Assembly: GCA_046563655.1 (NCBI GenBank)
Contig: CM102287.1
Location: 5,146,001-5,210,000 of the forward strand
Source: Yuukianura sp. NJ FZ-2021
Taxonomy: Eukaryota
Reading direction: 5' to 3'
DNA: 64,000 nt
The notes under the pieces were generated by a model. The model saw only the letters and a program-made list of their open reading frames with translations. It made no database searches and was not told the origin of the DNA. Shown here one piece after another: positions 1 through 64,000 of the stretch (position 1 is the stretch's first letter; the number at the start of each line of letters is the position of its first letter). The translations under genes and the position numbers were made by a program.

Positions 1-1125
1 TCCAACATACTTTTTCAAGGTCATATGAACAAGAATAGATTCCACAAAAGCCAGAAAAACAAACAATTGACAGATACTTGTAAAGTAGTCCATGGCTTTG
101 GCATAGGATGCTGCTGGAGACGCTTCGCTGAGACTGTATGCTTGCGTTGACAAAGCCAAAATTGTAGTGACGCCTAGCGACACTCTAGCTTCCGTTGCGG
201 TCACATCTAACCAAAATGAAGCCCATGATGTTGCGACGAGCAAACCGCAAGGTGAAAATGCTCTCATGACGTAGTAGCCCAATCTGCGCTTGAACGGTAA
301 ATGTGCTTCCAGTATCGTGTAAATACCACTGAAAGTACTGCGAGAATGTTCTGATTGATAGGGTTGGCCGACATGAAATTTCCGAAGTTGCGTTCTTTGA
401 CGTTCTTTGACAGTTCCAACTCCGAGGTATGGGTACCATTTCAGAGTGGAATTTGTGGCTGCTTGAGAGTATAAACCGAATCCAACCTCGCAAACACTTT
501 TGTCGAAGGGATACCATTTGACATCGACATCACACAAGACAACAGTGGAAATACGGCCGTTATACATTGTCGTACCATTTTTGAAAATCCGGATGAATGC
601 GTTTGATTTGATGTTGGAGTGTAAATAGCCGCTTTTTTCATTGTCTATGAAGATATCCGGAAACCAAATCCGAGAAGTGTCGGAAACAACCAAAACGTTT
701 GGAATCTTAGCGGATGAATTCAAACTCGGAAGCTTTTCATACTGATGACGTGGATCGTGCCAGAAAACGCGCAGCGTTAGCTGTGCTCCGAGTTCTTCTT
801 GAATATCATCAAAATAGTTGATACTTCTGAACAAAACTTGAAGAAAAACCGGAAATGGAAGCCGGAACTGTGAATCCGAATCATTACGCCCAGTCGATAC
901 CGTAGCGCCTTGTACCGGGTTGAGATATCGGTCGTCGGTATTTGGAATTCCCAACGAATAGTGCGGAGGTGGAGTAAATCGGTCGTACCTTTTTTCGTCA
1001 AGAATTTGTTCCAAAATTTCAGCTTCGATTCCTTGATTATGAATCTTTGTGCCCAAAATTTTCGAAAAATAAAAATTGAAAATCACGAGAATTTTCCAAA
1101 AAATTGAAAAAATTTGACTTTTCAT
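1..1125 (-). CDS. Cys-loop ligand-gated ion channel subunit, paralog 1 (intronless, GluCl-like; 3' end runs off the window)
   Basis: Manual translation from ATG 1125 is open to position 1: MKSQIFSIFWKILVI...CDVDVKWYPFDKSVC (Cys loop)...WLDVTATEARVSLGVTTILAL...AKAMDYFTSICQLFVFLAFVES. Absent from the ORF track, probably because it has no stop in the window. Confidence 0.93.
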   Translation of the reverse strand, partial: MKSQIFSIFWKILVIFNFYFSKILGTKIHNQGIEAEILEQILDEKRYDRFTPPPHYSLGIPNTDDRYLNPVQGATVSTGRNDSDSQFRLPFPVFLQVLFRSINYFDDIQEELGAQLTLRVFWHDPRHQYEKLPSLNSSAKIPNVLVVSDTSRIWFPDIFIDNEKSGYLHSNIKSNAFIRIFKNGTTMYNGRISTVVLCDVDVKWYPFDKSVCEVGFGLYSQAATNSTLKWYPYLGVGTVKERQRTQLRKFHVGQPYQSEHSRSTFSGIYTILEAHLPFKRRLGYYVMRAFSPCGLLVATSWASFWLDVTATEARVSLGVTTILALSTQAYSLSEASPAASYAKAMDYFTSICQLFVFLAFVESILVHMTLKKYVG

Positions 1126-1714
1126 TGTGGAAGTCTAGGTACAGAATGGACGCATTTTCGAACCGATTTGACATTATACGCTGTTGCTCTTTGGAAATCC
1201 TTGAAACTGACGTTAACTGGAACCGTTTAGTTGATCAAACACAATTTTTTGAATAATCTAAAAATTTCTGTCATTTCCACACTTACTATGCAATCATTTG
1301 AAAATCATTTGAAGAATTTTTTTGGACATGAATAGAATAGTCATTTACTATTCTATAGAAATAAAAGAAAACTCTTAACGTAATTTGTCAAGTTGACATG
1401 TAGTAACAGCGCCGAACTGACAACGTGAGCGGTTTGAATTAAACGTCCTCGAATTTCTAATTTCAATTAGAAGAAAGAGTTGCATACAAATTTTTTGTTT
1501 ACGTATTTTGCCATTTTCCTAAATTGCAGACTCTTTGCGAACGTTTTGAAACTTTTTTGTAACTCCGTCTTTACATTGTGAAATGAAACGCACTTGTTGA
1601 TCTGTGAGATACGGCTACTTTTATTTACTACATTTCAAAAATTCACCAATTTTGGATTCAGAAAGATTTGATTCAACTTTGGAAAGAAAAGAATCTTGAA
1701 AAAAAAAGTTTACC

Positions 1715-3172
1715 CTAGCTCACATATTGTTGCAAGCAAACGAAAACAAAGATGCAAGTGAACGCTAGAAAAAGCGCTGGAAACGCAATTCGTGCAATTT
1801 TATCAATTCGTCGTGCCCTGGTCATTGCGTAAATACGATCTCCCTTTGACGCAGATGACGTTCCCGAGGGTCTTGTACTTTCAAGCTGTGCTTGCGCGAT
1901 ATCGCCTCGTTCCAACTCATTAAGTTCGACACTCCGCTTTTCAAAAATTCGATTCGAAACCTCCGCCCGTTTTTGCCTGAGGATCCATAAAATCTTTGCC
2001 AAATTTTTGATTCCCTTGTTTTTGGATTTCGATTTTGCGCTTGTCTTGACTTCTTTGCTTTTAACGTGATCCGTTTCAACATATTTCTTCAAGGTCATAT
2101 GAACAAGAATAGATTCCACAAAGGCCAGAAAAACAAACAATTGGCAGATGCTGGTAAAGTAGTCCATGGCTTTGGCATAGGATGATGCTGGAGCCGCTTC
2201 ACTGAGACTGTATGCTTGCGTTGACAAAGCCAAAATTGTAGTCACGCCTAGCGACACTCGAGCTTCAGTTGAGGTCACGTCTAACCAAAAAGCAGTCCAT
2301 GATGTTGCGACGAGCAATCCGCAAGGTGAAAATGCTCTGATCACGTAGTAGCCCAATCTGCGGTTGAACGGTAAGTGAAGTTTCAGTATCGTGTAGAGAC
2401 CACTTAAAGCACTGCGCAAATGTTCCGATTCATAGGGTTTACCGACAAGAAATTTCCGCAGTTGCGTTCTTTGACGTTCTTTGACGGTTCCAACTGCGAG
2501 GTATGGGTACCATTTCAAAGTGAATTTTGTGGCTGCTTGGGAGTATAGACCGAATTCAACTGTGCAAACGCTTTTGTCGAAGGGGTACCACTTGACATCC
2601 ACGTCACATAAGACAACAGTGGTAATCCGGGCGTTGTAATTTGTCGTACCATTTTTGAAAATCCAGATGAATGTGTTTGGTTTGATGTTGGAGTGTATAT
2701 AACCGCTTTTTTCATTGGATATGACAATATCCGGAACCCAAATCTTTGAAGTGTCGTAAACAACCAAAACGTCTGGAACGTTAGTAGATGAATTTAAAGT
2801 CGGAAGATGTTCATACTGATGTCGTGGATCATGCCAGAAGACACGCAGCGATAGTTGTGCTCCGAGTTCTTCTTGAATGTCGTCAAAATAGTTGATACTT
2901 CGGAACCAAACTTGAAGGAAAACTGGAAATTGAACTATCTGAGAACCCGAATCATTCCGTACCGGGTTGAGATACCCGTCGTCGGTTTTTGAAATTCCCG
3001 ACGAATAGTGTGGAGGTGGAGTAAATTTGTCGTACTTTGTTTCGTCAAGAATTTGTTCCAAAATTTCAGCTTCGATTCCTTGACTATGAATCCTTGTGCC
3101 CAAAATTTCCGAAAAATAAAAATTGGAAATCATGAGAATTCTCCAAAAAATTAAAAAAAATTGACGTTTCAT
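1715..3172 (-). CDS. Cys-loop ligand-gated ion channel subunit, paralog 2 (intronless, GluCl-like)
   Basis: Single ORF with a signal-like N-terminus, WxPD, Cys loop CDVDVKWYPFDKSVC, M1-M3, long loop and M4 (RIDKIARIAFP). Start set at MKRQ (3172) by alignment with the paralog starts; the ORF track extends it to 3211. Confidence 0.95.
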   Translation of the reverse strand: MKRQFFLIFWRILMISNFYFSEILGTRIHSQGIEAEILEQILDETKYDKFTPPPHYSSGISKTDDGYLNPVRNDSGSQIVQFPVFLQVWFRSINYFDDIQEELGAQLSLRVFWHDPRHQYEHLPTLNSSTNVPDVLVVYDTSKIWVPDIVISNEKSGYIHSNIKPNTFIWIFKNGTTNYNARITTVVLCDVDVKWYPFDKSVCTVEFGLYSQAATKFTLKWYPYLAVGTVKERQRTQLRKFLVGKPYESEHLRSALSGLYTILKLHLPFNRRLGYYVIRAFSPCGLLVATSWTAFWLDVTSTEARVSLGVTTILALSTQAYSLSEAAPASSYAKAMDYFTSICQLFVFLAFVESILVHMTLKKYVETDHVKSKEVKTSAKSKSKNKGIKNLAKILWILRQKRAEVSNRIFEKRSVELNELERGDIAQAQLESTRPSGTSSASKGDRIYAMTRARRIDKIARIAFPALFLAFTCIFVFVCLQQYVS

Positions 3173-3870
3173 TGTGGAAGTCTGTCTAACAAAGGGATGC
3201 CTTTTCAACATCGATTTGACATTAAACCTTGAAAACCTCTTCAGAAAACCTTGAAAATGATATTAACTGAAAGCTTTTAGTTGAGTAAACAGAAGTTCCT
3301 GAATATTGCAAAAATTTCGGTCATTTTCACACTTTACTAGTATTGAGGACATGAACCAAAATTAAAGCAATTGCATACATAAAAAATTAATGAAATTTTT
3401 TAACGTAATTTCTTAAGTTGAAATTCAGCAAGTGACGACGTGAGCGGTTTTGAATTCAACGTTTTCACTTCAATAATTTTCCAAAGTTTTTTTTTTGGAA
3501 TGTTTAACAATTTTTGATAATTTGATTGTTGGTGTGTGTGGCATTCCTAACTTCCTAACTACGTTCTCGGCCGTACTAGTTGAAGTGGTTCCATGGTCAA
3601 AAACAATTTGGTCAAAAAGTGAGAAGGTCAAAAACACGAAAACATATATTCTAGCCAAACTATTTGCAACGGTTTTCACTTTTTGATCAAATTATTTTGA
3701 CCATTTCAGCTGTATAAGTTGATGAAGCAAATTTCCTCTAGTTTTGCTCTAGGAGTTTCGAAATTTGGAAATTCTAAAAAAGATTTGTGAGATCTGTGTT
3801 TGCTAATTTGCTAAAGTACAGGTTACTGAGTAATTCGCAATTCCCAGCATTTGAAATTGATGTTTTGTTT

Positions 3871-5370
3871 CTAGTTGTCATACTGTTGCTTGCATATGAA
3901 CGCAAAACTGCAAATGAATCCCGTAAATATCGAAGGAAAAGCAACTCGTGCAATCCTATCGATTCTTTTAGCCTTTTTCAATGCACATGCTCGAGCACGA
4001 TCCAATTCTGCTGAAGGTGAAGATCCACTTTCGATCTGTTTTGGCGTAGGCTGTTTCCGAACATGTTGAAGATCGTCGAGCTCTGGAATGTCAATTAAGA
4101 CGCAACGCTTTTCAAAAATTCTGTTTTCAAAATTATCCGCCTCTTTCCGATTAACGCTCCATGCAATCTTGGCCAAATTTTTGTCATCCAATATTCTCTT
4201 TTCTCCTTTTTCATGATCTTTCTTGGCGTTGGGCTCTGCGCATGCCTTCTCCAGTTTGGTTTCGACGCAGTTCTTTACACCGTGTTTTCTGAGTGTGATG
4301 TGGACAAGGATCGATTCCATAAAAGCCAAGAAAACAAATACTTGGCAGATGATGGTGAAGCAATCCATGGCTTTAGCATACGCTGTTGTTGGAGCTGATT
4401 CGCTGATGCTGTAGGCCTGTGTTGACAGAGCCAAAATTGTCGTGACGCCTAGGGATACTCGTGCCTCAGTTGAGGTCACGTCTAGCCAAAATGTAGCCCA
4501 TGAAGTTGCAACGAGCAAGACGCAGGGTGAAAATGCTCTGGTGAGATAGAACCCCAGTCGTCGTTTGAATGGTAAGTGGATTATCACTACAGTGTTGTTT
4601 CCGCTGGGCAACTGTCGCATGGTTTCAGATAAGTAGGGCTGTCCCAAATTGAACTTGCGTAGTTGCGCCCGTTCCGAAATTTTGGAAACTCCTAAGATCG
4701 GGTGCCATTTTAGCATGGATACCGTGGCAGACATGGAGTAAAGACTAAACTCAAGTTCGCAGACGCTTTTGTCGAAGGGATACCATCTGATGTCAATGTC
4801 GCAAGTGACTACGGTGGTCACCCGGGCATTGTAAACTGTCGTTCCGTTTTTGAAAATCCGAACAAACACGTTCGGTTTGAGACTGGAGTGTAAATAGCCA
4901 CTTTTTTCGTTGGATATAAAAATGTCGGGGTACCAAATCCATGAAGCGTCGGAGAAAGTCACACTTTTCGGTACTTTTGAAGAATTCAAAGTCGGAAGAT
5001 TGTCATACCGATGGCGTGGATCGTTCCAGGTTAGTCGCATGGTCAACTGTGCTCCAAGCTCTTCTTGTCTGTCGTCAATGTAGTTGATATTTCTAAACCA
5101 AACTTGAAGAAAAACCGTCAATGGTGCGACTGTTGATTTGATTTGGTCCGTTCCGGTTGAAACCGTACCGGTTTGTACCGGATCCGTTTTGGTTGAATCC
5201 GGAATATAGTGTGGAGGCGGAGCAGATTTGTCGTATATTGATTCGTTAAGAATTTGGTCCAGAATTTGAACCTCGAGCTGGTGAGTTTGAAAAGAGCCAA
5301 GAACATTCGAAATCCGAAAATTCAAAATGAACAGAATTTTCAAAAACGTTGCTAAATTTTGACGTTTCAT
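3871..5370 (-). CDS. Cys-loop ligand-gated ion channel subunit, paralog 3 (intronless, GluCl-like)
   Basis: 499-aa single ORF; Cys loop CDIDIRWYPFDKSVC, M2 STEARVSLGVTTILAL, M4 RIDRIARVAFP. Confidence 0.95.
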   Translation of the reverse strand: MKRQNLATFLKILFILNFRISNVLGSFQTHQLEVQILDQILNESIYDKSAPPPHYIPDSTKTDPVQTGTVSTGTDQIKSTVAPLTVFLQVWFRNINYIDDRQEELGAQLTMRLTWNDPRHRYDNLPTLNSSKVPKSVTFSDASWIWYPDIFISNEKSGYLHSSLKPNVFVRIFKNGTTVYNARVTTVVTCDIDIRWYPFDKSVCELEFSLYSMSATVSMLKWHPILGVSKISERAQLRKFNLGQPYLSETMRQLPSGNNTVVIIHLPFKRRLGFYLTRAFSPCVLLVATSWATFWLDVTSTEARVSLGVTTILALSTQAYSISESAPTTAYAKAMDCFTIICQVFVFLAFMESILVHITLRKHGVKNCVETKLEKACAEPNAKKDHEKGEKRILDDKNLAKIAWSVNRKEADNFENRIFEKRCVLIDIPELDDLQHVRKQPTPKQIESGSSPSAELDRARACALKKAKRIDRIARVAFPSIFTGFICSFAFICKQQYDN

Positions 5371-5979
5371 TGTGTAAGTCTATTTAGCGAATGGGACTCA
5401 ATTTCGGTTATGGGTTGGGACCAGCACCTAGCATTTTGAAAAACCGTGAAATGAAAATGACATGAATAGAAGCTATTTAGCTAACTAAACAAAATGATCT
5501 CGGAACTTGAAATTGCTGTCACTTCTCACTCATCTACTTTTGAAATTATTTCGAACATAAATTGATATTCAAGCAATTGCGTAACAGCAAAGAAAAATAT
5601 CAAGGAAACGCCCTTGTGTTTGAGCTCAAAAGAATCTTGCCTCGAAAAACTAAAAATTTTGAACTGAATTCAAAAAAATTCAAGGAGATTCGCCCAAAAA
5701 CGATTTTTTTTTAAATGAGTTTAGCATTTTAGCGTATTTCATGCTTCAAAATAGTCTACCCTATTGTTTGTAGCACTAAATAGTGGCGGTACTTTCTGCG
5801 ACAAAGTGTCGTAAAAATGAATTGTGTCATTCACTTTTACAACAATGGATTCTTCACTATTGAAGGTTTTCGAAAGTGGATTTCCAAAATTAATTGCTCA
5901 AAACTTGAAATTGAATTTGAACGCGTTTCACTAGTTTTCAAAAGCCTTTTTCGCAATTCCAACCAACGACAGCACTACT

Positions 5980-6914
5980 ATGTCGTTCGTGCCTTTTGTG
6001 CTTGCAGTTTTTGCTGTTTACTGGAGCGCTGGGTCAGGAACTGGAAAAACTTTTAGCGTGACCCCATGCAATTACAAACCAATTGGAACGGTTCAAAAAA
6101 TTGGTAACCTCGATGTCTATTTCACGGGAGACATAAGTTCCAAAAGAGTGTTGATTGCTTATTACGACATTTTTGGATTCACCCCGCGAAATACAAATGT
6201 GAAACAAGTTTGCGACATTTTGGGCAAACAAGGATTTTTGGTCGTGCTGCCCGACTTTTACGGTGGAGAGTATTGGGACTTGGACAACTTTCCGCCAGTG
6301 TAATGTCACTGAACAGTTTTCATTTCTGATTTCAAATTTCGAAAAATTTAATTTGAAATTTTGAATTTCAGTCCAGCTGAACTTGGAGCTTGGTTGGGCA
6401 AAGTCGCACCATGGACCAAAGTTCTGGCTGATACGAAGAGTGTCATCGAGCACTGCAAGGGCAAAGGAGCCACTGGATTCGGAGTGTTCGGTTTTTGCTG
6501 GGGCGGAAAACAGTCCATTTTGCTCGGTGGGTCGGAATTGGCTGGAACCATCAAGGGTGGGGCCATGGCCCATCCGGCGGGACTTACGATGGCAGATGCT
6601 GAAAATAATAAAATTCCGATTCTGTTCATGCCGAGTAAAAACGAAGATGATTTGGTCTGTCCTGAAAATTTTGAAAAAGTAGAACAAGGAATTAACATAA
6701 ACCTTAAAATTAATTTTTTTTGTCGTAGCTCCCAATGGTAGAAGCAGTTCAGAAAAGACTGGGCAAAGACGCTGCAGAGCACTACAGATTTGATGACATG
6801 AATCATGGATTTTCAGCTGCTCGTGGAAACTTTAATGACACGACAAATCGAGCCAGAGTTGAAGAAGTCCTTGGTCACTTGATCAAATTCTTCAACAAGC
6901 ATCTTCCTGAATAA
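5980..6914 (+). CDS. Dienelactone hydrolase family protein (3 exons: 5980-6299, 6372-6654, 6729-6914)
   Basis: YDIFGF, VVLPDF, nucleophile motif GFCWGG, AHP, acidic NEDD, MNHGF; GT-AG introns keep the frame; hydrophobic N-terminus. Confidence 0.9.
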
Positions 6915-7229
6915 ATTTTTGACATTTTTCGAAAAAGTAAACCTTATCTACACAAAATTTTCAAAAACCAAAAGTTTGGCCTGTGAAAACAAAATTTTGA
7001 CAAGTCGAAGTGAAAGAAAGTAATTTTATCCGTGAAAAAATTAGCAAATAAAAATTCCAAAGAAAGCACGAACGATGAGTTTACAATGGAAAAAAGTGTC
7101 AATTTTTCCATTGTTTTAACCAAAACTATCGGAGTCTGATTTTTTTCTCTTTTTATAAAACTGATGGTTTAAATTCAATTTCAGTTTTTTCTTTATACTT
7201 TTAGAGTTCATAACGTATAACGTTCTGCA

Positions 7230-8093
7230 ATGAATACTTTTGTAGTTTTTGTATCTTTATTGTTCCTTTTTGGAGTAGGGTCAACTCAAACAGGTAACGT
7301 TTCATTTACTACAATGTAAATTACAAAACTTATTAATAACCTTTTCGAAAAATATGTCGAAAATTTCTGATTTTTAGATTCTGAAACTGGCGACGGTGGT
7401 AATCCAGTTGCATGTGATGAAAAAAATCCAATTTGTCAAAAATTTCGACTGATGAATCAACAGTTTCTTGGAAACATGGAGTCTCGACTAACTGGATTTC
7501 AAGTACTAATTTAAAAAATGCCGAATTTGCCGTATTAAGGACAATTCCAATCTAAACTTCCAAAAAATTTGAATATCTAATAATTTTTAGAACATCGAGC
7601 AAAAATCAGTTGGTTTTGAATCGGCTCAAAGACTAGACAATGCTAATGGGAACTCAACAGAAGATCTACAATGTGATGAAGAAGATCCAATTTGTAGTAA
7701 GCGTTGTAAAATACCTGGCGTCTTTCAAATTAGGCAAAAATTTTTCGAAATGTTTAAAAATGGCTTTCCATTGGTTTTGTTGAAAAAGAAAAATTCAAAG
7801 CCTTGCTTTCATATCACCGCTCAGTTCAACTTCTGAAGAAAGAGAAGGGGAAGGTAACTTTTAGAATGCAATTTTGAAAAAATTCAAATTTAAAGGACAT
7901 TTGTGTGTTTAAAATCTGACGAAATTTTAAATTCCATTCAAAGCCTGCTGGCTCAGGAAATACTTCTCCAGGGGGAAACTCAGGCGAAGGTCAATGCAAA
8001 ACCGCTTTGGGTAAATTTGTTTGTGAAAGTATCCAACGGAAGGTCTGCTACACCAACAAAAATTGTGGCGAACTCGTCAACGAACAAGGTTAG
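7230..8093 (+). CDS. Uncharacterised secreted Cys-motif protein, ~165 aa (exons 7230-7293, 7378-7502, 7591-7696, 7801-7853, 7944-8093)
   Basis: Signal peptide MNTFVVFVSLLFLFGVGS; four GT-AG introns with compatible phases giving 498 nt; CDEKNPIC and CDEEDPIC repeats; 4-Cys C-terminus; AATAAA near 8160. Confidence 0.65.
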
Positions 8094-9443
8094 GATTCAA
8101 GTGTAAAATTGTTCAAAATTTTGATTTTCAATTCCAATTGAATGAGCAGATTTGAAATTAATAAACAATTCAAACTCAGCTTTTGAAAATTTTAGAAAAA
8201 AAAAGGATTTTCTAGAAAATTCATTAAGTTTTATTCAACCCTTGTTCTTTTGTTACATTAGTTTTTAGACATGAGACTTTTCAGTTACAAAAACTGACTT
8301 AACATTTTAAATCTTGGTTTAACAGTTTGTTAATTCACTTTTTTTTTTAGAGAGATTGTCACTACTTAGGCTATTGGTGGTTCCTTTTTGATTTGTCTCT
8401 TAAGCTGTTTAAGTATTTTCAACAAGCCTCGATTTTTTCGAAATTCGAAATCTTAAATTTTATAATTCTGCTTTTTCGCACCCTTTTTTGAAAACATTAA
8501 CTGAAGTTGGAAATTAAAGTGATGACGCTTAGTTTTAGTTTCCTTTTTCAAAAAACTCAAACCAAGTTCATAATTTTCAAGCATGTCAAAATCATACTGA
8601 GAATATAACAACAGAGGTAGAAGGTCAACTACACTCCACGTTTTCATAAAATTGTTCAACGTGAGTTTACATTCAAAATTCAAAAAAGTGAAACGATTGA
8701 ACTCATGATTCAGTTCAACATTAATAATTTGACACACGTTTCAGAGTATAACAAACTCCAAAAAAACATTGAATAAATTCATGATTTTGTTAGACAATCA
8801 GACACAAAATCATTGTATTTTTAGCTCATTGAATTTGAGCAAAATGTAACCAAAGGACGCAGAATTTCGATTAAGAAAACTTCTTTAAAAACACGATTTC
8901 TTAATTTTCCTTTTTGATTTAAAGCATATTTTTATCCTGTTTTACCACTTGTTTTCTTAACAAAGTTCACTTTTTACCTTTTTCAAAACGGCCATCTCCT
9001 ACAACCGTCCGTTTTCTAAAAAATGTTGTTTTAAGACGATTTGAGCAAAAAGGGGGATTTTTTGAAATTTTTGAGAGTTGGATTCAGTCGACCTGACTTG
9101 ACCTTTGACCTGAACGCGCAAAGAAGCCAAGTGAGCTCAATTTTCCAATGTAATATTCATATTTAAAAACGAACAGAAAAAAGACACGCTTATCCAAAAT
9201 TTTAAATTCTAAAATCCTGATTTTCGATGCTAAATTTTCGACAATTGGCCTCCGAAATTTTCAGAGCAGCATAATCGTTTTCCATAAATTATTAAAGTTT
9301 TGTGAGGTTGCTCAACTTCCAATCGTTTTCGAATTTGAAAACAAAGTGAATTGGAAATGAAAAGAACACGAAAAAACTTCTTCTTTTTTTAAATGCGCCA
9401 CTAATTTTTTCGAAGTATCAAATTAATGGCGGCGTGAAAAGAG

Positions 9444-12400
9444 TCATTTGTGTCGTGGAAGTGTGGTTGAGGGGCCCTTGGAAGTAGATTGTTGGGGAGC
9501 ACTTTGATCTGACTGCGTAGACGACAGGGACTGGGAGTCCATTTTCCTTGGAAGCGTGGCCGAAGTTGGAAAGGCTGGTTCATCTCGCGGTTTCCAAATG
9601 GGTGAACCTAATACAATCCAAAACATGTTAAGGCCAGAGGTCAGAGGTAAAAATTTAGTAATTTCGAAAGATCACGAGGCCAAATAAAGGTTCCTTGACA
9701 ATCATTCAGCACTCTTTAACAGGTTGCGTAATATCTCAGCTGTTTACCAAAAAAATGTAAATACAGTGGATTCTCTAAATAAGGGACAGGAGCTCCTCCT
9801 CTTTCTCACTTTCACTCGAAGTCGCGGTACCGTAAAGTTTTAATTTTGGAGGGGACGTATGTTTCAGTTTATCGGCTTATTTTTACGATTGTTTTTTTTT
9901 TTGGTTAATTTTTTTTTGGTGCGAAACAAAAGTAATTAGCTAATTAAATGGAATTAACTAATATTAATATATATATATATATTATATCTGCGCACAAACT
10001 GCGCAACAGCGCACAAACTGCGCAACATCGCACAAACTGCGCAACAGCGCACAAACTGCGCAACAGCGCACAAACTGCGCAACAGCGCACAAACTGCGCA
10101 ACAGCGCACAAACTGCGCAACAGCGCACAAACTGCGCAACTGCGCACTGTATATAATATATTATATTATATAACCTGTTTAATAAGGGTGACATTCACAA
10201 CGTAATTTGCATATAATATACCATATAATATTGATTCGTATATAGATATCACATATAATTAGCATTAATATATGAATATTATGTATATTAATATTATTGT
10301 ATTATTGTATATTAATATTAATTATATACTCTGAACTTCGAAACAGGAAATTTTCATTAGAATGGTGTTCCTAGCCTTAAATTCCATATAACTGACCGTT
10401 TACCAGAAATCTTACGGTACTGGGGGAGGCGCCTACTACCAATCCTCCAATCGTGATTTTTTCCCTTATTTAGAGAATCCACTGTAACAAACAACGGAGT
10501 ACCAAAAGTGCCAATTCCAAAAATTAGATTTTCTGGTACCAATTTGTATAAAAAATTTTAAAAATCCGTTGAAAATATTATGGTTACGGGAACCTGGAAT
10601 GCAGATTAACTTTTTTGTGAAATCTAAAAAAAACACTAGTCATTACGCAACCTGTGAAAAAAAAACTTGACAACAAACCTTGTCAACAAACCTTGAGTTC
10701 AACTTACTGGGTTCCGGCGGAGGGGGGACTGAAGGGAACTGATGCGAGGACTGAATGAGCTTAGCGACCGAACCGGTCGATCCGGCAGAAATTGTTGATG
10801 TCGTGGACAACGTCAAGTGATTCGGTGTTTGACCTAGCATGCCTTTCATTCTGGGCATTGTCGTTGAACCACTTCGAACAGTCGGTACCAACATTTTACA
10901 ACTCGCACCGGCATCTTGATCTCGATTCGGATCGGTCGATCCACCTTCCGAGTCCTCCCGAGCCAACTTCCTACCTTGCTGAAATCCACCGGACGAATCC
11001 GAACTTTCTTGAGAACGAAGTCGTGCCGAACCGGTTTCCAAGTTTCCAGCGGAGTGCCGTTGTGGTGGTTTTGGTGGTTTCTTTCGTCCTAAAAACCAAA
11101 ACACAACGAAATCCCAGTGAATACAACCCAAAGTAATTGCTAGTTTCAGCGTTCCGGATGCTCTCAGCACTCAAAAGAAGTTTTCGCTTGAAGAATTTCA
11201 ACTTTTCTGAAAACTTTTCTCCAATTGTCTAAAAGAAACCACTTGAAACAGAAGAAGAAGACTTAAGCTGGCGTTTTCTTTTCAAAAAGTCCGCGCCATT
11301 TTCTTCTCCTTTCTAAAAGAAAACTTCTGTTTTCATCTTAAACTTTTTAAATGGTTCCTCATCTTCACTTGAATTCGGAAAAGGATAAAAGCGAAAATGA
11401 AATGTCTGTTATTTACTTAGGATCCGTGCTCATTCAGAGCCCAACTTTTCCTGGATTTCGAGATCTTTTCAATTCACACTCAGACTAAACTTTTTTCAGT
11501 CCCTCCAGAGTTCCTTGACACCAAATTTTTCGAATTGGTCTCTTAAATTTCATGCTGGTAGATTCCAACAAAGTCATTGATTGCATTTGAAAAACTTTTT
11601 TGCTGCTGTCTTTCGACAATCAGAAAGAGAGCAAAAGTTTGAGCCATACAGTAGACTCGTCACTTTTGTGCTCTACTTTTTCTAAAAAAAAAAGTTGCTA
11701 CAAACGAGAAAGAGAAAGATGAACAGAATCGAAAAAAAAAGTTTTTAGGTTCCCGTTAACTTTTCTTTCATTAAAAGTTGGCAATTTAGCAACTTTTATA
11801 GCGCGTTGCAAAAATGTTAAGCGCCAATTCACTCCCTTTTATGCGCTTTATCTATTGCAACTTTGAAAGTCCTTGAAACATTAGAAGTTTTTCTGAGCAG
11901 AAAAAATTTCAAGCAATTCGTTCCATGTTGCTTGTTCGAATACAGGTTTTCAGTTTTTCAGAAAAATTTCACCTAAACTTTGGAAGTCTAAAATCTGAAA
12001 TTTTGAAATTTCGAAATTGGAAAATTGCTAGATTAGGTTATGTTGATTGTAAGAAAAGCGGTTTTACATTAAAATGTACAGTACCTAGAGTGTGAGCTTG
12101 TCGGTGAGGTGGAATGCACGGTCGTTCGGAGGGTTCACAACCTTCGGGCACTGCGTAGTGTGACGACGACTCTCCGCCGCTGTCAGTAGTTTTGTACGGT
12201 AAGCTCATATTTCGAACTGAATCTCGAATAATGTGTCGAATATTTTTCAAAAAGGGATTTCGAAGTTCTGCTGTAGAATTGGAAAGGAGATAAACTTTTT
12301 CTGATCTTCTTTGGGCTTGGTTACGAAGATGAATCAGTTCCCAGGCAAAGTTGGGTCCACTGGATTCGGGTTCTGGGTCACGCGGGTCACCGACTTGACG

Positions 12401-15400
12401 AACTTGCACTTCGGACACGGGGATCAAAACTTGGTAGCGGATGATTTCCACTTCGGACTTGTCAGCCATCTTGGAAGTGCCACTCTGCAACGACAATTTA
12501 CAAATGTAAACTGATTAACTTAATACAACCATCCATGAATCGATTTGAGTCAAGGTGAATGCTGCTCGGTCGACATTGATCTACAACGTTCAAGTTTTTT
12601 TGAAATACTATTTCGATTCTTTATATAAAATGTACTAGGTAGAATTGGTTAGATTATCGTTGTTGGGGTAGTTATGTTCATAGTTGTTTCTAAAAAACGA
12701 AACCAGAAGGTAGCATTTAAATTTAAATTCGTTTGTTTTAGCCTCAAACTTTTCTATTTTGTTCCTTCTTCTGTTGAATTGTTGTTGGAGAAAGTTAAGT
12801 CAAAAGAACAAGACGAAATGGAGAGAAAGAGCAAAGAACTAATCGTTAATCTCGTCGTTTCTTTACTCAAAACGAGTAAAGTATCCAAGACTTTTGGAAT
12901 TTAGAACAAAGACAGAAGAGAAACGGGGGTTAAACTTTTTTTCTTTCTTCAGCAGAATGAATTTCCTTGTTCTTGAAAAGTGAATTCTAGCAAGAAAAAG
13001 CGCTTTCAAACCCCAGCGGAGCCGGAGCACCCACTTTCCAGTGCCAACTGGCTGGAAAAGTGGAGAAAACAACTTTTGGACGAGAGAGGAAAGAGAAGGC
13101 GATGTAAATAAAAGAAAAGGCTTCGCCCCTGCATAACTTACCATTAATTTCTTCTTGTGTCGCAGACGCTCTTTGCACAAAAACACCACTGCTGTCTTGA
13201 ACACAAAGCACGTCGCATGGAGCTCTAACCCCTTCTTGATCTTGCCTAAAAAGTCGGCAATGTTGAGCCACTCGACGCCTCCGTAATGGAAGAGGTCACC
13301 CGGACTCAGGTCAACTTCCACTTTGGAAGTTTTTTGATGCTGGCGGTAGAGATGCTCGAAGATGGCTCCGTACTCTTCATGTATTCGCTGCATTTCGTTG
13401 ATATGACCAGCCACACCTTGCATTGACTGTCGAGCATCTACAAACGCAAAACAAACAAAAAATAACACTAAAATTTGCATTTACTTAAAAATTCATAGAC
13501 TTTAAACATTTGATAAACGTAGCCCTACACTTTTACAAAGGTGAAACTTTGGTAGAATTTGGAGTTTGTAATGTAAATGGAAAGTTTTGAACCAGAAAAA
13601 TTCAAAATTTGTTTGTAGAGCGAGAGAAAGCAAACTTTCACTTTTGAAAACGAAAACGTAATAATAAGTTTTTGCATTAGTTTCCTGAGGCACTACCGTT
13701 TCTAAACTAGAAATAGAATCTCGCCCTCCCACTTGACAATGCAAATAACTTGTGTCAATATCCCTCTCTTCCAGCCAAATTATTACATCCGACATTCGAC
13801 ATTTACTACACGCTACCGTTATCCTTTTCAATGTAAAAAAGAGAACACGTATTCCATGTAACTCTGGGTAGATATTACATAAATAGATGTTATACAACCA
13901 TCTCTCTATTGAAACAGGTAACAAATGCAAATATTTGCTTGCTCTCAGCTACAATTTTGCTATTCAAAAGCAAAAATGAAAGTAGGAGAAAGCATGCGCC
14001 ATTTTCATTGCTTTTTTTTTGTAGTGAAACAAAAAACGTAACCCTGCGCAAGTTGTTTTTACCATATTTCTGAAAATAGATTTGGAAAGTAAAAAAAATG
14101 TCTTTAGTGAGATTGGAATACACAACTTTTTAACTGTTTTTAATGAAGTTGGAATTTTGTTTTTGATCAAATGGCAGTTGGAACTTACCGAGAAGCGTTT
14201 GGTACTCGGGAGTGTTGGTGTCAACGAGGCTGAGAAGATGTTGTAGCAGCAGAGGGTAGGTCAGTATCCGTTGAATTGGTTTGATCAAATAGGATTCAAG
14301 TGTGTTTGAATGCTGCATGCGTGGATTTCTAGCTGCCAAAAACTGTTGTAGAGCCTGATTTCCTTCTAGCGGATGGAGCAACTTTTGAGCCTTGGAATGT
14401 GAAGCACAAAAGGAAGAGTAGAGCTTGAAATGGTCAGCAAAACTGAGGAACGCCGCAGCAATATTTGCTAGACACGCCTGGGATTTAAAAAAATACATTT
14501 TTTAAAACATTTTTTGAAAGGAAGGCTCAAAAGATGAATTAGCCTTTTGGTATTTAAGTGACCAAGACAAATGAGCAAAAATTTTCTCAATTTTTCATTC
14601 TGAAAGTTCTGCTGCTGTAGGGCAGAGAAGGAGAAAGTTGATCGGCAGAGCGATAGTCGAAAGTGAAACTTTTGAAAAACGAAAGTGGAGTTTTTCAAAA
14701 AGGCGGGGGAGTGAAGTGGAATTTGTTGGATTTTGGTTTCCCATTTCGGGTTTGATCCCTGCTTAAGTCTTACTTTGAACTCGGATGGATGTGTTATTGA
14801 TTCGAGTGAGGAGGGCGTGTCAGTAGTTCCTACTGATGCTTCCAAACTTCGCAGAAATTTCCGTTGAACTGTCACCATTTCTTGGATGTTTCCAAATACT
14901 GCTTCCATTTCTTCAGCTGACAGAAAGTTTTCTTGTCGAAGTGGTTCCAAGTACTGTTCCAAAAGACATGTCAAGTGCTGAAAAACATTGAAAAAAAACT
15001 TTTGAAATTTAGAAACAAAAACAAATGAATTTTTTACAGAAATTTTTGTTCTCAACTTGAATTTCGCAATTTGAACAAAAAAGTGCCAAAAATTATGCAA
15101 ACGAACGTTCATTTTCAAAAAAGCAAAAGTTTTAAGACCCGAAATTTCGGCTATTTGCAAAACACATTGTGGACAACAAGCTCAACCGAGTTTAGCAGAA
15201 TGCAAGCAAGTTTTAAGACAAAGTAGATCCAGTATTTGGGAAGTATTTTGTCCACAGTAGCGGTATTTCATAAAATTTTGAAACTAATTTTTGGTTTTTA
15301 CCTTAACATAGGCTCTCTCCGTTTCCACCAGTTCCAGAATGACTTTCTTCAGTTTCTCTACATCTCTAGAGCCAGTTGGCGTGGATGTTCCGTAGGGATG

Positions 15401-18400
15401 AGTTGGCGAGTTGCCACCACTAATGACCGGAGAGCACTCCAGCCCTTGGCTCTGCTGTCGTGTCAACCGCGTCTGCCTCTCCCGCGTTCGACAGATCCCA
15501 GTCACTTGCTCCGCCGACTATAACAACATTCCGAAGCCATTAGACTTACAACCTTAGTTCATATTTCTAAAAGTTTGGCCTAGAACCAGGGTCAACATAA
15601 CCTATGACTTAAGGGTATAGGTTAGACTTGCACAAAGGAAGGCGGGGAAGGGCATGTCTGCAGAACAAATGTGTTTACACATTAAACTCTCGTTAATCCC
15701 TTGATTTAAGGCCTCGGCCACTTTCTCCTAATAAATCAAAGTCGAAAGTTTTCTCCTGAGAGTTTTACAGAAGCTTTGGAGATGAGCAAAGTAGACAATT
15801 AATACAAAGCGCTTTTCCAAATTTTAGGAAAAATTTTGAAAAGTGAAGTCTACAAGGTCTAAGTCAACAGAATAGGGACTTACCATTAGAAGCGTTTCAA
15901 TTTCAGTGGAGTCTCCCTTAACGCTGCGCAGGCCAAGAGATGACGAAGGGCGACCAATGTCTTCTGGATCAGAGGGACTCAAATCTCGATCTAAAATAAA
16001 ACATAATTAGAAAATTGCAACAAATAAATACAAATCAGTGAATTTTTAAATTATGGGGTGTATAGGGGTGTGCATTGGTCACCGCTTTCTAGAAATCCGA
16101 ATTTCGGATTTTGGCGGATTTTGATTAAAAATCCCATATTTAAATCCGGATTAAAAAATCTGGATTTAAATCCAGATTTCAGAATACATAGGATTTCCCA
16201 GATTTTTTTTTGTTGCGAACAACATTACGAATTGGTTTTAAACTTCAAGTATTTAAAAAAAAGTTGATAACGGACATCATGAAAGCTCATTCTTGATTCA
16301 CTTGACTTAAAAAACTTTTTTTATTTAAACAAAATTTTTCAGTTTTCTGTGTCAATTTTCCAATTGTCCATACCCGGAAGTGGAACGAAAAATCCGTCAA
16401 ATCCGGATTCCATTTTTTTGAAATCCGGATTTGGGAGAATCGGAATCCGTCTAAAATTCGGATTTCTATCCGGAGCAAAAATCCGGATGTACACCCCAAG
16501 CTCTGTATAACATTATGCAAGTATTTGAAATGTTAGGTTAGGTTTGTAACTCACTTCCAAGAGGTGCTGGAACAATGAGATGTGACAAAACATCGTCCGT
16601 GAGGACAATGGGGTCGGCCGGAGGCGGTGGGCAGACGAGCTGAGCAATGGCAGCGTCAGCCGCTGCAAGAGCAGCAGCCAGTGACGGTGGTTCCGTTCGA
16701 GCTGAACGCAGCATGAGGCAAAGTGACAGTTCTTCTTGCAGAACAGACTCAATGTACATCATGTCCAAGTCAGACACGATGGACCCATTGATCACCAGAA
16801 TCTCATCTCCTTTGATGATTCCTAAAAAGACAAACTGTTCATCAACTTTTCAAAAAGATCAAAAACAAAAAGAACCAAAATTGGAAGTTTTAGTAACAAA
16901 AGCAAGGGACGCTTCATCATTCGGTCATCATCATCATCATCATCATCATCGTCTCGATTCTTTACAGAATCAGTTTCATCAATTTCTCCGACTGAGCGTT
17001 TCTTTTCAAAAGTTATAAAAGAAAAATCCTCATCATTTTTCCTCTCTGACCTGCTCCGGGTTCATTTTTTTAGAATTCGTATAAGAAACGGAAGAATTTT
17101 TTATAGATTTTTTTCGTGCTTTACAACTAGAGTTTTTGTATCACTTGGAAAAGATTCGTCTTCCTAGTGAATTTGATGGGAAAATGGAATGGAGAATCTA
17201 GCGCGCAATTTTTCAAAGAACCCTGAGCCATTTTTCTGTTTTCCCCCCAGAGAATTTTCCCTTTGAGCAGAACCTAACGTGATTAATTACAACGAACGCG
17301 CAGTTCCGACCGCAACTTCCCGAACAATCATTGGATAACGTTGTGTCATCATCCGAAAACCAAAAGAACTAACTTAATCTAACATAAAATAGCCTAACGT
17401 AACAGAAAACTCCGCTCCAGACTTATTTCCGGAGAAATTCTAAGATGCTAAAGTCATTCTAGCGTCTTGATTATCTAACAAACCTCGAGGCTTTTGCTCA
17501 CCTCAGCTAACATAACCTAACCTAAAACTAGACTATCCCGAAAATCCAAAAGAAAGTAAAAGAAAGTCTAACTTTTAAGACAAATAGGATTGAGGGGAAT
17601 TGGAGCCGCTCTAGGTTGGCTTCAAGACTTTTCCATTTCTATTCGTAGCACTTTCTCTTCAGGTTCTGATTGCTCCTGCGCCTCAACAAAGTTGGGCATT
17701 TCCCGTGGCCTTTCCAAAGGGCTTAAGGTTACGTTTTAGGTTTAAGTTAGGCTAGTTTTTTTTTTAGAAAAGCACTTGGATCACTGCGCTTACCATTATT
17801 CATGGCCACACTCCGCTCTTCTACTCGGCTCACATAGCAGCACAATTCATCTTGTCGGTCGGCATTCTCCACCAGCTCAGCCTCGACACTAAAATTGGAA
17901 ACGCTTAGTATATTATGCTCAAAGGGAAAATCATGAAACAAGGCAAGAATATATTAAAGTAATTAAATTAAAACTATAAAAACTAAAGTACAAAGTTTTG
18001 CACTTGAACAGTACCTAAAACCCCACATTTGGTCCAGCGAAGCACGAGCCAGCTCCACTTGATACAAGAGCTTGCTCCGAACTTCCACTACTTCATGTGT
18101 GGAGAGCTGCAAACAAAGAACAAGACAAAGCGTTCAATAAACCCTGGATTACAGCGTTCCCGGACACTACTGGACGGACACAACTGAACCAAACTTTTAT
18201 CGCTTATTGTCCATGAACGTTTCGGTCCATGTGTGTCCGTCCAGGAGTGTCTGGATAAGAGATTCCAGCGCTCCAGAACAAAAAAGAATCCGAGCACTGG
18301 AAGAAGACAGAGCGGAAGCTCAGAAAGTGAAAACAAAGAGCGCTCTCATTCTTCATGTCAATGAAAGAGGCAGAGCAAGTGAAAGTACAAATCGTAGAGG

Positions 18401-21400
18401 AAATGCCGCTTGACGGAGGAACTTACAACGCAAAAAGAAAGCGACATTCGGAGGTTTAAAGTTGGACTTCAAAGGGAGTAGGCGGAAAGGAATTCAGGTT
18501 CTATCCAATGTATCTATTTGCAATTTAGAGAAAATTGGGATATTCGTCTGCGTCAAGGTTCAATTGGATGGAATCCAGCAGAGAACAGCGCTTCAAGCAA
18601 GAAAAGTCAAAGTTCAAATGTCAATCTGTCACAAATCTGCTACGTCCAAAAGGGAATGAAATTGTTTTAAAGGAAAGACAAGTAACCTGAATTTGGAATT
18701 CGGTTTGTGGTTGTTTGAACTTTGAAATGAAAAAACACGATTCAATTTAAAACTGAAATTACGAAATTTTAAAAATCCGATTTTGTAAAAACGATTCATG
18801 AAAACAACGTGGAAACTACAGAACTATTGAGATTACGATGCTCAGAAGCTCCAAATTTTGGGAAAATTTTCACCGACTCTAACTTTTCATTGCTTTATCA
18901 TGATTTTTTGTTGCAAAAATGAAGTTGCATCGCAAACATTGAAACTCCGTTAGTAAATCCTACAGTCAAAAGGTTTAAGCTGTGTTGGATAGGCAGGAAG
19001 CATGAGTTGATCAAAACGGTTATTAGTTTTTGAAATGATGACGCATTTTTTTGAAAATTGAGACATGAATTTTGAGAGAGTGTCTGTGTTGGACATTGAT
19101 GGAGACCTGCATGAGGTCTCATTTTCTCAAAAACTTTGAACTTACAAAAGTGTCAATCATGTCACTTCGATGCGGAACAAAGTAATTTGTGTCCGGAAGC
19201 TCTCGTCGTTTTTTGACTCGAACAAAGTGTTCCATGGGAGCCAAGTTTTTGCGAGCACAGGCGGAGACCAGGAATTCTTCAACTGACATCCCATCTCTCA
19301 GTGGAACCGTAACCACCTAGAGAAAACGTAACCATCAGAATAGAGAAGGTAACCATCATAGAATATGAAAACATAATGAGATTGAATTCCGCTTTTATGA
19401 TTATGGTTATGTCGGCCCAAAGGCCCAAAGGAGAAAGCTCAGGGCAAAGGAGAAAGCGAATTCAGCGATTCAAAATTTTGAAACCTCTCGGAGTGTCTCA
19501 CTTGATTTTCTGGAAGTGAAATTTTGATAGTTCTTTCCCCCTCTCTCTCTGTTGAAGTCGACGCATGAAGAGATCGGCGTGACGAGGCTGAATTTGAGCG
19601 TGAAAGTAGTGGAGCTCGACGCTTCGTAGCTCCACGACCAGCTAACAGGTTGCTTAGCAACGACGGACTCCTTGCACACACAAAGGCATGGAATGATGAC
19701 ACGGTGAAAACGCCCAGACGATTCAGCGTATTCTTCGTTGTGCGAGACACATGGGACAGCAGACTCTGTTCAGAACAAAAAAAAAAGTCATTTTCATAGC
19801 ATTAGTCTTCAAATTTTGATTGTCATGCCCCCAAATTGTTCCAATTTTAGAAATTTTGACAATTTCAGAAAAATACAATTTCAAGCCAAATTTCAACATG
19901 TTTGTAGCTTAATAAGTGATTTCTGCGTCAGCTGGTGCGTGAGAAAAGTCTATTATTGGTTGTGAAACGACACAAAACAATTGCTAGTGATAAGAGAAAA
20001 CGGCTGTAGTGTTCTGTTTGAACAAGTTTCGTTTTTTTTAACAAAACGTGCGAATGTGAATATTCTCAAGAGGCTTTAGAAAAACTACGATTGCTCCTGT
20101 GGATCCATTACAAACTTCCTTCCGCCTCTTCCATTTCCTTCTACTAGAAATGCTTCGTGGCAGTTTTAGACAAGAAAAAAGACCGGACAACAGCCGATTT
20201 TTATCTTTCGTTTTTTAGTGAAAGTTTAGAGCTGGTGAAAGGACACGGAAGCGGTGCTAGAAAATGCACCCCAGAAGTACTAAAGTACGGAGCACTTGAA
20301 GTGTCCCAAGGGCCCTTCCAAGGACTCTTTACGGGAGGATGACATTGCATGGCTATTCAAAAAGTCCAAGAACAAAAACTCCACCGCCGCAAAAAGCAAT
20401 TCGAAAACTGAAATTGCAGGAAGAGACCAAACCAATTTGGTTGATTAAAACAATTTTCTACGGTTCTTTCATTTTATGAAAATGACACAAAAATCTTTAT
20501 TTTTGGTTTAACCACACACTTCAAAAAATCAATTTTAAAATTTTTGAACAAATCGTTCCGTCGAAATCCCAAAAACGCGAATGGTGACACTGGTATTATT
20601 GAGCTTTGATGCTTTTATGTCATATTTGACATCCAATTGGATACAGTTTTTTGCGCATGGGTTGAAATTTGTGCAAAAAAACTGCAAAATATTTTGCAAT
20701 GTTTCAAGTATTTTTTCTTTTCGTTTTTCCCTTGGTTGAATAAAATTTTTCCTCAAGAAAACTGAGTTTACAACAAAAATATGTACGGAGAGTTGAATTT
20801 TGCGAGGGGTGTATTTTCATGATTATTATAATTTTGAAAAATTTCAGTTTTTCAAAATAATAAAACAGTAAACAGTAAAAAATAAAATGAAAGGAGTTTT
20901 TCCAGTTCCTTCCACATCTGCCGCTGCTCTGCAAAATGTAATGAGCATTTCGTCCTTATTGCATTTGTCCATCTCTCTGGAGCATAACAATGATATTCCA
21001 AATGAGGACAGAAAAAAGAGCCTTATAAATGGAAATTTACTAAACACAACACACTCCAACAGAAAAAACAACTCATTCAGCATAAGGTTCCCCCAAAAAA
21101 TAAAGTGAATTTCATGACGAAGTGAATTTCATAAAATAAAAAAGGCCAAAAGCATCTTCCAAAAAACATAAATTTTCCTGTTGTTTTCTTTTCCTATATG
21201 AAAAAACCTAACCTAGTAAAAAAAAGTTGGCAGGCGCTGCATATCCTTGGAAGGTCGGAGCATGGTGAAACTTGAGTGAAAAGAAAAAAAAACGAGGAGC
21301 TTTGGGAGTCTGATTGGATATTGATGCTGACCTGGAGTCGGGAGTCGAGTATACTACGACTAGACAGGAAAATCTCATTTCAGAAAATTTCAAAAAACGA

Positions 21401-24400
21401 AAAAAGGAAGTGAAAGTCTAGCAAGAACGGGAGAGAAAGTCTGAAGTAAACAAGTAGTTGTTCGGATGTTCTCATAGTAAAGTTAGGTGCACTAGGAGAA
21501 GAAAACGGGAAAAAGAAAAGGTATGAAATCCCTATTGTCTGGGGCTCTCTTTTTCTATTTTTTAGAAAATGTGCTCTATTTCTATGAATACTGATTTCGT
21601 TCCATTGTTCGACTTCAGGAGTTACGACTTACGAGAGCGAGCCCAAGCTTTTTCTTTTCTTTTCAAAAAAGGAAGAAACATGGAGAAACTTGGACGGAAG
21701 AAAGGAAAAAGAAAGTTCTAAATCCTCGCGACTTTCAGGAAAATCAACGGAGCTTATAATATTTTGGTTGGAAAGAAAGCGGAGAAAGTTCCCATTCTTT
21801 TTTTATTAGACTAAATTTCCAAAATAGTTTTTGGTCCAGTAAGTTTGCAGTAGTGTCCGTATCTCGCAATTTTGAGGAAAAAAGTTTGAAAAGAAGAGAA
21901 AGTGAAAAGAGAAAGTTGATTACCTTTGGGTTGGGTAGTTCACCGCCTTGGAGTGAAGCCATGTAACAACGAAGTCGAAACTGTTCACAGTGTAGTCGCT
22001 CAATGTTTTCTTCCCAGTTGTTAATTTGTTGAGCCAATTGCTGTCTTGTTTCTGGGTCAGCGACGACGGATCGCTGTAGTTCTGCCATGTGACGCAACTT
22101 TCCATCCTGGAAAACAAAAAAAAATCAAATTCAGCCCAGAAATTTCAACTTTTTTAAAAACAGAAGTAAAAGTTTAAGAAATTCTTGGATTTTTTCGTGT
22201 TTCAAATTAGGATCAACTATGATCAAAATTCTCATTTTTGAAGTTGTCCATTAATCAATCCTGAGCTCAAATTTTAAAATTTCAAATCATTCTCCTGTTC
22301 CTTACGCTGTCGTATTATGAGGTGAAAATCATTAATCATCCATCTCCAGTCCGACTATACTAACTCACTGCTACCCTGGAAAATTCAAAAACTGAACCGG
22401 CCATGCCAAATCTAGTACGCAGCGTCAGAATATCTTCGGATATGACTGACACCTCAGCTACTTTCAGGAAATTGTCTTAGCTTTCCTGTTCATAATTCAT
22501 CCTGTTAAGCTAGAAAACAGCTTAGCCTAACTCACTTTTTTTTTATAAGCTTAAAACTTAACATTCGAAAAGAAAACTTTCGTTCCCTTGTCGGGCGGCG
22601 TTAGTTTAAACAGCGAAATCGAATCGGATCTCATCAGAAGTATAATCATGAAAAGTCTTTGGTTTCACTTTTTGAGACTTTCTCTTTTGTTCCGGTTTCG
22701 CTTAATTCTTTTCTAAGTTGGAAGCTGGTTTGTAAGACTCAATTAAGGAGCTTCTCCCACCCGCCTTTGATTCTCTCTGGAATTGAATTCGATTGAACGT
22801 GAGACATATAGTCTATTTGGATCTCAAAGTCTATCGAAATCCTACAATAACCATAGTATATCTAAACATGAGCGTAGGAAACGGGAAGTGAAGAGCTTTC
22901 CAGCGCCTCTGTATTGAGTCACAACATAACCTAAAGAGAAGATCCATTTCAAAGCAAATCAAAATCACGGCGGAGGAGAAAGCAGAGAAAGTGGAAACTG
23001 GAGCTGGAATGACGAAGAGAAGTCCTTGGACTGACTCGGAGCTCTTTTGTTGTATAACTTCTTCACAAATAGTTACTCCCTCCAGAGCTTCATTATTACA
23101 CAAGTACAGGCTGAAGGAGCGGAGGAAAGCTCCAGTTCCAATTTACTTGAGTCTGGAGACTTGTCAACAAAATTGTGTGGGAAAGCCTTTTTGTGATGAC
23201 GAACAGAAGCCAGCTGACGGCAAGGCACTTTTCTTTTCTCTTTAGCTTTTCTCCTATTCACAAAATGTTAGTTTTTGTTCTAAGTCTTCTCAAAGCCTTA
23301 GTGGAGAAACTTATTTTTCCTTTTGACTTTCCCCTGTGCGTTGTTTTAATACGGCTAACGTTGCAATTTTCATAGAGTCGCAGGTTGGTTCTGTTCAACC
23401 GAAACTAAAAAGAGAAAGTAAGCGACGAAATTGGATTTTTCTACTCCATAGGGCCACTTCAGTCTAGTTTTTTTTAATTTAGTTACGCCAAGGCTAAATT
23501 AAAATGAGAGTGAAAGTTCTCTATCCGTTATTAAAACTTTCTTTTTTGAATTATAATAAAAACTCAATGCAAATAATACAAAACAGGGGAAAACAACAGC
23601 CGCATGAAAAAAAGACGTTTAGCGACTAGTCAAATTTTAAGTGAAACCGGTGCAGTTTATTTCTACTCCTTCTCCTTACCTTAAGCCTAAAACTTTCCAA
23701 AGAAAATGGCAAAACTTTCGAAAACTGGATTAGTATTAGGGACACAAAAAATCACTTACGCATGAAATCGAATTTTCCGTTTTTTTTTAAAAATTTATAT
23801 GTGCTCAATCCAGTTTTTAGGACCAATTTCATTCACTACTAGCAGTCAACTTCGAGAACAAAAGCGAAAAACAAAATTCATTTCCGCTTTGAGTGGATCT
23901 CACGATGCTGTCCCGGCTCAAAATTGTTCATAACAATGCACAATTGCAGAAAAAACAACGCTGGAGAAAACACATTCCTAGGCAAAATGACTCTTTGCTA
24001 AGCAGGACGTGACATGACACATTTAAATATTTCACAACTGGTATGGGGTTAAGTACCTCAATTAACCATAAGCTGGCCCAGATACTTCATATTGTCAGAT
24101 GCACCTTAATGAAGGAGAATCATGCATAAAAATAGCAGTCAATTCTAACAATTACAAATAGCTGCTTGATTGAAGCTCAAAAATGTCTTCTACGACCTTT
24201 AAATTTCGTGTACTGTTCGTGGGTTTCTTGGTGGTCTTGTTGATACGCTGCATGTATGGCACTCGAATCAAAAACACCGATTCGAATTCGTCCGTAATTC
24301 TACACTGCACAGATCTCCACAAATTTTCACAAGATGACCCTGAACTTGTAGCGTGTCTGAAGTAAGATTTTTTGAAATTGCTTACTTTCAAAAAATTATT

Positions 24401-27400
24401 CAAACCACCCTGTTATCGAGTATTTTGTTTTTGCCTTATTCAGACAAAATTTCTTGGCCCCGCCGTCCACTCTTCCGTACAAGCTAAAGAATAAAAAACG
24501 CAAAAGCAATCCAACCCAATTTGGACAAAGTACCATGGCCTTAAAAATTCTAGGAAATAAGGCAATGTTTAAAAATTTAACTTTTTGTACTCACACTGAC
24601 CTAAATATTCAATTGACCTTTGAGGTTTGCCTTTCCAGCGGAACGGCTTCTTTATAGAATGCGGTGCTTTAGATGGAGAACGTTTATCCAATACTTTGTT
24701 TCTGGAAAGAAACTACGGTTGGACTGGAATTTTAGTTGAAGCTGAACCAAACAACTATAAAAGGTTGGTTTCAAAACACCGCAAGGCCTGGACATCACAC
24801 TCGTGCATGTCTCCAAAAGAAACTGCAGAGAAAGTAAGTGGAAACGGATCTCTTTTTCCAGAAATCCAGTTAGCGGCAACTTTTTTTTAAAAATGTTTTG
24901 CAGTTGACTCTAGTTGGAATCGACTACGGCTCTAAATCTGGCGGATTGACATTGATGAACAACTCGATTCCGCTGAAGAAGTTTGGGGGCTATGTTAATT
25001 CTAAACGTAAACCAGTAGAAGTACAATGCTTTCCACTTTATACCTATCTGTTGGCACTCGGTAGAACGGAAGTGGATTACTTTAGTCTGGACGTAGAAGG
25101 AGCCGATTTTGAAATTCTAAAGACAATTCCATTCGACAAAGTCATTTTCAAGGTAAAATTTTGGTTTTAGTTTTTTGACCTTCTAAAAAGTAACAAATTT
25201 TGAAAAATTTCTTTTGCTGCGTAGGTTCTGGAAGTAGAAGTTGCATGGGTGAACGAAGGGAAGCAAGCAGTGAGGACATTTTTAGAACAACATGGCTACG
25301 TTTTTGTAAAAGAAGTAGCGGTAGATTACATTTTTGTACACAATTCAGTAAAATTGCCAGTCGGTTTAGTACTTTAGTCCTCGAGACTGAAAATTCTCTA
25401 TTCGTTATTAAAACTTTCTTTTTTGAATTATAAAACTCAATGTAAATAATTCAAAACAGGGACTATGAAAGGTGTCCGATGGTCCTTATGCATTATAATG
25501 GGGGGTATTGTACTTTAAATGCGTAGTGTAAATGCCGGTGTATTTTGGGTGCATGAACTGCGTCAAAATCATGCTCCAGTTCCCAAAATTGTTCATAACT
25601 GTGCGTAATCGACAAAAAACAACGTTGGAGAAACCACATTTGAGGCGAAATGCCTCTGCTAAGCAGGACGTGACATGACACTTCAAAATTTCACAAATGG
25701 TTTGGGATTATAGTTTTATTTTTAATGTTTGACCCTTTGTTTACTGTGAACAAATTGTGTTGCTAATAGCAATTTCGATAACTGAACACAAATGTACGGA
25801 TCCAATCGAACAGCATAAAAGTTGTTTCTATTCCTCATCTGAAGTTGAGTCTAATGGTGAATCCCTTCCAATTTCAATGATAATGTGCTTCCTAATTCTT
25901 ACAATTATTTACTTTTAGGGCATCCAAGTTCGGACACTTTTCAACAAGTTCGAACTTCGAACTCAAAGCACTTTGCTGTCACTTAAACTCCGCGTATTTC
26001 CTGCTTTTCTTTTTACATTCCGGATCACTCTCGGCGACATTTAGAACGTACATTCGGTCTCCTTGCAGTTTGCCACCGCCACAAAAACTAATTTGTATAA
26101 AAAAAAATTGTATCTCCACGAATGAATATTTCCAGACTTTAAATTAATTGAATGGGTCCTTAAAATTTTGCCACCTTGTAATCCAGATTTTTTTTAATCC
26201 AGATATAATGTATGTGGAGATATTTTTAGCGCAAATAATTCTATCCTGGGTTGCTGGAGATATTATTTTATAATTAAATATAATTACGGCAACAAAAATT
26301 CCGTTTCATTTCCCCTGTAACTGAATTTTGAATGGAAAAAGAAAATCAACAAAGGGTCAAACATTAAAAATTGAACTATAAGTACCGCAATTAACGGGCA
26401 CTTCATTTTACCATGCATGAGTGAAATATAGCAGTTAATTCTAACAATTGTAGTTTCTAGATATAAAAACTGCACCTACCGACTCCGGACTTCACTTTAA
26501 TAAAGTGTTCAGTAAGGTAACATTTTTCTTTAAAATTTCAATAAGAACGAAAACCGCAAGTGAACTCCTTGAACCAATTTCTTAACGTTATATAAAAGTC
26601 GAAATTTAAATTGACTCATTGGTACCTTGGAAAAGAAAAATTTCAGATTTCATATTCACGTTTCGGTTCATTGCTGATTGTTTAGTCGGCTGCTTTGCAC
26701 TTGCTATATTTCTGGAGTAACTACGGAACATGCCCATGCCCTTTCACCTATGCACATCCCATCTTATTTATTCTAATAGTTAATGATCTATTAGACGCTA
26801 CCAACAGTGTTCAGAAAGTGTTCAAAAATGGTCCAAAAATCGTCTACGAGCTTCAAATTACGTGTATTGCTCGTCGGTTTCATTCTGTTTTTGGTCACCC
26901 GCTACTTATTTAATATTTTGTGCAAAAATGGTGCACGCTGCACCGATCTCAGCAAATTTTCACAAGATGACCCTGAACTTGTAGAGTGTTTGAAGTAAGA
27001 TTTGTTCAAATTGCTAACTTTGGTAAAAATTTCTTCAAAAAGTACAGTATTAATTGTTATTTCTTTATTTTTGACTCATTTAGACAAAATTTCTTGACTC
27101 TGCCGTCCACTCTGCCGTACAACCTAGAGAATCCAAATCCCGAAAGCAATCCGACGCAATTCGGACAGAGTAGCATGGCCTTAAAAATTCTAGACTATAA
27201 GGCAAGGTTTAGAAATTTAACTTTTTGTGATCATTTGACTTGAGGAGTCAATTGACCTTTGACATTTGTTTTTTCAGAGGAATGGCTTCTTCATTGAATG
27301 TGGAGCCTTAGATGGAGAACTTTACTCCAATACTTTGTTTCTGGAAAGAAACTACGGTTGGACCGGACTTTTAGTTGAAGCTGAACCAAACAACTACAAA

Positions 27401-30400
27401 AACTTGTCTTCAAAACACCGCAAGGCTTGGACATCACATTCGTGCCTTTCTCCAAAAGAAACGGCAGAGAAAGTAAGTGAAAACAGATTCCTTTTCCCAG
27501 AAATCCATTTAACGACATCAGTTTCTTCAAATGTTTTGCAGTTAACTCTAGTTGGAATCGAGTACAGTTCTAAATCTGGCGGATTAACATTGATGAAGAA
27601 CTCAGTTCCGCTGAAGAAGTTTGGGGGCTATGTTAATTCTAAACGTAAACCAGTAGAAGTACAATGCTTTCCACTTTATACCTATCTGTTGGCACTCGGT
27701 CGAACGGAAGTGGACTACTTTAGTCTGGACGTAGAAGGAGCCGATTTTGAAATTCTAAAGACAATTCCATTCGACAAAGTCATTTTCAAGGTAAAATTTT
27801 GTTTTAGTTTTTTGAGCTTCTCAAAAAATGACAAATTTTAAAAAATTTCTTTGCTGCGCAGGTTCTCGAAGTTGAAGTTGCATGGGTGAACGAAGGGAAG
27901 CAAGCAGTGAGGACATTTTTAGAACAACATGGCTACGTTTTTGTAAAAGAAGTAGCGGTAGACTACATTTTTGTACACAGTTCAGTAAAATTGCCAGCCG
28001 GTTTCGTACTCTAGTCGAACCGGTTTCGAGACTCAAAGATCTCTGTTCGTTATTGAAACTTTCTTTTTTTGTATTATAAAACTCAATGTAAATAATTCAA
28101 AACAGGGACTATGAAAGGCGTCCGATGGTCCTTTTGCATTATAACGGCGGGTATTTTACTTCAAATGCGTAGTGTAAATTTGCCGGCGTATGTTGGGTGC
28201 ATGAACTGCGTCAAATCATGCTTCAGTTGCCAAAATTGTTCATTACTGTGCATAATCAATTGACAAAAAAACAACATTGCAGAAAACGCATTTGAGTCGA
28301 AACGCCTCTTTGCTAAGCAGGACGTGACATGACACATGTAAAAATTTTACAAATGGTTTGGGATTAAGTACCGCAATTAACGGGCACTTCATTTTACCAT
28401 GCATGAGTGAAATATAGCAGTTAATTCTAACAATTGTAGTTTCTAGACATAAAAACTGCACCTACCGACTCCGGAATTCACTTAAATGATGTAAGTGTAC
28501 AATATAAGGTAACATTTTTCTTTAAGATTTCAATAAGAACGAAAACGTAAGTGAACTCCTTGAACCAATTTCTTAACGTTATAAAAAGTCGAAATTTTAA
28601 TTGACTCATTGTTACCTTGGAAAAGAAAAATTTCACATTTCATGTTTACGTTCTGGTTCATTGTTTACGACGGCTGCTTTGCATTTGCTACATTTCTGGA
28701 GTAACTACTGAACATGACCTTTGACCTACGCACATCTCATCTTATTCATTCTAATATTTAGTACTACTCAGGGTTGGTAGAGGATAGGGTTAACCGTTCC
28801 GGAGGCTTTTTGAAAAAAACAAACTTTTTGAGCTGGTTGAATTTTTTCAACCAGCTTTGTTTGTCGTAGAAACAATTTTAAATAAATTAATTTTTAGTAC
28901 AGTGCGTTTCTTAAAATCCTTGAGGATTAATTTGCTACAATTAAAAGTAAGTGTGTGAACAACATATTGAAAACTGAAAACTCTGAGGTCACCGAGTGAA
29001 CTTATGACAGACAGCCCAATGCAAGTAATATTTTGTTGGAAATGGCTTGATAAGCTGATTCGGAACAGAATTTATAAAAGAATTTCTGGAAGAATTGGTA
29101 ATTTCAAAAAGGATAAACTGCGCAGTTTGTGCGCATTTTATGCGAAGTTTAGAATTTATTTTGGCTTTGACCTTTGACCGGGGAGGTCAAATGTCAAATG
29201 ACCAGGGGAGTTCGAGCTATCCCGTCAGGCACTACCATCTCCCAAAGGAGATGTCCCAAAACCCTGTCGAAACGGTACCCGGTGCTATTCGAATGAAATG
29301 TTAACCAGTTGTTAGAGTCAATGTTGGGGTCATATTTGCAAATTTTCAGCCCCCTAGAAACGATAGGTCACGGGTCACGGGGGTCGAAGGTCACCATGTC
29401 ATCCTATGACGACCCCATGCAAGTAGCATATCGTTGGAAAAGTCTCGATCCACTGATTCAGAAAATGTATACATGTCAATATTGATGACGTAAGACAACG
29501 AAGTTATGGCGCCGGAAATTCGAAATCGCTAGTCCAACCGCTTCCGAATTTTGACTTCCTTTGACCCCGAGTAACCCGTGACCTATCGTTTCTAGGAGGC
29601 TGAAAATTTGCAAATATTACCCCAACATTGACCCTAACAACTGGTTAAAATTTCATTCGAATAGCACCGGGTACCGTTTTGATAGGGTTTTGGCTCATCT
29701 CCTTTTCATTCGAATCAAAAAAATTAAGGGGAAACGCAAATTGTCGATTTCACAAATATGCTCCGACTTACTTAAGTTCATTTCGTAATTCATCGCTTAT
29801 GAAGATTCGCTCTGTATATTGAAATTCAAAATTCAAAATCGTCTTAGCAACAGATTCAGTTAGCTGATTGAAGTCAGCCAGCTCAAAAAGTTTGTTTTTT
29901 TCAAAAAGCCTCCGGAACGGTTAACCCTATCCTCTACCAACCCTGGTACTACTGAAGATCTAGACGCTACCAACGGTGTTCAGAAAGTGCTCAGAAAATG
30001 GTCCAAAAATCTTCTACCAGCTTCAAATTGCGTGTATTGTTCGTGGGTGTCATTCTGTTTTTGGTCACCTTCTACTTATTTCCTACTTTGAGCCAAAACG
30101 GTGAACGCTGCGCCGATCTCACCAAATTTTCACAAGATGACCCTCAACTTGTAGAGTATTTGAAGTAAGATTTGTTCAAATTGCTAACTTTGAAAAAATT
30201 TCTTCAAAAAGTACAGTACTAATTGTTATTTCTTTATTTTTGACTCATTTAGACAAAATTTCCTGACTCTACCGTCCACTCTACCATACAACCTAGAGAA
30301 TCCAAATCCCGAGAACAATCCGACCCAATTCGGACAGAGTAGCATGGCCTTAAAAATTCTAGACTATAAGGCAAGGTTTAAAACTGAAATTTTTGTACTC

Positions 30401-33400
30401 AAAGTAACTTGAGGAGTCAGTTGACCTTTGACATTTGTTTTTTTAGAGGAATGGCTTCTTCATTGAATGTGGAGCCTTAGATGGAGAACTTTATTCCAAT
30501 ACTTTGTTTCTGGAAAGACAGTACGGTTGGACCGGACTTTTAGTTGAAGCTGAACCAAACAACTACAAAAACTTGTCTTCAAAACACCGCAAGGCTTGGA
30601 CATCACATTCGTGCCTTTCTCCAAAAGAAACGGCAGAGAAAGTAAGTGAAAACAGATTTCTTTTCCCATAAATCCATTTAACGACATCAGTTTTTTCAAC
30701 TGTTTTGTAGTTAACTCTAGTTGGAATCGAGTACTACCAGTCAAAATCTGGTGGATTGACATTGATGAAGAACTCAGTTCCGCTGCAGAAGTTTGGGGGC
30801 TATGTTAATTCTAAACGTAAACCAGTAGAAGTACAATGCTTTCCACTTTATACCTATTTGTTGGCACTCGGTCGAACGGAAGTGGACTACTTTAGTCTGG
30901 ACGTAGAAGGAGCCGATTTTGAAATCCTAAAGACAATTCCATTCGACAAAGTCATTTTCAAGGTAAAATTTTAGTTTTAGTTTTTTGACCTTCTAAAAAG
31001 TTACAAATTTTGAAAAATTTCTTTGCTGCGTAGGTTCTGGAAGTAGAAGTTGCATGGGTGAACGAAGGGAAGCAAGCAGTGAAGACATTTTTAGAACAGC
31101 ATGGCTATGTGTTTCTAAAGCAAGTAGCGGTGGACTACATTTTTGTACACAATTCGGTAAAGTTACCAACCGGACTCGTCCTCTAGTTTAACTTATTTTC
31201 ACAAAGAAATGTAAAAACGTCCGAAAAAGTTTGCCCACTGCCATAGCAACTAAACACTAACTCAGTTTGTTACGTTATTACAAAAAAAAAATAAAATAAA
31301 AAATAAAATCTCAAATTCCACAGTTTTGAACAAATTCCGTTACACGGTCCATCGCTTCATCTTTACGGGTTTTGGATTTTGGGTTGCTGAGTTACTACAG
31401 GGCAGAGAAAGTTAGATTTTGACAAAAATTTTGGACAAAAAGTGTCCAAAATGATGCAAAGGCCTTCCACTGCCTACAAACTGCGTATAGTGTTCATCGT
31501 TCTCATGCTGTTCCTGACCTGCCGCTACATATTTTTCGTTAGTAAGACTAAAAACGACGATATCGAAACGCGGAAACATTTGTACTATAATTCTCATCTC
31601 CCATGCACCGATCTCAGCAAATTTCCACAAGACCATCCCCAACTTGTGGCCTGTCTCGCGTAAGTTTTCAGTTTCAGAAAAACATTGTCAAAACTAGTTT
31701 GTATTTGTGGCATTTTTAGCCAAGATTTCTTGCGTCCGCCGTCGAATGAACCATACGACCTGGACGATCCAAATCCAGAAAGCAATCCATCACAATATGG
31801 ACAAAATCTCATGGCCTTGAAAATTCTCGGGAATAAGGTGAATGGAACTTACAAACATATATTCAACTGACCTGAGCAGAAAAATGACCTTTGACCTTCA
31901 CGTTTTCAGCGAAATGGTTTCTTCATTGAATGTGGAGCTTTAAATGGAGAATTTTTGTCTAATACTTTATTTCTGGAAAGAAACTACGGTTGGACCGGAC
32001 TTTTAGTTGAAGCTGAACCTAACAACTATAAAAGCTTGTCTTCAAAACACCGCAAGGCCTGGACATCACATTCGTGCCTTTCTCCAAAAGAGACGGCAGA
32101 GAAGGTAAGTGGAAACGGATTCCTTTTCCCAGAAATCCAGTTAGTGACAACTTTTTTAAAAAAAAAATTTCCAGTTAACTCTAGTTGGAATCGACTACGG
32201 TTCTAAATCTGGTGGATTGACATTGATGAACAACTCAGTTCCACTGAAGAAGTTTGGGGGCTATGTTAATTCTAAACGTAAACCAGTAGAAGTACAATGC
32301 TTTCCACTTTATACCTATCTGTTGGCACTCGGTCGAACGGAAGTGGACTACTTTAGTCTGGACGTAGAAGGAGCCGATTTTGAAATTCTAAAGACAATTC
32401 CATTCGACAAAGTCATTTTCAAGGTAAAATTTTGGTTTTAGTTTTTTGACCTTCTAAAACATGACAAATTTTAAAAAATTTCTTTGCTGCGTAGGTTCTG
32501 GAAGTAGAAGTTGCATGGGTGAACGAAGGGAAGGAAGCAGTGAAGACATTTTTAGAACAACATGGCTATATTTTTCTAAAAGAAGTTGCAGTAGACTACA
32601 TTTTTGTACACAATTCAGTAAAGTTACCAACTGGATTCGTCCTCTAGTCTAACTTTGACAAAGAACTGTAAAAAAGAAGTAAAAACGTCCGAAAAAAGGG
32701 AAGATCTAATGATTTGAAATTAAATGTTTTGCAGTTAACTTTAGTTGGAATGCATTACGTTCTGAATTTTCCTGCACTGACACCGAATAACTCGATTCCG
32801 CTTCGTCGTCAGTATCTTGGCTATGTCAATTCCGACCATAAACAGATAGATGTCCAGTATTTCCGCTTTATACGTATCTTCTAGCACTACGTCGATCGGA
32901 AGTGGACTACTTGTGTCTTGACGTGAAGGATGCCGATTTCCAAATTTTGAAAACCATTCCGTTCGACAAAGTCATTTTCAAGGTAAATTCAAACCTTTGT
33001 TTAAATTTTATGAACTTTTTAGAAGAAAATATCAAAATTTTGAAAACTTGTTTTTCTTGTCAGGTTGTACAAGTGGAAGTTGCTTGGCTGAATGAAGGCA
33101 AGGAAGCATTGCGGAAGTTTTTAGAAGAACGTGGATACGTTTTTCTAACAAAAGTTGCAGGTTTAGATTAGATGTTTGTGCACAATTCCGTAAAGGTGCC
33201 AGACGGTTTTGCACTTTAGTCAAAGTACATTTAGTTTTAGAATATTCAGGGCAAAAATTATGCCAAAAAACTACTAATGGTACAAACTTTTTCAATTTTT
33301 TAAAAAACATTTCCAAAAACACAAGTTTTTTTTTTAAAGAAAGGAGTAATGTCTTCCAGCTGCTGCTGTGCTACAAATGGAAATCAATGCAAAATCACGA

Positions 33401-36400
33401 TTTGGAAATATCGAGATCGTGATTCGGATAGCTTTTATAGAATTTTCTGGACTCCTGCCAAAATCCGTCGTGTTCTTGTTCGTGTTGACACTACTAATTG
33501 AAACACTTTCCATTTCTAGTATTTGCCAATCAATTAATTCCGTGAACATTTTCAACCTAAAAGCCTCCCCCCTCATTGAACTGAGAAAGAAAGCGCTTAA
33601 AGTCTTTACGTTTTGTGACCCAGCATTAGGTTCAACCACTTAGATCAGCACAATTTCTGTTCAAATACAAATTCAGTCTCAGTACCTTCCTAAAAGCACT
33701 AACCACCACACCCAATCCTAACACCGCTTCCAGAAAGTACAAAATATTTTTGCTATGTACGCTTATGCTAGTATATCACTACCATCAGTTGGTAACCACC
33801 ACGTGGTTACAAAAGTAAACTTTTGCCGTACTTCAACCCAGTTCTTCTACTAAGACACTCATGTTTTTCGAAAATGATTTTTTCTTCTTCTCTGAAGCTT
33901 CAGTACTCTCGTTAGTGTTTCAACGCACGAAATTTTTTTAGAATTTGTTATGTTTTAATTTTCAAAAATGCTGGATTTCAATTTTTGAAAGTCCTCACGA
34001 GAGCACTTACTATTCTGAACTGGATTTCGGGATTTCCATTGAGAAATGGAACAGCAATAGCCTTCACAAGGGTATTTGAGGTTGAGTGTTGATGTTGAGG
34101 CGTAAGATCAATACCACGAGTCTCGTAATATTACAAGTGAAAGTACAGATAGAAAGTACTTGAGCAATATTTGAAATAGATTGAGTTTCAGTCCAAGAAA
34201 ACATTTTTAAAAAGAGAAGGAAGGAACTATGCCTAGGAAATATCGAACCATTATTCAGTTCTTTTCTTTAGAAATATTTCAAAACTGCATCCATATCACC
34301 AACCTCCACCATTTTTCAAAGTATCCATCCACGCTTTTCATCATCAAAAGAGAAAAACAGCATCCACGGTGTGGTTTCAATTGTAAACCAAACAAAATAG
34401 AAAACAGACAACGAGAAATAGTACTTCCTGTGCTTATGAAAAGTGAAAACGAAATTTGAAAAGGAAAGGATGTTCCATGTGTATAGTAATGGACCACAAT
34501 AACCGTCTGCTTGTCACATCTCCAACTTCTATTCAGAGACGCCTCAAGGAATCGATTTCCAGGAACCTAGGAATTCCTTCGCTATTTCTATAAATCCTGT
34601 ACCCTACTTTCTCCTGGAGTGTTCTGGTTATTATTCTGGTTAGACTGGAATTGTTATCCTGCTTCCATGGACAAACGACTCAATTTCAAATGATGGCTCT
34701 CTCGACGAGGATCTTCCAGTTTTCAAACACGTTTGGTTCAGTTGAGCTTTTCAAAATCATTTCTGGACAAGATGGTTCAACGGCAAGAGTGTTTTGGACA
34801 AACTCGAGTTTTAACGTGGACGATAGTTTGAGTAGCTGAGGCGTTTTTTAGCTTAGGTTTCAGTACAGCCTTTAAGGGCAAGATGAAAGGACAAGTGAAG
34901 ATCGTTGAAATAATTGTCACCTAACTGAAAGATTTCAAGATCTAAACTGACTTTTAGTCTAAAGTACAAACCAGTTTTGCCGTTTACAGAAAGCCACCAC
35001 ATACGGCGTGTCAAAATTTTGTGTGAGTTCTGTGCCAGTAGGTTACATTTTAAAATGTTGTTGTGAAACAGTCAGTTTTCCATAATAACGAAAGTTCATT
35101 TGAGTTCATAGTCAAATTGTCATTGCTAAAAATAGATCATTGTTAGACTTTTCTTAACAAACACAACGTGCGTACAACTTCTCTTTTGTTGTAATTAGAG
35201 CTTTTGTCTACAACTTGTCTTTTGTTGTAATTAGACGTTAAGCCTACAAATGATTTCCATACATACAAAGTAGGGTAGAATTCGACTTTGTTTTACTCCG
35301 CTGGTTTCCGGCTGAGACCCTATAAAAAGGGCTCAGTCCGGCCAGCAAGATTCATTCTGTTTTCTGCTCTTGACCTCTGGTCAATAGGACTTAGTGTCCT
35401 AACTCTCATGCCTTGTCACAAACTTTGTCCGTTGAATAAAGTTCATTAACCTTTCATTATTGCAAAACTGCAAAGAACAATAGTAGTGGAAGATTTGTTT
35501 CTTTTATTTAACCATTTCACTACATTTGGTGGCACGAGCTGCTGAAACCTATGGCTTCCACAGGAAGCGAAAATGCTCAAACAATGACCTCTGGGTCAAC
35601 GCATGCGTTGCCCAGAGTTAATGACCTTAAGGCGGTGGTCCGTTCTGTGCCTCTATTCGATGGCAAATCGAACGTTGACCTGTTGACCCTGAGGTTGGAT
35701 GCCCTATTGGCGTCAGGTGCTTTGGACAGCGTTACGCTGATCCTAAACTTCCATCAATTAATGGAAGGGGAAGCACAGGAATGGTGGCGCTGGTCACAGG
35801 CCAAGTTCATTCGTGACTTGACCTTGGCCAATGCAGCCACAAGATGGACAGAGCTCAAAGCTGAGCTCCGATCTTTTTATGACCCCGATGAGGTCAAATT
35901 AGAAATGAAGAAAAAATTAAAGGGAATTCTTCTTGTTAACTGCGACACTCCATCTGAGTATGTCGCCAAACGACTGTCATGTCTGTCGGTCATTGACCCC
36001 AACATGTCAGCCGAAAAACAAGTTGAAAAGCTGATTAAGGGCTTACCAGTTTCCATGAGAAACATGATGACCCTTGTTGACCCTAAGTCACCTGCCGAAT
36101 TTTTGCAAAAACTAAGAAAATGCGAAAAACCTACGTTTCAAGACAGACGAGGTCAATTCCAAAATTCAAATTCAGGTAGTTCCAGTTCTGGAACACAAAA
36201 ATCTAAACCAAATTCAAATTCCAGTGATGGGAAGGAAACACCTTCAACTTCAGACACTGATTTGAATAAAAATTCAAATCAGCATTTCAAAAAACGAAAA
36301 TTTTGCACATTTTGCAAAAAGCCAGGTCATACATTGGATGACTGCTGGCACAAAAACAAAACCAAATCGGGAAGTGCTTCTTTCTCCTCAGCAGTTTTAC

Positions 36401-39400
36401 CCGAGGAACAAACTGAGGAGACAAACACAAAAAACTAATTGTCACGGGTGATTACGCACACCCCAATTTAAAAACAGCGTACAATTTCAGTTTACAAAAA
36501 GTAAACAATTCTAAAATAGGCAAAAATACTTTAATATTTGAAAATTCAAATTTTTCAAAAAATCAAAATAAGTCAAATACTAGCGAAAGTTACGCTAGTA
36601 AAGTAAAACAAAATTTAAATAAAATCAATTATTTTACGGAATCCGTTCCGGAAACCTCTGTAGAGGGCACTAAAGTGCAAGTACCGTTCAGAAAATGGCG
36701 GTACGGTCCAAAACTTTTTACCGAACTTACGTTCGGTGACAAAACTTTTAAAATTCAAGTTGATGAAGGAGCTAACTTTAGCAGCATCGGCTTGGACTTT
36801 CTGAATGACCTCAAAGGTCAAATTCACAAAAGATACAAAATTCCACCTGTCATAGTCAATACAGCCAACAGCCAAACAAGCATAGATGAAATGGTTGAAT
36901 TGAAGTTCCACTTCAACGGTGTTCTCACAATTTGGGGATTTCACATAATGAAGGGACTCAAGCCAAAAAAATGCTACTTGGGACTGATTGGACTACAAGA
37001 GACTTAAATAAACAGGAAATTACAAATATTGATGATGAAATACCAATTAATAATTGTCCTAAAAATGAGGAAAAGCCTCAACCAAATAAATTCAAACTGA
37101 CAAAAACAGTACGGCTTCAAGCCAGAATGACCTCCAAGGTCGCTGTTAAGTCAGAGAAAATTATTTCCGGTTCAATTATTATGAATCCCAACATGACACT
37201 TTATGAGACACAGGCCTTACTTCAACCTTATGTCTATTCAATTGTTAGGGATCATGAAACCGAATTATGGATTACAAATTTGAATGACTTTGAAGTGACC
37301 TTGAACAAAGGCACAACAATTGCTTATGGCGAAATTTGTCCACCAAAGAAAAACATTTATTCATTTACTGAAGATGGCGACACCATCGATTCAGGTGAAC
37401 AAACTTTTGGAAATTTTGAGCCAAAACTAGGAGACAATTTGTCCAATGATGAGAAAAAAGAAATGAGAAATTTGATTAATCAATTTCCAACGCTATTTGC
37501 GGAAGATGAGACCGAATTAGGGAAAACAAGCCTCGTTCGTCACCAAATTGACACGGGCACAAATCCTCCAATTAGGAATTATCCCTATCGAGTTTCCTAT
37601 CCACAAAGAAGTAAAATTAAGGAAAAAATAAATAAGCTTCTTGAAAGTGACATTATCGAAGAATCAATTTCTCCTTGGTCATCTCCAGTAATACTCGTTC
37701 CTAAAAAGGACGGAAGTTCAAGACTGGTGATTGACTATAGAAAATTAAATGCGATTACCAAGAAAAACTCTTATCCATTGCCTAGAATGGACGATGCATT
37801 GGACAGACTGTCAGGTGCCAAGTACTTTACTGTACTAGATTTGCTATCTGGGTTCTACCAAATTGAGTTAGACCCAAAAGACAAAGAAAAAACGGCATTT
37901 ATAACTCCTGACGGCCTTTACCAATTTAAGAGACTACCTATGGGACTCTGTAATGCTCCATCTAGTTTCCAATATTTAATGGATTTGGTTTTATTAAACT
38001 TGAAATGGAATATTGTACTCGTTTATTTGGATGACCTTGTTGTTTGGGGAAGAACTTTTGAGGAGCACAATTCTAGACTCTTCACTGTTCTAAACCGACT
38101 GAAAGAAGCGGGCTTAACCCTAAAAATCAGCAAGTGCATTTTTGGAACCAATAAACTTAATTATCTGGGCCATATTATTTCAGAAAATGGAATTCAAGTA
38201 GATCCGGATAAAACAATTGCAATTGATAATTTTCCAATTCCAAAAAATCAAACCGACATTAAATCATTTCTGGGAATGTGCGGTTACTATAGACGCTTCA
38301 TCCAAAATTTTGGTAGAATTGCAATCCCCCTCACTCTTTTAACAAGAAAAAATCAAAAATTTGACTGGGGTGAAAAACAAAATGAAGCCTTTCAAAAATT
38401 AAAATCATGTCTGGTCAAAAGTCCAATTTTGTCATACCCAATGGACAATGTCCCAACGGAAGTGCACTGTGATAGCAGTGGGTATGGGATCGGGGCAACC
38501 CTGGTCCAAATCCAAAATGGAAAACCCTGCGTCATAGCTTACGCTAGCCGAAGTATGACAGAAGCGGAACGAAAATATTCGGGACCCGAACAAGAATGTC
38601 TAGCAGTAGTCTTTTCTGTTAAAAAGTTTAGGCCATACATTTATGGAACCAAGTACACAGTGTACACTGATCACTATGCCCTAAAATGGTTGTTTTCCAT
38701 TAAAGATGTAAATAGTAGGCTGGCTAGATGGTCAATTACACTGCAAAATCAGGACATGACTATTGTACATAGACCAGGGAAAACTGCGAATGACGTTGAC
38801 CCCTTGTCACGTTACCCAGTTGACCCACCAGAGAGCATGGACAGCTCTGAAGTTCTTGTTTTGGATGGCGTCCCTGACTTGTTTACAATAAACGAATTAA
38901 AAGTCAAACAGAGATCTGACCACTTTCTAAAATCGATTATTCTTTACATTGAGTCCGTGGAAAACGAAGAGTATAATATACCTCAACCTAATGTCAAACA
39001 ATTACAGGACTATAGTTTACAAAATGGAATTTTATTGTTTCCGAATTTTGCACCTTCAGGCAACCAATGGAAAATTGTTGTTCCAAAATGCTTAAGAAAA
39101 GCTGTTTTAGATTCTCTGCATTGTGGAGATTTAGCAGGCCATTTTGGAATTACGAAAACTTGGGAATCAGTCCGAAGTAGGTTTCATTGGAAAGGAATGT
39201 ACCGTGATACAAGAAAATATATCTTAGGGTGTGAAGTTTGTCAGAAATTTAGGAAAAGAATTGGTCCTGAGTATGGTTTGATGCAAAGTTTTCCTGAGGT
39301 GACGAAACCCTTCGAAAGAGTGGGAATTGATTGGATTGGACCCTTTGTAAAGTCAGAAAATGGCAACAAATATGCAATTGTTTTCATTGACCACTTCACC

Positions 39401-42400
39401 AGATACTCAGAAACTGTTGCCGCACCAAGTGCGACAGCAGAAGAGGTGGTAAAAGCCATTAAGTCCAAGATTATTTACACTCACTCTCTTCCAAAGGAAT
39501 TTGTGGTTGATAGAGGAAGACACTTTACTGCAAACTTAGTAAAAGCTGCAGCAGAAGAATTTAGCTTTAAGCTAAAATTCACAGCTCCATATCATCCACA
39601 AGCCAATGGAATGACAGAAAGATGCAACAAAACTGTCAAGAAAATTATTGCCAAAACGGTTGATGAAAACCACAAAAACTGGGATTTATGCTTAGAGCAA
39701 GCGACATTTGCTTACAACATTAAAAAGCATTCATCAACTGAATTTTCCCCATTTTATTTGGTTTTTGGTAGAGAAGCAGTTTTACCGATAGATTTGCAGC
39801 TTCCGAATTTTAATTCTGACCAAGAACTAGATTTTGAAGAATTAGAATACAATAGACACCAAGCTCAATTAAAATCCAAAGAAAATCATGAAAAGTCAAA
39901 ATCCCGAGTCAATAAGAATAGGCATCAACATGATTTTCAAGTTGGCGAACTTGTTTTAAGGTCAAAACCTATTAAAAAGAAAGGCCTCTCAAAAGCGTTC
40001 ATTGCGCAAAAAGATGGACCTTACAAAATTTTAAAACAAACAAGTCCAGTCAATTACGAAATTAAAAAACTAAATAGTAAGTCAAAAAAAAGTAATTGTG
40101 CATGTCAGAGATTTAGAACATTTTAATTCAGAATTTATGCCCAGCTCTGACAGTGAAAGTAGCGAAAGTGAGTTCACTGATGAGCTCAGCTAAAAAGTGA
40201 AATCTCAAGATAAGCACAAAGATGCACCAAAAGTTTCTGTTTCATCGCCATTGGGAAGAGAGAAGAAGCAGTCAGTGAGTACAGCAACTCCACTCGCTCC
40301 ACTCATTCTCATGCACGATCAGCTGAAACTTCTGATTTTAAGTCACCAAAAAGTTACAAAAGTAAACATTCAAATCATAACAAGAGTATTTCCAGTAGGG
40401 AAATTAGCGGACATTCGTCCAGGTCATTGCCCAGACGAGTAAGTCACGTAGACTCAGACAGTGACAGTGCTGGTGATAGTGAAGTGATTGACCTCGACCC
40501 TATAAATAGGACTGAAAATGAAGGAGACGACTTTGTCTCAATTTCATCGTCCTCCGAGGAAGAAATCTCTGCTCCACCATCTCCTCCACCAAGGGTCACT
40601 GCCCCTACCAGAAGATCCACACGTACAAGGAAGGCTCCAGACCGCTACGGTGATTGGCAGTATGACTAGTGAAATTGACATGGACACAGAGGAACAGCTT
40701 CTTCACATTGATGAAGACAATGGTAAGTTCATTTTCTTAAACTTAGATTCCTCTTTTGTGTCAAAGGTCAACATTTCACTGTTAATCATATTACGTCCTG
40801 CCTGTGACACTCTGTGCAGTGTCATGCAATGAACGGTCATTGCACCTTTCTACATTTTCTGAAATCAACATTCACTAATATTTTCTTTTCTTTTTCTAGG
40901 TAATTCCGTCTCCGAGCATCTCCTGTCCACTCCGATGTCACCGATGTCCGTCAACACCACTTCGTCCACCATTCCGGTTCCCATTCCGTCTACTTCAAAG
41001 GCTCCTTCCGTGCCTCTACTCATCAATTGCAACCCGCCTGATGGGAAGACGAACTTTGACCGGTGGAGGATTCCTAAAAAACAAACGGTGACGACGACAT
41101 TGCCATTGACCGGAGATACACGGGAGAACCATAACCAAACAACTGCGCCTGTCAGACGACCCTTCAACTTCATGCGGATGTCGACTGCCCTGCCTCCACC
41201 TGCTAGACGACCTAACTTCATTCGTCAGCCCCAGCAGAAGTCATCTGGAAAACCAGTCGTGGTCCTAGCCGATGTCAAAGACCTCAAGGCAGCCGTCGCA
41301 TCCATGACATCTCAAACCCCCCAACGACGTCGTCCTCGTCGATGCTTCTCCTGTCACCGCTACGGTCACAAGGCCAAGGACTGCTTAGTTCAACGACCCC
41401 GACTCGCGATCTCAGGAGAGTCGCTTCCCTAAGGAGGGTAGGATGTTGTGAAACAGTCAGTTTTCCATAATAACGAAAGTTCATTTGAGTTCATAGTCAA
41501 ATTGTCATTGCTAAAAATAGATCATTGTTAGACTTTTCTTAACAAACACAACGTGCGTACAACTTCTCTTTTGTTGTAATTAGAGCTTTTGTCTACAACT
41601 TGTCTTTTGTTGTAATTAGACGTTAAGCCTACAAATGATTTCCATACATACAAAGTAGGGTAGAATTCGACTTTGTTTTACTCCGCTGGTTTCCGGCTGA
41701 GACCCTATAAAAAGGGCTCAGTCCGGCCAGCAAGATTCATTCTGTTTTCTGCTCTTGACCTCTGGTCAATAGGACTTAGTGTCCTAACTCTCATGCCTTG
41801 TCACAAACTTTGTCCGTTGAATAAAGTTCATTAACCTTTCATTATTGCAAAACTGCAAAGAACAATAGTAGTGGAAGATTTGTTTCTTTTATTTAACCAT
41901 TTCACTACAATGTTCTTTCTTTTCTTAAGTTTTCATCGCAGTTTCGTAATCTACCTGTAGTACCACACTAAATCTCAAGTTAAAGGAAGATTTTTTGCTT
42001 GAGTTTGAATTTTGAATTTACTTTTGCATGCACTACGGCACTGCCCGAATGACACTTTACGGATGTCAAATCGAAATTGTATCAAATATCATGCGTAAAA
42101 AGATGTGCCAATCTAAAAATTAAGACTTTGAACTTAACCTAATGTAGCCTACGGTAACGACTAACCTAAACGGAAGAAGCAAAAAGTTGACACTTACGGA
42201 TTCGATGGCTTTGTCCAGCCGAATGATTTCTTCCTGGAGGAGGTGCAGTGTCCCTGTTTTTCCACGGTGTCGAGCAAAGGCTGCTGCGCAGGCCCAGTGA
42301 ATGCTGTGAACCCAACTTTCCAATTCAACTTGACATGGAGCCTGAAAAATCGAAACAACAAAAATAGAAATTTTAAATTTCGAAAAACATCAAATGTCAA

Positions 42401-45400
42401 AGATCAAATTTTGAAATGAGGTCATGTTCTCTGTTACCTGGAACAAATAGGCATCCCCAAAGGCAGTGCTCAGACAAAAGATGTAGTCTCTCTTGGGATG
42501 TTCTGGAATGGGTTGCATAATAGCACCATCGACAATTATCAAATGCTTCGGAGCAGCTTCTACCGATCTAAAACAATTTCAAAATACATATTTTAAGTTT
42601 CAAATTTCAAATTTTTCAAAATTTCTAAATTTACCTGGATTCTCTAGCATCGCAAGGATAGAACAGAAGCGTCGTTCCTTTGAGACAAACCCAGTAGCCC
42701 TTCCATCCCCGACGTCTTGCAAGTTCGACTTGATGCCTTTTCCGAAGCATCCATTTCTTAACACTCAAAAATCTGAAAAACAAGAAAAAAAAACAAAATT
42801 TTAATTTCAAAATGCAAAAAGAAGATGAAAATTCTGAGTTTGATAGCGTGCTCCTTCGATCGCTTGAGGGAATTAGAACATTTTAGAAGAGAAAGTAATC
42901 AAAGGAAAGTTTGTTCCTTTTAAATTATACATAGAGGGCTGAGTAGTAGTAACTATAAGAAGAGTTCTTGCAGCCTCCAGCTTTTGAACCACAGACGTAG
43001 TCGAGTTTAACCAAAAACTTTTCCAGAGTGTGTACTTTCACTTTCAATATCTGGTAAAACCGTCAGGAAAATATTAGTTTACACAAAATTTAAAACCGCA
43101 TTTACATTGTTCTACCGTTTCCATTTATTATGGTAGAAGGGAAACATCAATCTCTCTTGAATATGCTTACAGCAACCATCACTGCGCACATCTTCTCAAG
43201 TCATTCTGCGCATCAGCACTGAATTTCATCAGGCTCTTTTCACTTTTTTTTTTGTAAAGTACAATTTCGTGAAGGAAATGTAGGGCTCTAAACTCATTTA
43301 CTTTCTCCCTGCTGCGTTGTTACGTCTGCAGGCCATCCAGGAAAGGAAGAGTGAAGAAATTCCCGCAGGAGAAAGCAAGTTGAAGTGAAGCCCGGGAGAA
43401 AGTGGCGAAATTCCGGAATTTAATGGACAAAACCTAACTTAACAATCTTGAGCATTTTTTTTCCCCAAAATTTTCAAAAATCAGATTTTAAATCCTTCTA
43501 ACGCTCAAATTCTTTAAGACTCAGAAAATTTCAACACTTTAAGAATCTAATGAAACTTTGGGCATATTTTTCATGTCGTGTTCGTAATATGATTATTTTT
43601 ACTGTTTGAAGTTGTCTTAAATTATTCAAATTTTTTCGTTTTCTCAAAAACTAGAAACGGATCTCCTTTAAAGTTGTTTTTTTTTCCTTGAACATGAGTG
43701 ATTTTCTAATTAACTCTGAAACTTCTCACTATCCAAAAGAAAAAGTTCTGAGAAAAACTTTTCCTCAATTTTTTTTTCACGTGTAGGAATTCTAGAGGAG
43801 GAAACTGAACTGTTAGTGTTAGTAGAAAGATGAGATATTTTTGATCTTGGCGTTTCGTTAAATTCATATTTGAAGCCTCCTTTGATCAGTGTAGCGAGAG
43901 AATGTGACTTTGAAGTTTATACTTATCCTAACGGACTTTATAACACGGAAATGGAGCATTTGAAATGAAGGTGTGTGTATTCAAGGCTAAAAAGTGTCAC
44001 AAGAGCTCCTCTGCCTGTGAAAATTCATCTTCCCAAAATCATCACTAGCACACACAAGGCCTAAAGGGAAACCGAACTCAATTTCCGGAAAGAAACCAGC
44101 CTTATTCCCTCACTTTATTACAATTCCACTAAAGTTTTTTGAATTTTCAAACAAAATTCGTAAAAATGGTTCGTCAAATAATTGAAATTGGGAATAATTT
44201 AAAATGATCCAATCTCTTTTAAAAAGTTCCAATTTATTCCGGAGCTCCTCATTTTAAAACAGGAAAAGAAAGTAAAAATTCTTGAAAAAGCGAACTTTTG
44301 CAAAAATGGTTTTTCATTTTCAAAAATTCTCTTGCTATGATTCCCTAATCAAGACATCCGTCTGCCAACTTTCCTCATTAATTCATAAAAATAGGACAGA
44401 AAACTTTGAACTTTCACTTTCAAAATTGAAGCACAGCATTTTTAAAAATAGAAAAAGAAAGTTTACGTTTAGTCAGACAAAGTCTAATTCTTTAATTGGG
44501 TCTTCGAGAGTCAAGAGTCTAGAAAAGTAGTAAAACCTACGTTCAGGGATTCACAGTGTGTTAAAATCGTAGTCTAGATTTTGATATGATTTTCTCCAGT
44601 TGGATGAACCAAGTCCAACTAAAGTTCGCTGCAGAACTAAAGAGGAAAAGCAGTAAGACGAAAGTTGCTGTTGAAGTAAGGGCTCAATTCGTCTGTAAAA
44701 GACATTTTGCTTGACTGAGGACGACATTTCTCACTAGTCCTTTCCACATCAGGAGACATTTTCCCCTCCTTCAGTAACCTAGCCTAACTTCCTTGGTTAG
44801 GTTAGGCTACGTCTCTAACTCCAACGACAGTCCAAACCAGCTTTCCCTTTCCCACCAATTTTCAAATCCAACTTAGTTCCCACTTCCTACATGTCGGGAA
44901 CCAACGGAAGTGAAAGTAAAAGTGAGTGGAGAGCTTGGAAGCAGCAGGAATGGCAGGTAGACAAATAGTGAAAGGTCTTACAACACGGCGGATATATTTG
45001 ACTTAAGAGGATCACGACGAGTACGGTCTATTGTTGAAAAAATGCGGGCTTTCTACGATATGAAAAAGCGTGACAATGATTGGTTGGAGGTGACAAGTTG
45101 TACTTGTAAGGAGCCTAGTGTGATGGAGATGGATGACAGCCAACATAATTCCTTAGCACTACAGTTATTACCGCCTTTTACCAACAAATTCGAGTTTATG
45201 TCATCACTTTCTCTAACTACTGGCTACTAAAAAAAACTTAACCAGAAAACCTAATTCAATTTATGTCTTACCAAATGAAAACGCGAGATGTCATAAACCA
45301 ACATGTCTAAAAACATGACTATGAACAGCCATAACCTTAATTTGTCACATGACTACGGACAAGCCAAACTTAATCTGTCCAGAAAAAATAGTAATGCAAA

Positions 45401-48400
45401 CCCAACCTGTCAAAATCAACCAAACTTAATTAAAGCAAATACTTGTTCAGCTTAAATTAAGCTTCCTGTGTTTTTGTGACAGGTTGGGCAATGTTATACT
45501 TATAGTTTTCAGCAACTTTGCTACTTATGAACGATGGTTTTTGAATTTCGAAATAAATTATTCAAAGCGTCCGCTCTAATGAGGAAGAATGTCACCGGAA
45601 ATTGTTTCCTAGTAAAACCCAATTCCAAAAAGGCTCAAAATTTTACGGAAGTAGATGAATGATGAATTGGCAATGTCGGAAGAACTTGCAGCAGAAGCAA
45701 ACAAGCTTTCTCTTTTTCTCTGTGTCCGACAGTCTCCAATTTACATTATGCAAATCCCACCATAGAGTTATCCTCTCCATTCCTGCTTATGGCCCAACAA
45801 CCCTCGAGTGCTTCTTTTCTTCTGGCTCCAAGCACTTTCCCAGGGTTCCAAAGGCACTTTACGAAAAAGATCCTTCAAAATTCCTCATTTTCAGCATTAG
45901 GCTCTTTGCACACTTTTGTCCATGGGCCTACAGGGAGAGAGTGACGAAAAGAGCTTTCTACTTTCTCTTACAGCCAAATTATTCCGACTCATTCCCGTAG
46001 TGGCGGCAATTTTCAAAACTAACTGCCCCTAGGCCCCCGCTAAAAAATTAGACTTTGAGACTAAAAAGCGAGACTAGTGGGACTAAAAACCAAGACTGCA
46101 AAAGCTAAAGCGAGAATAGTGAAAATAGAAAATGAGAACTTACGCAGAATCAGTCAGACTAAAAAACTGGTGCTGGCAAGACTTAAGCCGAGGCTAAAAA
46201 CGAGACTACAGATCAGATATATTTAACAATACTAAGACAAACAGATTAAACCTAACATGGTGAGACTAAATACCGAGACTAGACCGATACTAACAAACTA
46301 ATATCCATGTCGTAGCAGAAAAGATGCTGTCAAAAACACAAACCATGTTTAATATCCCATTCCTGAACCTATTTCTATCCCGTCGAAATCATTAGCTCTG
46401 CACACCTAAAAGCGCGTGCGACAGAAATTTCGAAATTCACAAAAACATGAAGCAGTATATGACGTAGGTTGTTGTATTCTGTTTCTGCTTCAAAAGAGAA
46501 AATGAGTGAGTCTCCAAATGAGGTCCATAACTTAAGCATAAGAAAAGCAACTCTTCAGGGGCAGAGTGTCATTAGGAACGGGAAAATCCACTTTCACTTT
46601 CCTATTGGCCCCAACTGAGAGTAGAACAAAAGGTTTAATTTGGCGCCTTGTTCTTCCACCTGGGAAACTTACTTGGAATAGCAAAGAAGAAAGTATCTAC
46701 TAAGAAAGTGACGGAATAGAAAATGGTTCAGTTTTCTCCTCTTTTGTTCATTTCTGGAGAAAGAGAAAGACTCCTGTGTGTTTCTTAAGAAAGAAGATTA
46801 TAAGTTTCTACTTTCTGTTTCCATCTCGTTAGGACTAATCATTCCTCATAGGCAAAGGAGAGATTAGAAAGGAGGAGAAAGTTGGGAAAAGACGTAGGAG
46901 GGAGTAACTACAAAATGAAGATCTCTAGAGACTGAAAAGACTCTGGAACTGCTCGTACAGGTACATAAAGAAGCTCATTTTACAAAAAGAAAAACTTAAG
47001 TTTTGTTCTTCATTAATTCAAAACTAAATTAAGGAGAAAGGCTTTGTAGCAACACGGAAAAATTACGACTTTCTCCAATTCATTAAACTACAATCATTAA
47101 AATTACTTTTCCGAAATTTGAATTAAAATTGAACCCAACATCGTAAGACATATTTCATCAAAATTTTATGCATTTTTTTTTGTTAATTTTGTGAAAAAGT
47201 GAGTTTGGACTTACCCAGCTTTCCTAACAGCACCAGTGCAGTTGAACGAGGCAGCAGACTTGCGTGACCCCTTGGGTGAACTTGTTCCGTCTCCCGGTTC
47301 GTCGTCGCTAACAGCCGTCGTCAGTGACATTCGCTCATCGTCACTTATCTACACAAACAAAAGGAAATCAATCAATTACTTTCTCGACACACGAACTCCA
47401 TTTGACTCTATGTTTACCCTAGTCGTTCACTCTTTCCCCCAAAACCTAACATGAAACGAACAAACATAGCCTAACCATAGGAAACCTTCAAGTGTTGAAA
47501 ATTAAGTTGGCTCAATTTCCGCCTTTTCCAAATGAACTCTCATATGACTCGACCACGCCCTTTCCATTTTCCATTTCACTTCAAAAGTTCAAATTAGAAT
47601 CGCTGGTAGGAAACACCAGGCTAATTTGGAACATGACTAGAAGGGGAGAGGTCAAATTGACAGAAAACGAAACGAAATGAAACTTTTTGGAAAATCCCCC
47701 CTCCTGCTTCCCTTTAATTGAATTTTGATAGGATTTCAGTGGGGAGAAACATTCAGAGACAGAAAGTTTTTGGAGGAAAGTCTAACCCTAACCTTTTCAC
47801 ATTTGGAAGTCACAAATCATTTGAGAACGGGAGAAAGTTTTTCAAAAAAGTGTTCTCGCTAGTGCTACTGACGCAGTTCCAATGTACACACCCCTTGGAG
47901 TCTACGTTGTCTTGGTGGTGTGAACAAAGCAAAAGTTCAAAATTTCGAAAACCCCAGAAACGGAACCGCGGAATCCACAGGACCACTTTCCAGGTCCAGG
48001 CTCTTTACAGATCCAAAATTTTCTGGAACCGCAAAACGCGCCGTCAGTAGCAGCAGCTTTTAACAGAAAGTGAAAACCGAAAGCGCGTGAACGAGTGTTT
48101 CACTAAGAATTTAAATTAGAAGAGACTTTAACTTTCCCGGAAAAGCAGAAAGTGGGGAAAGCTTGTTTTCGAAAAACCGAAAGAGGGACGACCCGTTTAG
48201 AAAAGTTAATCCAATAAATTTGAAAATTTTGAAAGTGATTAAAACGGGGGCGAAAGCATAAGAGTTTTCCGAGTAATTCTCTTTTTGAGCACTAAATTGC
48301 CCATAAAATCTTTCTCTTTTAAACGTGAATCCTGAAATTACTTTCATCACTGCGCTTTATTTCGCCTCCCTCTCGTTAATTCTAAACTTACTCAGAGTGT

Positions 48401-51400
48401 CAGCAACTTATTTCCTTTTACTAATTTACCGCAACGTATTTTCTCTCGACTTTTTTTTCTTCCTGTTTTGAACTGCACATGCTCAGTGCAGGTCTAACGT
48501 TGGTGCGTGACTTGAAAAATAAACCGGGAAAAGTCAACGTCCACCTCAGGAAGTGACTCAAGTTTCCAAAAAACCGAGAAAAACTCAATGCCAAATGTTC
48601 GTTAGCCTTTAGCCACAAAAGTTAGGTTTATACAAGTTATGTTAGTGCTCTCAGGCTATTTTTTGGATAGAGTTAAGTTAGCGTCTACTTGATGGTGACA
48701 GTTTGCAGTCTGAAACGTGATAGGTTACGCAAGATTCAAATTTCATAGACCACTTTTCGTTTTTTTCTTGTGTATTTACTTTCAATGGGGATTCAAATTT
48801 CAAAAGTTCTTAGAATGAAGAAACTGAAAATACAAAACTGACAAAAATTTATTTATAACTTTCATAAATTGGATCCAAAACCGTAAGATAAAGTTAGACT
48901 TTGGAAAGTATGGAAGATGGCTTTCGTTTTCGAAAAGGGAATTCCAAACCACGACAAAGTTTAGCATTCCGTTCCCTCTCGATTACATAACTTTCAAAAG
49001 AAAATGTACGATACACAACAAGCTCTCAGTTAAGTTAGGCTAGTTTTGAACCAAACCCACAACCATGTTCTCTCTACAAGGCCCCACTGGACACATGGAG
49101 AGGACGCAAGTAATTCTGGAAGGAGAAAGTTTGTCTATAAAATACCAAAAATGACTTTCTCTCCACAAGGTTTACACACGACAAGGGAGGAAATATTGTG
49201 GAATTTGTGGAAGGATGAGGAAAACTTGAAAAAAAAACTGTTCCCCCGCCTGCCACCAAAATCTGTGGCACTAAACAGTTGATTGGATCGAAGAGAAAGT
49301 GGAAAACAAACAATAAATAGAACTTTCACCAATTGGTTTTTCAAAAAGCAAACAAACAATAGCTAAACCATAAAATCCACACAACTCCAAATCCATCGGC
49401 ATTCTTCCCATTGAATAGCGTATGGGTTTCTAAAAAACCTAATGTGACAGTCTTGAATTCTTTGCATTCGAAAAAAAGTTTATAAAATTCAAAATAGCAC
49501 CTTCACGAAATCTGTATGTTGAAATTTTTAGTCTACGTAGATTGCAGTAATAAAAATTTCTGGCGTGGTTTGCCAATTTTCTTCTTTTTCCTTGTTTTTT
49601 TTTAATTTTATAATTTTGGAAAGCATTACTAGTCTTTGTAGCAATCGGCAGTCTTTAGGCTCGGGAAAAACATTAACTTGAGAATTCATCAAAATTTTGA
49701 ATCCTTTTTAAAAAGAATTCTGAACGCCGTGGTTTCTACTGTAGACAAGTGCTAAAACACAGTTTCAATGTCAATATGAGCGTAGAAATACGTAAATTAC
49801 CTTTGCAAGAAAGAGGACATTGCATTCTTGTGGTTGGACATGAGGCCACGAATGCGCATGTTCGTGCTTCTTGAGCCCCCGAACATCATGGAACTCATGA
49901 GAACAGTCACATTTAGTAGCATTTTCATCTTCACGTGACTGGACCACTCTACGAGCCCAATTGATGACTGTGGCCCAGTCAGGACTCCTTAGAATGAGTT
50001 CCTGTTGTTTCCGAGGGTAAGGGTACGTGTAGTACTGCTCAGAAGATTTATTACTTAAATTAGACACTGGGCGGGAAACAGGTTCTTCATGTGGACCCTG
50101 GGCACAAGTCCCTGGACACACAGACTCTTGGTAGAAATAAGTGTTATTGCTCCCTGCCGCAGGAACGGCGGCTGTGTAGTACTGGTCCCCACCCGCCTGA
50201 CCCCCACTGTCAGGGTCAGGGTGGCGGTGGTAGCGGACCACCGGAGTAAAGGCTCCACCGCCCCTGCCCGGTGGAACTCCACGTACAAATGGACTTGCAC
50301 CCCGCCCTGCTACGCTGTAGTGCGCAAGCGTGGCATAGTAAGTCGTCGAAGCCTCTTGCCCCCCTCGCCCCTGACCTTGATGCCCCCCGACCCCTGCACA
50401 GGAACTAATAGTTGAGCCTGCAACGGACGAATTGCCGGAAGGAATGCTCCCACCACCCCCATGGAGTCGGCCATTGAACTGACCTTGAGGTGGGACAACA
50501 CTGCTGGTGATGGAACTAGCATCGTCCCCACCCCCAGCCCCAGTTCGGTTTTCCCACGAACTTAAAACGTTTGAGACGAAGGTGTAGAGCTCCTGGATGG
50601 AGTCATAGTGTTGAAGGGGTTGCTGGGGTCGAGGTCCACTGCGTCCAGCTTGTTGTTGAGTTAGTTGCAAATGCTGCAACTGCTGACTCAGTTGCAGTTG
50701 GTGCTGAAACTGTTGGCCCAATTGCTGTTGCTGCTGTTTATGATGCTGCTGCAACAACTGTTGACTGAGCTGCTTTGGCTGCAATTGCTGACCCTGCTGT
50801 TGCTGCAATTTCTGTTGACCCTGTTGCAGTTGCTGCTTCGGCTGCAATTGGTTCTGACCTTGCTGTTGTTGTAACTGCTGCTGCTGACCTTGCTGTTGTT
50901 GCAACTGCTGCTGACCCTGTTGTTGCTGACCTTGCTGTTGCTGCTGTTTCTGCTGCTGCGGATATCGAATAAGCGTATTCGGAAGAAGTCCTCCAGAACT
51001 TCCGGGATTGCTCTGTTGAGAGTATCCCTGTGCAGAGGCCTGCGGCTGTCGGAATGCCGCTGGCGACGGATGTTGCGGCGGCTGACCTTGACCAGGAGGA
51101 CCTCTGCTTGGGAAGCTGGTGGCACTGGGAGCTTGTGGGGCTCGAACTGGCGGCTGGGCTCTTGCGGTCTGGTTTGGGCGAGGGCAGGCTCGACGTGGGT
51201 TCTGGAACGGTTCCACCTCAACGGGAGGTGGGGCCTTTGGAGTGGTTCGGTTAGGGCGAAAGATGATGTTGACACTGACGTATGTGGCTACAGCAGAAGG
51301 GGAACGGAGTTTGGCAAGCCAAATAAATTGGTATCTCAGGCACGATCTCTGTCTTTGTCTCACTTAAGGAAGACGGAGTTCCTTCCCTTGCCAATCCACG

Positions 51401-54400
51401 CACCACCCTAACAATTCACCTCTCGACGTGTCATTTAGACACCGTCGAACTCCTCCATTCTTCGCCAGTTTTTTGAAAAAATAACATTGGTTAGGGTTGA
51501 AAAAAAACCTAACCTAATGCCTGTCACTGGTCCTCAGTCTTTGATAGAGTTGTAACTCCTCAATCACTTCAAACTTTCACCTTCGTTTTAGAAAAATGTA
51601 AGAAAACTTAAGAAAATTTTAAACTCGGTTGCCTCCCGTCCGCTGTCATCACTTTCACCATTGACTCATGAGTCATGACTCACGAGTCACGCAACGTGAC
51701 TCTTCCGCGAGAATCGACCCTGGTATATTGTAGACGTTATGTTGAATCGAGTATTCAACCTTGGTATATTGTAGACGTTATGTTAGGTAATGTAACTTTA
51801 GAGGAAGCAAAAACGCGGAGCGTGTCAGGATAAGACTAACTTGGGAATTCATTAGAATAGTACTAGCAAGATTCCACGTTCAGCCTTATTAATGTTCTCG
51901 TCTAGTGCTTTCTCCTCCACTTTCTTTGACTTTCCTTCATCCCATGTTCACTTTCTTCACAAAAGTGGAGAAAGCAGATGCGACCCAAAACTTAGGTTAG
52001 GTGAAGCAGAAGCACAAGCACGAAACTTTCAAACGCAAAACTGGGCACACGCTTCTCTTTTCTCTTCAGTTACTTTCTCCCATTGAACCTTTAAACTCAC
52101 TTCCAAAACTAAACCAAAATCCCAAATCCGATTTGGATTTTTAGCAGAACAAACCCAGACATACACCAAAGAACGAACGCCTAACTTTACTTTTGGGTTG
52201 TGTTATGTTAGGGTACGCTTTCTGATGTGAATCGCGGTCATGGTTATAGTCAAGATCAGAAAAAAAGTCGAAACGATTTCACCATTTCACAGTTTTTCCT
52301 AAAATCCACCATCACCGTTCAAATTCTCCGCCATCAGGCGCTCAAATTCAAGTTTTGGCGCTTTAAACAGCCACCTTATATGCATGAACACTGGCACGAC
52401 TGTCGAGGAAGCCAATTTGAGCTTCCAAAGCCTTTTGAAAAAGCTCCAACACCAAAAGTCAATGGAAACAGCAGTGCTTTTCAAGCTAATGAGAACTCTT
52501 CTGCTTTCACACTTTCTCCAAAGGCACTTTTCCTTCTCTTTCTTTGTGTATATCCCAGATAAGATTCAAAGATTCGTTAGCACAGGCAGGATTTGGAGAG
52601 CTGTCCAAGCCTTTCCTTTGTTCCCAACTCACTAGCTCGTCTCCTTAGTTTCTCCTTCACAACCTTGGATAAAAGCTGAACAGAGGCTAACTTAAGGTTT
52701 AGGTTCCAAAAGTCAGAAAAGAGAAAGTTGGGGTATAGTAAACGTCCAGAGTGAAAGTTGGACAAGCTAGAGCACTACTACAGTCAAAATTGAATAGAAA
52801 AAACTAGAACTGGAGAAAGTAACTAGGAACTTTCTCCGTCCAGAACCACGGAGTCACTTCTACTCACCGAAACCCAGCGTCTCGGTTTTCTTCGACGAAG
52901 CTCCAGTTTCACCAGGATTTTAGCCTATAGCTCTCCCATTCATGCGCTCCACCTGCCAACATCCCACTCCACATCTCAGCTCCTCCGCTTATAGCCTTCT
53001 TCTTTATTAAACACGTTCTGCACTCATCTACTAACGCTTGGGAGTTAGTCTAAAAAGTATTTACATTCAGGACTAAAACCACTTCAAAGGTTGGAACTCA
53101 AATAAAGCGTTTCTGTTTAGACTCTCAAAGGAGACGAAAAAAACATGGAGGGATATTAAAAAGTGTTGCTTTTTGAACCATTTGAGACAGGGCGATGCAG
53201 CCATATAGGAACAACCCTGTTTGCTTTAGCACGCGTCGAAACTTGAAAGTTTTCTATCCAAATGGTTGCTTTCACCTCTTGACCTTAGACGAAATCCAAT
53301 ATGAAGCTCATTAGTCGTTTATTTAAGCTTAAACTTAATTAAAGTTCAACACAAACTTTTCCCTAACTCTGAGCTTTTCGCTTTCACTCCTACGCAACAC
53401 AAGTTTTTGTAAACACTGGGCATTTGGAAAGGGTGAAATTAAGTGAAGCCAGGAAAATGGCTAACTGTACAATCAAAACTTTCTAAACCTTTGTCTATCC
53501 AATTTAGTGATACTGTTTGACTTGGGCGCAGATTTGCCCCCATACACTTTCATTCCAACTGTGCAACTTTAGTAATACACAACTCAAATTGAATTAAACC
53601 TAGGGAGAAAACATAGTTTGTGTCCTAGCAAAATATGCATAACCTAAAGCCTTAGTTTTTAATTCCATTAAACCAGCAGGGAGGCTTTAGTGTTAAATCC
53701 TAGCTAGACTGAAAGTTAATTAAAAGAGACAGGTGAAACAAGTGCTGGAGGTTGGCTCAGCTACTGCGTGGTGCTTGGTGTCGTAGACTTTTAGAACATG
53801 ATAAATTTTGAACACGATTCTAAACATATGTTAAGCAGGAGCCCTAAACTTAAAACCTTGTTCTAAAACTTATGTTGTTAACATGTGCATAGTTTATAAA
53901 CTAGGGTGCGGCGTAGGGTGAGTGTTTGAGTGCAAAGTTTTCTAAACTTTCACAACAAAGAAAGCAAAACTAAGTGAAAAGCTCAAGTTTACATCTTAAA
54001 TTTTTCAAAATTTTTAAATTTTTAAATTCATGAATGTCTAATGTCGTGGTATTCGTGCTGGATTGTCTTAAGAACAAATAGACTTAGATAGTGTAATTCG
54101 TATTCTCTTCATTACAGGGTTTTCAGCTCACAACGGTCATCCGGTCAAAAACAATTCACTCTACAGCTATTGTACCAAAACTCAAAAAATTGAAAATTTA
54201 AATATCTGTGTTTATCAAATTAATCAATTATTGCAAATTTAAAAAAAAACTACAGGAAAAAGAAAAAGCCATTATACAGTTAAGTGCGTTCAACCTGGTT
54301 TGTCAAATCAAGCTTGCGAATTATTAATCTCAGAGTTATTCTCTACCGAAAAAATTTACAAGTGGCGGTTTCAATACTAATTTTTTAAAACTACGCTTAA

Positions 54401-57400
54401 TTGACAACAGTGCTAATTAATACGAGTTTTGATTTAATAGTTTTGAAACTGTAAATTAGTAAAAACAAAAGCAAAGCAAACCTCAAACATTGCAATCCCA
54501 GTAGAAAGTCAAAACTGTACAAGTTGGCATATAGTTCGTTTTTGTATTCAGAATTCAAATTCTAAAGTCGAATTCCAACTAAAATTCACAAGTTCGCAAA
54601 ACGTTTTTAAAAAATATTTTTGACTGAATTGCTTTTGACCCAATTCCGGTTGAGCCGATGGCGTGTGTGGGTTCGTTGAGACCTACGTTATGTTAAGGTG
54701 CTCTCTGATCCTGCTTCTCCATCTTCCTAGAACTACAGCGCGTGTGATTAGTTTTGAATTTAGCTGAAAACAGGAAGGAAGGATCTGCTTAGAAGGCTTG
54801 ATCCAAGTCCTCATCCTCATCTTCCTACCAACCAACAAACAAAAGAGGAAATCAAAATGGAGATTCGCTTTCACTCCCACTTTCTCTACTATTCATGTAG
54901 GGAGACACATAGCTAGGACTTTCTGGAAGGATCCAATCAATCTCTATGCTTATAAGTCCCTTCCACCAACGTCACTGGGGAAAAGAGGCTCAGAATCTCC
55001 AAAATCCATCAAATCTCACAACCTCAAACACACAAAAATTCCTAATCTCCCCACCCTGCTCTTCCTGCACATTTCTTTTCTTTCCAGAAGAAAAATATCT
55101 CAGGCAATTCAATTTAGTAGGTAAGGGAATTCCACATTTACTCAAGACTCCAAGGACTCGAGTTTTCTAAATCATTTTTCAAAAGCAATTTGTTTAAATT
55201 ACAGCAATTTTAAACGCGAGCTTTTAGCATCTTACTGTAGTTGCTTTCGTTTCCGTTTTTACAACGTAGTTTAAGATTTTGAGAGACGGATTTGCGAATT
55301 TCTCAGAGAAAGTTCAACTTTCTTTGAGAAATTTCAAATTCTATTGCTGTTTCTGCTTTACTGCTTTAAATTGTCAAGATTTCTTTGAAATTCTTTTGTA
55401 AGGGTTAACAAAAGGGCTTTCAATTTTTGAAATTCAGAAAATTTTAGATCCAATTTCCCTTCGATCGGAACATGTAGTGAAAGTGATGGGTTTTGGAGGA
55501 AAGGAAGGAATAAAGTTGACCTGGGTCACATTTCGAGGCATTTGAGAGTTTGAATTTGGAGCCATAAAATGTCCTAGATGCATTTCCATTGAAAGGAAAA
55601 GACTTTAGGACTTTCTCTCCCTAGAAATGGAGCCTAACTTTCCTTCTCCTAGGAGACACAATAACGATCAACTTTGGCTCTTAAGCCGCCCATTCCCCAG
55701 AGTAATAAAAAGTATACAGTAAAATATGTTAATGGCCATAAGAGCCTAAATGGCCTAACCTAAAATGTAACCCAAACGTTATAGAAAGTAAAACTTACCT
55801 CAGACGATGTTAGGTAACAGAGGCGAGAGTCTGCTGACTCCACTGAAGCCTGTTGACGAACTGAACTGAATTTATTATGGTGGTGATGTGTTCCGCCAAT
55901 GTCTCGATCCGAAAAATACCCACTTCGGTTGTCTCTATCCGAGAAATAGCCTGACCTTGTCACACTTCCCATCTCCTGACGATCGTAAGGACCACTTGAC
56001 CTGGAACAAAAAGAAATAGAGGTCACATTCCCACTTTCTCTTTTGTAGTCGTTATAGTCCTGAAAAACTATTTCCAACTTTCTCCAACTTTTAAACAATG
56101 TGTCAGGAACATAGGAACGGGAAAGAGTTGTTCTGAAATATAGTTTTGACTTGATTTATGGCTCTCTGGGAATGTCCTCATCTCCGCCTACTTTTGCTCT
56201 TCTGATGAGGAAATATGGCTTCTCCTTTTCCTGACTTTAAAAAAAAGCGGGAAACTTTTGAAGGAAGCATTTCATGTCGTCCTAGAGTTAGTGCGAATAT
56301 GGTGAAAGACGAGAACCTAGCCTAACTTTGTTCCTTTTTCTACTAGAGAACTCTTCTAATGGGCTCTTCATTATGTTAAAAAAGGCGGAAATTTGGAAAA
56401 AGAAAAAGAGAAAGCGGAGACAGAATACATTAGGAGATTACCATTGTGCAAATTGTCATATAAAAATGTTATGCTCAAATTTGGCTGGAGAGGAAGCATC
56501 AAAGTAGAGAGATCAAAGAGTAAAATCGGATTAAAGCTCTTGCGAAAGGCCAGACTAATCTAACTAAGAACTTTGATTCTGAAAGGTCAAAGTATATCTT
56601 AAGAGAGGTCAAATGTCAAATGTCAAAGTTCAAATTAATCGCTTCCAAACAACATGAGTCCAAATGGAATTAATCTCCCTGTGCCTAATGGAATTGAAAG
56701 TTCCATTTTCTGCAAATAGAAAGAAGAAAGAGAGCTCCCATGGTTTGGTTGGAGTATAAATCTTGACCGTTACATTTCCTGTCCATTGTCACTGTCGGTG
56801 GGAACGTTCTTGATGGTGGTAGTGGGTCAGAGCTGGATCTTACGTAACGTTAACCCAACTTTTGTGAGTGCAAAAAGTTAATCTTTTTCAGTTTTTGAAC
56901 CGTGAGAAACAGCAAAGCATTAGTGAAGTAGTTTCACTTTCACTTCTTAGAGAAAATGAAAGTGATAAATTTGAATGATCTGTGGCGGTATCCTTAGTTT
57001 TAGGTGAGTTTTGGGTTATGTTACATTAGGTTTGGGGTTAAGGTGGAAGTTGAAAAGGGGTCACGTACCTTGAGTTATGATCACTCAGGTATCCACGGTC
57101 TCTGAAATCCGAGTAGTAGCCACTGAGCATATCCGAGTCACGCGACTCACGGGAAGCCTCCCGTGAACTTCCCCGGAAATTGTCTCCACGACTCGAGGGA
57201 ACAAATCGTGGAAGTGTAGTTGAGCGTGAATTGGGTGGAACAGCTGCTGTAGAAAACCAGAAAGAAAACGAAAAGTTAGACTAAAACTAAACTAACAAAA
57301 GAAAACTGTTACGGAGGAACAACTAGAAGTTGGAAGAAAACAGAAAGTGGGAATTGCTCTGGGGGAGGGAGAAAGTGTGGGAAAACGTAACAAAATAAAG

Positions 57401-60400
57401 CACACAAAAATAAGTAACTGCAACTTTGTCATAATCCACTTTCTCTAATTTCTAACTTTTTCCTTATGGCGAACCCCTTTAGTTTTCTAAACGAACAAAT
57501 TTTCATCCTAAACTTTCTCTTCCAATTTCATAATTTCATCAAGAAGGCACGCGTCAGAAACGGCTGCATCTTTAAGAGAAAGAAAATCATGACAAATCAA
57601 ACTACAAAACTTTCATCACCAAAAGGTTTATTAAAGAACTTTTAAAAATTCCAAAACACAGAAATCTTCTAACGGAGTGCTCAAACTTTCACTGGTTTGC
57701 TAAAAAATTCGGAACACGAGAAAATTATTTTTTAGGAAATTCGCCCGCTTTCTCTCATGATTTCGCCTTAGAAGGAAGGAAATTTCGAAATTTTGTTTTA
57801 CATACGAACTTAAATTGTGGTGCCTTCAAAAGAAATTAATTGAAAACGCAAGTCTCTGTCGGAACATAGAAAATGGTGTGAATTTTAGCACCTTTGTAAT
57901 TTAGGTTTTAATTAATTAAAATGTAGAAAAGAAAACGAAAACATAAAGAATCTAACCGCGTGTATTTCATTTTGTCGCGTTTACTTTTGTTTCGTGTTTG
58001 GTCAGTTGTTAATTTACATTGTCCAAAAATTATGGAAGAAAGTTGTAGTTCCTAAGTAAACCTTGACACGCAAGACTTTATCTTCTAACCTAAACTTTTA
58101 AGGTTTGGCTATACTGCATGCAGCTCCCGTTGTCAAAATGTAATCAACCGAAACCCACGACCACCTCACGCGACATTGAAAACGACAATTTCATGCATTA
58201 CATAGTCCTTTTTTCAAATAGAAATTCGCCAAAGATAAACTGCATCTTGGGATTGCATTATCTACAAAAATTATGTAACTTCTCAACACTACGGTAAGAA
58301 AAATAGCAAATGATTTTCAAGTTTTTCAAAAATAATATGTTGCATTCGCTGCCTCGTTCTAGAATTCTGCGGTTTCGAAAATTGTTGGATCTAAACTTGC
58401 TTTTACAGTGAAAGTTGGAGTAAAAAGTTTAAAAAGTTTTATTCCGGAGGATTCAATTAATGTTGAACAAAGGCATTGCGTTCGCATCGTTGCTTTTGTT
58501 GCTGAGGTCATCAGAATTTTCAAACACTCAAAAAGTAATATGCTTTCACTGAAAATGGACTTTGAAGGAGTTTCAGATTTTAAAATTTTGCTTACGGGAA
58601 AACGGGAGAAAATGCGCTTGAAACTGGAGCTTCCAAAGAAAATCCGATTGTCTATTTTATAAGAATGAACGAGTGGAGAAGGAGAGAGGCACAGAGGAGC
58701 ACTTTACTTAAGATTCCCGTATTACTTAATCCCATTAATTACTGCATTAAAACAATAATTAACGCACTGAGGCATAAGTGGAATAAGTAATAAACGAACA
58801 GAGGGGGGACACCCAACCGACTTTTAAGAAGCTTAAATTTCCATGAATTCATTCCTTTCTTGAGAATTCTTTGAGCTGGAAACTAAAATACGTCGCAAAA
58901 TTTATAATTAACACACGAAAATACGAAAAATTTACAAAAGAATGTGTGAATCAAAACATAACAACAAGAAACAAAACATAAAATTTCGAAATACAAATGA
59001 AACATTTGACCTAACTCGAAATTATTTTTTAACATGTCCATGCTTTAATGAAAATTTCAGTGGAGGGAAAGCCAGGTTAATTTTGAAACCCAGAAAAGAA
59101 CGATGGCTAACAATGGATTTATGCTAAAGTTGATCAAAACTTACCTAGATTTTCGTTGCTTTGTGAAATGATTGCTTCGAAGGTGTGAAGACTGTAGCTC
59201 TCGGCGTCCATTCCTTTTGCGAGCGTATTTCGTAAATGTTGTTCGTATTCCAGAAGGAGTCGAGCTGTTGGTGACCCTGGCGAAGGACTTTTCGGAGCTA
59301 GTTTTAAAACAAGGAGCGTATTTTTAAAAATTCTAGAATTGCATATTTTCTAAAATTTGAAAACATTAATAAAGTACCATCTCCTTCGGGACTTGAGCTT
59401 GGTGGGGTTGTGGCGTAGTAGGCGTGGTCAAATGTAGGATGATGGTGGTAGTGACGATGGTCCACAACTGGTTCTGCCTTCTTTCCATAACCCGTCTGCG
59501 TTCCAACTCCGCGGCCTAAATCGGTTTCAAAAACAGCGATTTTTTTTAAATTTACGTTTTAGCAAGACAAACGATATATCTAATATAGAAAATGCTTAAA
59601 TGTACTGACGACTTACTTCGTTCTTGAGCTCTGCGTAAAGTTTCTGTACGTTTTCCAGCCTGTCCCTCACGGCTCATAGTAGAGGCATGTCTAATTTCAG
59701 GTTCTGAAATGTATCCATCATGGTAGTAAACTCGACGCGTCGTCTCTGGTGACGTTACGACTGAACCGCTTGACACTGGAATTGGTTTCAGGAGTCTTTT
59801 TAGCGTCTGGCTGTCAGTGAGCGTGTCTCCAGTGGGTGTCGTATTTGTTCCAATGGTTGCTTTTGAAGACAATGTTCGAATACGGCTAAAAACGAAGAAA
59901 ATGCAATGTTAACACTTCGTTTGGAATTGTTTTAGTGAAATACAAGTCGTCTGACCTTGTGTTTGCATATTGCGGTTGATGGGTCAAATGTTCAGTCTGT
60001 TGTTGTTGTGACACGACTTGCTTTGCTGACAGTGAAACTCGGTTGACATCGTCAGTACTTTTGCTGCGACTCTTCTTTCGTTCCATTGTCGAATCTCGTC
60101 CACCGTCTACTCCCGTAGCATCGCTGTAGTCAACTGACTTTGACGCAACGATTTCACGTCCACCACGACCCAAACTTCGTCCACGAGCTTCTGCCCTTCC
60201 GTCTTCAACGTCCGATGCTGTTCCGATTCCCTGGTAGGCAGTTCAAATAAACCAAATTAGTAGCATAAATATCCTAAAAGTATTTAGTTTGCATTAACAT
60301 ATTCAACGCATGCGTTACTTTTGATTCCGTATTTCGACGCAGAGTAGCATATTCTGTCGCCCCTCCTTCTTTTCGTCCAGGAACTGCCTGAAGAGTTGAG

Positions 60401-61943
60401 CGTGTAGGAAGCGTTGACGCAGCTAAAAGACAGACAGTAAAACACAGTTAGTGAAAGTCTATAAGTTCTATGAAATAAGTACTGAGGTCATGAGGTCAAC
60501 TTACCACGAAATCTAGGATCCATAGCTCGAAGTCTAGCGTACTGCTCAGCAGTCATACAAGTACACTGTGGTTCCCGGGCTTTCGAAGGCGACGTTGGAG
60601 TCGACAACGGTCGTCGTCGTCCCGCAGCAGCAGCCGACGTTGAATTGATTCTTCCACTGCCAGGACGACTTCCTCCGGCAGACCCACCACCTCCACGCTC
60701 AAACCCAGTTCGTCCAGTTGTTCCACCGGCCCCACCACCACTTGGTGGAAGAGCTCCACCAGCAGCCCCACCGGGTCGAATGGCAGCAGCATTGTCCAGT
60801 CGCAAGGAGTAAGAAGAACTGGCTTTTCTGGAGAACTTGAACGCCGGTGACTGCAAAAAAAAAGAAAATCGATGTTATTTGTCGTTAACTTTCTCTACAT
60901 AAAGTTTACACTTTCACCAAAAACATTTTCATAAGTGCAAATTAGATATTATTTATCAATCTATGTATTCAAATTTAATCATTTAAATACTAAAGACATT
61001 ATTATATTAAAAGTGTAATATGCCACTCTACAAAGTTCCACTACTTGGAATGGACATAGTAACTGCATAACAAGAAACGATGATTGATATTGTTTTATTT
61101 TTTGTGTGTGTGGCACTTACGCAACACTCTCTGAATTGTTTGGCGTCAATTGGCGAAGTGAAGTTGAGTCCCCATGTATCACTCGTCACAGGATCCTTCC
61201 AGTACACGAAACACTCCGATGCTTGTCCAATACGCGTTCCTGTTTATCAAAATTGTCATTTTAAAAAACACTTTGATTAAAAATGACATCATGGTCTTTA
61301 GTGAAATTTGAAAGTGAAAGTGAACTTTCACCTGGCTGAACAAGTCTAACATCCAAGATCTTGTCGACCTGAGAATTGTAAGCTGTGATGTGAAATACGA
61401 CATCCGGGGAATCCTGTATTCAAAAGAAAACAATTTTTAAAAATTGAGTTTTTTATTCGTTTTTGAAATAATTTCGAAAAATTGACAATTTTCTAAAAAC
61501 CTGGACACATGTAATGTTGACTGGGACAAGATCCTCTGAGACTTGCTGCCATTTCACTGTTCCTCCGCCAGCAGATGAAACGTGGAAAACCTGATTTTCA
61601 AATAATACATTAACAATCAAATTCCAAAATTTCGAAAAGAAAAATGAACACTTTGGTTGAACTGGCCAAAGCAAATAGAAATCTGTCGAATTCGTGTATT
61701 TTCACGTTAATTTTTAAATAAATTAAATACCTCGGCCCACAACCGTAACAAATGTCCGTCTCGCTTTGTAAAACTGCGACTACTTGAGCCAGCACTCCAA
61801 GGAGTATCTTCTAAAAATCAAAACCAAATTATTCAAAATGTTTTTGGAAAATTCATTTTGATTTTTTTTGAAAAACTTTCCCTACCGTATCGATATGGTT
61901 TCCGACTCAGTGGGCCACAGTTACAGCTAAGTTTATTCCCCAT
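9444..61943 (-). CDS. sif: Protein still life / Tiam1-like Rac GEF (EVH1-like, PH, CC-Ex, RBD, PDZ, DH, PH), ~31 coding exons
   Basis: Exons (genomic): 61886-61943, 61731-61810, 61501-61590, 61332-61413, 61121-61239, 60505-60850, 60319-60422, ~59944-60230, 59617-59885, 59378-59515, 59145-59297, 57069-57246, 55799-56000, 47215-47348, 42635-42772, 42438-42567, 42198-42341, 21924-22106, 19502-19765, 19146-19316, 18015-18106, 17794-17888, 16555-16821, 15884-15990, 15302-15517, 14774-14977, 14189-14477, 13142-13437, 12085-12484, 10708-11088, 9444-9607. Peptides recalled as Sif-like: [95 protein letters not shown]. Confidence 0.93.
9764..10484. mobile_element. Non-autonomous Tc1/mariner-type (pogo-like) MITE
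   Basis: 23-bp TIRs CAGTGGATTCTCTAAATAAGGGA / TCCCTTATTTAGAGAATCCACTG flanked by TA on both sides; no transposase; lies in the last sif intron. Confidence 0.85.
9989..10148. repeat. 19-bp minisatellite (GCGCACAAACTGCGCAACA) x ~8
   Basis: Near-perfect head-to-tail units without spacers, flanked by AT-only tracts, inside the MITE. Confidence 0.95.
12085..15517 (-). CDS. sif: sif DH (RhoGEF) and C-terminal PH exons
   Basis: [82 protein letters not shown]. Confidence 0.93.
16063..16499. mobile_element. Degenerate hAT-like MITE with internal AATCCGGATT repeats
   Basis: Imperfect termini TAGGGGTGTGCAT...ATGTACACCCCAA; many (A)ATCCG(G)ATT motifs in both orientations; flanking 8-mers match only 5/8. 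Confidence 0.55.
16555..22106 (-). CDS. sif: sif CC-Ex, RBD and PDZ exons
   Basis: [84 protein letters not shown]. Confidence 0.9.
16926..16949. repeat. (CAT)8 microsatellite
   Basis: catcatcatcatcatcatcatcat in a sif intron. Confidence 0.85.
18157..18258 (-). other. Long imperfect inverted repeat / RNA hairpin in a sif intron
   Basis: ccggacactactggacggacaca versus tgtgtccgtccaggagtgtctgg; arms ~35 nt, loop ~25 nt. Confidence 0.75.
24183..25377 (+). CDS. Star-like FkbM (Methyltransf_21) type II membrane protein, copy 1 (exons 24183-24361, 24444-24561, 24639-24833, 24904-25152, 25225-25377)
   Basis: N-terminal TM anchor; [70 protein letters not shown]; second intron is GC-AG. Confidence 0.88.
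26462..26497 (+). promoter_or_regulatory. Candidate TATA + initiator core promoter of FkbM copy 2
   Basis: TATAAAA at 26462, TTCACTT ~30 nt downstream, then a donor-like AAG|gtaac. The block recurs at ~28449 before copy 3, with TATA changed to CATA. Confidence 0.4.
26828..28014 (+). CDS. Star-like FkbM methyltransferase-domain protein, copy 2 (5 exons)
   Basis: [22 protein letters not shown]; same exon structure and motifs as copy 1; stop TAG 28012-28014. Confidence 0.88.
28769..29945. mobile_element. Non-autonomous hAT-type DNA transposon
   Basis: ~68-bp perfect TIRs starting CAGGGTTGGTAGAGGATAGGG; 8-bp TSD GTACTACT at 28761-28768 and 29946-29953; absent at the homologous site before copy 2. 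Confidence 0.92.
29244..29705. mobile_element. Nested foldback/MITE with ~130-bp imperfect inverted arms
   Basis: AAAGGAGATG...GAAACGATAGGTCACGGGT is mirrored by ACCCGTGACCTATCGTTTC...CATCTCCTTT. Confidence 0.75.
29998..31186 (+). CDS. Star-like FkbM methyltransferase-domain protein, copy 3 (5 exons)
   Basis: [22 protein letters not shown]; frame intact with a one-codon insertion (IEYYQSK); stop TAG 31184-31186. Confidence 0.87.
31451..32647 (+). CDS. Star-like FkbM methyltransferase-domain protein, copy 4 (5 exons; divergent 5' half)
   Basis: [35 protein letters not shown]; all introns GT-AG; stop TAG 32645-32647. Confidence 0.87.
32734..33219 (+). pseudogene. FkbM-like relic (exons 4-5 only)
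   Basis: No 5' exons; 1-nt deletion near 32860 (VQCFPLY region); in-frame TAG at ~33169; diverged [12 protein letters not shown]. Confidence 0.85.
35059..35524 (+). repeat. 5' LTR
   Basis: TGTTGTG...CACTACA; TATAAAA at 35321; AATAAA at ~35435. Confidence 0.97.
35551..36438 (+). CDS. gag: Gag (capsid-like region and CCHC knuckle)
   Basis: 295 aa; [23 protein letters not shown]; ends at A AAA AAC TAA slippery site. Confidence 0.93.
   Translation: MASTGSENAQTMTSGSTHALPRVNDLKAVVRSVPLFDGKSNVDLLTLRLDALLASGALDSVTLILNFHQLMEGEAQEWWRWSQAKFIRDLTLANAATRWTELKAELRSFYDPDEVKLEMKKKLKGILLVNCDTPSEYVAKRLSCLSVIDPNMSAEKQVEKLIKGLPVSMRNMMTLVDPKSPAEFLQKLRKCEKPTFQDRRGQFQNSNSGSSSSGTQKSKPNSNSSDGKETPSTSDTDLNKNSNQHFKKRKFCTFCKKPGHTLDDCWHKNKTKSGSASFSSAVLPEEQTEETNTKN
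36435..40669 (+). CDS. pol: Pol (protease, RT, RNase H, integrase) with frame disruptions; main open frame 36932-40126
   Basis: -1 frame open from 36435 with [46 protein letters not shown]; integrase HHCC and DDE; GPY; tail [13 protein letters not shown]. Breaks at ~36968, ~40090, 40191 and ~40258. Confidence 0.93.
40662..41432 (+). CDS. Spliced accessory ORF3 of the Gypsy element (exons 40662-40722, 40900-41432), ~197 aa, Pro/Arg-rich with C-terminal CCHC knuckle
   Basis: ATG overlaps the pol-tail stop; donor G|gtaagt; branch cactaat; long pyrimidine tract and ag at 40899; the join is in frame with ORF 40935-41432; [14 protein letters not shown]. Confidence 0.75.
41444..41909 (+). repeat. 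3' LTR
   Basis: Copy of 35059-35524, followed by TSD ATGT. Confidence 0.97.
42198..42772 (-). CDS. sif: sif N-terminal PH domain exons
   Basis: [82 protein letters not shown]. Confidence 0.92.
46055..46290. repeat. Degenerate GAGACTA(AAA) motif array, probable transposon remnant
   Basis: About ten spaced gagacta/agacta motifs; no clear TIR or TSD. Confidence 0.4.
49801..51287 (-). CDS. Candidate large alternative sif exon, Gln/Gly/Pro-rich
   Basis: Within a 530-codon open frame that has no ATG; acceptor ccgttccccttctgctgtag before 51287; donor AAG|gtaatt after 49801 in phase 0, matching the next sif exon (47348). Confidence 0.6.
51662..51702. promoter_or_regulatory. Cluster of AP-1-like sites
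   Basis: TGACTCA-TGAGTCA-TGACTCA-CGAGTCA abutting, plus TGACTCT. Confidence 0.45.
61121..61943 (-). CDS. sif: sif exons 1-5: N-terminus and EVH1/WH1-like domain (type-1 isoform)
   Basis: [24 protein letters not shown]...[13 protein letters not shown]...[33 protein letters not shown]|...[28 protein letters not shown]; Gly2 is a myristoylation candidate. Confidence 0.92.
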
Positions 61944-64000
61944 CAAGAAGATCAGGGTGATCTGAGCTTCCTTTGCACCAACTTTTTACTTCAAGTCAAA
62001 TCCTTTCTGGCTACGCTCGGTCAAAGGTCAAATTCCTCAGTCGTCCAGCAGATTTTTTGAAAACCCGGCAGTTTTTCTGCTCCAAAAACTTTTTGTTATA
62101 GACAGATGCTTCAAAATCACATTTTGAGTGAGAGAGGAGACAAGGTCGTCAGTCGGCCGTGTTAATTGACATCCAGCTTCAATTAACTTTTAAGCAATAT
62201 GCAATTAATTCAATTCAAGTTTCACAGTCTTTGATTTCTGCGGAGTACTTAAGCTGAGTATTTTGCGAACTCTTTGAGTCATATTGTGAGTAGAGTTGAA
62301 AGTTTTTGAAAGTTTTTTGGTCGCAGTAGACTTCAAGTGTAAATTGGATTTCACTGGTGACAGCGTCCTTGTAATAATTTAGAAAACACTTCCATATTTC
62401 CAAAAGCATCGTAACACTCCGTCTTCAGATTGTTGTTCCATCCAAGTTAGTTCTGAAAATTAAAACAAGATTTCAGAATTTCTGAAAAGTGACACTTTCA
62501 TTTTCACATTTTTGGCATTTCCAAAATTGTGACAGGATGGTGGTTTGTTTTCTTTTGAAGTTAGGATAATAGGTTAGCCTAATTGTGTTTCCGAGATTCT
62601 TGGTGAGTTAATATTTTGGGTTATTGATTCAGTGTGATAAAGTTAAGCTGAGAGACTTTAGGTAAAGCCTTTCAGTTTCAATTAACGTTTAAGTAGTGTT
62701 TGTCCCACTTTCACTTCCGAGGATTCCGTTACACAGGGTGCCTCCTTTCCATTATTCCATCCCTTTCAATTAGTTAATCAGAGCATACGTTTCCTTTGGG
62801 GTTCACCCTCCCGGAATGGTTTCTAAACCTTAACCTAACCAACATAAGCTAAAATTACTCCAAGAAGCTCATAATCCACACAACAAAGTGACGCGTGCTA
62901 TTGCTCAACCTAACTTTTAGCCTTAAAATAACCTAACAATACAAAGCTCCAGCCTCCAAAGTAAAATTTCTTTCAAGCTTTCCAAACATAACATATTCAC
63001 AGTATCTTTTTACACAACTTAGTGAGAGGATTTATAACATTAAGTCGAAGTGCTAGTAAATTTAGAGGTGGAAAAAAAATCGCATCGAAAATATTTTTGA
63101 ATAAACTTTTTAATTTTTCTTCCCAGTTTTCACATGAGTGGATGAGAAAGCCACAGATTTGGTTTCATTTAAGCGTCGTGCTTTCTCTTTGTTATAGTAA
63201 GTCAATCCACTTTTTTGTGACAAAAAAGAAACTTTTTTTTCACTTTGTTTTTCAAAAAGTGGTCAAAGGTGAACCACCAACTTGGGTTGTTACGCACTGA
63301 AACCAAAAATTTGGTTAACTTTTCCGAACTGACAAAAAGGAAGCATATTGTAACTAGTAGTCAAGAACTTCCAAAAAAAGTAGTGTGAACAAGTTCGTTT
63401 TTGATTTGGAAGAGACTTTGGAATTGACAAAAGGGAAGAACCAAGTAGTGGTAACAAAGTAACAGTGGGAAGGAAACGGAACGAAACACTTTAACACTTT
63501 AGACTTTTGAGGATGAGGGAGTAACTTTAGACAAAAAAAGAGAGAGAAAGTTTTACTCTTTTGAAAAGCCCGGGAAAGTTGAAAACAGTTTTCAAAGGAA
63601 GAGCAGCGTCCTTAAGTATTCTTCAAATGCAACTCCTTTACTTCTCCCTCCTGTTCAAAAGTTTCTAAGTTTAAAAAATTCAGGAACATTTGGTAACAGT
63701 AAAAGTAGAAAGGAGGAGACACGGTTGGACAAAATAGAGAAAAGTTTGTACTTTACTTTTTAGTAACCTTTTTAACTGTGATTAAGAACCAAATCTTCAC
63801 TTTTACCTTATCCTCCCTCCAGCCTAACTAGCCTAAAGTTTTTAAACGAACCTAGTTTTTGTCTCATCTCGAAAAAGTTAGGCTTTTCACTTGTTTTCAA
63901 ACTGAATTCAGTTGCCAAGAAATCTTAAGATACTGCTATAGTCTTTGTTATAATGGCTCTTCATTAGTAAAAACCGCTCACAAATGAGGCTGTAGTTACT

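Follow-up and report, generated by a model that had tools for sequence, protein, structure and literature searches.

What are three intron-free receptor genes, lying side by side in the genome of Yuukianura sp. NJ FZ-2021, likely to bind and to conduct, and how did they come to be there? An ORF scan of the window (the whole 64,000-nucleotide stretch of DNA analysed here) found three minus-strand ORFs without stops, arranged head to tail, all of which encode Cys-loop receptor subunits. The initial annotation took them for the products of a retroposed gene related to glutamate-gated chloride channels (GluCl), amplified and diversified in ligand specificity.

Layout and growth of the array

Copy 1 is partial (CDS 1-1125, minus strand; 375 codons from the start methionine to just past M3) and is open at the window's left edge, with the M3-M4 loop and M4 lying left of the window; its Cys-loop is at 490-534, loop C at 316-372 and M2 (-2' to 20') at 124-192. 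Copy 2 is complete (1715-3172, minus strand; 485 aa plus stop), with the Cys-loop at 2564-2608, loop C at 2390-2446, and M1 to M4 at 2285-2356, 2198-2266, 2099-2179, and 1736-1807, respectively. Its start was set at the methionine aligned with those of copies 1 and 3; an alternative in-frame ATG upstream at 3211 (ORF 1715-3211) would give a protein 13 aa longer. Copy 3, also complete and on the same strand (3871-5370; 499 aa plus stop), has its Cys-loop at 4759-4803, loop C at 4591-4647, and M1 to M4 at 4486-4557, 4399-4467, 4300-4380, and 3892-3963. At the amino acid level, copy 1 is 83% identical to copy 2 and 64% identical to copy 3. Direct-repeat families spaced at 2047-2074 and 2192-2201 bp agree with the three ORFs on at least three paralogs about 2.05 to 2.2 kb apart, as first annotated, with copy 1 intact only as far as the window goes; a tblastn search over the window's other 58 kb detected neither an additional copy nor a fragment of one. 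The array is present in contigs from four DNA runs under two organism labels, and the DNA runs also hold many contigs that are 80 to 95% identical to it.

Approximately 350 bp 5' of each ATG can be aligned across the three copies (mean column identity, 68%), confirming the duplicated upstream DNA reported initially. All on the minus strand, the flank of copy 1 (1126-1480), a putative promoter and 5' UTR, belongs to the duplicated unit and contains repeat families D4, D5, and D7; the flank of copy 2 (3173-3530) was placed within that unit by repeats and flank alignment, and that of copy 3 (5371-5730) by repeat family D5 and flank alignment. Because the 5' flanks align, duplication occurred at the DNA level, and the array grew by local tandem duplication of the gene together with its promoter and 5' flank. 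The spacer between copies 3 and 2 also holds a dispersed high-copy repeat (3593-3712, no strand assigned) that is not part of a receptor gene. Its summed contig depth is approximately 12,000, versus 190 to 570 in other bins (run X1), and joints and loose ends are plentiful at 3593, 3634, 3673, and 3708-3712 in all four DNA runs.

The array genes are uninterrupted ORFs, whereas their neighbours have introns, as had been noted before: a dienelactone-hydrolase gene contains a GT..AG intron of about 72 bp at about 6300-6372, and a sif/Tiam1 gene is split into many ORF pieces over 10.6-22.1 kb. Insects, unlike this intronless tandem trio, are described as typically having one multi-exon GluCl gene with alternative exons (PMC12309072). 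Recent retroposition was not demonstrated. We found no convincing poly(A) remnant and no target-site duplication in the flanks of the array, where A-rich traces are limited to A9-A10 runs some 330 bp 5' of copies 2 and 3, and the duplication visible here is one of DNA that includes the flanks. Sister genes at four metagenome loci (L001 to L004), 35 to 40% identical, are likewise single uninterrupted ORFs (441 aa at L001, 431 aa at L003, and 337 aa at L004, where the contig ends within the ORF) or, at L002, a single unbroken tblastn match covering query residues 30-482. Upstream DNA extends for 0.7 to 4.9 kb at L001, L003, and L004, downstream DNA for 2.6 kb at L001 and 1.1 kb at L003, and no poly(A) end was found at any of the four loci. 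Since these sister genes also lack introns, the intron-free state is old, and any retroposition must therefore have been ancient, so that its hallmarks would be erased. All four loci carry paralogs, so at least one other organism has more than one member of the family.

An unusual offshoot of the GluCl superclade

Neur_chan_LBD (PF02931) and Neur_chan_memb (PF02932) were detected above the curated Pfam cut-offs in all three copies (E-values in copy 1, 5.5e-22 and 1.9e-18, respectively), and the C-x13-C Cys-loop reads CDVDVKWYPFDKSVC in copies 1 and 2 and CDIDIRWYPFDKSVC in copy 3. The AlphaFold2 model of copy 2 (pLDDT, 86.1; pTM, 0.74) has a beta-sandwich followed by four TM helices and was matched by Foldseek to GlyR, RDL, and GluCl (TMt, 0.86 to 0.92), and an insertion of 25 to 33 residues between helix alpha1 and strand beta1, modelled at low confidence, sets the trio apart from canonical GluCl. 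In sequence searches, a window protein scored similarly against GlyR, GABA-A, and GluCl (7e-44 to 2e-41); P0032, the anchor for canonical GluCl, matched C. elegans GluCl-alpha (3RHW) at 1.3e-106.

Phylogenetic analysis (IQ-TREE, LG+C20; 63 rows by 408 columns) recovered the trio with support of 100/100, nested in an eight-row subclade with environmental sequences (100/98) and then in a 16-row clade (93/89) comprising the trio, environmental sequences, the Orchesella proteins P0003 and P0004, annotated as "GluCl," and P0076. We refer to this 16-row clade as the EAR clade, after its M2 prefix (Glu-Ala-Arg). The trio falls within a GluCl superclade (100/99), which upholds the initial assignment to the anion-channel branch of Cys-loop genes with GluCl as the nearest named family, and the canonical GluCl rows form a clade (85/87) from which the EAR clade is separate. 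HisCl rows P0300-P0304, UNC-49 (P0015), and Tetranychus GABA-beta (P0007) lie outside the superclade, with the 100/99 branch between, and membership of the HisCl or GABA-receptor families (RDL, LCCH3, UNC-49) was therefore rejected. The genes are also not one-to-one orthologues of a conserved subunit, in keeping with the first reading of the locus. Their identity to the closest protein among 1.8 billion representatives is at most 42%, and the proteins themselves are absent from public protein sets. The trio is an unusual offshoot of the GluCl superclade, placed outside canonical GluCl. The EAR clade may be sister to all ecdysozoan GluCls, a placement possibly due to a long-branch effect, and an alternative topology that groups it with arthropod canonical GluCl was not rejected (AU p = 0.319, delta lnL 4.8). 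The trio shares superclade and fold with canonical ecdysozoan GluCl (GLC-1/GluCl-alpha, 3RHW/3RIF; arthropod P0032) but is only about 26 to 31% identical to canonical rows. Its EAR-clade relatives, the Orchesella (Collembola) "Glutamate-gated chloride channel" proteins P0003 and P0004 and the environmental sequences P0076, P0077, P0059, P0097, P0037, and P0050, are only 28 to 32% identical to the window proteins.

Purifying selection acts on all three copies. All ORFs are intact at a dS of 0.27 between copies 1 and 2 and above 1.1 between either of these and copy 3, with dN/dS of 0.32 (copy 1 versus 2), 0.19 (copy 1 versus 3), and 0.27 (copy 2 versus 3), falling to approximately 0.09 to 0.12 in M1-M3. 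The loop-C strings, the loop-F indel (ERQRTQ/ERAQ), and the N-terminal indels listed initially were reproduced in our alignment, but the diversification of ligand specificity read from them had no statistical support: binding loops and non-loop ectodomain did not differ in rate (Fisher p, 0.42 to 0.82), omega nowhere exceeded 1, and the majority of glutamate contacts remain. Loop C alone is conspicuous: it diverges more than any other part of the ectodomain (pairwise differences at 8, 13, and 14 of its 23 residues), with an omega of 0.59 between copies 1 and 2 and a Tyr200->Asn replacement in copy 3.

Ligand-binding residues and the pore

At the six glutamate contacts, numbered by GLC-1 (Arg37, Arg56, Ser121, Tyr151, Thr197, and Tyr200; PMC4266781), copies 1 and 2 have R, R, N, Y, S, and Y and copy 3 has R, R, N, Y, S, and N, whereas HisCl rows have M, A, M, L, T, and F. 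Four of the six contacts are identical in copies 1 and 2, as in canonical GluCl, and three in copy 3, with Thr197->Ser a conservative change in all. Ser121 is replaced by Asn in the three copies and kept in all of the Orchesella and environmental relatives listed above, Pro93 has been lost, and copy 2 has Val for Phe91. In copy 3, SGNNT replaces the SG(I/L)YT of loop C, removing the cation-pi tyrosine. A second disulfide in loop C is given as typical of GlyR, GluCl, HisCl, and pHCl in PMC4569296; the three window proteins lack both of its cysteines, in contrast to P0003, P0004, P0076, and P0077, most other GluCl-superclade rows, and all arthropod canonical GluCl rows. Given the changes at Ser121, Pro93, and Phe91 (copy 2) and the missing disulfide, the agonist could differ from glutamate. 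Other superclade rows with strongly altered M2, which we presume may be insect group-1-like, retain all six "glutamate" residues, and residue conservation is therefore no proof of glutamate gating.

M2 is identical in the three copies from -2' to 17', in line with the near-invariance noted before. Glu-Ala-Arg, with Glu at -2', stands in place of the PAR found before M2 in 126 of 174 aligned rows, all canonical GluCl rows among them, and Glu or Asp occupies -2' in 17/19 EAR-clade rows versus 0/155 others. At 20', Glu is found in the trio, P0001, P0012, and the L001 ORF, and Gln or Glu in the Orchesella and environmental relatives, which share the Glu at -2'; canonical rows have Ala. The anion-type residues Arg 0', Ala -1', and Thr 13' are retained, and Thr 6' and Leu 9' also agree with canonical GluCl, while the M3 glycine position differs (Ser, Ser, and Ile). 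The most distinctive features of the trio, all overlooked in the initial annotation, are the replaced PAR proline, the Glu at 20', and the missing loop-C disulfide, of which the last two mark the sub-branch that contains the window proteins.

GLIC M2 has Glu at -2' and Ala at -1', the same pattern as in the trio, with an acidic residue at the cytoplasmic mouth of M2. PAR is described as an anion-channel signature crucial to selectivity (PMC5102579, PMC12309072, PMC4569296), Glu at -2' as the key element of the GLIC cation filter (PMC5760087), and Glu at -1' and 20' as nAChR selectivity filters (PMC4569296). Because Glu replaces the PAR proline at -2' and a second ring of Glu lies at 20', we predict a pore whose anion selectivity is weakened or displaced in favour of cations. 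The "anion" branch is on record as including cation-selective members, insect GRD/LCCH3 and C. elegans EXP-1 (PMC11037462), and these resemble the trio in lacking PAR in otherwise GABA/Gly/GluCl-type receptors; unlike the trio, they and GLIC are gated by GABA or protons, and their place in the phylogeny is a separate one. The classical selectivity switch combines Glu at -1' with a shortened loop, whereas the trio has Glu at -2' and keeps Ala -1'. As nanomolar ivermectin potency requires the M3 glycine (PMC3345530), high ivermectin sensitivity is unlikely.

Proposed function and competing readings

We propose that the trio probably encodes functional pentameric ligand-gated channel (pLGIC) subunits of the EAR clade, an intron-free side branch of the GluCl superclade that is old and evolves fast, in a hexapod host whose closest matches are springtails. 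The host assignment is based on one exon, 83% identical to Orchesella cincta and Folsomia candida and 79% identical to Tribolium. The ligand would be an alpha-amino acid, most likely L-glutamate or a close analogue, bound at subunit interfaces, as suggested by the presence in all copies of the loop-B Tyr and of the arginines that correspond to Arg37 and Arg56 on the complementary face, and by the loop-C (S)G(I/L)Y motif retained in copies 1 and 2. Copy 3, with its loop-C Tyr->Asn, would probably contribute only a complementary face in heteromers or have an altered agonist preference. Binding would open a pore whose charge filter, with Glu at -2' and a Glu ring at 20', is unlike that of every canonical GluCl.

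It is conceivable, if on balance unlikely, that these are ordinary inhibitory GluCl paralogs, evolving fast (e.g., modulatory or beta-like), in which the -2' Glu and the missing disulfide have no effect on selectivity or ligand. Mites have several GluCl genes, and superclade membership, the retained glutamate contacts, and the anion-type residues would fit such paralogs. Non-alpha anion-channel subunits are also said in PMC4569296 often to lack the complete PAR motif, and the pore may simply stay chloride-selective. However, the acidic -2' residue is confined to the EAR clade and kept across divergences down to 35% identity, which speaks for selection on a property of the pore; a Glu ring at 20' is added in the trio and its nearest sisters, and -2' Glu is a cation filter in GLIC.

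We consider it improbable that retroposition of a GluCl-like gene, followed by amplification, gave rise to a lineage-specific chemosensory or orphan-ligand family with diversified ligands and expression in sensory appendages. Cephalopod chemotactile receptors, intronless tandem pLGICs, are a comparable system. Mollusc nAChR expansions likewise form intron-free tandem arrays, for which PMC6896357 proposes retroposition followed by tandem duplication and states that intronless nAChR genes are unseen in ecdysozoans; these are lophotrochozoan, cationic-branch families of tens to hundreds of genes, whereas the trio is of the anion-channel branch, from a hexapod, and seen in three copies. The divergence of loop C, the cation-pi Tyr lost in copy 3, the absent disulfide, the paralogs at L001 to L004, and the many array-like contigs in the DNA runs are consistent with a chemosensory expansion. 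Set against this, the window shows only three copies, purifying selection acts on the loops just as it does on the non-loop ectodomain, the loop-B Tyr and the two arginines that bind glutamate do not vary among the copies, and retroposition hallmarks were not found.

A still more doubtful reading is that the receptors respond to something other than an amino acid (e.g., protons, zinc, or an amine), comparable to pHCl and the insect group-1 channels near GluCl, with the arginines structural. The Ser121->Asn change, the lost Pro93, the lost disulfide, and the altered-M2 rows that carry all six contacts would allow it; no positive sign of any alternative ligand was seen, and the R/R/Y/(S)G-x-Y pharmacophore persists in copies 1 and 2 and most of the EAR clade. 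Non-functional retrocopies, pseudogenes, or an assembly artefact, which the tandem intronless layout and the absence from public protein sets might suggest, are effectively refuted by ORFs of 375+, 485, and 499 codons held open over these divergences, a TM core omega of approximately 0.1, and recovery of the array in four DNA runs under two labels.

Returning to a GluCl-superclade offshoot gated by a glutamate-like ligand, we tentatively suggest, as a speculative extension that we hold to be more doubtful than not, that the EAR clade may represent a switch of charge selectivity that arose naturally inside the GluCl lineage. Springtails and soil relatives would then possess a glutamate-like-gated, cation-permeable or non-selective pLGIC family, derived by exchanging the PAR proline at -2' for Glu or Asp and, within the sub-branch found in the window, by gaining a Glu ring at 20' and losing the loop-C disulfide. 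Of the possibilities raised by the trio, altered ion selectivity is the most interesting: if true, a fast excitatory pentameric glutamate receptor would exist beside the inhibitory GluCl, built from intron-free, tandemly duplicating genes.

Tandem array and genomic surroundings

Three GluCl-like Cys-loop receptor genes lie in tandem on the minus strand at the left end of the window, each as an uninterrupted open reading frame: copy 1 (1-1125; 375 codons, exiting the window edge right after M3), copy 2 (1715-3211, in which the Met at 3172 aligns with the start of the other copies and yields a protein of 485 amino acids), and copy 3 (3871-5370; 499 amino acids). All three exceed the curated Pfam cut-offs for Neur_chan_LBD and Neur_chan_memb, and every copy carries a C-x13-C Cys-loop and M1-M3, with M4 in the two complete copies. 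Protein identity is 83% between copies 1 and 2 and 64% between copies 1 and 3. The copies are spaced 2047-2074 and 2192-2201 bp apart by direct-repeat analysis, ~350 bp of their 5' flanks are alignable across all three (mean column identity 68%), and tblastn found no additional copy in the remainder of the window. The array was confirmed in contigs from four DNA runs. Contigs from one of these, run X3, that span nearly the whole array (window 1-5400) are ~3.5-5% different (49/1381, 29/553, 37/1417, and 73/1725 letters), and derive from a diverged haplotype or from another array copy in the same sample. The spacer between copies 3 and 2 holds a short, high-copy dispersed repeat (3593-3712) with a summed contig depth of ~12,000 versus 190-570 elsewhere in run X1, bordered by dozens of distinct loose ends and joints in all four runs, and possibly MITE- or SINE-like.

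Both neighboring host genes are split. A dienelactone-hydrolase-family gene (5935-6738, plus strand) stands head-to-head with copy 3 and contains a GT..AG intron of ~72 bp at ~6300-6372, and a sif/Tiam1-type RhoGEF gene (10646-22124, minus strand) is divided into many ORF pieces (RhoGEF, PH_Tiam1, and Tiam_CC_Ex), one exon of which (205 amino acids) shares 83% identity with Orchesella cincta and Folsomia candida, 79% with Tribolium, and 77-81% with most other listed arthropods. On the small differences in this one exon, the host is a hexapod and most probably a springtail. The initial annotation, which described a three-gene intronless array with duplicated upstream DNA among intron-bearing neighbors, was borne out on each of these points, and all of the sequence details it quoted were reproduced.

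Elsewhere in the window, four ORF pieces on the plus strand (24874-25167, 27263-27838, 30711-30971, and 32160-32438) match Pfam Methyltransf_21, the FkbM domain (E 2e-12 to 7e-7), and, lying 1.4-3.4 kb apart, make up a second tandem gene array; since this family is mostly bacterial, a possible horizontal origin may be worth checking. A Ty3/gypsy-type LTR retrotransposon (35512-40126, plus strand) retains open gag (308 amino acids, Retrotrans_gag) and pol (1075 amino acids, with RT, RNase H, and integrase). A 530-amino-acid open frame (49771-51363, minus strand), with no Pfam match and with overlapping long frames on both strands, lies in the window's single GC-rich patch (51% versus 38% GC). 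It could be coding sequence that is low in complexity or rich in repeats, or a composition artifact.

Placement within the GluCl superclade

Among solved structures, copy 2 matched GlyR alpha1 (7e-44), GABA-A subunits, and C. elegans GluCl-alpha (2e-41) roughly equally. Its AlphaFold2 model, computed from a 56-row alignment, has a predicted beta-sandwich and four long helices (mean pLDDT 86.1, pTM 0.74), with low confidence in a lineage-specific alpha1-beta1 insertion (residues ~60-80) and in the M3-M4 loop; Foldseek comparison of this model with the PDB returned, at TMt 0.83-0.92, chains of GlyR, honeybee RDL, GluCl, and GABA-A. When 1.84 billion cluster representatives were searched exhaustively with HMMER, 8113 relatives were recovered at E <= 0.001, with a maximum identity of 42% (P0013, followed by P0012 at 41%). 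The closest relatives (protein rows P0001, P0012, P0013, P0019, P0024, P0059, P0037, P0076, and P0077) come from environmental assemblies only, and the sole named one, P0019, bears the automatic label "anionic glutamate receptor". A word-indexed protein search gave 11 matches to a single query and nine to a clade profile, the latter contributing named HisCl and oyster GlyR-like anchors but no new clade member, and the ESM Atlas yielded nothing beyond generic GABA- and GlyR-like clusters.

Trees were built with FastTree (164 rows) and with IQ-TREE (LG+C20+F+G4 PMSF, UFBoot/SH-aLRT) on 63 rows by 408 columns; the smaller set was picked by clade from the 164 rows, with the truncated P0096 and most of the 107-row GABA/Gly-like part removed and eight outgroup rows retained. 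P0032 served as the canonical GluCl anchor (1.3e-106 to 3RHW versus 1e-90 to GlyR). The two trees were concordant, and the supports given here are from IQ-TREE. The window trio is monophyletic (100/100) and forms an 8-row subclade (100/98) with P0001, P0012, P0013, P0019, and P0024, which is nested in a 16-row clade (93/89) together with P0077, P0059, P0097, P0037, P0050, and the Orchesella-type rows P0076, P0003, and P0004. This clade joins, in a GluCl superclade (100/99), a 34-row clade (85/87) that holds the canonical GluCls of arthropods, tardigrades, and nematodes along with further GluCl-like rows; HisCl (P0300-P0304), UNC-49, GABA-beta, and others fall outside. The GluCl affinity proposed at the outset is supported by this phylogeny. 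Forcing the 16-row clade together with the arthropod canonical GluCl cost 4.8 lnL and was not rejected (AU p = 0.319); the basal placement of the clade may be a long-branch effect.

Selectivity filter and ligand-binding residues

GluCls, the targets of avermectins, are textbook anion-selective Cys-loop receptors. The M2 region of all three window copies reads T-E-A-R-V-S-L-G-V-T-T-I-L-A-L-S-T-Q-A-Y-S-(L/I)-S-E, which places Glu at both -2' and 20', with Ala, Arg, and Thr at -1', 0', and 13', respectively. The Glu-Ala-Arg prefix, from which we name the 16-row clade the EAR clade, replaces the PAR motif present in 126 of 174 aligned rows. Across that alignment, the residue at -2' is acidic in 17 of 19 EAR-clade rows (a count that takes in P0096 and two ORFs from metagenome contig loci) versus none of the 155 others, the exceptions being P0001 (Gly) and the truncated P0096. 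Position 20' is Glu in the trio, P0001, P0012, and the ORF of metagenome locus L001; elsewhere in the clade it is Gln, apart from Thr in P0013 and Ala in the truncated ORF of locus L004, and in canonical GluCls it is Ala.

From these M2 residues, we infer a putatively altered ion selectivity for copies 1-3. The selectivity filters of nAChRs have Glu at -1' and 20' (excerpt of PMC4569296), and cationic channels have been described within the anion branch, namely GRD/LCCH3 and EXP-1 (excerpt of PMC11037462). Counting against altered selectivity, the complete PAR motif is often missing from non-alpha anion-channel subunits (excerpt of PMC4569296). The replaced selectivity filter is the most distinctive and testable feature of the window genes. 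Nanomolar ivermectin potency requires an M3 glycine (PMC3345530), a position occupied by Ser, Ser, and Ile in copies 1, 2, and 3, respectively; these channels are predicted to respond to ivermectin with low potency.

Glutamate contacts in GLC-1 are Arg37, Arg56, Ser121, Tyr151, Thr197, and Tyr200, as listed in the Fig. 3 legend of PMC4266781, and were mapped through the P0032-3RHW alignment onto a 62-row table. Canonical rows carry R, R, S, Y, T, Y at these positions, copies 1 and 2 carry R, R, N, Y, S, Y, copy 3 carries R, R, N, Y, S, N, and HisCl rows carry M, A, M, L, T, F. In loop A, copies 1, 2, and 3 have F, V, and F at the Phe91 position and D, S, and S at the Pro93 position. The loop-C cysteine pair, a hallmark common to GlyR, GluCl, HisCl, and pHCl (excerpt of PMC4569296), is missing from the trio, P0001, P0012, P0013, P0019, and P0037. 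Half of the pair is retained by P0059, P0097, and P0050, and all of it by P0024, P0077, and the Orchesella-type rows. Two Orchesella proteins annotated as "Glutamate-gated chloride channel" (P0003 and P0004) have Glu-Ala-Arg instead of PAR and a Trp at the Arg56 position; as members of the divergent clade that also includes the window genes, they may be less well understood than this public name suggests.

Selection, origin of the array, and implications

Pairwise Nei-Gojobori estimates from the three paralogs, a design of low power, gave omega values of 0.32 for copies 1 and 2 (dN 0.086, dS 0.266), 0.19 for copies 1 and 3 (dN 0.243, dS 1.26), and 0.27 for copies 2 and 3 (dN 0.297, dS 1.10). 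By region, omega was 0.09-0.12 in M1-M3 versus 0.12-0.28 in the ectodomain (p 0.08, 0.03, and 0.007), and it exceeded 1 solely in the signal-peptide/N-terminal region of copies 1 and 2 (1.08, few sites). Of all segments, loop C diverged most: 8, 13, and 14 of its 23 residues differ by pair, and omega is 0.59 between copies 1 and 2. Judged by their sequences, the three genes are functional. The initial annotation envisaged an array diversified in ligand specificity, possibly for chemosensation; loops A-G evolved no faster than the non-loop ectodomain (Fisher p 0.82, 0.42, and 0.63), and purifying selection was largely uniform across the loops, an outcome it had itself set against that proposal, in a comparison of three sequences with little power. 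Ligand diversification and a chemosensory role, for which the available tests gave no support, are a possible but less likely reading.

A single contig scan found four metagenome loci, all from one data set, with sister-group genes 35-40% identical to copy 2: uninterrupted ORFs at L001 (441 amino acids), L003 (431), and L004 (337, reaching the contig end), and one unbroken tblastn match at L002 (query residues 30-482). These loci have upstream flanks of 0.7-4.9 kb at 39-43% GC and no poly(A) end, and are most simply genomic copies. Uninterrupted ORFs in such divergent sister genes imply that the intron-free state is older than their split. Neither a poly(A) tail nor a target-site duplication was present in the 3' flanks and spacers of the array; an AATAAA lies ~90 bp past the copy 2 stop, and the A9-A10 runs ~330 bp upstream of copies 2 and 3 are not strong enough for interpretation. 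The retroposed origin first suggested has the intronless structure in its favor. Its hallmarks were not seen, and the intron-free state is shared with divergent sister genes; a retroposition event, if one occurred, would date far back and have lost those hallmarks. The local array grew by DNA-level tandem duplication, since the 5' flank was duplicated along with the gene; copy 3 diverged first (dS > 1.1), and copies 1 and 2 separated later (dS 0.27). A candidate in-frame intron within the variable N-terminal insertion was rejected: its GT..AG stretch measures 48 nt in copy 1 and 24 nt in copy 2, does not keep the frame in copy 3, shows no evident AT richness of the kind seen in the real intron of the dienelactone-hydrolase-family gene, and retains amino acid similarity at dS > 1.

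Insects normally possess one highly conserved, multi-exon GluCl gene (excerpt of PMC12309072), from which the sister lineage described here differs in its acidic residue at the selectivity-filter proline, in the loss of the second disulfide in one sub-branch, and in lacking introns and duplicating in tandem. This genomic pattern is most closely matched by the nAChR expansion of molluscs, in a study that reports having seen no intronless nAChR genes among ecdysozoans (PMC6896357). The Collembola ligand-gated channel literature retrieved covers GABA-receptor subunits only (excerpt of PMC11275251). No description of the EAR clade was found in the literature searched on springtail GluCl, intronless tandem pLGICs, and PAR-motif selectivity. 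Cephalopod chemotactile receptors are a further comparison case for the intronless tandem pattern.

The trio thus comprises functional, strongly divergent, intron-free, tandemly duplicated genes of an uncharacterized GluCl-related clade. If these are ordinary chloride channels, the array would be of modest interest, as a GluCl expansion confined to one lineage. Springtail "GluCl" labels, including P0003 and P0004, take in channels that are possibly not chloride channels, and macrocyclic-lactone ecotoxicology in soil fauna is concerned because the glycine behind high ivermectin potency is absent from the window copies. The sister lineage offers a natural experiment on the evolution of ion selectivity and agonist recognition in the Cys-loop fold.

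Follow-up and report, generated by a model that had tools for sequence, protein, structure and literature searches.

Inhibition by glutamate in invertebrates is ascribed in textbooks to glutamate-gated chloride channels (GluCls), on which the avermectins act; most insects possess one GluCl gene. In nematode channels the P-A-R motif at the entry of the second transmembrane helix (positions -2' to 0' of M2) tracks anion selectivity (bioRxiv 2021.10.06.463318), and a swap of the linker reverses a behaviour (PMC4562599). Several channels of the GABA and amine branches depart from this motif. The nematode proteins EXP-1 and LGC-35 are reviewed as GABA-gated cation channels of anion-channel ancestry (PMC8841521), which agrees with the use of EXP-1 as an example of a cation channel in the initial annotation of the DNA described here. 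LGC-50, a serotonin-gated cation channel also of nematodes, has Ser for Pro (bioRxiv 2020.09.17.301382), and insect GRD/LCCH3, which are devoid of PAR, are cation-permeable (PMC12309072); a GRD-like match in our protein library carries Asp at -1'. All of them passed from anion to cation permeability by changes at the M2 entry, as is proposed below for another lineage, but their substitutions are different ones and none is derived from a GluCl. Spider GluCls without PAR have been described, but with no acidic residue at that place (PMC4569296). A literature search, which covered few subscription papers, yielded no GluCl-derived cation channels and no account of the springtail genes treated here.

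The subject of this report is a stretch of 64,000 nucleotides, called the window, from the springtail Yuukianura sp. NJ FZ-2021 (GenBank assembly GCA_046563655.1, contig CM102287.1, positions 5,146,001 to 5,210,000). It contains three GluCl-like genes with Glu in place of the Pro of P-A-R.

Results and Discussion

Three tandem channel genes

Three open reading frames in tandem are situated at the left end of the window (Table 1), each intact from Met to stop and with an intron-free coding region. The final 119 codons of gene 1 lie outside the left edge and were added from the adjoining stretch of the genome. The domains PF02931 (ligand-binding) and PF02932 (transmembrane) scored over the Pfam cut-off in all three genes, and each product showed the C-x13-C loop domain followed by the four transmembrane helices of a Cys-loop pentameric channel; the frame of gene 2 comprises a hydrophobic N-terminus, the Cys-loop and M1 to M4. 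Genes 2 and 3 are 58-59% identical. A predicted model of gene 2 (mean pLDDT 77.7) had its best fold matches with GlyR, RDL, GABA-A and GluCl; the 60 PDB sequence matches and 34 fold matches listed were all GlyR, GABA-A/RDL or GluCl, i.e., members of the anion-type branch. Generic Cys-loop clusters were the sole result of a search of the ESM Atlas.

Repeats reach upstream of the start codons of the three genes, which is expected from tandem DNA duplication. A pyrimidine-rich stretch ending in AG is present nine bases before each ATG, and a repeat termed D8, about 80 bases upstream of the ATG, is common to all three genes and contains TCAKTT, which we take to be an initiator-like motif. The AG-ending stretch and D8 possibly represent an intron in the 5' UTR or a shared promoter.

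Table 1. Positions of the features discussed, in the window (plain numbers) and elsewhere in the genome (Mb).
Feature	Location	Strand	Remarks
Gene 1 (P0170, 494 aa)	1..1125	-	Cys-loop subunit; PF02931 and PF02932 on the part inside the window
Glu -2', gene 1, residue 312, GAA	190..192	-	replaces Pro
Gene 2 (P0001, 485 aa from Met)	1715..3172	-	Cys-loop subunit, single ORF
Glu 20' (outer ring), gene 2	2198..2200	-	equivalent Glu: 124-126 (gene 1), 4399-4401 (gene 3)
Glu -2', gene 2, residue 303 from Met, GAA	2264..2266	-	replaces Pro
Loop D Arg, gene 2 (amino-acid-agonist motif)	2843..2845	-	kept in 3 of 3 genes
Loop G Arg, gene 2 (ecdysozoan GluCl glutamate-recognition Arg)	2900..2902	-	kept in 3 of 3 genes
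Gene 3 (P0002, 499 aa from Met)	3871..5370	-	Cys-loop subunit, single ORF
Glu -2', gene 3, residue 302 from Met, GAG	4465..4467	-	replaces Pro
Pyrimidine-rich stretches ending in AG	1126-1145, 3173-3190, 5371-5390	-	one per gene
Dienelactone hydrolase family gene	5935-6914	+
Imperfect tandem repeat	9944-10205
RhoGEF gene	12038-60874	-
FkbM methyltransferase gene	27263-27841	+
LTR retroelement	35512-40126	+
Further E-A-R GluCl-like genes (P0167-P0169)	C5:7.07 Mb (pair), C3:12.94 Mb
Canonical AVPAR GluCl genes	C7:7.742 Mb (L015), C8:9.565 Mb (L007)
Divergent GluCl-like pair	C4:10.175 and 10.230 Mb (L009, L010)		ETSAR
Divergent GluCl-like gene	C4:15.129 Mb (L020)
RDL-like genes, Tyr at 2'	C5:5.387 and 5.390 Mb (L011, L008; tandem), C1:6.366 Mb (L019)		ARVYLG
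Second acidic family, C7	0.426-0.436 Mb (L060), 2.187 Mb (L052), 6.209 Mb (L065)		EAR, ECR and DCR in the family
Second acidic family, C3	1.609 Mb (L055), 2.078 Mb (L062), 4.429 Mb (L057)
Second acidic family, others	C2:4.885 (L064), C4:3.338 (L029), C5:9.193 (L059), C6:5.21 Mb (L061)

Glutamate at the pore entry

The M2 entry reads (S/A)-T-E-A-R-V-S-L-G in all three genes, the motif being WLDVTATEARVSLGVTTIL in gene 1 and WLDVTSTEARVSLGVTTIL in genes 2 and 3. Alignment to glycine receptor chains and an arthropod GluCl gave Thr at -3', Glu at -2', Ala at -1' and Arg at 0' with no indel, and a slip of the alignment, by which the Glu would really stand at -1', was ruled out on this ground. Where ecdysozoan GluCls have PAR, the three frames have EAR; the replacement of P-A-R by T-E-A-R in all three channels, as first annotated, was confirmed with the register exact and the Glu codons located.

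Substitution rates were estimated by the method of Nei and Gojobori for the three gene pairs. Values of dN/dS were 0.36, 0.23 and 0.26 over the whole genes and 0.06, 0.03 and 0.02 over positions -7' to +20', which are rough since this segment has 28 codons. Synonymous divergence among the genes reached about 1.2, and the codon for Glu -2' itself varies synonymously, with GAA in two paralogs and GAG in one. In pairwise comparison the M2 sequences were on average 97% identical, against 70% for the extracellular domain and 51% for loop C. The M2-entry segment with Glu -2' is under strong purifying selection and is the product of neither chance nor decay. A reading of the genes as duplicates in decay or as products of misassembly, with an incidental Glu, might be suggested by their diverged ligand-binding loops, but it is extremely improbable in view of the intact frames, the divergence values given above and the presence of relatives in other samples and in named species; a pseudogene or artefact was rejected on intact ORFs and dN/dS.

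The residue at -2' was compared in 148 domain rows covering the site, which originated from the best 150 of 8126 library proteins (HMMER, E 0.001 or better): Pro was present in 115, another neutral residue in 24 and Glu or Asp in nine, and these nine cluster with the window's genes. From the 150 proteins, 143 were used, yielding 150 domain rows; P0011 was dropped as a near-copy of P0156, and six had no domain of sufficient length.

Relatives and descent

A search of the springtail's own genome gave 32 matches from 58 candidates. Three further E-A-R GluCl-like genes are present in the genome, and two canonical AVPAR GluCl genes were noted. The canonical GluCl exon showed 97% identity over 150 residues to the GluCl of Allacma fusca and 76% over 157 residues to that of Drosophila. 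Since canonical PAR-bearing GluCls have been retained, the copies in the window would have been free to change. Other loci with deviating M2 sequences were observed as well, namely a divergent GluCl-like pair, apparently identical, with an unusual M2, a divergent GluCl-like gene with no recognisable Arg0', and RDL-like genes with Tyr at 2' beside canonical RDL.

When the E-A-R paralogs were used as queries, the best 120 of 686 matches included 119 new proteins, 115 with AVPAR and four with AVEAR. The latter are from Folsomia candida (XP_021944512.2), Orchesella cincta (ODN00163.1) and O. dallaii (CAL8126770.1), the fourth being an ENA protein. Patterns of the extracellular domain, which are independent of M2, caught 14 metagenome loci. 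Four of these are close to the window's genes, each a single ORF over the covered span, with Asp, Asp, Asp and Gly (P0298) at -2'. In the resulting group of 23 rows, -2' is Glu in 17 and Asp in five, although this count of 22 acidic rows in 23 is partly circular because most rows were picked by motif; position -3' varies (T, V, I, L, M). The interchange of Glu and Asp points to charge as the property which is kept across the relatives.

In a FastTree of 158 rows with the linker columns kept, the nine acidic rows fell within one group of 17 rows together with six genes of the genome (support 81), no Pro-bearing row was inside the acidic group, which serves as a check on the choice of rows by motif, and placement in the GluCl group had a support of 99. 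A more careful maximum-likelihood tree was constructed from 57 rows and 271 columns after removal of the M1-M2 linker columns. The 23 rows, 22 of them acidic, formed one clade (84/86) inside the ecdysozoan GluCl group (99/99), with the window's genes in a subclade of ten rows (99/94). A quick tree of 76 rows again gave the GluCl placement (95) and did not recover the 23 rows as one clade. Both linker-free trees thus place the window's genes inside the GluCl group, and their GluCl ancestry is well supported; the chloride-channel ancestry originally proposed was upheld and could be narrowed to this group. An origin from GABA receptors of the EXP-1 or GRD type was rejected on the basis of the 57- and 76-row trees. 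A single origin of the acidic -2' residue across the 23 GluCl-type rows is moderately supported (84/86 and 81), with the qualification that it was not recovered with more taxa.

The AVEAR proteins of Folsomia and Orchesella, which are annotated as "glutamate-gated chloride channel", resemble the window's genes in having Glu -2' in the same register and a position inside the GluCl group, at an identity of 37-38%. Unlike the window's proteins, they retain the disulfide of loop C and lack Glu20'; XP_021944512.2 keeps every tabulated residue of the GluCl glutamate site. A functional study of these proteins was not found in the literature.

Ligand site

Ecdysozoan GluCls need an Arg in loop G for the recognition of glutamate, and an Arg in loop D is part of the agonist motif (PMC4338433). 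Both residues, the partners of the glutamate carboxyls, are present in all three genes, as is the Tyr of loop B. The remainder of the agonist motif is incomplete. The Ser of loop E is replaced by Asn in all three proteins, the loop C threonines are lost, with Ser at the equivalent of Thr197 in each, and the loop C Tyr and the loop A aromatic residue are each found in two of the three; both loop C Cys, which would form the second disulfide, are absent throughout, loop C being the least certain part of the binding-site alignment. The Gly in M3 that is needed for high ivermectin sensitivity (PMC4569296) is replaced by Ser, Ile and Ser, respectively.

A carboxylate would be a plausible agonist; glutamate itself is an uncertain candidate. 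With the Arg of loops G and D kept, the channels would probably respond to glutamate or another carboxylate, and affinity or specificity would be altered because loops C and E are remodelled. In comparison with C. elegans GluCl alpha (PDB 3RHW) and Allacma fusca CAG7818669.1, which belong to the same fold and family group (99/99), the window's proteins share the Arg of loops G and D, the loop B Tyr, Arg0', Thr6', Leu9' and Thr13'; they differ in Glu -2', Glu 20', the missing loop C disulfide, the loss of loop E Ser and loop C Thr, Ser or Ile for the M3 Gly, a core identity of 35-39% and an intron-free coding region.

The partial erosion of the agonist site (loop E Asn, loop C Thr and disulfide lost) resembles that of non-binding subunits, and the products might be partner subunits only, which would form heteromers with a canonical PAR-bearing GluCl or with one another's relatives. 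One to three Glu would then be present in a pore that still passes mainly chloride, its conductance or reversal potential being tuned. Non-PAR subunits such as GRD have been taken as heteromer partners (PMC4569296), and canonical GluCl genes are available in the genome; yet residues of the two binding faces survive in part (Tyr of loop B and the Arg of loops G and D in all three genes), core identity to the canonical GluCl is so low, as given above, and an acidic ring, even if incomplete, should increase the permeability to cations, so that this arrangement seems quite unlikely to us.

Charge selectivity

In a charge scan of the homomeric GABA rho1 receptor, cation permeability was highest with P290E (-2'), at PNa/PCl 3.4 ± 1.2 and PK/PCl 2.1, whereas P290A remained anionic (PNa/PCl 0.05), P290K gave 0.09 and a -1'E mutant was roughly non-selective; pore size did not change, and true cation channels (nicotinic, 5-HT3) are given there with PNa/PCl of 20-53 (PMC2174155). 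Arg0', Thr13' and a linker of full length are common to rho1 P290E and the window's proteins. The mutant has Pro at 2', where they have Ser, and it is a single engineered, cation-preferring variant of a distant vertebrate GABA receptor, whereas the window's genes occur in nature under selection and are equipped with Glu20' in addition. In the cation channel GLIC, a cation-binding ring of Glu is located at the position which its authors number -2' (PMC3590989).

These precedents bear on two statements of the initial annotation. Its caveat was that the Glu occupies -2' and not the classical -1'; the position is exact, but it is hardly a weakness, considering that P-2'E had the strongest effect in rho1 and that the GLIC ring is at -2'. 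The association of Pro loss and gain of an acidic residue with cation permeability holds for P-2'E in rho1; it does not extend to Pro loss alone, for P-2'A stayed chloride-selective.

A second acidic residue, Glu20', with Ser and not Arg at the neighbouring position 19', was found in all three genes and in three of the five closest relatives, while canonical GluCls have Ala or Gln at 20'. Position 20' is acidic in nicotinic receptors, and residue 13' has a bearing on charge selectivity (PMC4569296). Acidic 20' is the sole feature shared with nAChR and 5-HT3 receptors: in place of the Glu -1', shorter linker and hydrophobic 13' of classical cation-selective channels, the window's proteins have Ala -1', the full linker and Thr13'. 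Several features of the anion type are kept, namely Arg0', the polar Thr13', the full-length M1-M2 linker and an M3-M4 loop of net basic character (K+R versus D+E of 21/7, 23/11 and 25/19), and because of these, cation selectivity would be partial; a mixed or moderately cation-preferring channel is more likely than a strictly selective one. The Lys of loop A, which we take to be an extracellular anion ring, is also kept. A complex prediction in which the M1-M3 segment was entered four times scored 0.07 and was set aside.

The same anion-type features would suit channels which still conduct chloride, with Glu -2' protonated, pointing away from the pore or engaged with Arg0'; its selection would then relate to gating, to desensitisation or to a response to pH or metals. 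The flexible -2' side chains in GLIC (PMC3590989) and the Gly at -2' of the close relative P0298 are compatible with this, and the protonation state of the -2' ring in rho1 was described by the authors as not known (PMC2174155). Such channels are nevertheless unlikely, since the identical substitution reversed selectivity in the anion-type background of rho1 (PMC2174155), the Glu/Asp interchange across the group points to charge, and Glu20' pushes in the same direction.

Channels that descend from chloride channels but are excitatory or non-selective are therefore the best reading of the sequences, and we assign a probability of about two in three to the proposal that the genes encode GluCl-derived subunits whose channel conducts Na+ and K+ at least as readily as Cl-. 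At the intracellular constriction of the pore, the five -2' carboxylates would form a ring whose charge prevails over that of Arg0'. The Glu residues at 20' would form another ring, and as position 19' is devoid of Arg, the outer mouth would be favourable to cations. PNa/PCl should be about 1-4, below the range of nicotinic or 5-HT3 receptors, and the open channel would depolarise the cell.

A second acidic family

A profile of M1-M2 run over the genome loci detected at least 11 M2 entries with Glu or Asp at -2' in another, intron-rich family with a different M1, besides the six E-A-R genes described above, 17 entries in which the -2' residue is neutral (GluCl, RDL, others) and one locus which could not be placed in register; these counts are a sample from three protein searches of the genome and not a census. 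Nine genes of the second family, available as rough assemblies from exon fragments, formed a clade of their own (97) outside the GluCl group, adjacent to a library protein with Ser at -2' (99). A common origin of both acidic families was rejected (AU, p = 0.0002; 36 rows). Thus, the change from Pro to an acidic residue at -2' seems to have occurred on two or more occasions in this lineage, and its repetition in the second family suggests convergence. In the tandem trio at L060, the middle copy (about 5135-5200, + strand) seems to lose its frame at the end of M1; it may be a pseudogene, or the assembly may be wrong or an intron overlooked at this place.

Implications

Because two defining features of GluCls, PAR and the full agonist motif, fail in the window's proteins, these should not be filed as chloride channels in spite of their GluCl descent. 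A natural group from several species which has been maintained by selection and carries a substitution known to reverse selectivity in the laboratory opens to direct test the long-debated question of whether one acidic -2' ring is enough to flip the sign of a synapse in evolution. Several proteins filed as chloride channels in springtails, among them one of Folsomia candida, a model species of ecotoxicology, may in fact be excitatory and, without the M3 glycine, may be poorly sensitive to ivermectin; to look for cation channels gated by glutamate, XP_021944512.2 would be the most suitable protein.

A wider interpretation, which is offered tentatively and which we regard as rather doubtful, is that springtails flipped inhibitory Cys-loop channels to excitatory ones at least twice by a change from Pro to Glu or Asp at -2'. 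One case would be the GluCl line, with the first pentameric glutamate-gated cation channels, where the window's intron-free, pocket-remodelled array might serve as excitatory chemoreceptors, a hexapod counterpart of the octopus chemotactile receptors; the other would be a separate family without relation to it, with at least eleven genes. Cephalopod chemotactile receptors are described as intronless, expanded, non-selective cation channels with a remodelled pocket (PMC11526382). The intron-free tandem layout and the diverged loop C of the window's genes recall these receptors, as an analogy only; the cephalopod receptors stem from nicotinic receptors and were already cationic, whereas the window's genes stem from an anion-type GluCl.

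Other observations

An intron-free ORF of a nicotinic-type Cys-loop protein was encountered on a metagenome contig with 24% GC (L046:1437-2894), where DnaJ-like and other densely packed genes are its neighbours; the context looks like that of a large DNA virus or a protist. In the window itself, the channel array is adjoined by the dienelactone hydrolase family gene, and the imperfect tandem repeat, which is partly palindromic, is intergenic. The long RhoGEF gene, presumably still life/Tiam-like, spans most of the window; the FkbM methyltransferase gene is nested opposite to its strand, and one of its introns contains the LTR retroelement, in which domains of gag, reverse transcriptase, RNase H and integrase were recognised.

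Follow-up and report, generated by a model that had tools for sequence, protein, structure and literature searches.

The window, by which the whole 64-kb stretch of Yuukianura sp. DNA under analysis is meant, harbours at positions 35059-41909 a Ty3/gypsy element, the insertion of which is recent. The genes and features of the locus, in window coordinates, are as follows:

35055-35058, + strand: left copy of the target-site duplication ATGT, repeated at 41910-41913 directly after the 3' LTR
35059-35524, + strand: 5' LTR, 466 bp, 100% identity to 41444-41909
35527-35539, + strand: putative primer-binding site TGGTGGCACGAGC, which begins with TGG, two bases past the 5' LTR
35551-36438, + strand: gag (Pfam Retrotrans_gag, E 3.3e-07)
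36417-40126, + strand: protease frame (36417-37007) and pol frame (36899-40126; RT, RNase H, integrase)
40214-40669, + strand: C-terminal, Ser-rich tail of pol, here forming an ORF of its own
40496-40510, + strand: internal copy of the LTR TATA core (GACCCTATAAATAGG), candidate promoter
40662-40722, + strand: predicted exon 1 of ORF3, with A at -3 of the ATG; 20 codons of acidic character and the first base of a split Gly codon
40723-40899, + strand: candidate U2-type intron, 177 nt (59 x 3), 34% G+C, with GTAAGT, CACTAAT, a pyrimidine tract and TAG
40900-41432, + strand: predicted exon 2 of ORF3, 177 codons and TAA (41430-41432), 55% G+C
41343-41384, + strand: CCHC knuckle with RRRPRR just before it (Pfam zf-CCHC, 15.0 bits, E 0.028)
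41431-41443, + strand: polypurine tract AAGGAGGGTAGGA, overlapping the ORF3 stop
41444-41909, + strand: 3' LTR, identical to the 5' LTR

In agreement with the first-pass annotation, which had recognised a gypsy element from the sequence, the order of domains (gag, then PR-RT-RNaseH-IN) is that of Ty3/gypsy elements (Metaviridae), the Pfam matches in pol being RVT_1 (4.9e-33), RT_RNaseH (1.8e-34), Integrase_H2C2 (5.2e-20) and rve (8.3e-13). The two LTRs with their TG...CA ends, the target duplication, the site resembling a primer-binding site and the polypurine tract are those of an LTR retrotransposon. An empty-site allele of the insertion is present in public reads, which indicates that the insertion is still polymorphic; the family is a high-copy one, common to two organisms, and no second copy was found within the window. 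The 5' LTR contains the TATA core GACCCTATAAAAAGG (35316-35330), AATAAA (35424-35429) and a 36-bp tandem duplication (35173-35249). The gag product has a knuckle of its own, and the heptamer A AAA AAC (36429-36435) lies directly before the gag stop. With E <= 1e-50, 4226 relatives were recovered, the closest being 59% identical. The Rfam search returned two matches, both sub-threshold.

The pol frame of this copy is broken between ~40084 and 40280, with a stop (40191-40193) in the intervening frame, and hence the tail of pol forms a separate ORF here; at each of the two places of the break, copies of the family vary in length by one base. The basic motif at the end of the tail also closes the tails of the relatives P0013, P0017, P0018, P0019 and P0135. 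A 42-nt mini-intron (40168-40209), considered as a bypass of the stop at 40191, is without support.

ORF3 exactly occupies the 770 bases that separate the pol stop from the polypurine tract, and its predicted product comprises 197 aa encoded by two exons, both located after pol. The string TATGACTAG contains the ATG (40662-40664) as well as the stop TAG of the pol tail (40667-40669), so that the overlap of the two, reported in the first-pass annotation, is confirmed, as is the acidic character of exon 1 (8 acidic and no basic residues). The putative donor reads ATG/GTAAGT at 40723; a branch-like CACTAAT (40871-40877) lies 23 nt before the acceptor, where 18 of 20 bases are pyrimidines, followed by TAG/G. 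Every component of the U2-type GT-AG consensus (5' site, branch site, pyrimidine tract, 3' AG and spacing) is thus found in the candidate intron, as had been claimed together with the in-frame join. Two stops in the frame of ORF3 fall within it (40830-40832 and 40860-40862). Exon 2 can be read through to the TAA, giving the Ser/Pro/Thr-rich, then basic protein described earlier, with the motifs RRPFNF and RRPNF and the knuckle; its stop does abut the polypurine tract, after which the 3' LTR begins at 41444. Other in-frame ATGs are found at 40518, upstream of 40662, and at 40935 and 40944, the latter two having C at -3, in contrast to the A of ATG 40662.

The arrangement of ORF3 is more than chance. 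The frame of exon 2 remains open for 189 codons, whereas the other five frames hold 7-13 stops, and an open frame of this length in any of the six frames arose in 8 of 2000 shuffles. Judged by how often the intron signals occur elsewhere in the window, with host introns counted, the expected number of such in-frame arrangements is 3e-6 under strict and 1.6e-3 under loose criteria. The G+C content is 34% in the intron and jumps to 55% in exon 2, where it is nearly flat over the three codon positions (0.53/0.54/0.57). The GC3 of exon 2 (0.57) differs from the values of pol (0.32) and of the window's host ORFs (0.34-0.47), and the total G+C of 0.55 compares with 0.37 in pol. Such flat composition and unlike GC3 fit either a foreign origin or a weak codon structure.

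The knuckle of ORF3, announced as a second zinc knuckle in the first-pass annotation, holds as a pattern, its spacing being C-X2-C-X4-H-X4-C, yet its 15.0 bits (obtained for a 43-residue piece) fall short of the Pfam zf-CCHC (PF00098) cut-off of 20.8; the gag knuckle of the same element, at 14.4 bits, is likewise under it. No Pfam family, and no Env family in particular, was found above threshold in ORF3. Since no membrane segment is present (the Kyte-Doolittle mean over 19 residues peaks at 1.08), ORF3 is not Env, just as had been proposed. Modelled by AlphaFold2 from its single sequence, the protein shows no structure (pLDDT 50.8, pTM 0.14), and it is predicted to be intrinsically disordered. 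At the RNA level, folding z-scores of -1.8 (intron) and -1.4 (exon 2) are unremarkable and reveal no fold of the response-element type.

Word-based searches with exon 2, at near and at longer lengths, recovered no homologue, and viral contigs searched with ORF3 and pol gave no match. A phmmer search of 1.84 billion representatives yielded seven matches, generic knuckles or low-complexity sequences aligned mainly at the knuckle. The best homologue candidate, P0007 (107 aa, 42% identity over 51 residues), is encoded on an 853-bp contig without context and was rejected; a metagenome-contig locus (L001) proved to be an unrelated gag-pol element matched solely at its gag knuckle. The Atlas clusters nearest to ORF3 are gag/CCHC proteins, with scores of 0.81-0.84 that serve as a lead only. 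Derivation from the element's own gag, which the first-pass annotation had named as an outcome that would count against a third gene, was not seen: the best E value in a two-sequence comparison was 0.042, which is not significant, and neither are the short strings common to both proteins (DLKA.V, SVPL...DGK.N).

Variation within the family was assessed with contigs assembled from four DNA runs (two samples, two studies), from which the best-supported 40 differences to this copy were taken; 860 further ones exist. Where ORF3 is concerned, the variation data cover exon 2. Among these 40 differences, all four located in exon 2 are third-position changes that are synonymous in the frame of ORF3 and in none of the other five; with a synonymous share of 0.259 among the possible changes in exon 2, the probability of four out of four listed is about 0.0045. 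The corresponding count for pol is 24 synonymous changes out of 28. The pattern in exon 2, based on four sites from the best-supported differences, points to purifying selection, and ORF3 looks conserved across the family. A copy divergent by ~12% (X1 record 8, 40914-41192, 33 differences) shows a net length change of 6 bases and keeps the frame. The intron is present in a DNA contig of the second organism that spans both of its ends (X4 record 31, 40489-40969), and a DNA contig of the other organism (X2 record 15, 40674-40845) crosses one intron end. The intron-less joint 40722->40900 was seen in none of the 13 contig joints listed, which is no proof of its absence because contigs drop rare variants.

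The 15-mer of the TATA core occurs three times in the window, in both LTRs and at 40496-40510, against 0.02 expected occurrences. The internal copy is a candidate promoter for an ORF3 transcript. After the ATG at 40518 the next one is 40662, and the 141 nt free of ATG between them provide weak evidence (P about 0.09). Hexamers of the donor type GTRAGT are clustered in the same region: five are found in 40050-40750, with 0.45 expected and none of 2000 shuffles reaching five, and besides the ORF3 donor they comprise sites in the pol tail at 40077, 40168, 40275 and 40439. The cluster is embedded in serine-coding sequence rich in AGT (26 AGT in 701 nt). The 4991 bases that precede it (35059-40049) contain no GTRAGT. 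The first-pass annotation had suggested a check for an upstream, LTR-proximal donor; in the vicinity of the 5' LTR there is none of good strength, so that a leader splice in the style of retroviruses is unsupported.

We regard it as probable, by a modest measure, that ORF3 is a genuine accessory gene whose product binds nucleic acids and is made from a subgenomic RNA after splicing. Exon 2 would constitute the body of this third gene, and its Arg-rich stretch together with the C-terminal knuckle suggests a nucleocapsid-like binder of nucleic acids. Removal of the putative spliceosomal intron would delete the two in-frame stops and fuse the acidic exon 1 with exon 2, translation presumably starting at ATG 40662 atop the pol stop. 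The mRNA would most likely be subgenomic, with its start ~30 nt past the internal TATA copy and with 40662 as its first AUG, and the full-length genomic RNA would remain unspliced. Because such a subgenomic RNA would be without the leader and the primer-binding site, it could not be copied into DNA, and the retention of the intron in the DNA copies observed would follow from the division into a spliced subgenomic and an unspliced genomic RNA. The target of the protein may be the element's own RNA, with chaperoning, packaging, and export from the nucleus or protection of the genomic, intron-bearing RNA as the conceivable roles. Against this reading stand the intron that the genomic RNA also carries and would have to keep from being spliced, the lack of a homologue in the searches run, the knuckle score under the cut-off, the flat composition over codon positions, the unstructured model and the broken pol frame of this copy.

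Other explanations of the same region have to be weighed. The intron and exon 2 might be the 3' part of a host gene of the CCHC type, captured as DNA or as unspliced RNA and without a role in the cycle of the element. The G+C and GC3 values of exon 2, so unlike those of pol, the canonical intron and the lack of a retroelement homologue in the searches run would suit such cargo. However, exon 2 is also higher in GC3 than the window's host ORFs, the search of 1.84 billion representatives gave no host-like homologue, no second copy lies in the window, and the ORF begins on the pol stop and finishes on the polypurine tract; nor would neutral cargo predict that four out of four listed differences are synonymous. 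This explanation is held to be improbable; an origin by capture would not exclude a present function of ORF3.

We attach a similarly low probability to a gene in which exon 2 is real and the 5' end of the model is wrong, the start being at ATG 40935, 40944 or 40518, or a splice from 40077, 40168, 40275 or 40439 producing a Pol with an alternative, knuckle-bearing C-terminus. In its favour are the excess of donor-like hexamers, absent from the bases that precede the cluster, the supply of in-frame ATGs, the confinement of the ORF3 variation data to exon 2, and two donors, 40077 and 40168, whose phase matches exon 2 in the locally valid pol frame. Two matching donors out of four nevertheless lie close to the chance expectation of 1.3, the hexamers belong to serine-coding sequence rich in AGT, splicing at 40077 would truncate the C-terminal domain of integrase (Pfam match 1040-1064), the end motif of the tail is kept in relatives, and the context at -3 favours ATG 40662 over 40935 and 40944. 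Still less credible is the absence of any gene, in which case the frame would be open by chance within a C-rich 3' UTR and the splice-like signals would have a task in RNA processing, such as the binding of U1 or of pyrimidine-tract proteins by which polyadenylation is tuned. The flat composition by codon position, the lack of a homologue or of a family above threshold, the disordered model and the clustering of donor-like hexamers would be compatible with this, but the open frame is rare in shuffles and unique among the six frames, the four listed differences are synonymous in the frame of ORF3 alone, and the knuckle pattern is complete and equal to that of gag.

Taken as a spliced accessory gene, ORF3 can be compared with several known systems. 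It shares the position of a third ORF with Env of the errantiviruses (gypsy, ZAM) and of retroviruses. Env has a signal peptide and a membrane anchor, and its mRNA uses a donor in the 5' leader; ORF3 departs from this in its low hydropathy peak and in the absence of GTRAGT from 35059-40049. Genomic copies of Ogre, a plant Ty3/gypsy element which Steinbauerova, Neumann and Macas are said to have examined in 2008, reportedly retain a spliceosomal intron, which is spliced out of some of the transcripts. The Ogre intron is said to lie inside gag-pol, between protease and RT, whereas that of ORF3 is placed inside an accessory gene after pol, in an animal host. Rev, Rex, Rec and Rem of complex retroviruses are small products of spliced RNA which possess an Arg-rich RNA-binding stretch and act on intron-bearing genomic RNA. 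None of them is known to have a zinc knuckle; ORF3 does, and no homology to them and no outstanding RNA fold was found. The nucleocapsid of Ty3/gypsy Gag resembles ORF3 in that a basic stretch is followed by a C-terminal C-X2-C-X4-H-X4-C, yet ORF3 stands alone after pol, without a capsid domain.

Judged by description, the closest functional precedent appears to be CERV of the Ty3/gypsy element Cer1 of C. elegans. According to the published account, CERV is a post-pol ORF expressed from a spliced mRNA, the genomic RNA keeping its splice sites, and is needed for the export of the unspliced Cer1 genomic RNA (PMC10309623). The same source describes a protein of 517 aa encoded by five exons, the first of which are common with gag, with folded H, M and G domains and a C4-type loop (PMC10309623). 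CERV carries a Cys-rich putative zinc site and is reported to have no homologues outside its own clade (PMC10309623). ORF3 differs, in a comparison by description, in its 197 aa, its two exons both located after pol, its predicted disorder and its CCHC knuckle. The Arg-rich stretch beside the knuckle hints at an export role of the Rev or CERV kind. The Rev-like function proposed in the first-pass annotation is hence reasonable, but less novel than was assumed, because CERV provides a precedent within Ty3/gypsy. As a general statement in the same source, the third ORF (Env) is made from a spliced subgenomic RNA (PMC10309623). Small accessory ORFs of env-less Ty3/gypsy elements are also represented by sORF1 and sORF2 of the Drosophila MDG1 group (bioRxiv 10.1101/2025.03.14.642691). 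The available part of that work places sORF2 downstream of pol in 7 of the 22 Lepidoptera consensus sequences having it, and characterises sORF1 as nuclear and sORF2 as a membrane fusogen-like protein; it describes no knuckle or intron for either (bioRxiv 10.1101/2025.03.14.642691). The limited literature collection searched yielded no account of an intron-bearing CCHC gene located after pol.

Beyond the spliced accessory gene itself, one might envisage a two-RNA programme like that of complex retroviruses, only built differently: an internal, LTR-derived promoter within pol coding sequence, a spliced RNA, and a protein with an acidic head, an Arg-rich stretch and a knuckle that would recognise the intron-bearing genomic RNA for export, packaging or protection, the five-donor cluster perhaps allowing alternative joins or a U1-dependent control of the poly(A) site in the 3' LTR. 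This is a speculative scheme, and as a whole it is rather unlikely.

Accessory genes are what divides the "complex" retroviruses from simple retroelements, and the number understood in LTR retrotransposons is small, comprising Env, CERV of Cer1 and the MDG1-group sORFs. If the proposed explanation is true, ORF3 would be a post-pol gene with an intron of its own, a knuckle of the nucleocapsid type and maybe its own promoter copied from the LTR, and would represent a new way to make a regulator from the same DNA while the genomic RNA stays unspliced.

Downstream of pol in a complete LTR retrotransposon lies a candidate gene, ORF3 (exon 1, 40662-40722; intron, 40723-40899; exon 2, 40900-41432), which we lean towards regarding as an accessory gene that is real, intron included. 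The window comes from an animal host and is laid out as follows.

1-5379, minus strand: three tandem uninterrupted Cys-loop ligand-gated ion channel ORFs (Neur_chan_LBD and Neur_chan_memb)
12038-15181, minus strand: host exons of a Tiam1-like RhoGEF
27263-27841, plus strand: FkbM-type methyltransferase ORF
35059-41909: complete LTR retrotransposon (LTRs, TSD and Pfam domains)
49771-51363, minus strand: 530-codon Gln-rich ORF without a Pfam family

The Cys-loop receptor ORFs are 378, 515 and 502 codons long, the 378-codon one being truncated at the window edge, the RhoGEF contains one GT...AG intron of ∼380 nt at 12486-12866, and direct repeats spaced by ∼1461 bases, with copies 86-95% alike, are found upstream of the element at 30402-32987.

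The LTRs of the element (466 bp each, TG start, CA end) are 100% identical, both flanks read ATGT, and TGGTGGCACGAGC and AAGGAGGGTAGGA are located two bases downstream of the 5' LTR and directly upstream of the 3' LTR, respectively. The first ORF matches Retrotrans_gag of Pfam, and the long ORF harbours RVT_1, RT_RNaseH, Integrase_H2C2 and rve, in the order of Ty3/gypsy elements. The nearest pol proteins in a collection of 5.8 billion proteins, P0013 and P0135, share only 59% identity with that of the element, and the named relatives are arachnid (40-46%). No second copy was found within the window; many contigs of the family are present in public DNA data (four runs from 2 samples and 2 studies, representing two organisms). 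In two of these runs, X1 and X3, contigs connect 35043 with 41909 across 14 letters of other sequence, a joint which in both is an insertion-free (empty-site) allele of the same organism. Since the LTRs are identical and an empty-site allele exists, the insertion is very recent.

The U3 part of each LTR bears a 36-bp unit in 2.1 repeats (35173-35249 and 41558-41634), which may be a duplicated enhancer-like block, and a mir-71 Rfam match across the 3' LTR end (41850-41926; 27.1 bits against a gathering threshold of 50, E 0.026) is probably due to chance. The heptamer A AAA AAC (36429-36435) immediately precedes TAA, the stop of gag, at a point covered also by the overlapping protease frame (-1); we take it to resemble a classical -1 ribosomal frameshift site.

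All sequence details of ORF3 described in the first-pass annotation were recovered. ATG 40662, within TATGACTAG, opens an acidic stretch of twenty codons, followed by the donor ATG/GTAAGT at 40723, CACTAAT at 40871-40877, a pyrimidine tract and the acceptor TAG/G; exon 2, starting at 40900, encodes RRPFNF, RRPNF and a knuckle segment, and its TAA (41430-41432) overlaps the polypurine tract. As the intron measures 177 nt (59 x 3), exon 2 is in frame with exon 1, and the only two stops of this frame between 40662 and 41430 are both intronic. Over 40863-41432 the ORF3 frame contains the terminal stop only, the other frames having 7, 7, 10, 8 and 13; 189 open codons in any frame were reached in 8 of 2000 shuffles. 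The G+C content rises from 34% in the intron to 55% in exon 2.

The chance of such splice signals was estimated from their frequencies in the remainder of the window on both strands, real host introns included: 8.7e-5 per base for G/GTAAGT and 8.7e-6 for an acceptor with 18/20 pyrimidines and a branch-like CTRAY. The joint arrangement (donor within 168 bases upstream of the first stop, acceptor within 70 downstream of the second, right phase) is expected 3e-6 times under strict and 1.6e-3 times under loose definitions, values which are post hoc, yet far from 1. The donor is one of five GTRAGT sites in 40050-40750 (40077, 40168, 40275, 40439 and 40723), a 650-base cluster in the pol tail where dinucleotide shuffles predict 0.45 and reached five in 0 of 2000. 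Part of this excess is due to the abundance of AGT serine codons there. When each of the four upstream sites is read in its own pol frame, two would join exon 2 in phase, a number near chance expectation.

The predicted spliced product has 197 residues, with 8 acidic and no basic ones in exon 1 and 27 K+R versus 17 D+E overall. It lacks a hydrophobic segment (highest 19-residue mean 1.08) and is therefore not Env, as the annotation had held. AlphaFold2 without an alignment gave two short helices in an otherwise unstructured chain (pLDDT 50.8). The ORF3 knuckle scores 15.0 bits against Pfam zf-CCHC, under the 20.8 cut-off, and the gag knuckle 14.4 bits. The nearest clusters of the protein Atlas are gag/CCHC (scores 0.81-0.84), to be read as a lead only. 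An origin as a copy of the element's own gag was considered and rejected, there being no significant similarity.

Variation was assessed on the 35 in-frame differences among the best-supported 40 of 900 between this copy and family contigs.

Synonymous share of best-supported differences
gag: 1 of 1
protease frame: 2 of 2
pol: 24 of 28
ORF3 exon 2: 4 of 4 (40982, 41006, 41399, 41405)

The exon 2 differences are all synonymous in the ORF3 frame alone, each of the other five frames incurring at least 2 amino-acid changes; with 25.9% of possible changes synonymous, four of four gives P ~0.0045. In a ∼12% divergent copy (X1 record 8, 40914-41192) the net length difference is six bases and the frame is kept. 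Exon 2 thus behaves like pol, though the sample is small. Since X2 record 15 bridges the donor and X4 record 31, from the second organism, bridges the whole intron, the intron is kept by family copies; no intron-less joint occurs among the contig joints listed, and rare copies without the intron may exist.

The proposal of an accessory gene made from spliced RNA is hence borne out in part, namely in that the product is not Env, the intron signals and frame exceed chance and the exon 2 differences are synonymous. No homologue was found by any sequence search, the seven library matches being generic knuckle or low-complexity proteins. That ORF3 is a passenger host fragment seems unlikely, since all the listed exon 2 differences are synonymous. 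Equally unlikely is that the exon is real but that the gene model is wrong at its 5' end. Given the open frame and its synonymous differences, that ORF3 is not a gene at all appears more doubtful still.

The "tail stop" of the annotation is the true pol end of the family. In relatives, a long Ser-rich pol tail precedes a basic end motif (...RRTKRTIKKPVRYGFDEYF in P0013 and P0135); the window has a similar motif and stop (TAG 40667-40669), but within a separate ORF, 40214-40669. In P0135, the closest relative, protease and RT share one ORF. The protease-pol frame of this copy has breaks at two A-runs (36965-36972 and 40083-40091) and again near 40280, with a stop at 40191-40193 in the frame that applies between the two pol breaks. 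One-base length variants occur among family contigs at both (40084, 40280), both length forms being present. As pol is interrupted despite identical LTRs and a polymorphic insertion, either the copy was mobilized by proteins of other copies or some breaks are assembly homopolymer errors.

A retroviral-type splice from the leader to ORF3 is not supported, because GTRAGT is absent from 35059-40049, the 4991 bases that begin with the 5' LTR. The window contains exactly three copies of the 15-mer GACCCTATAAAWAGG (expected count 0.02): one enclosing the TATA box of each LTR, and one in the pol tail (40496-40510), where LTR similarity is confined to this core. ATG 40518 lies 10 nt past the internal TATA, and the next on the strand is 40662 (gap P ~0.09). 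In a transcript whose start lies ∼30 nt downstream of this TATA copy, the first AUG would be that of 40662, which has A at -3. The primer-binding site would be missing from such RNA, and the spliced form of this RNA could presumably not be copied into DNA, which would fit the retention of the intron. Alternatively, ORF3 might be translated by ribosomes that re-initiate once past the overlapping stop of pol, or from 40518 or 40935.

Genomic copies of Ogre of legumes reportedly also retain an intron, splicing being partial. In the literature searched, we encountered neither a CCHC gene downstream of pol nor a comparable accessory gene split by an intron. Drosophila MDG1-group elements encode two small accessory proteins (bioRxiv 10.1101/2025.03.14.642691). 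The nearest functional precedent for ORF3 is CERV of Cer1, a C. elegans Ty3/gypsy element: according to PMC10309623, CERV, with no homologues beyond its genus, is a post-pol ORF other than Env, forms part of a five-exon spliced mRNA and is needed for the export of unspliced genomic RNA.
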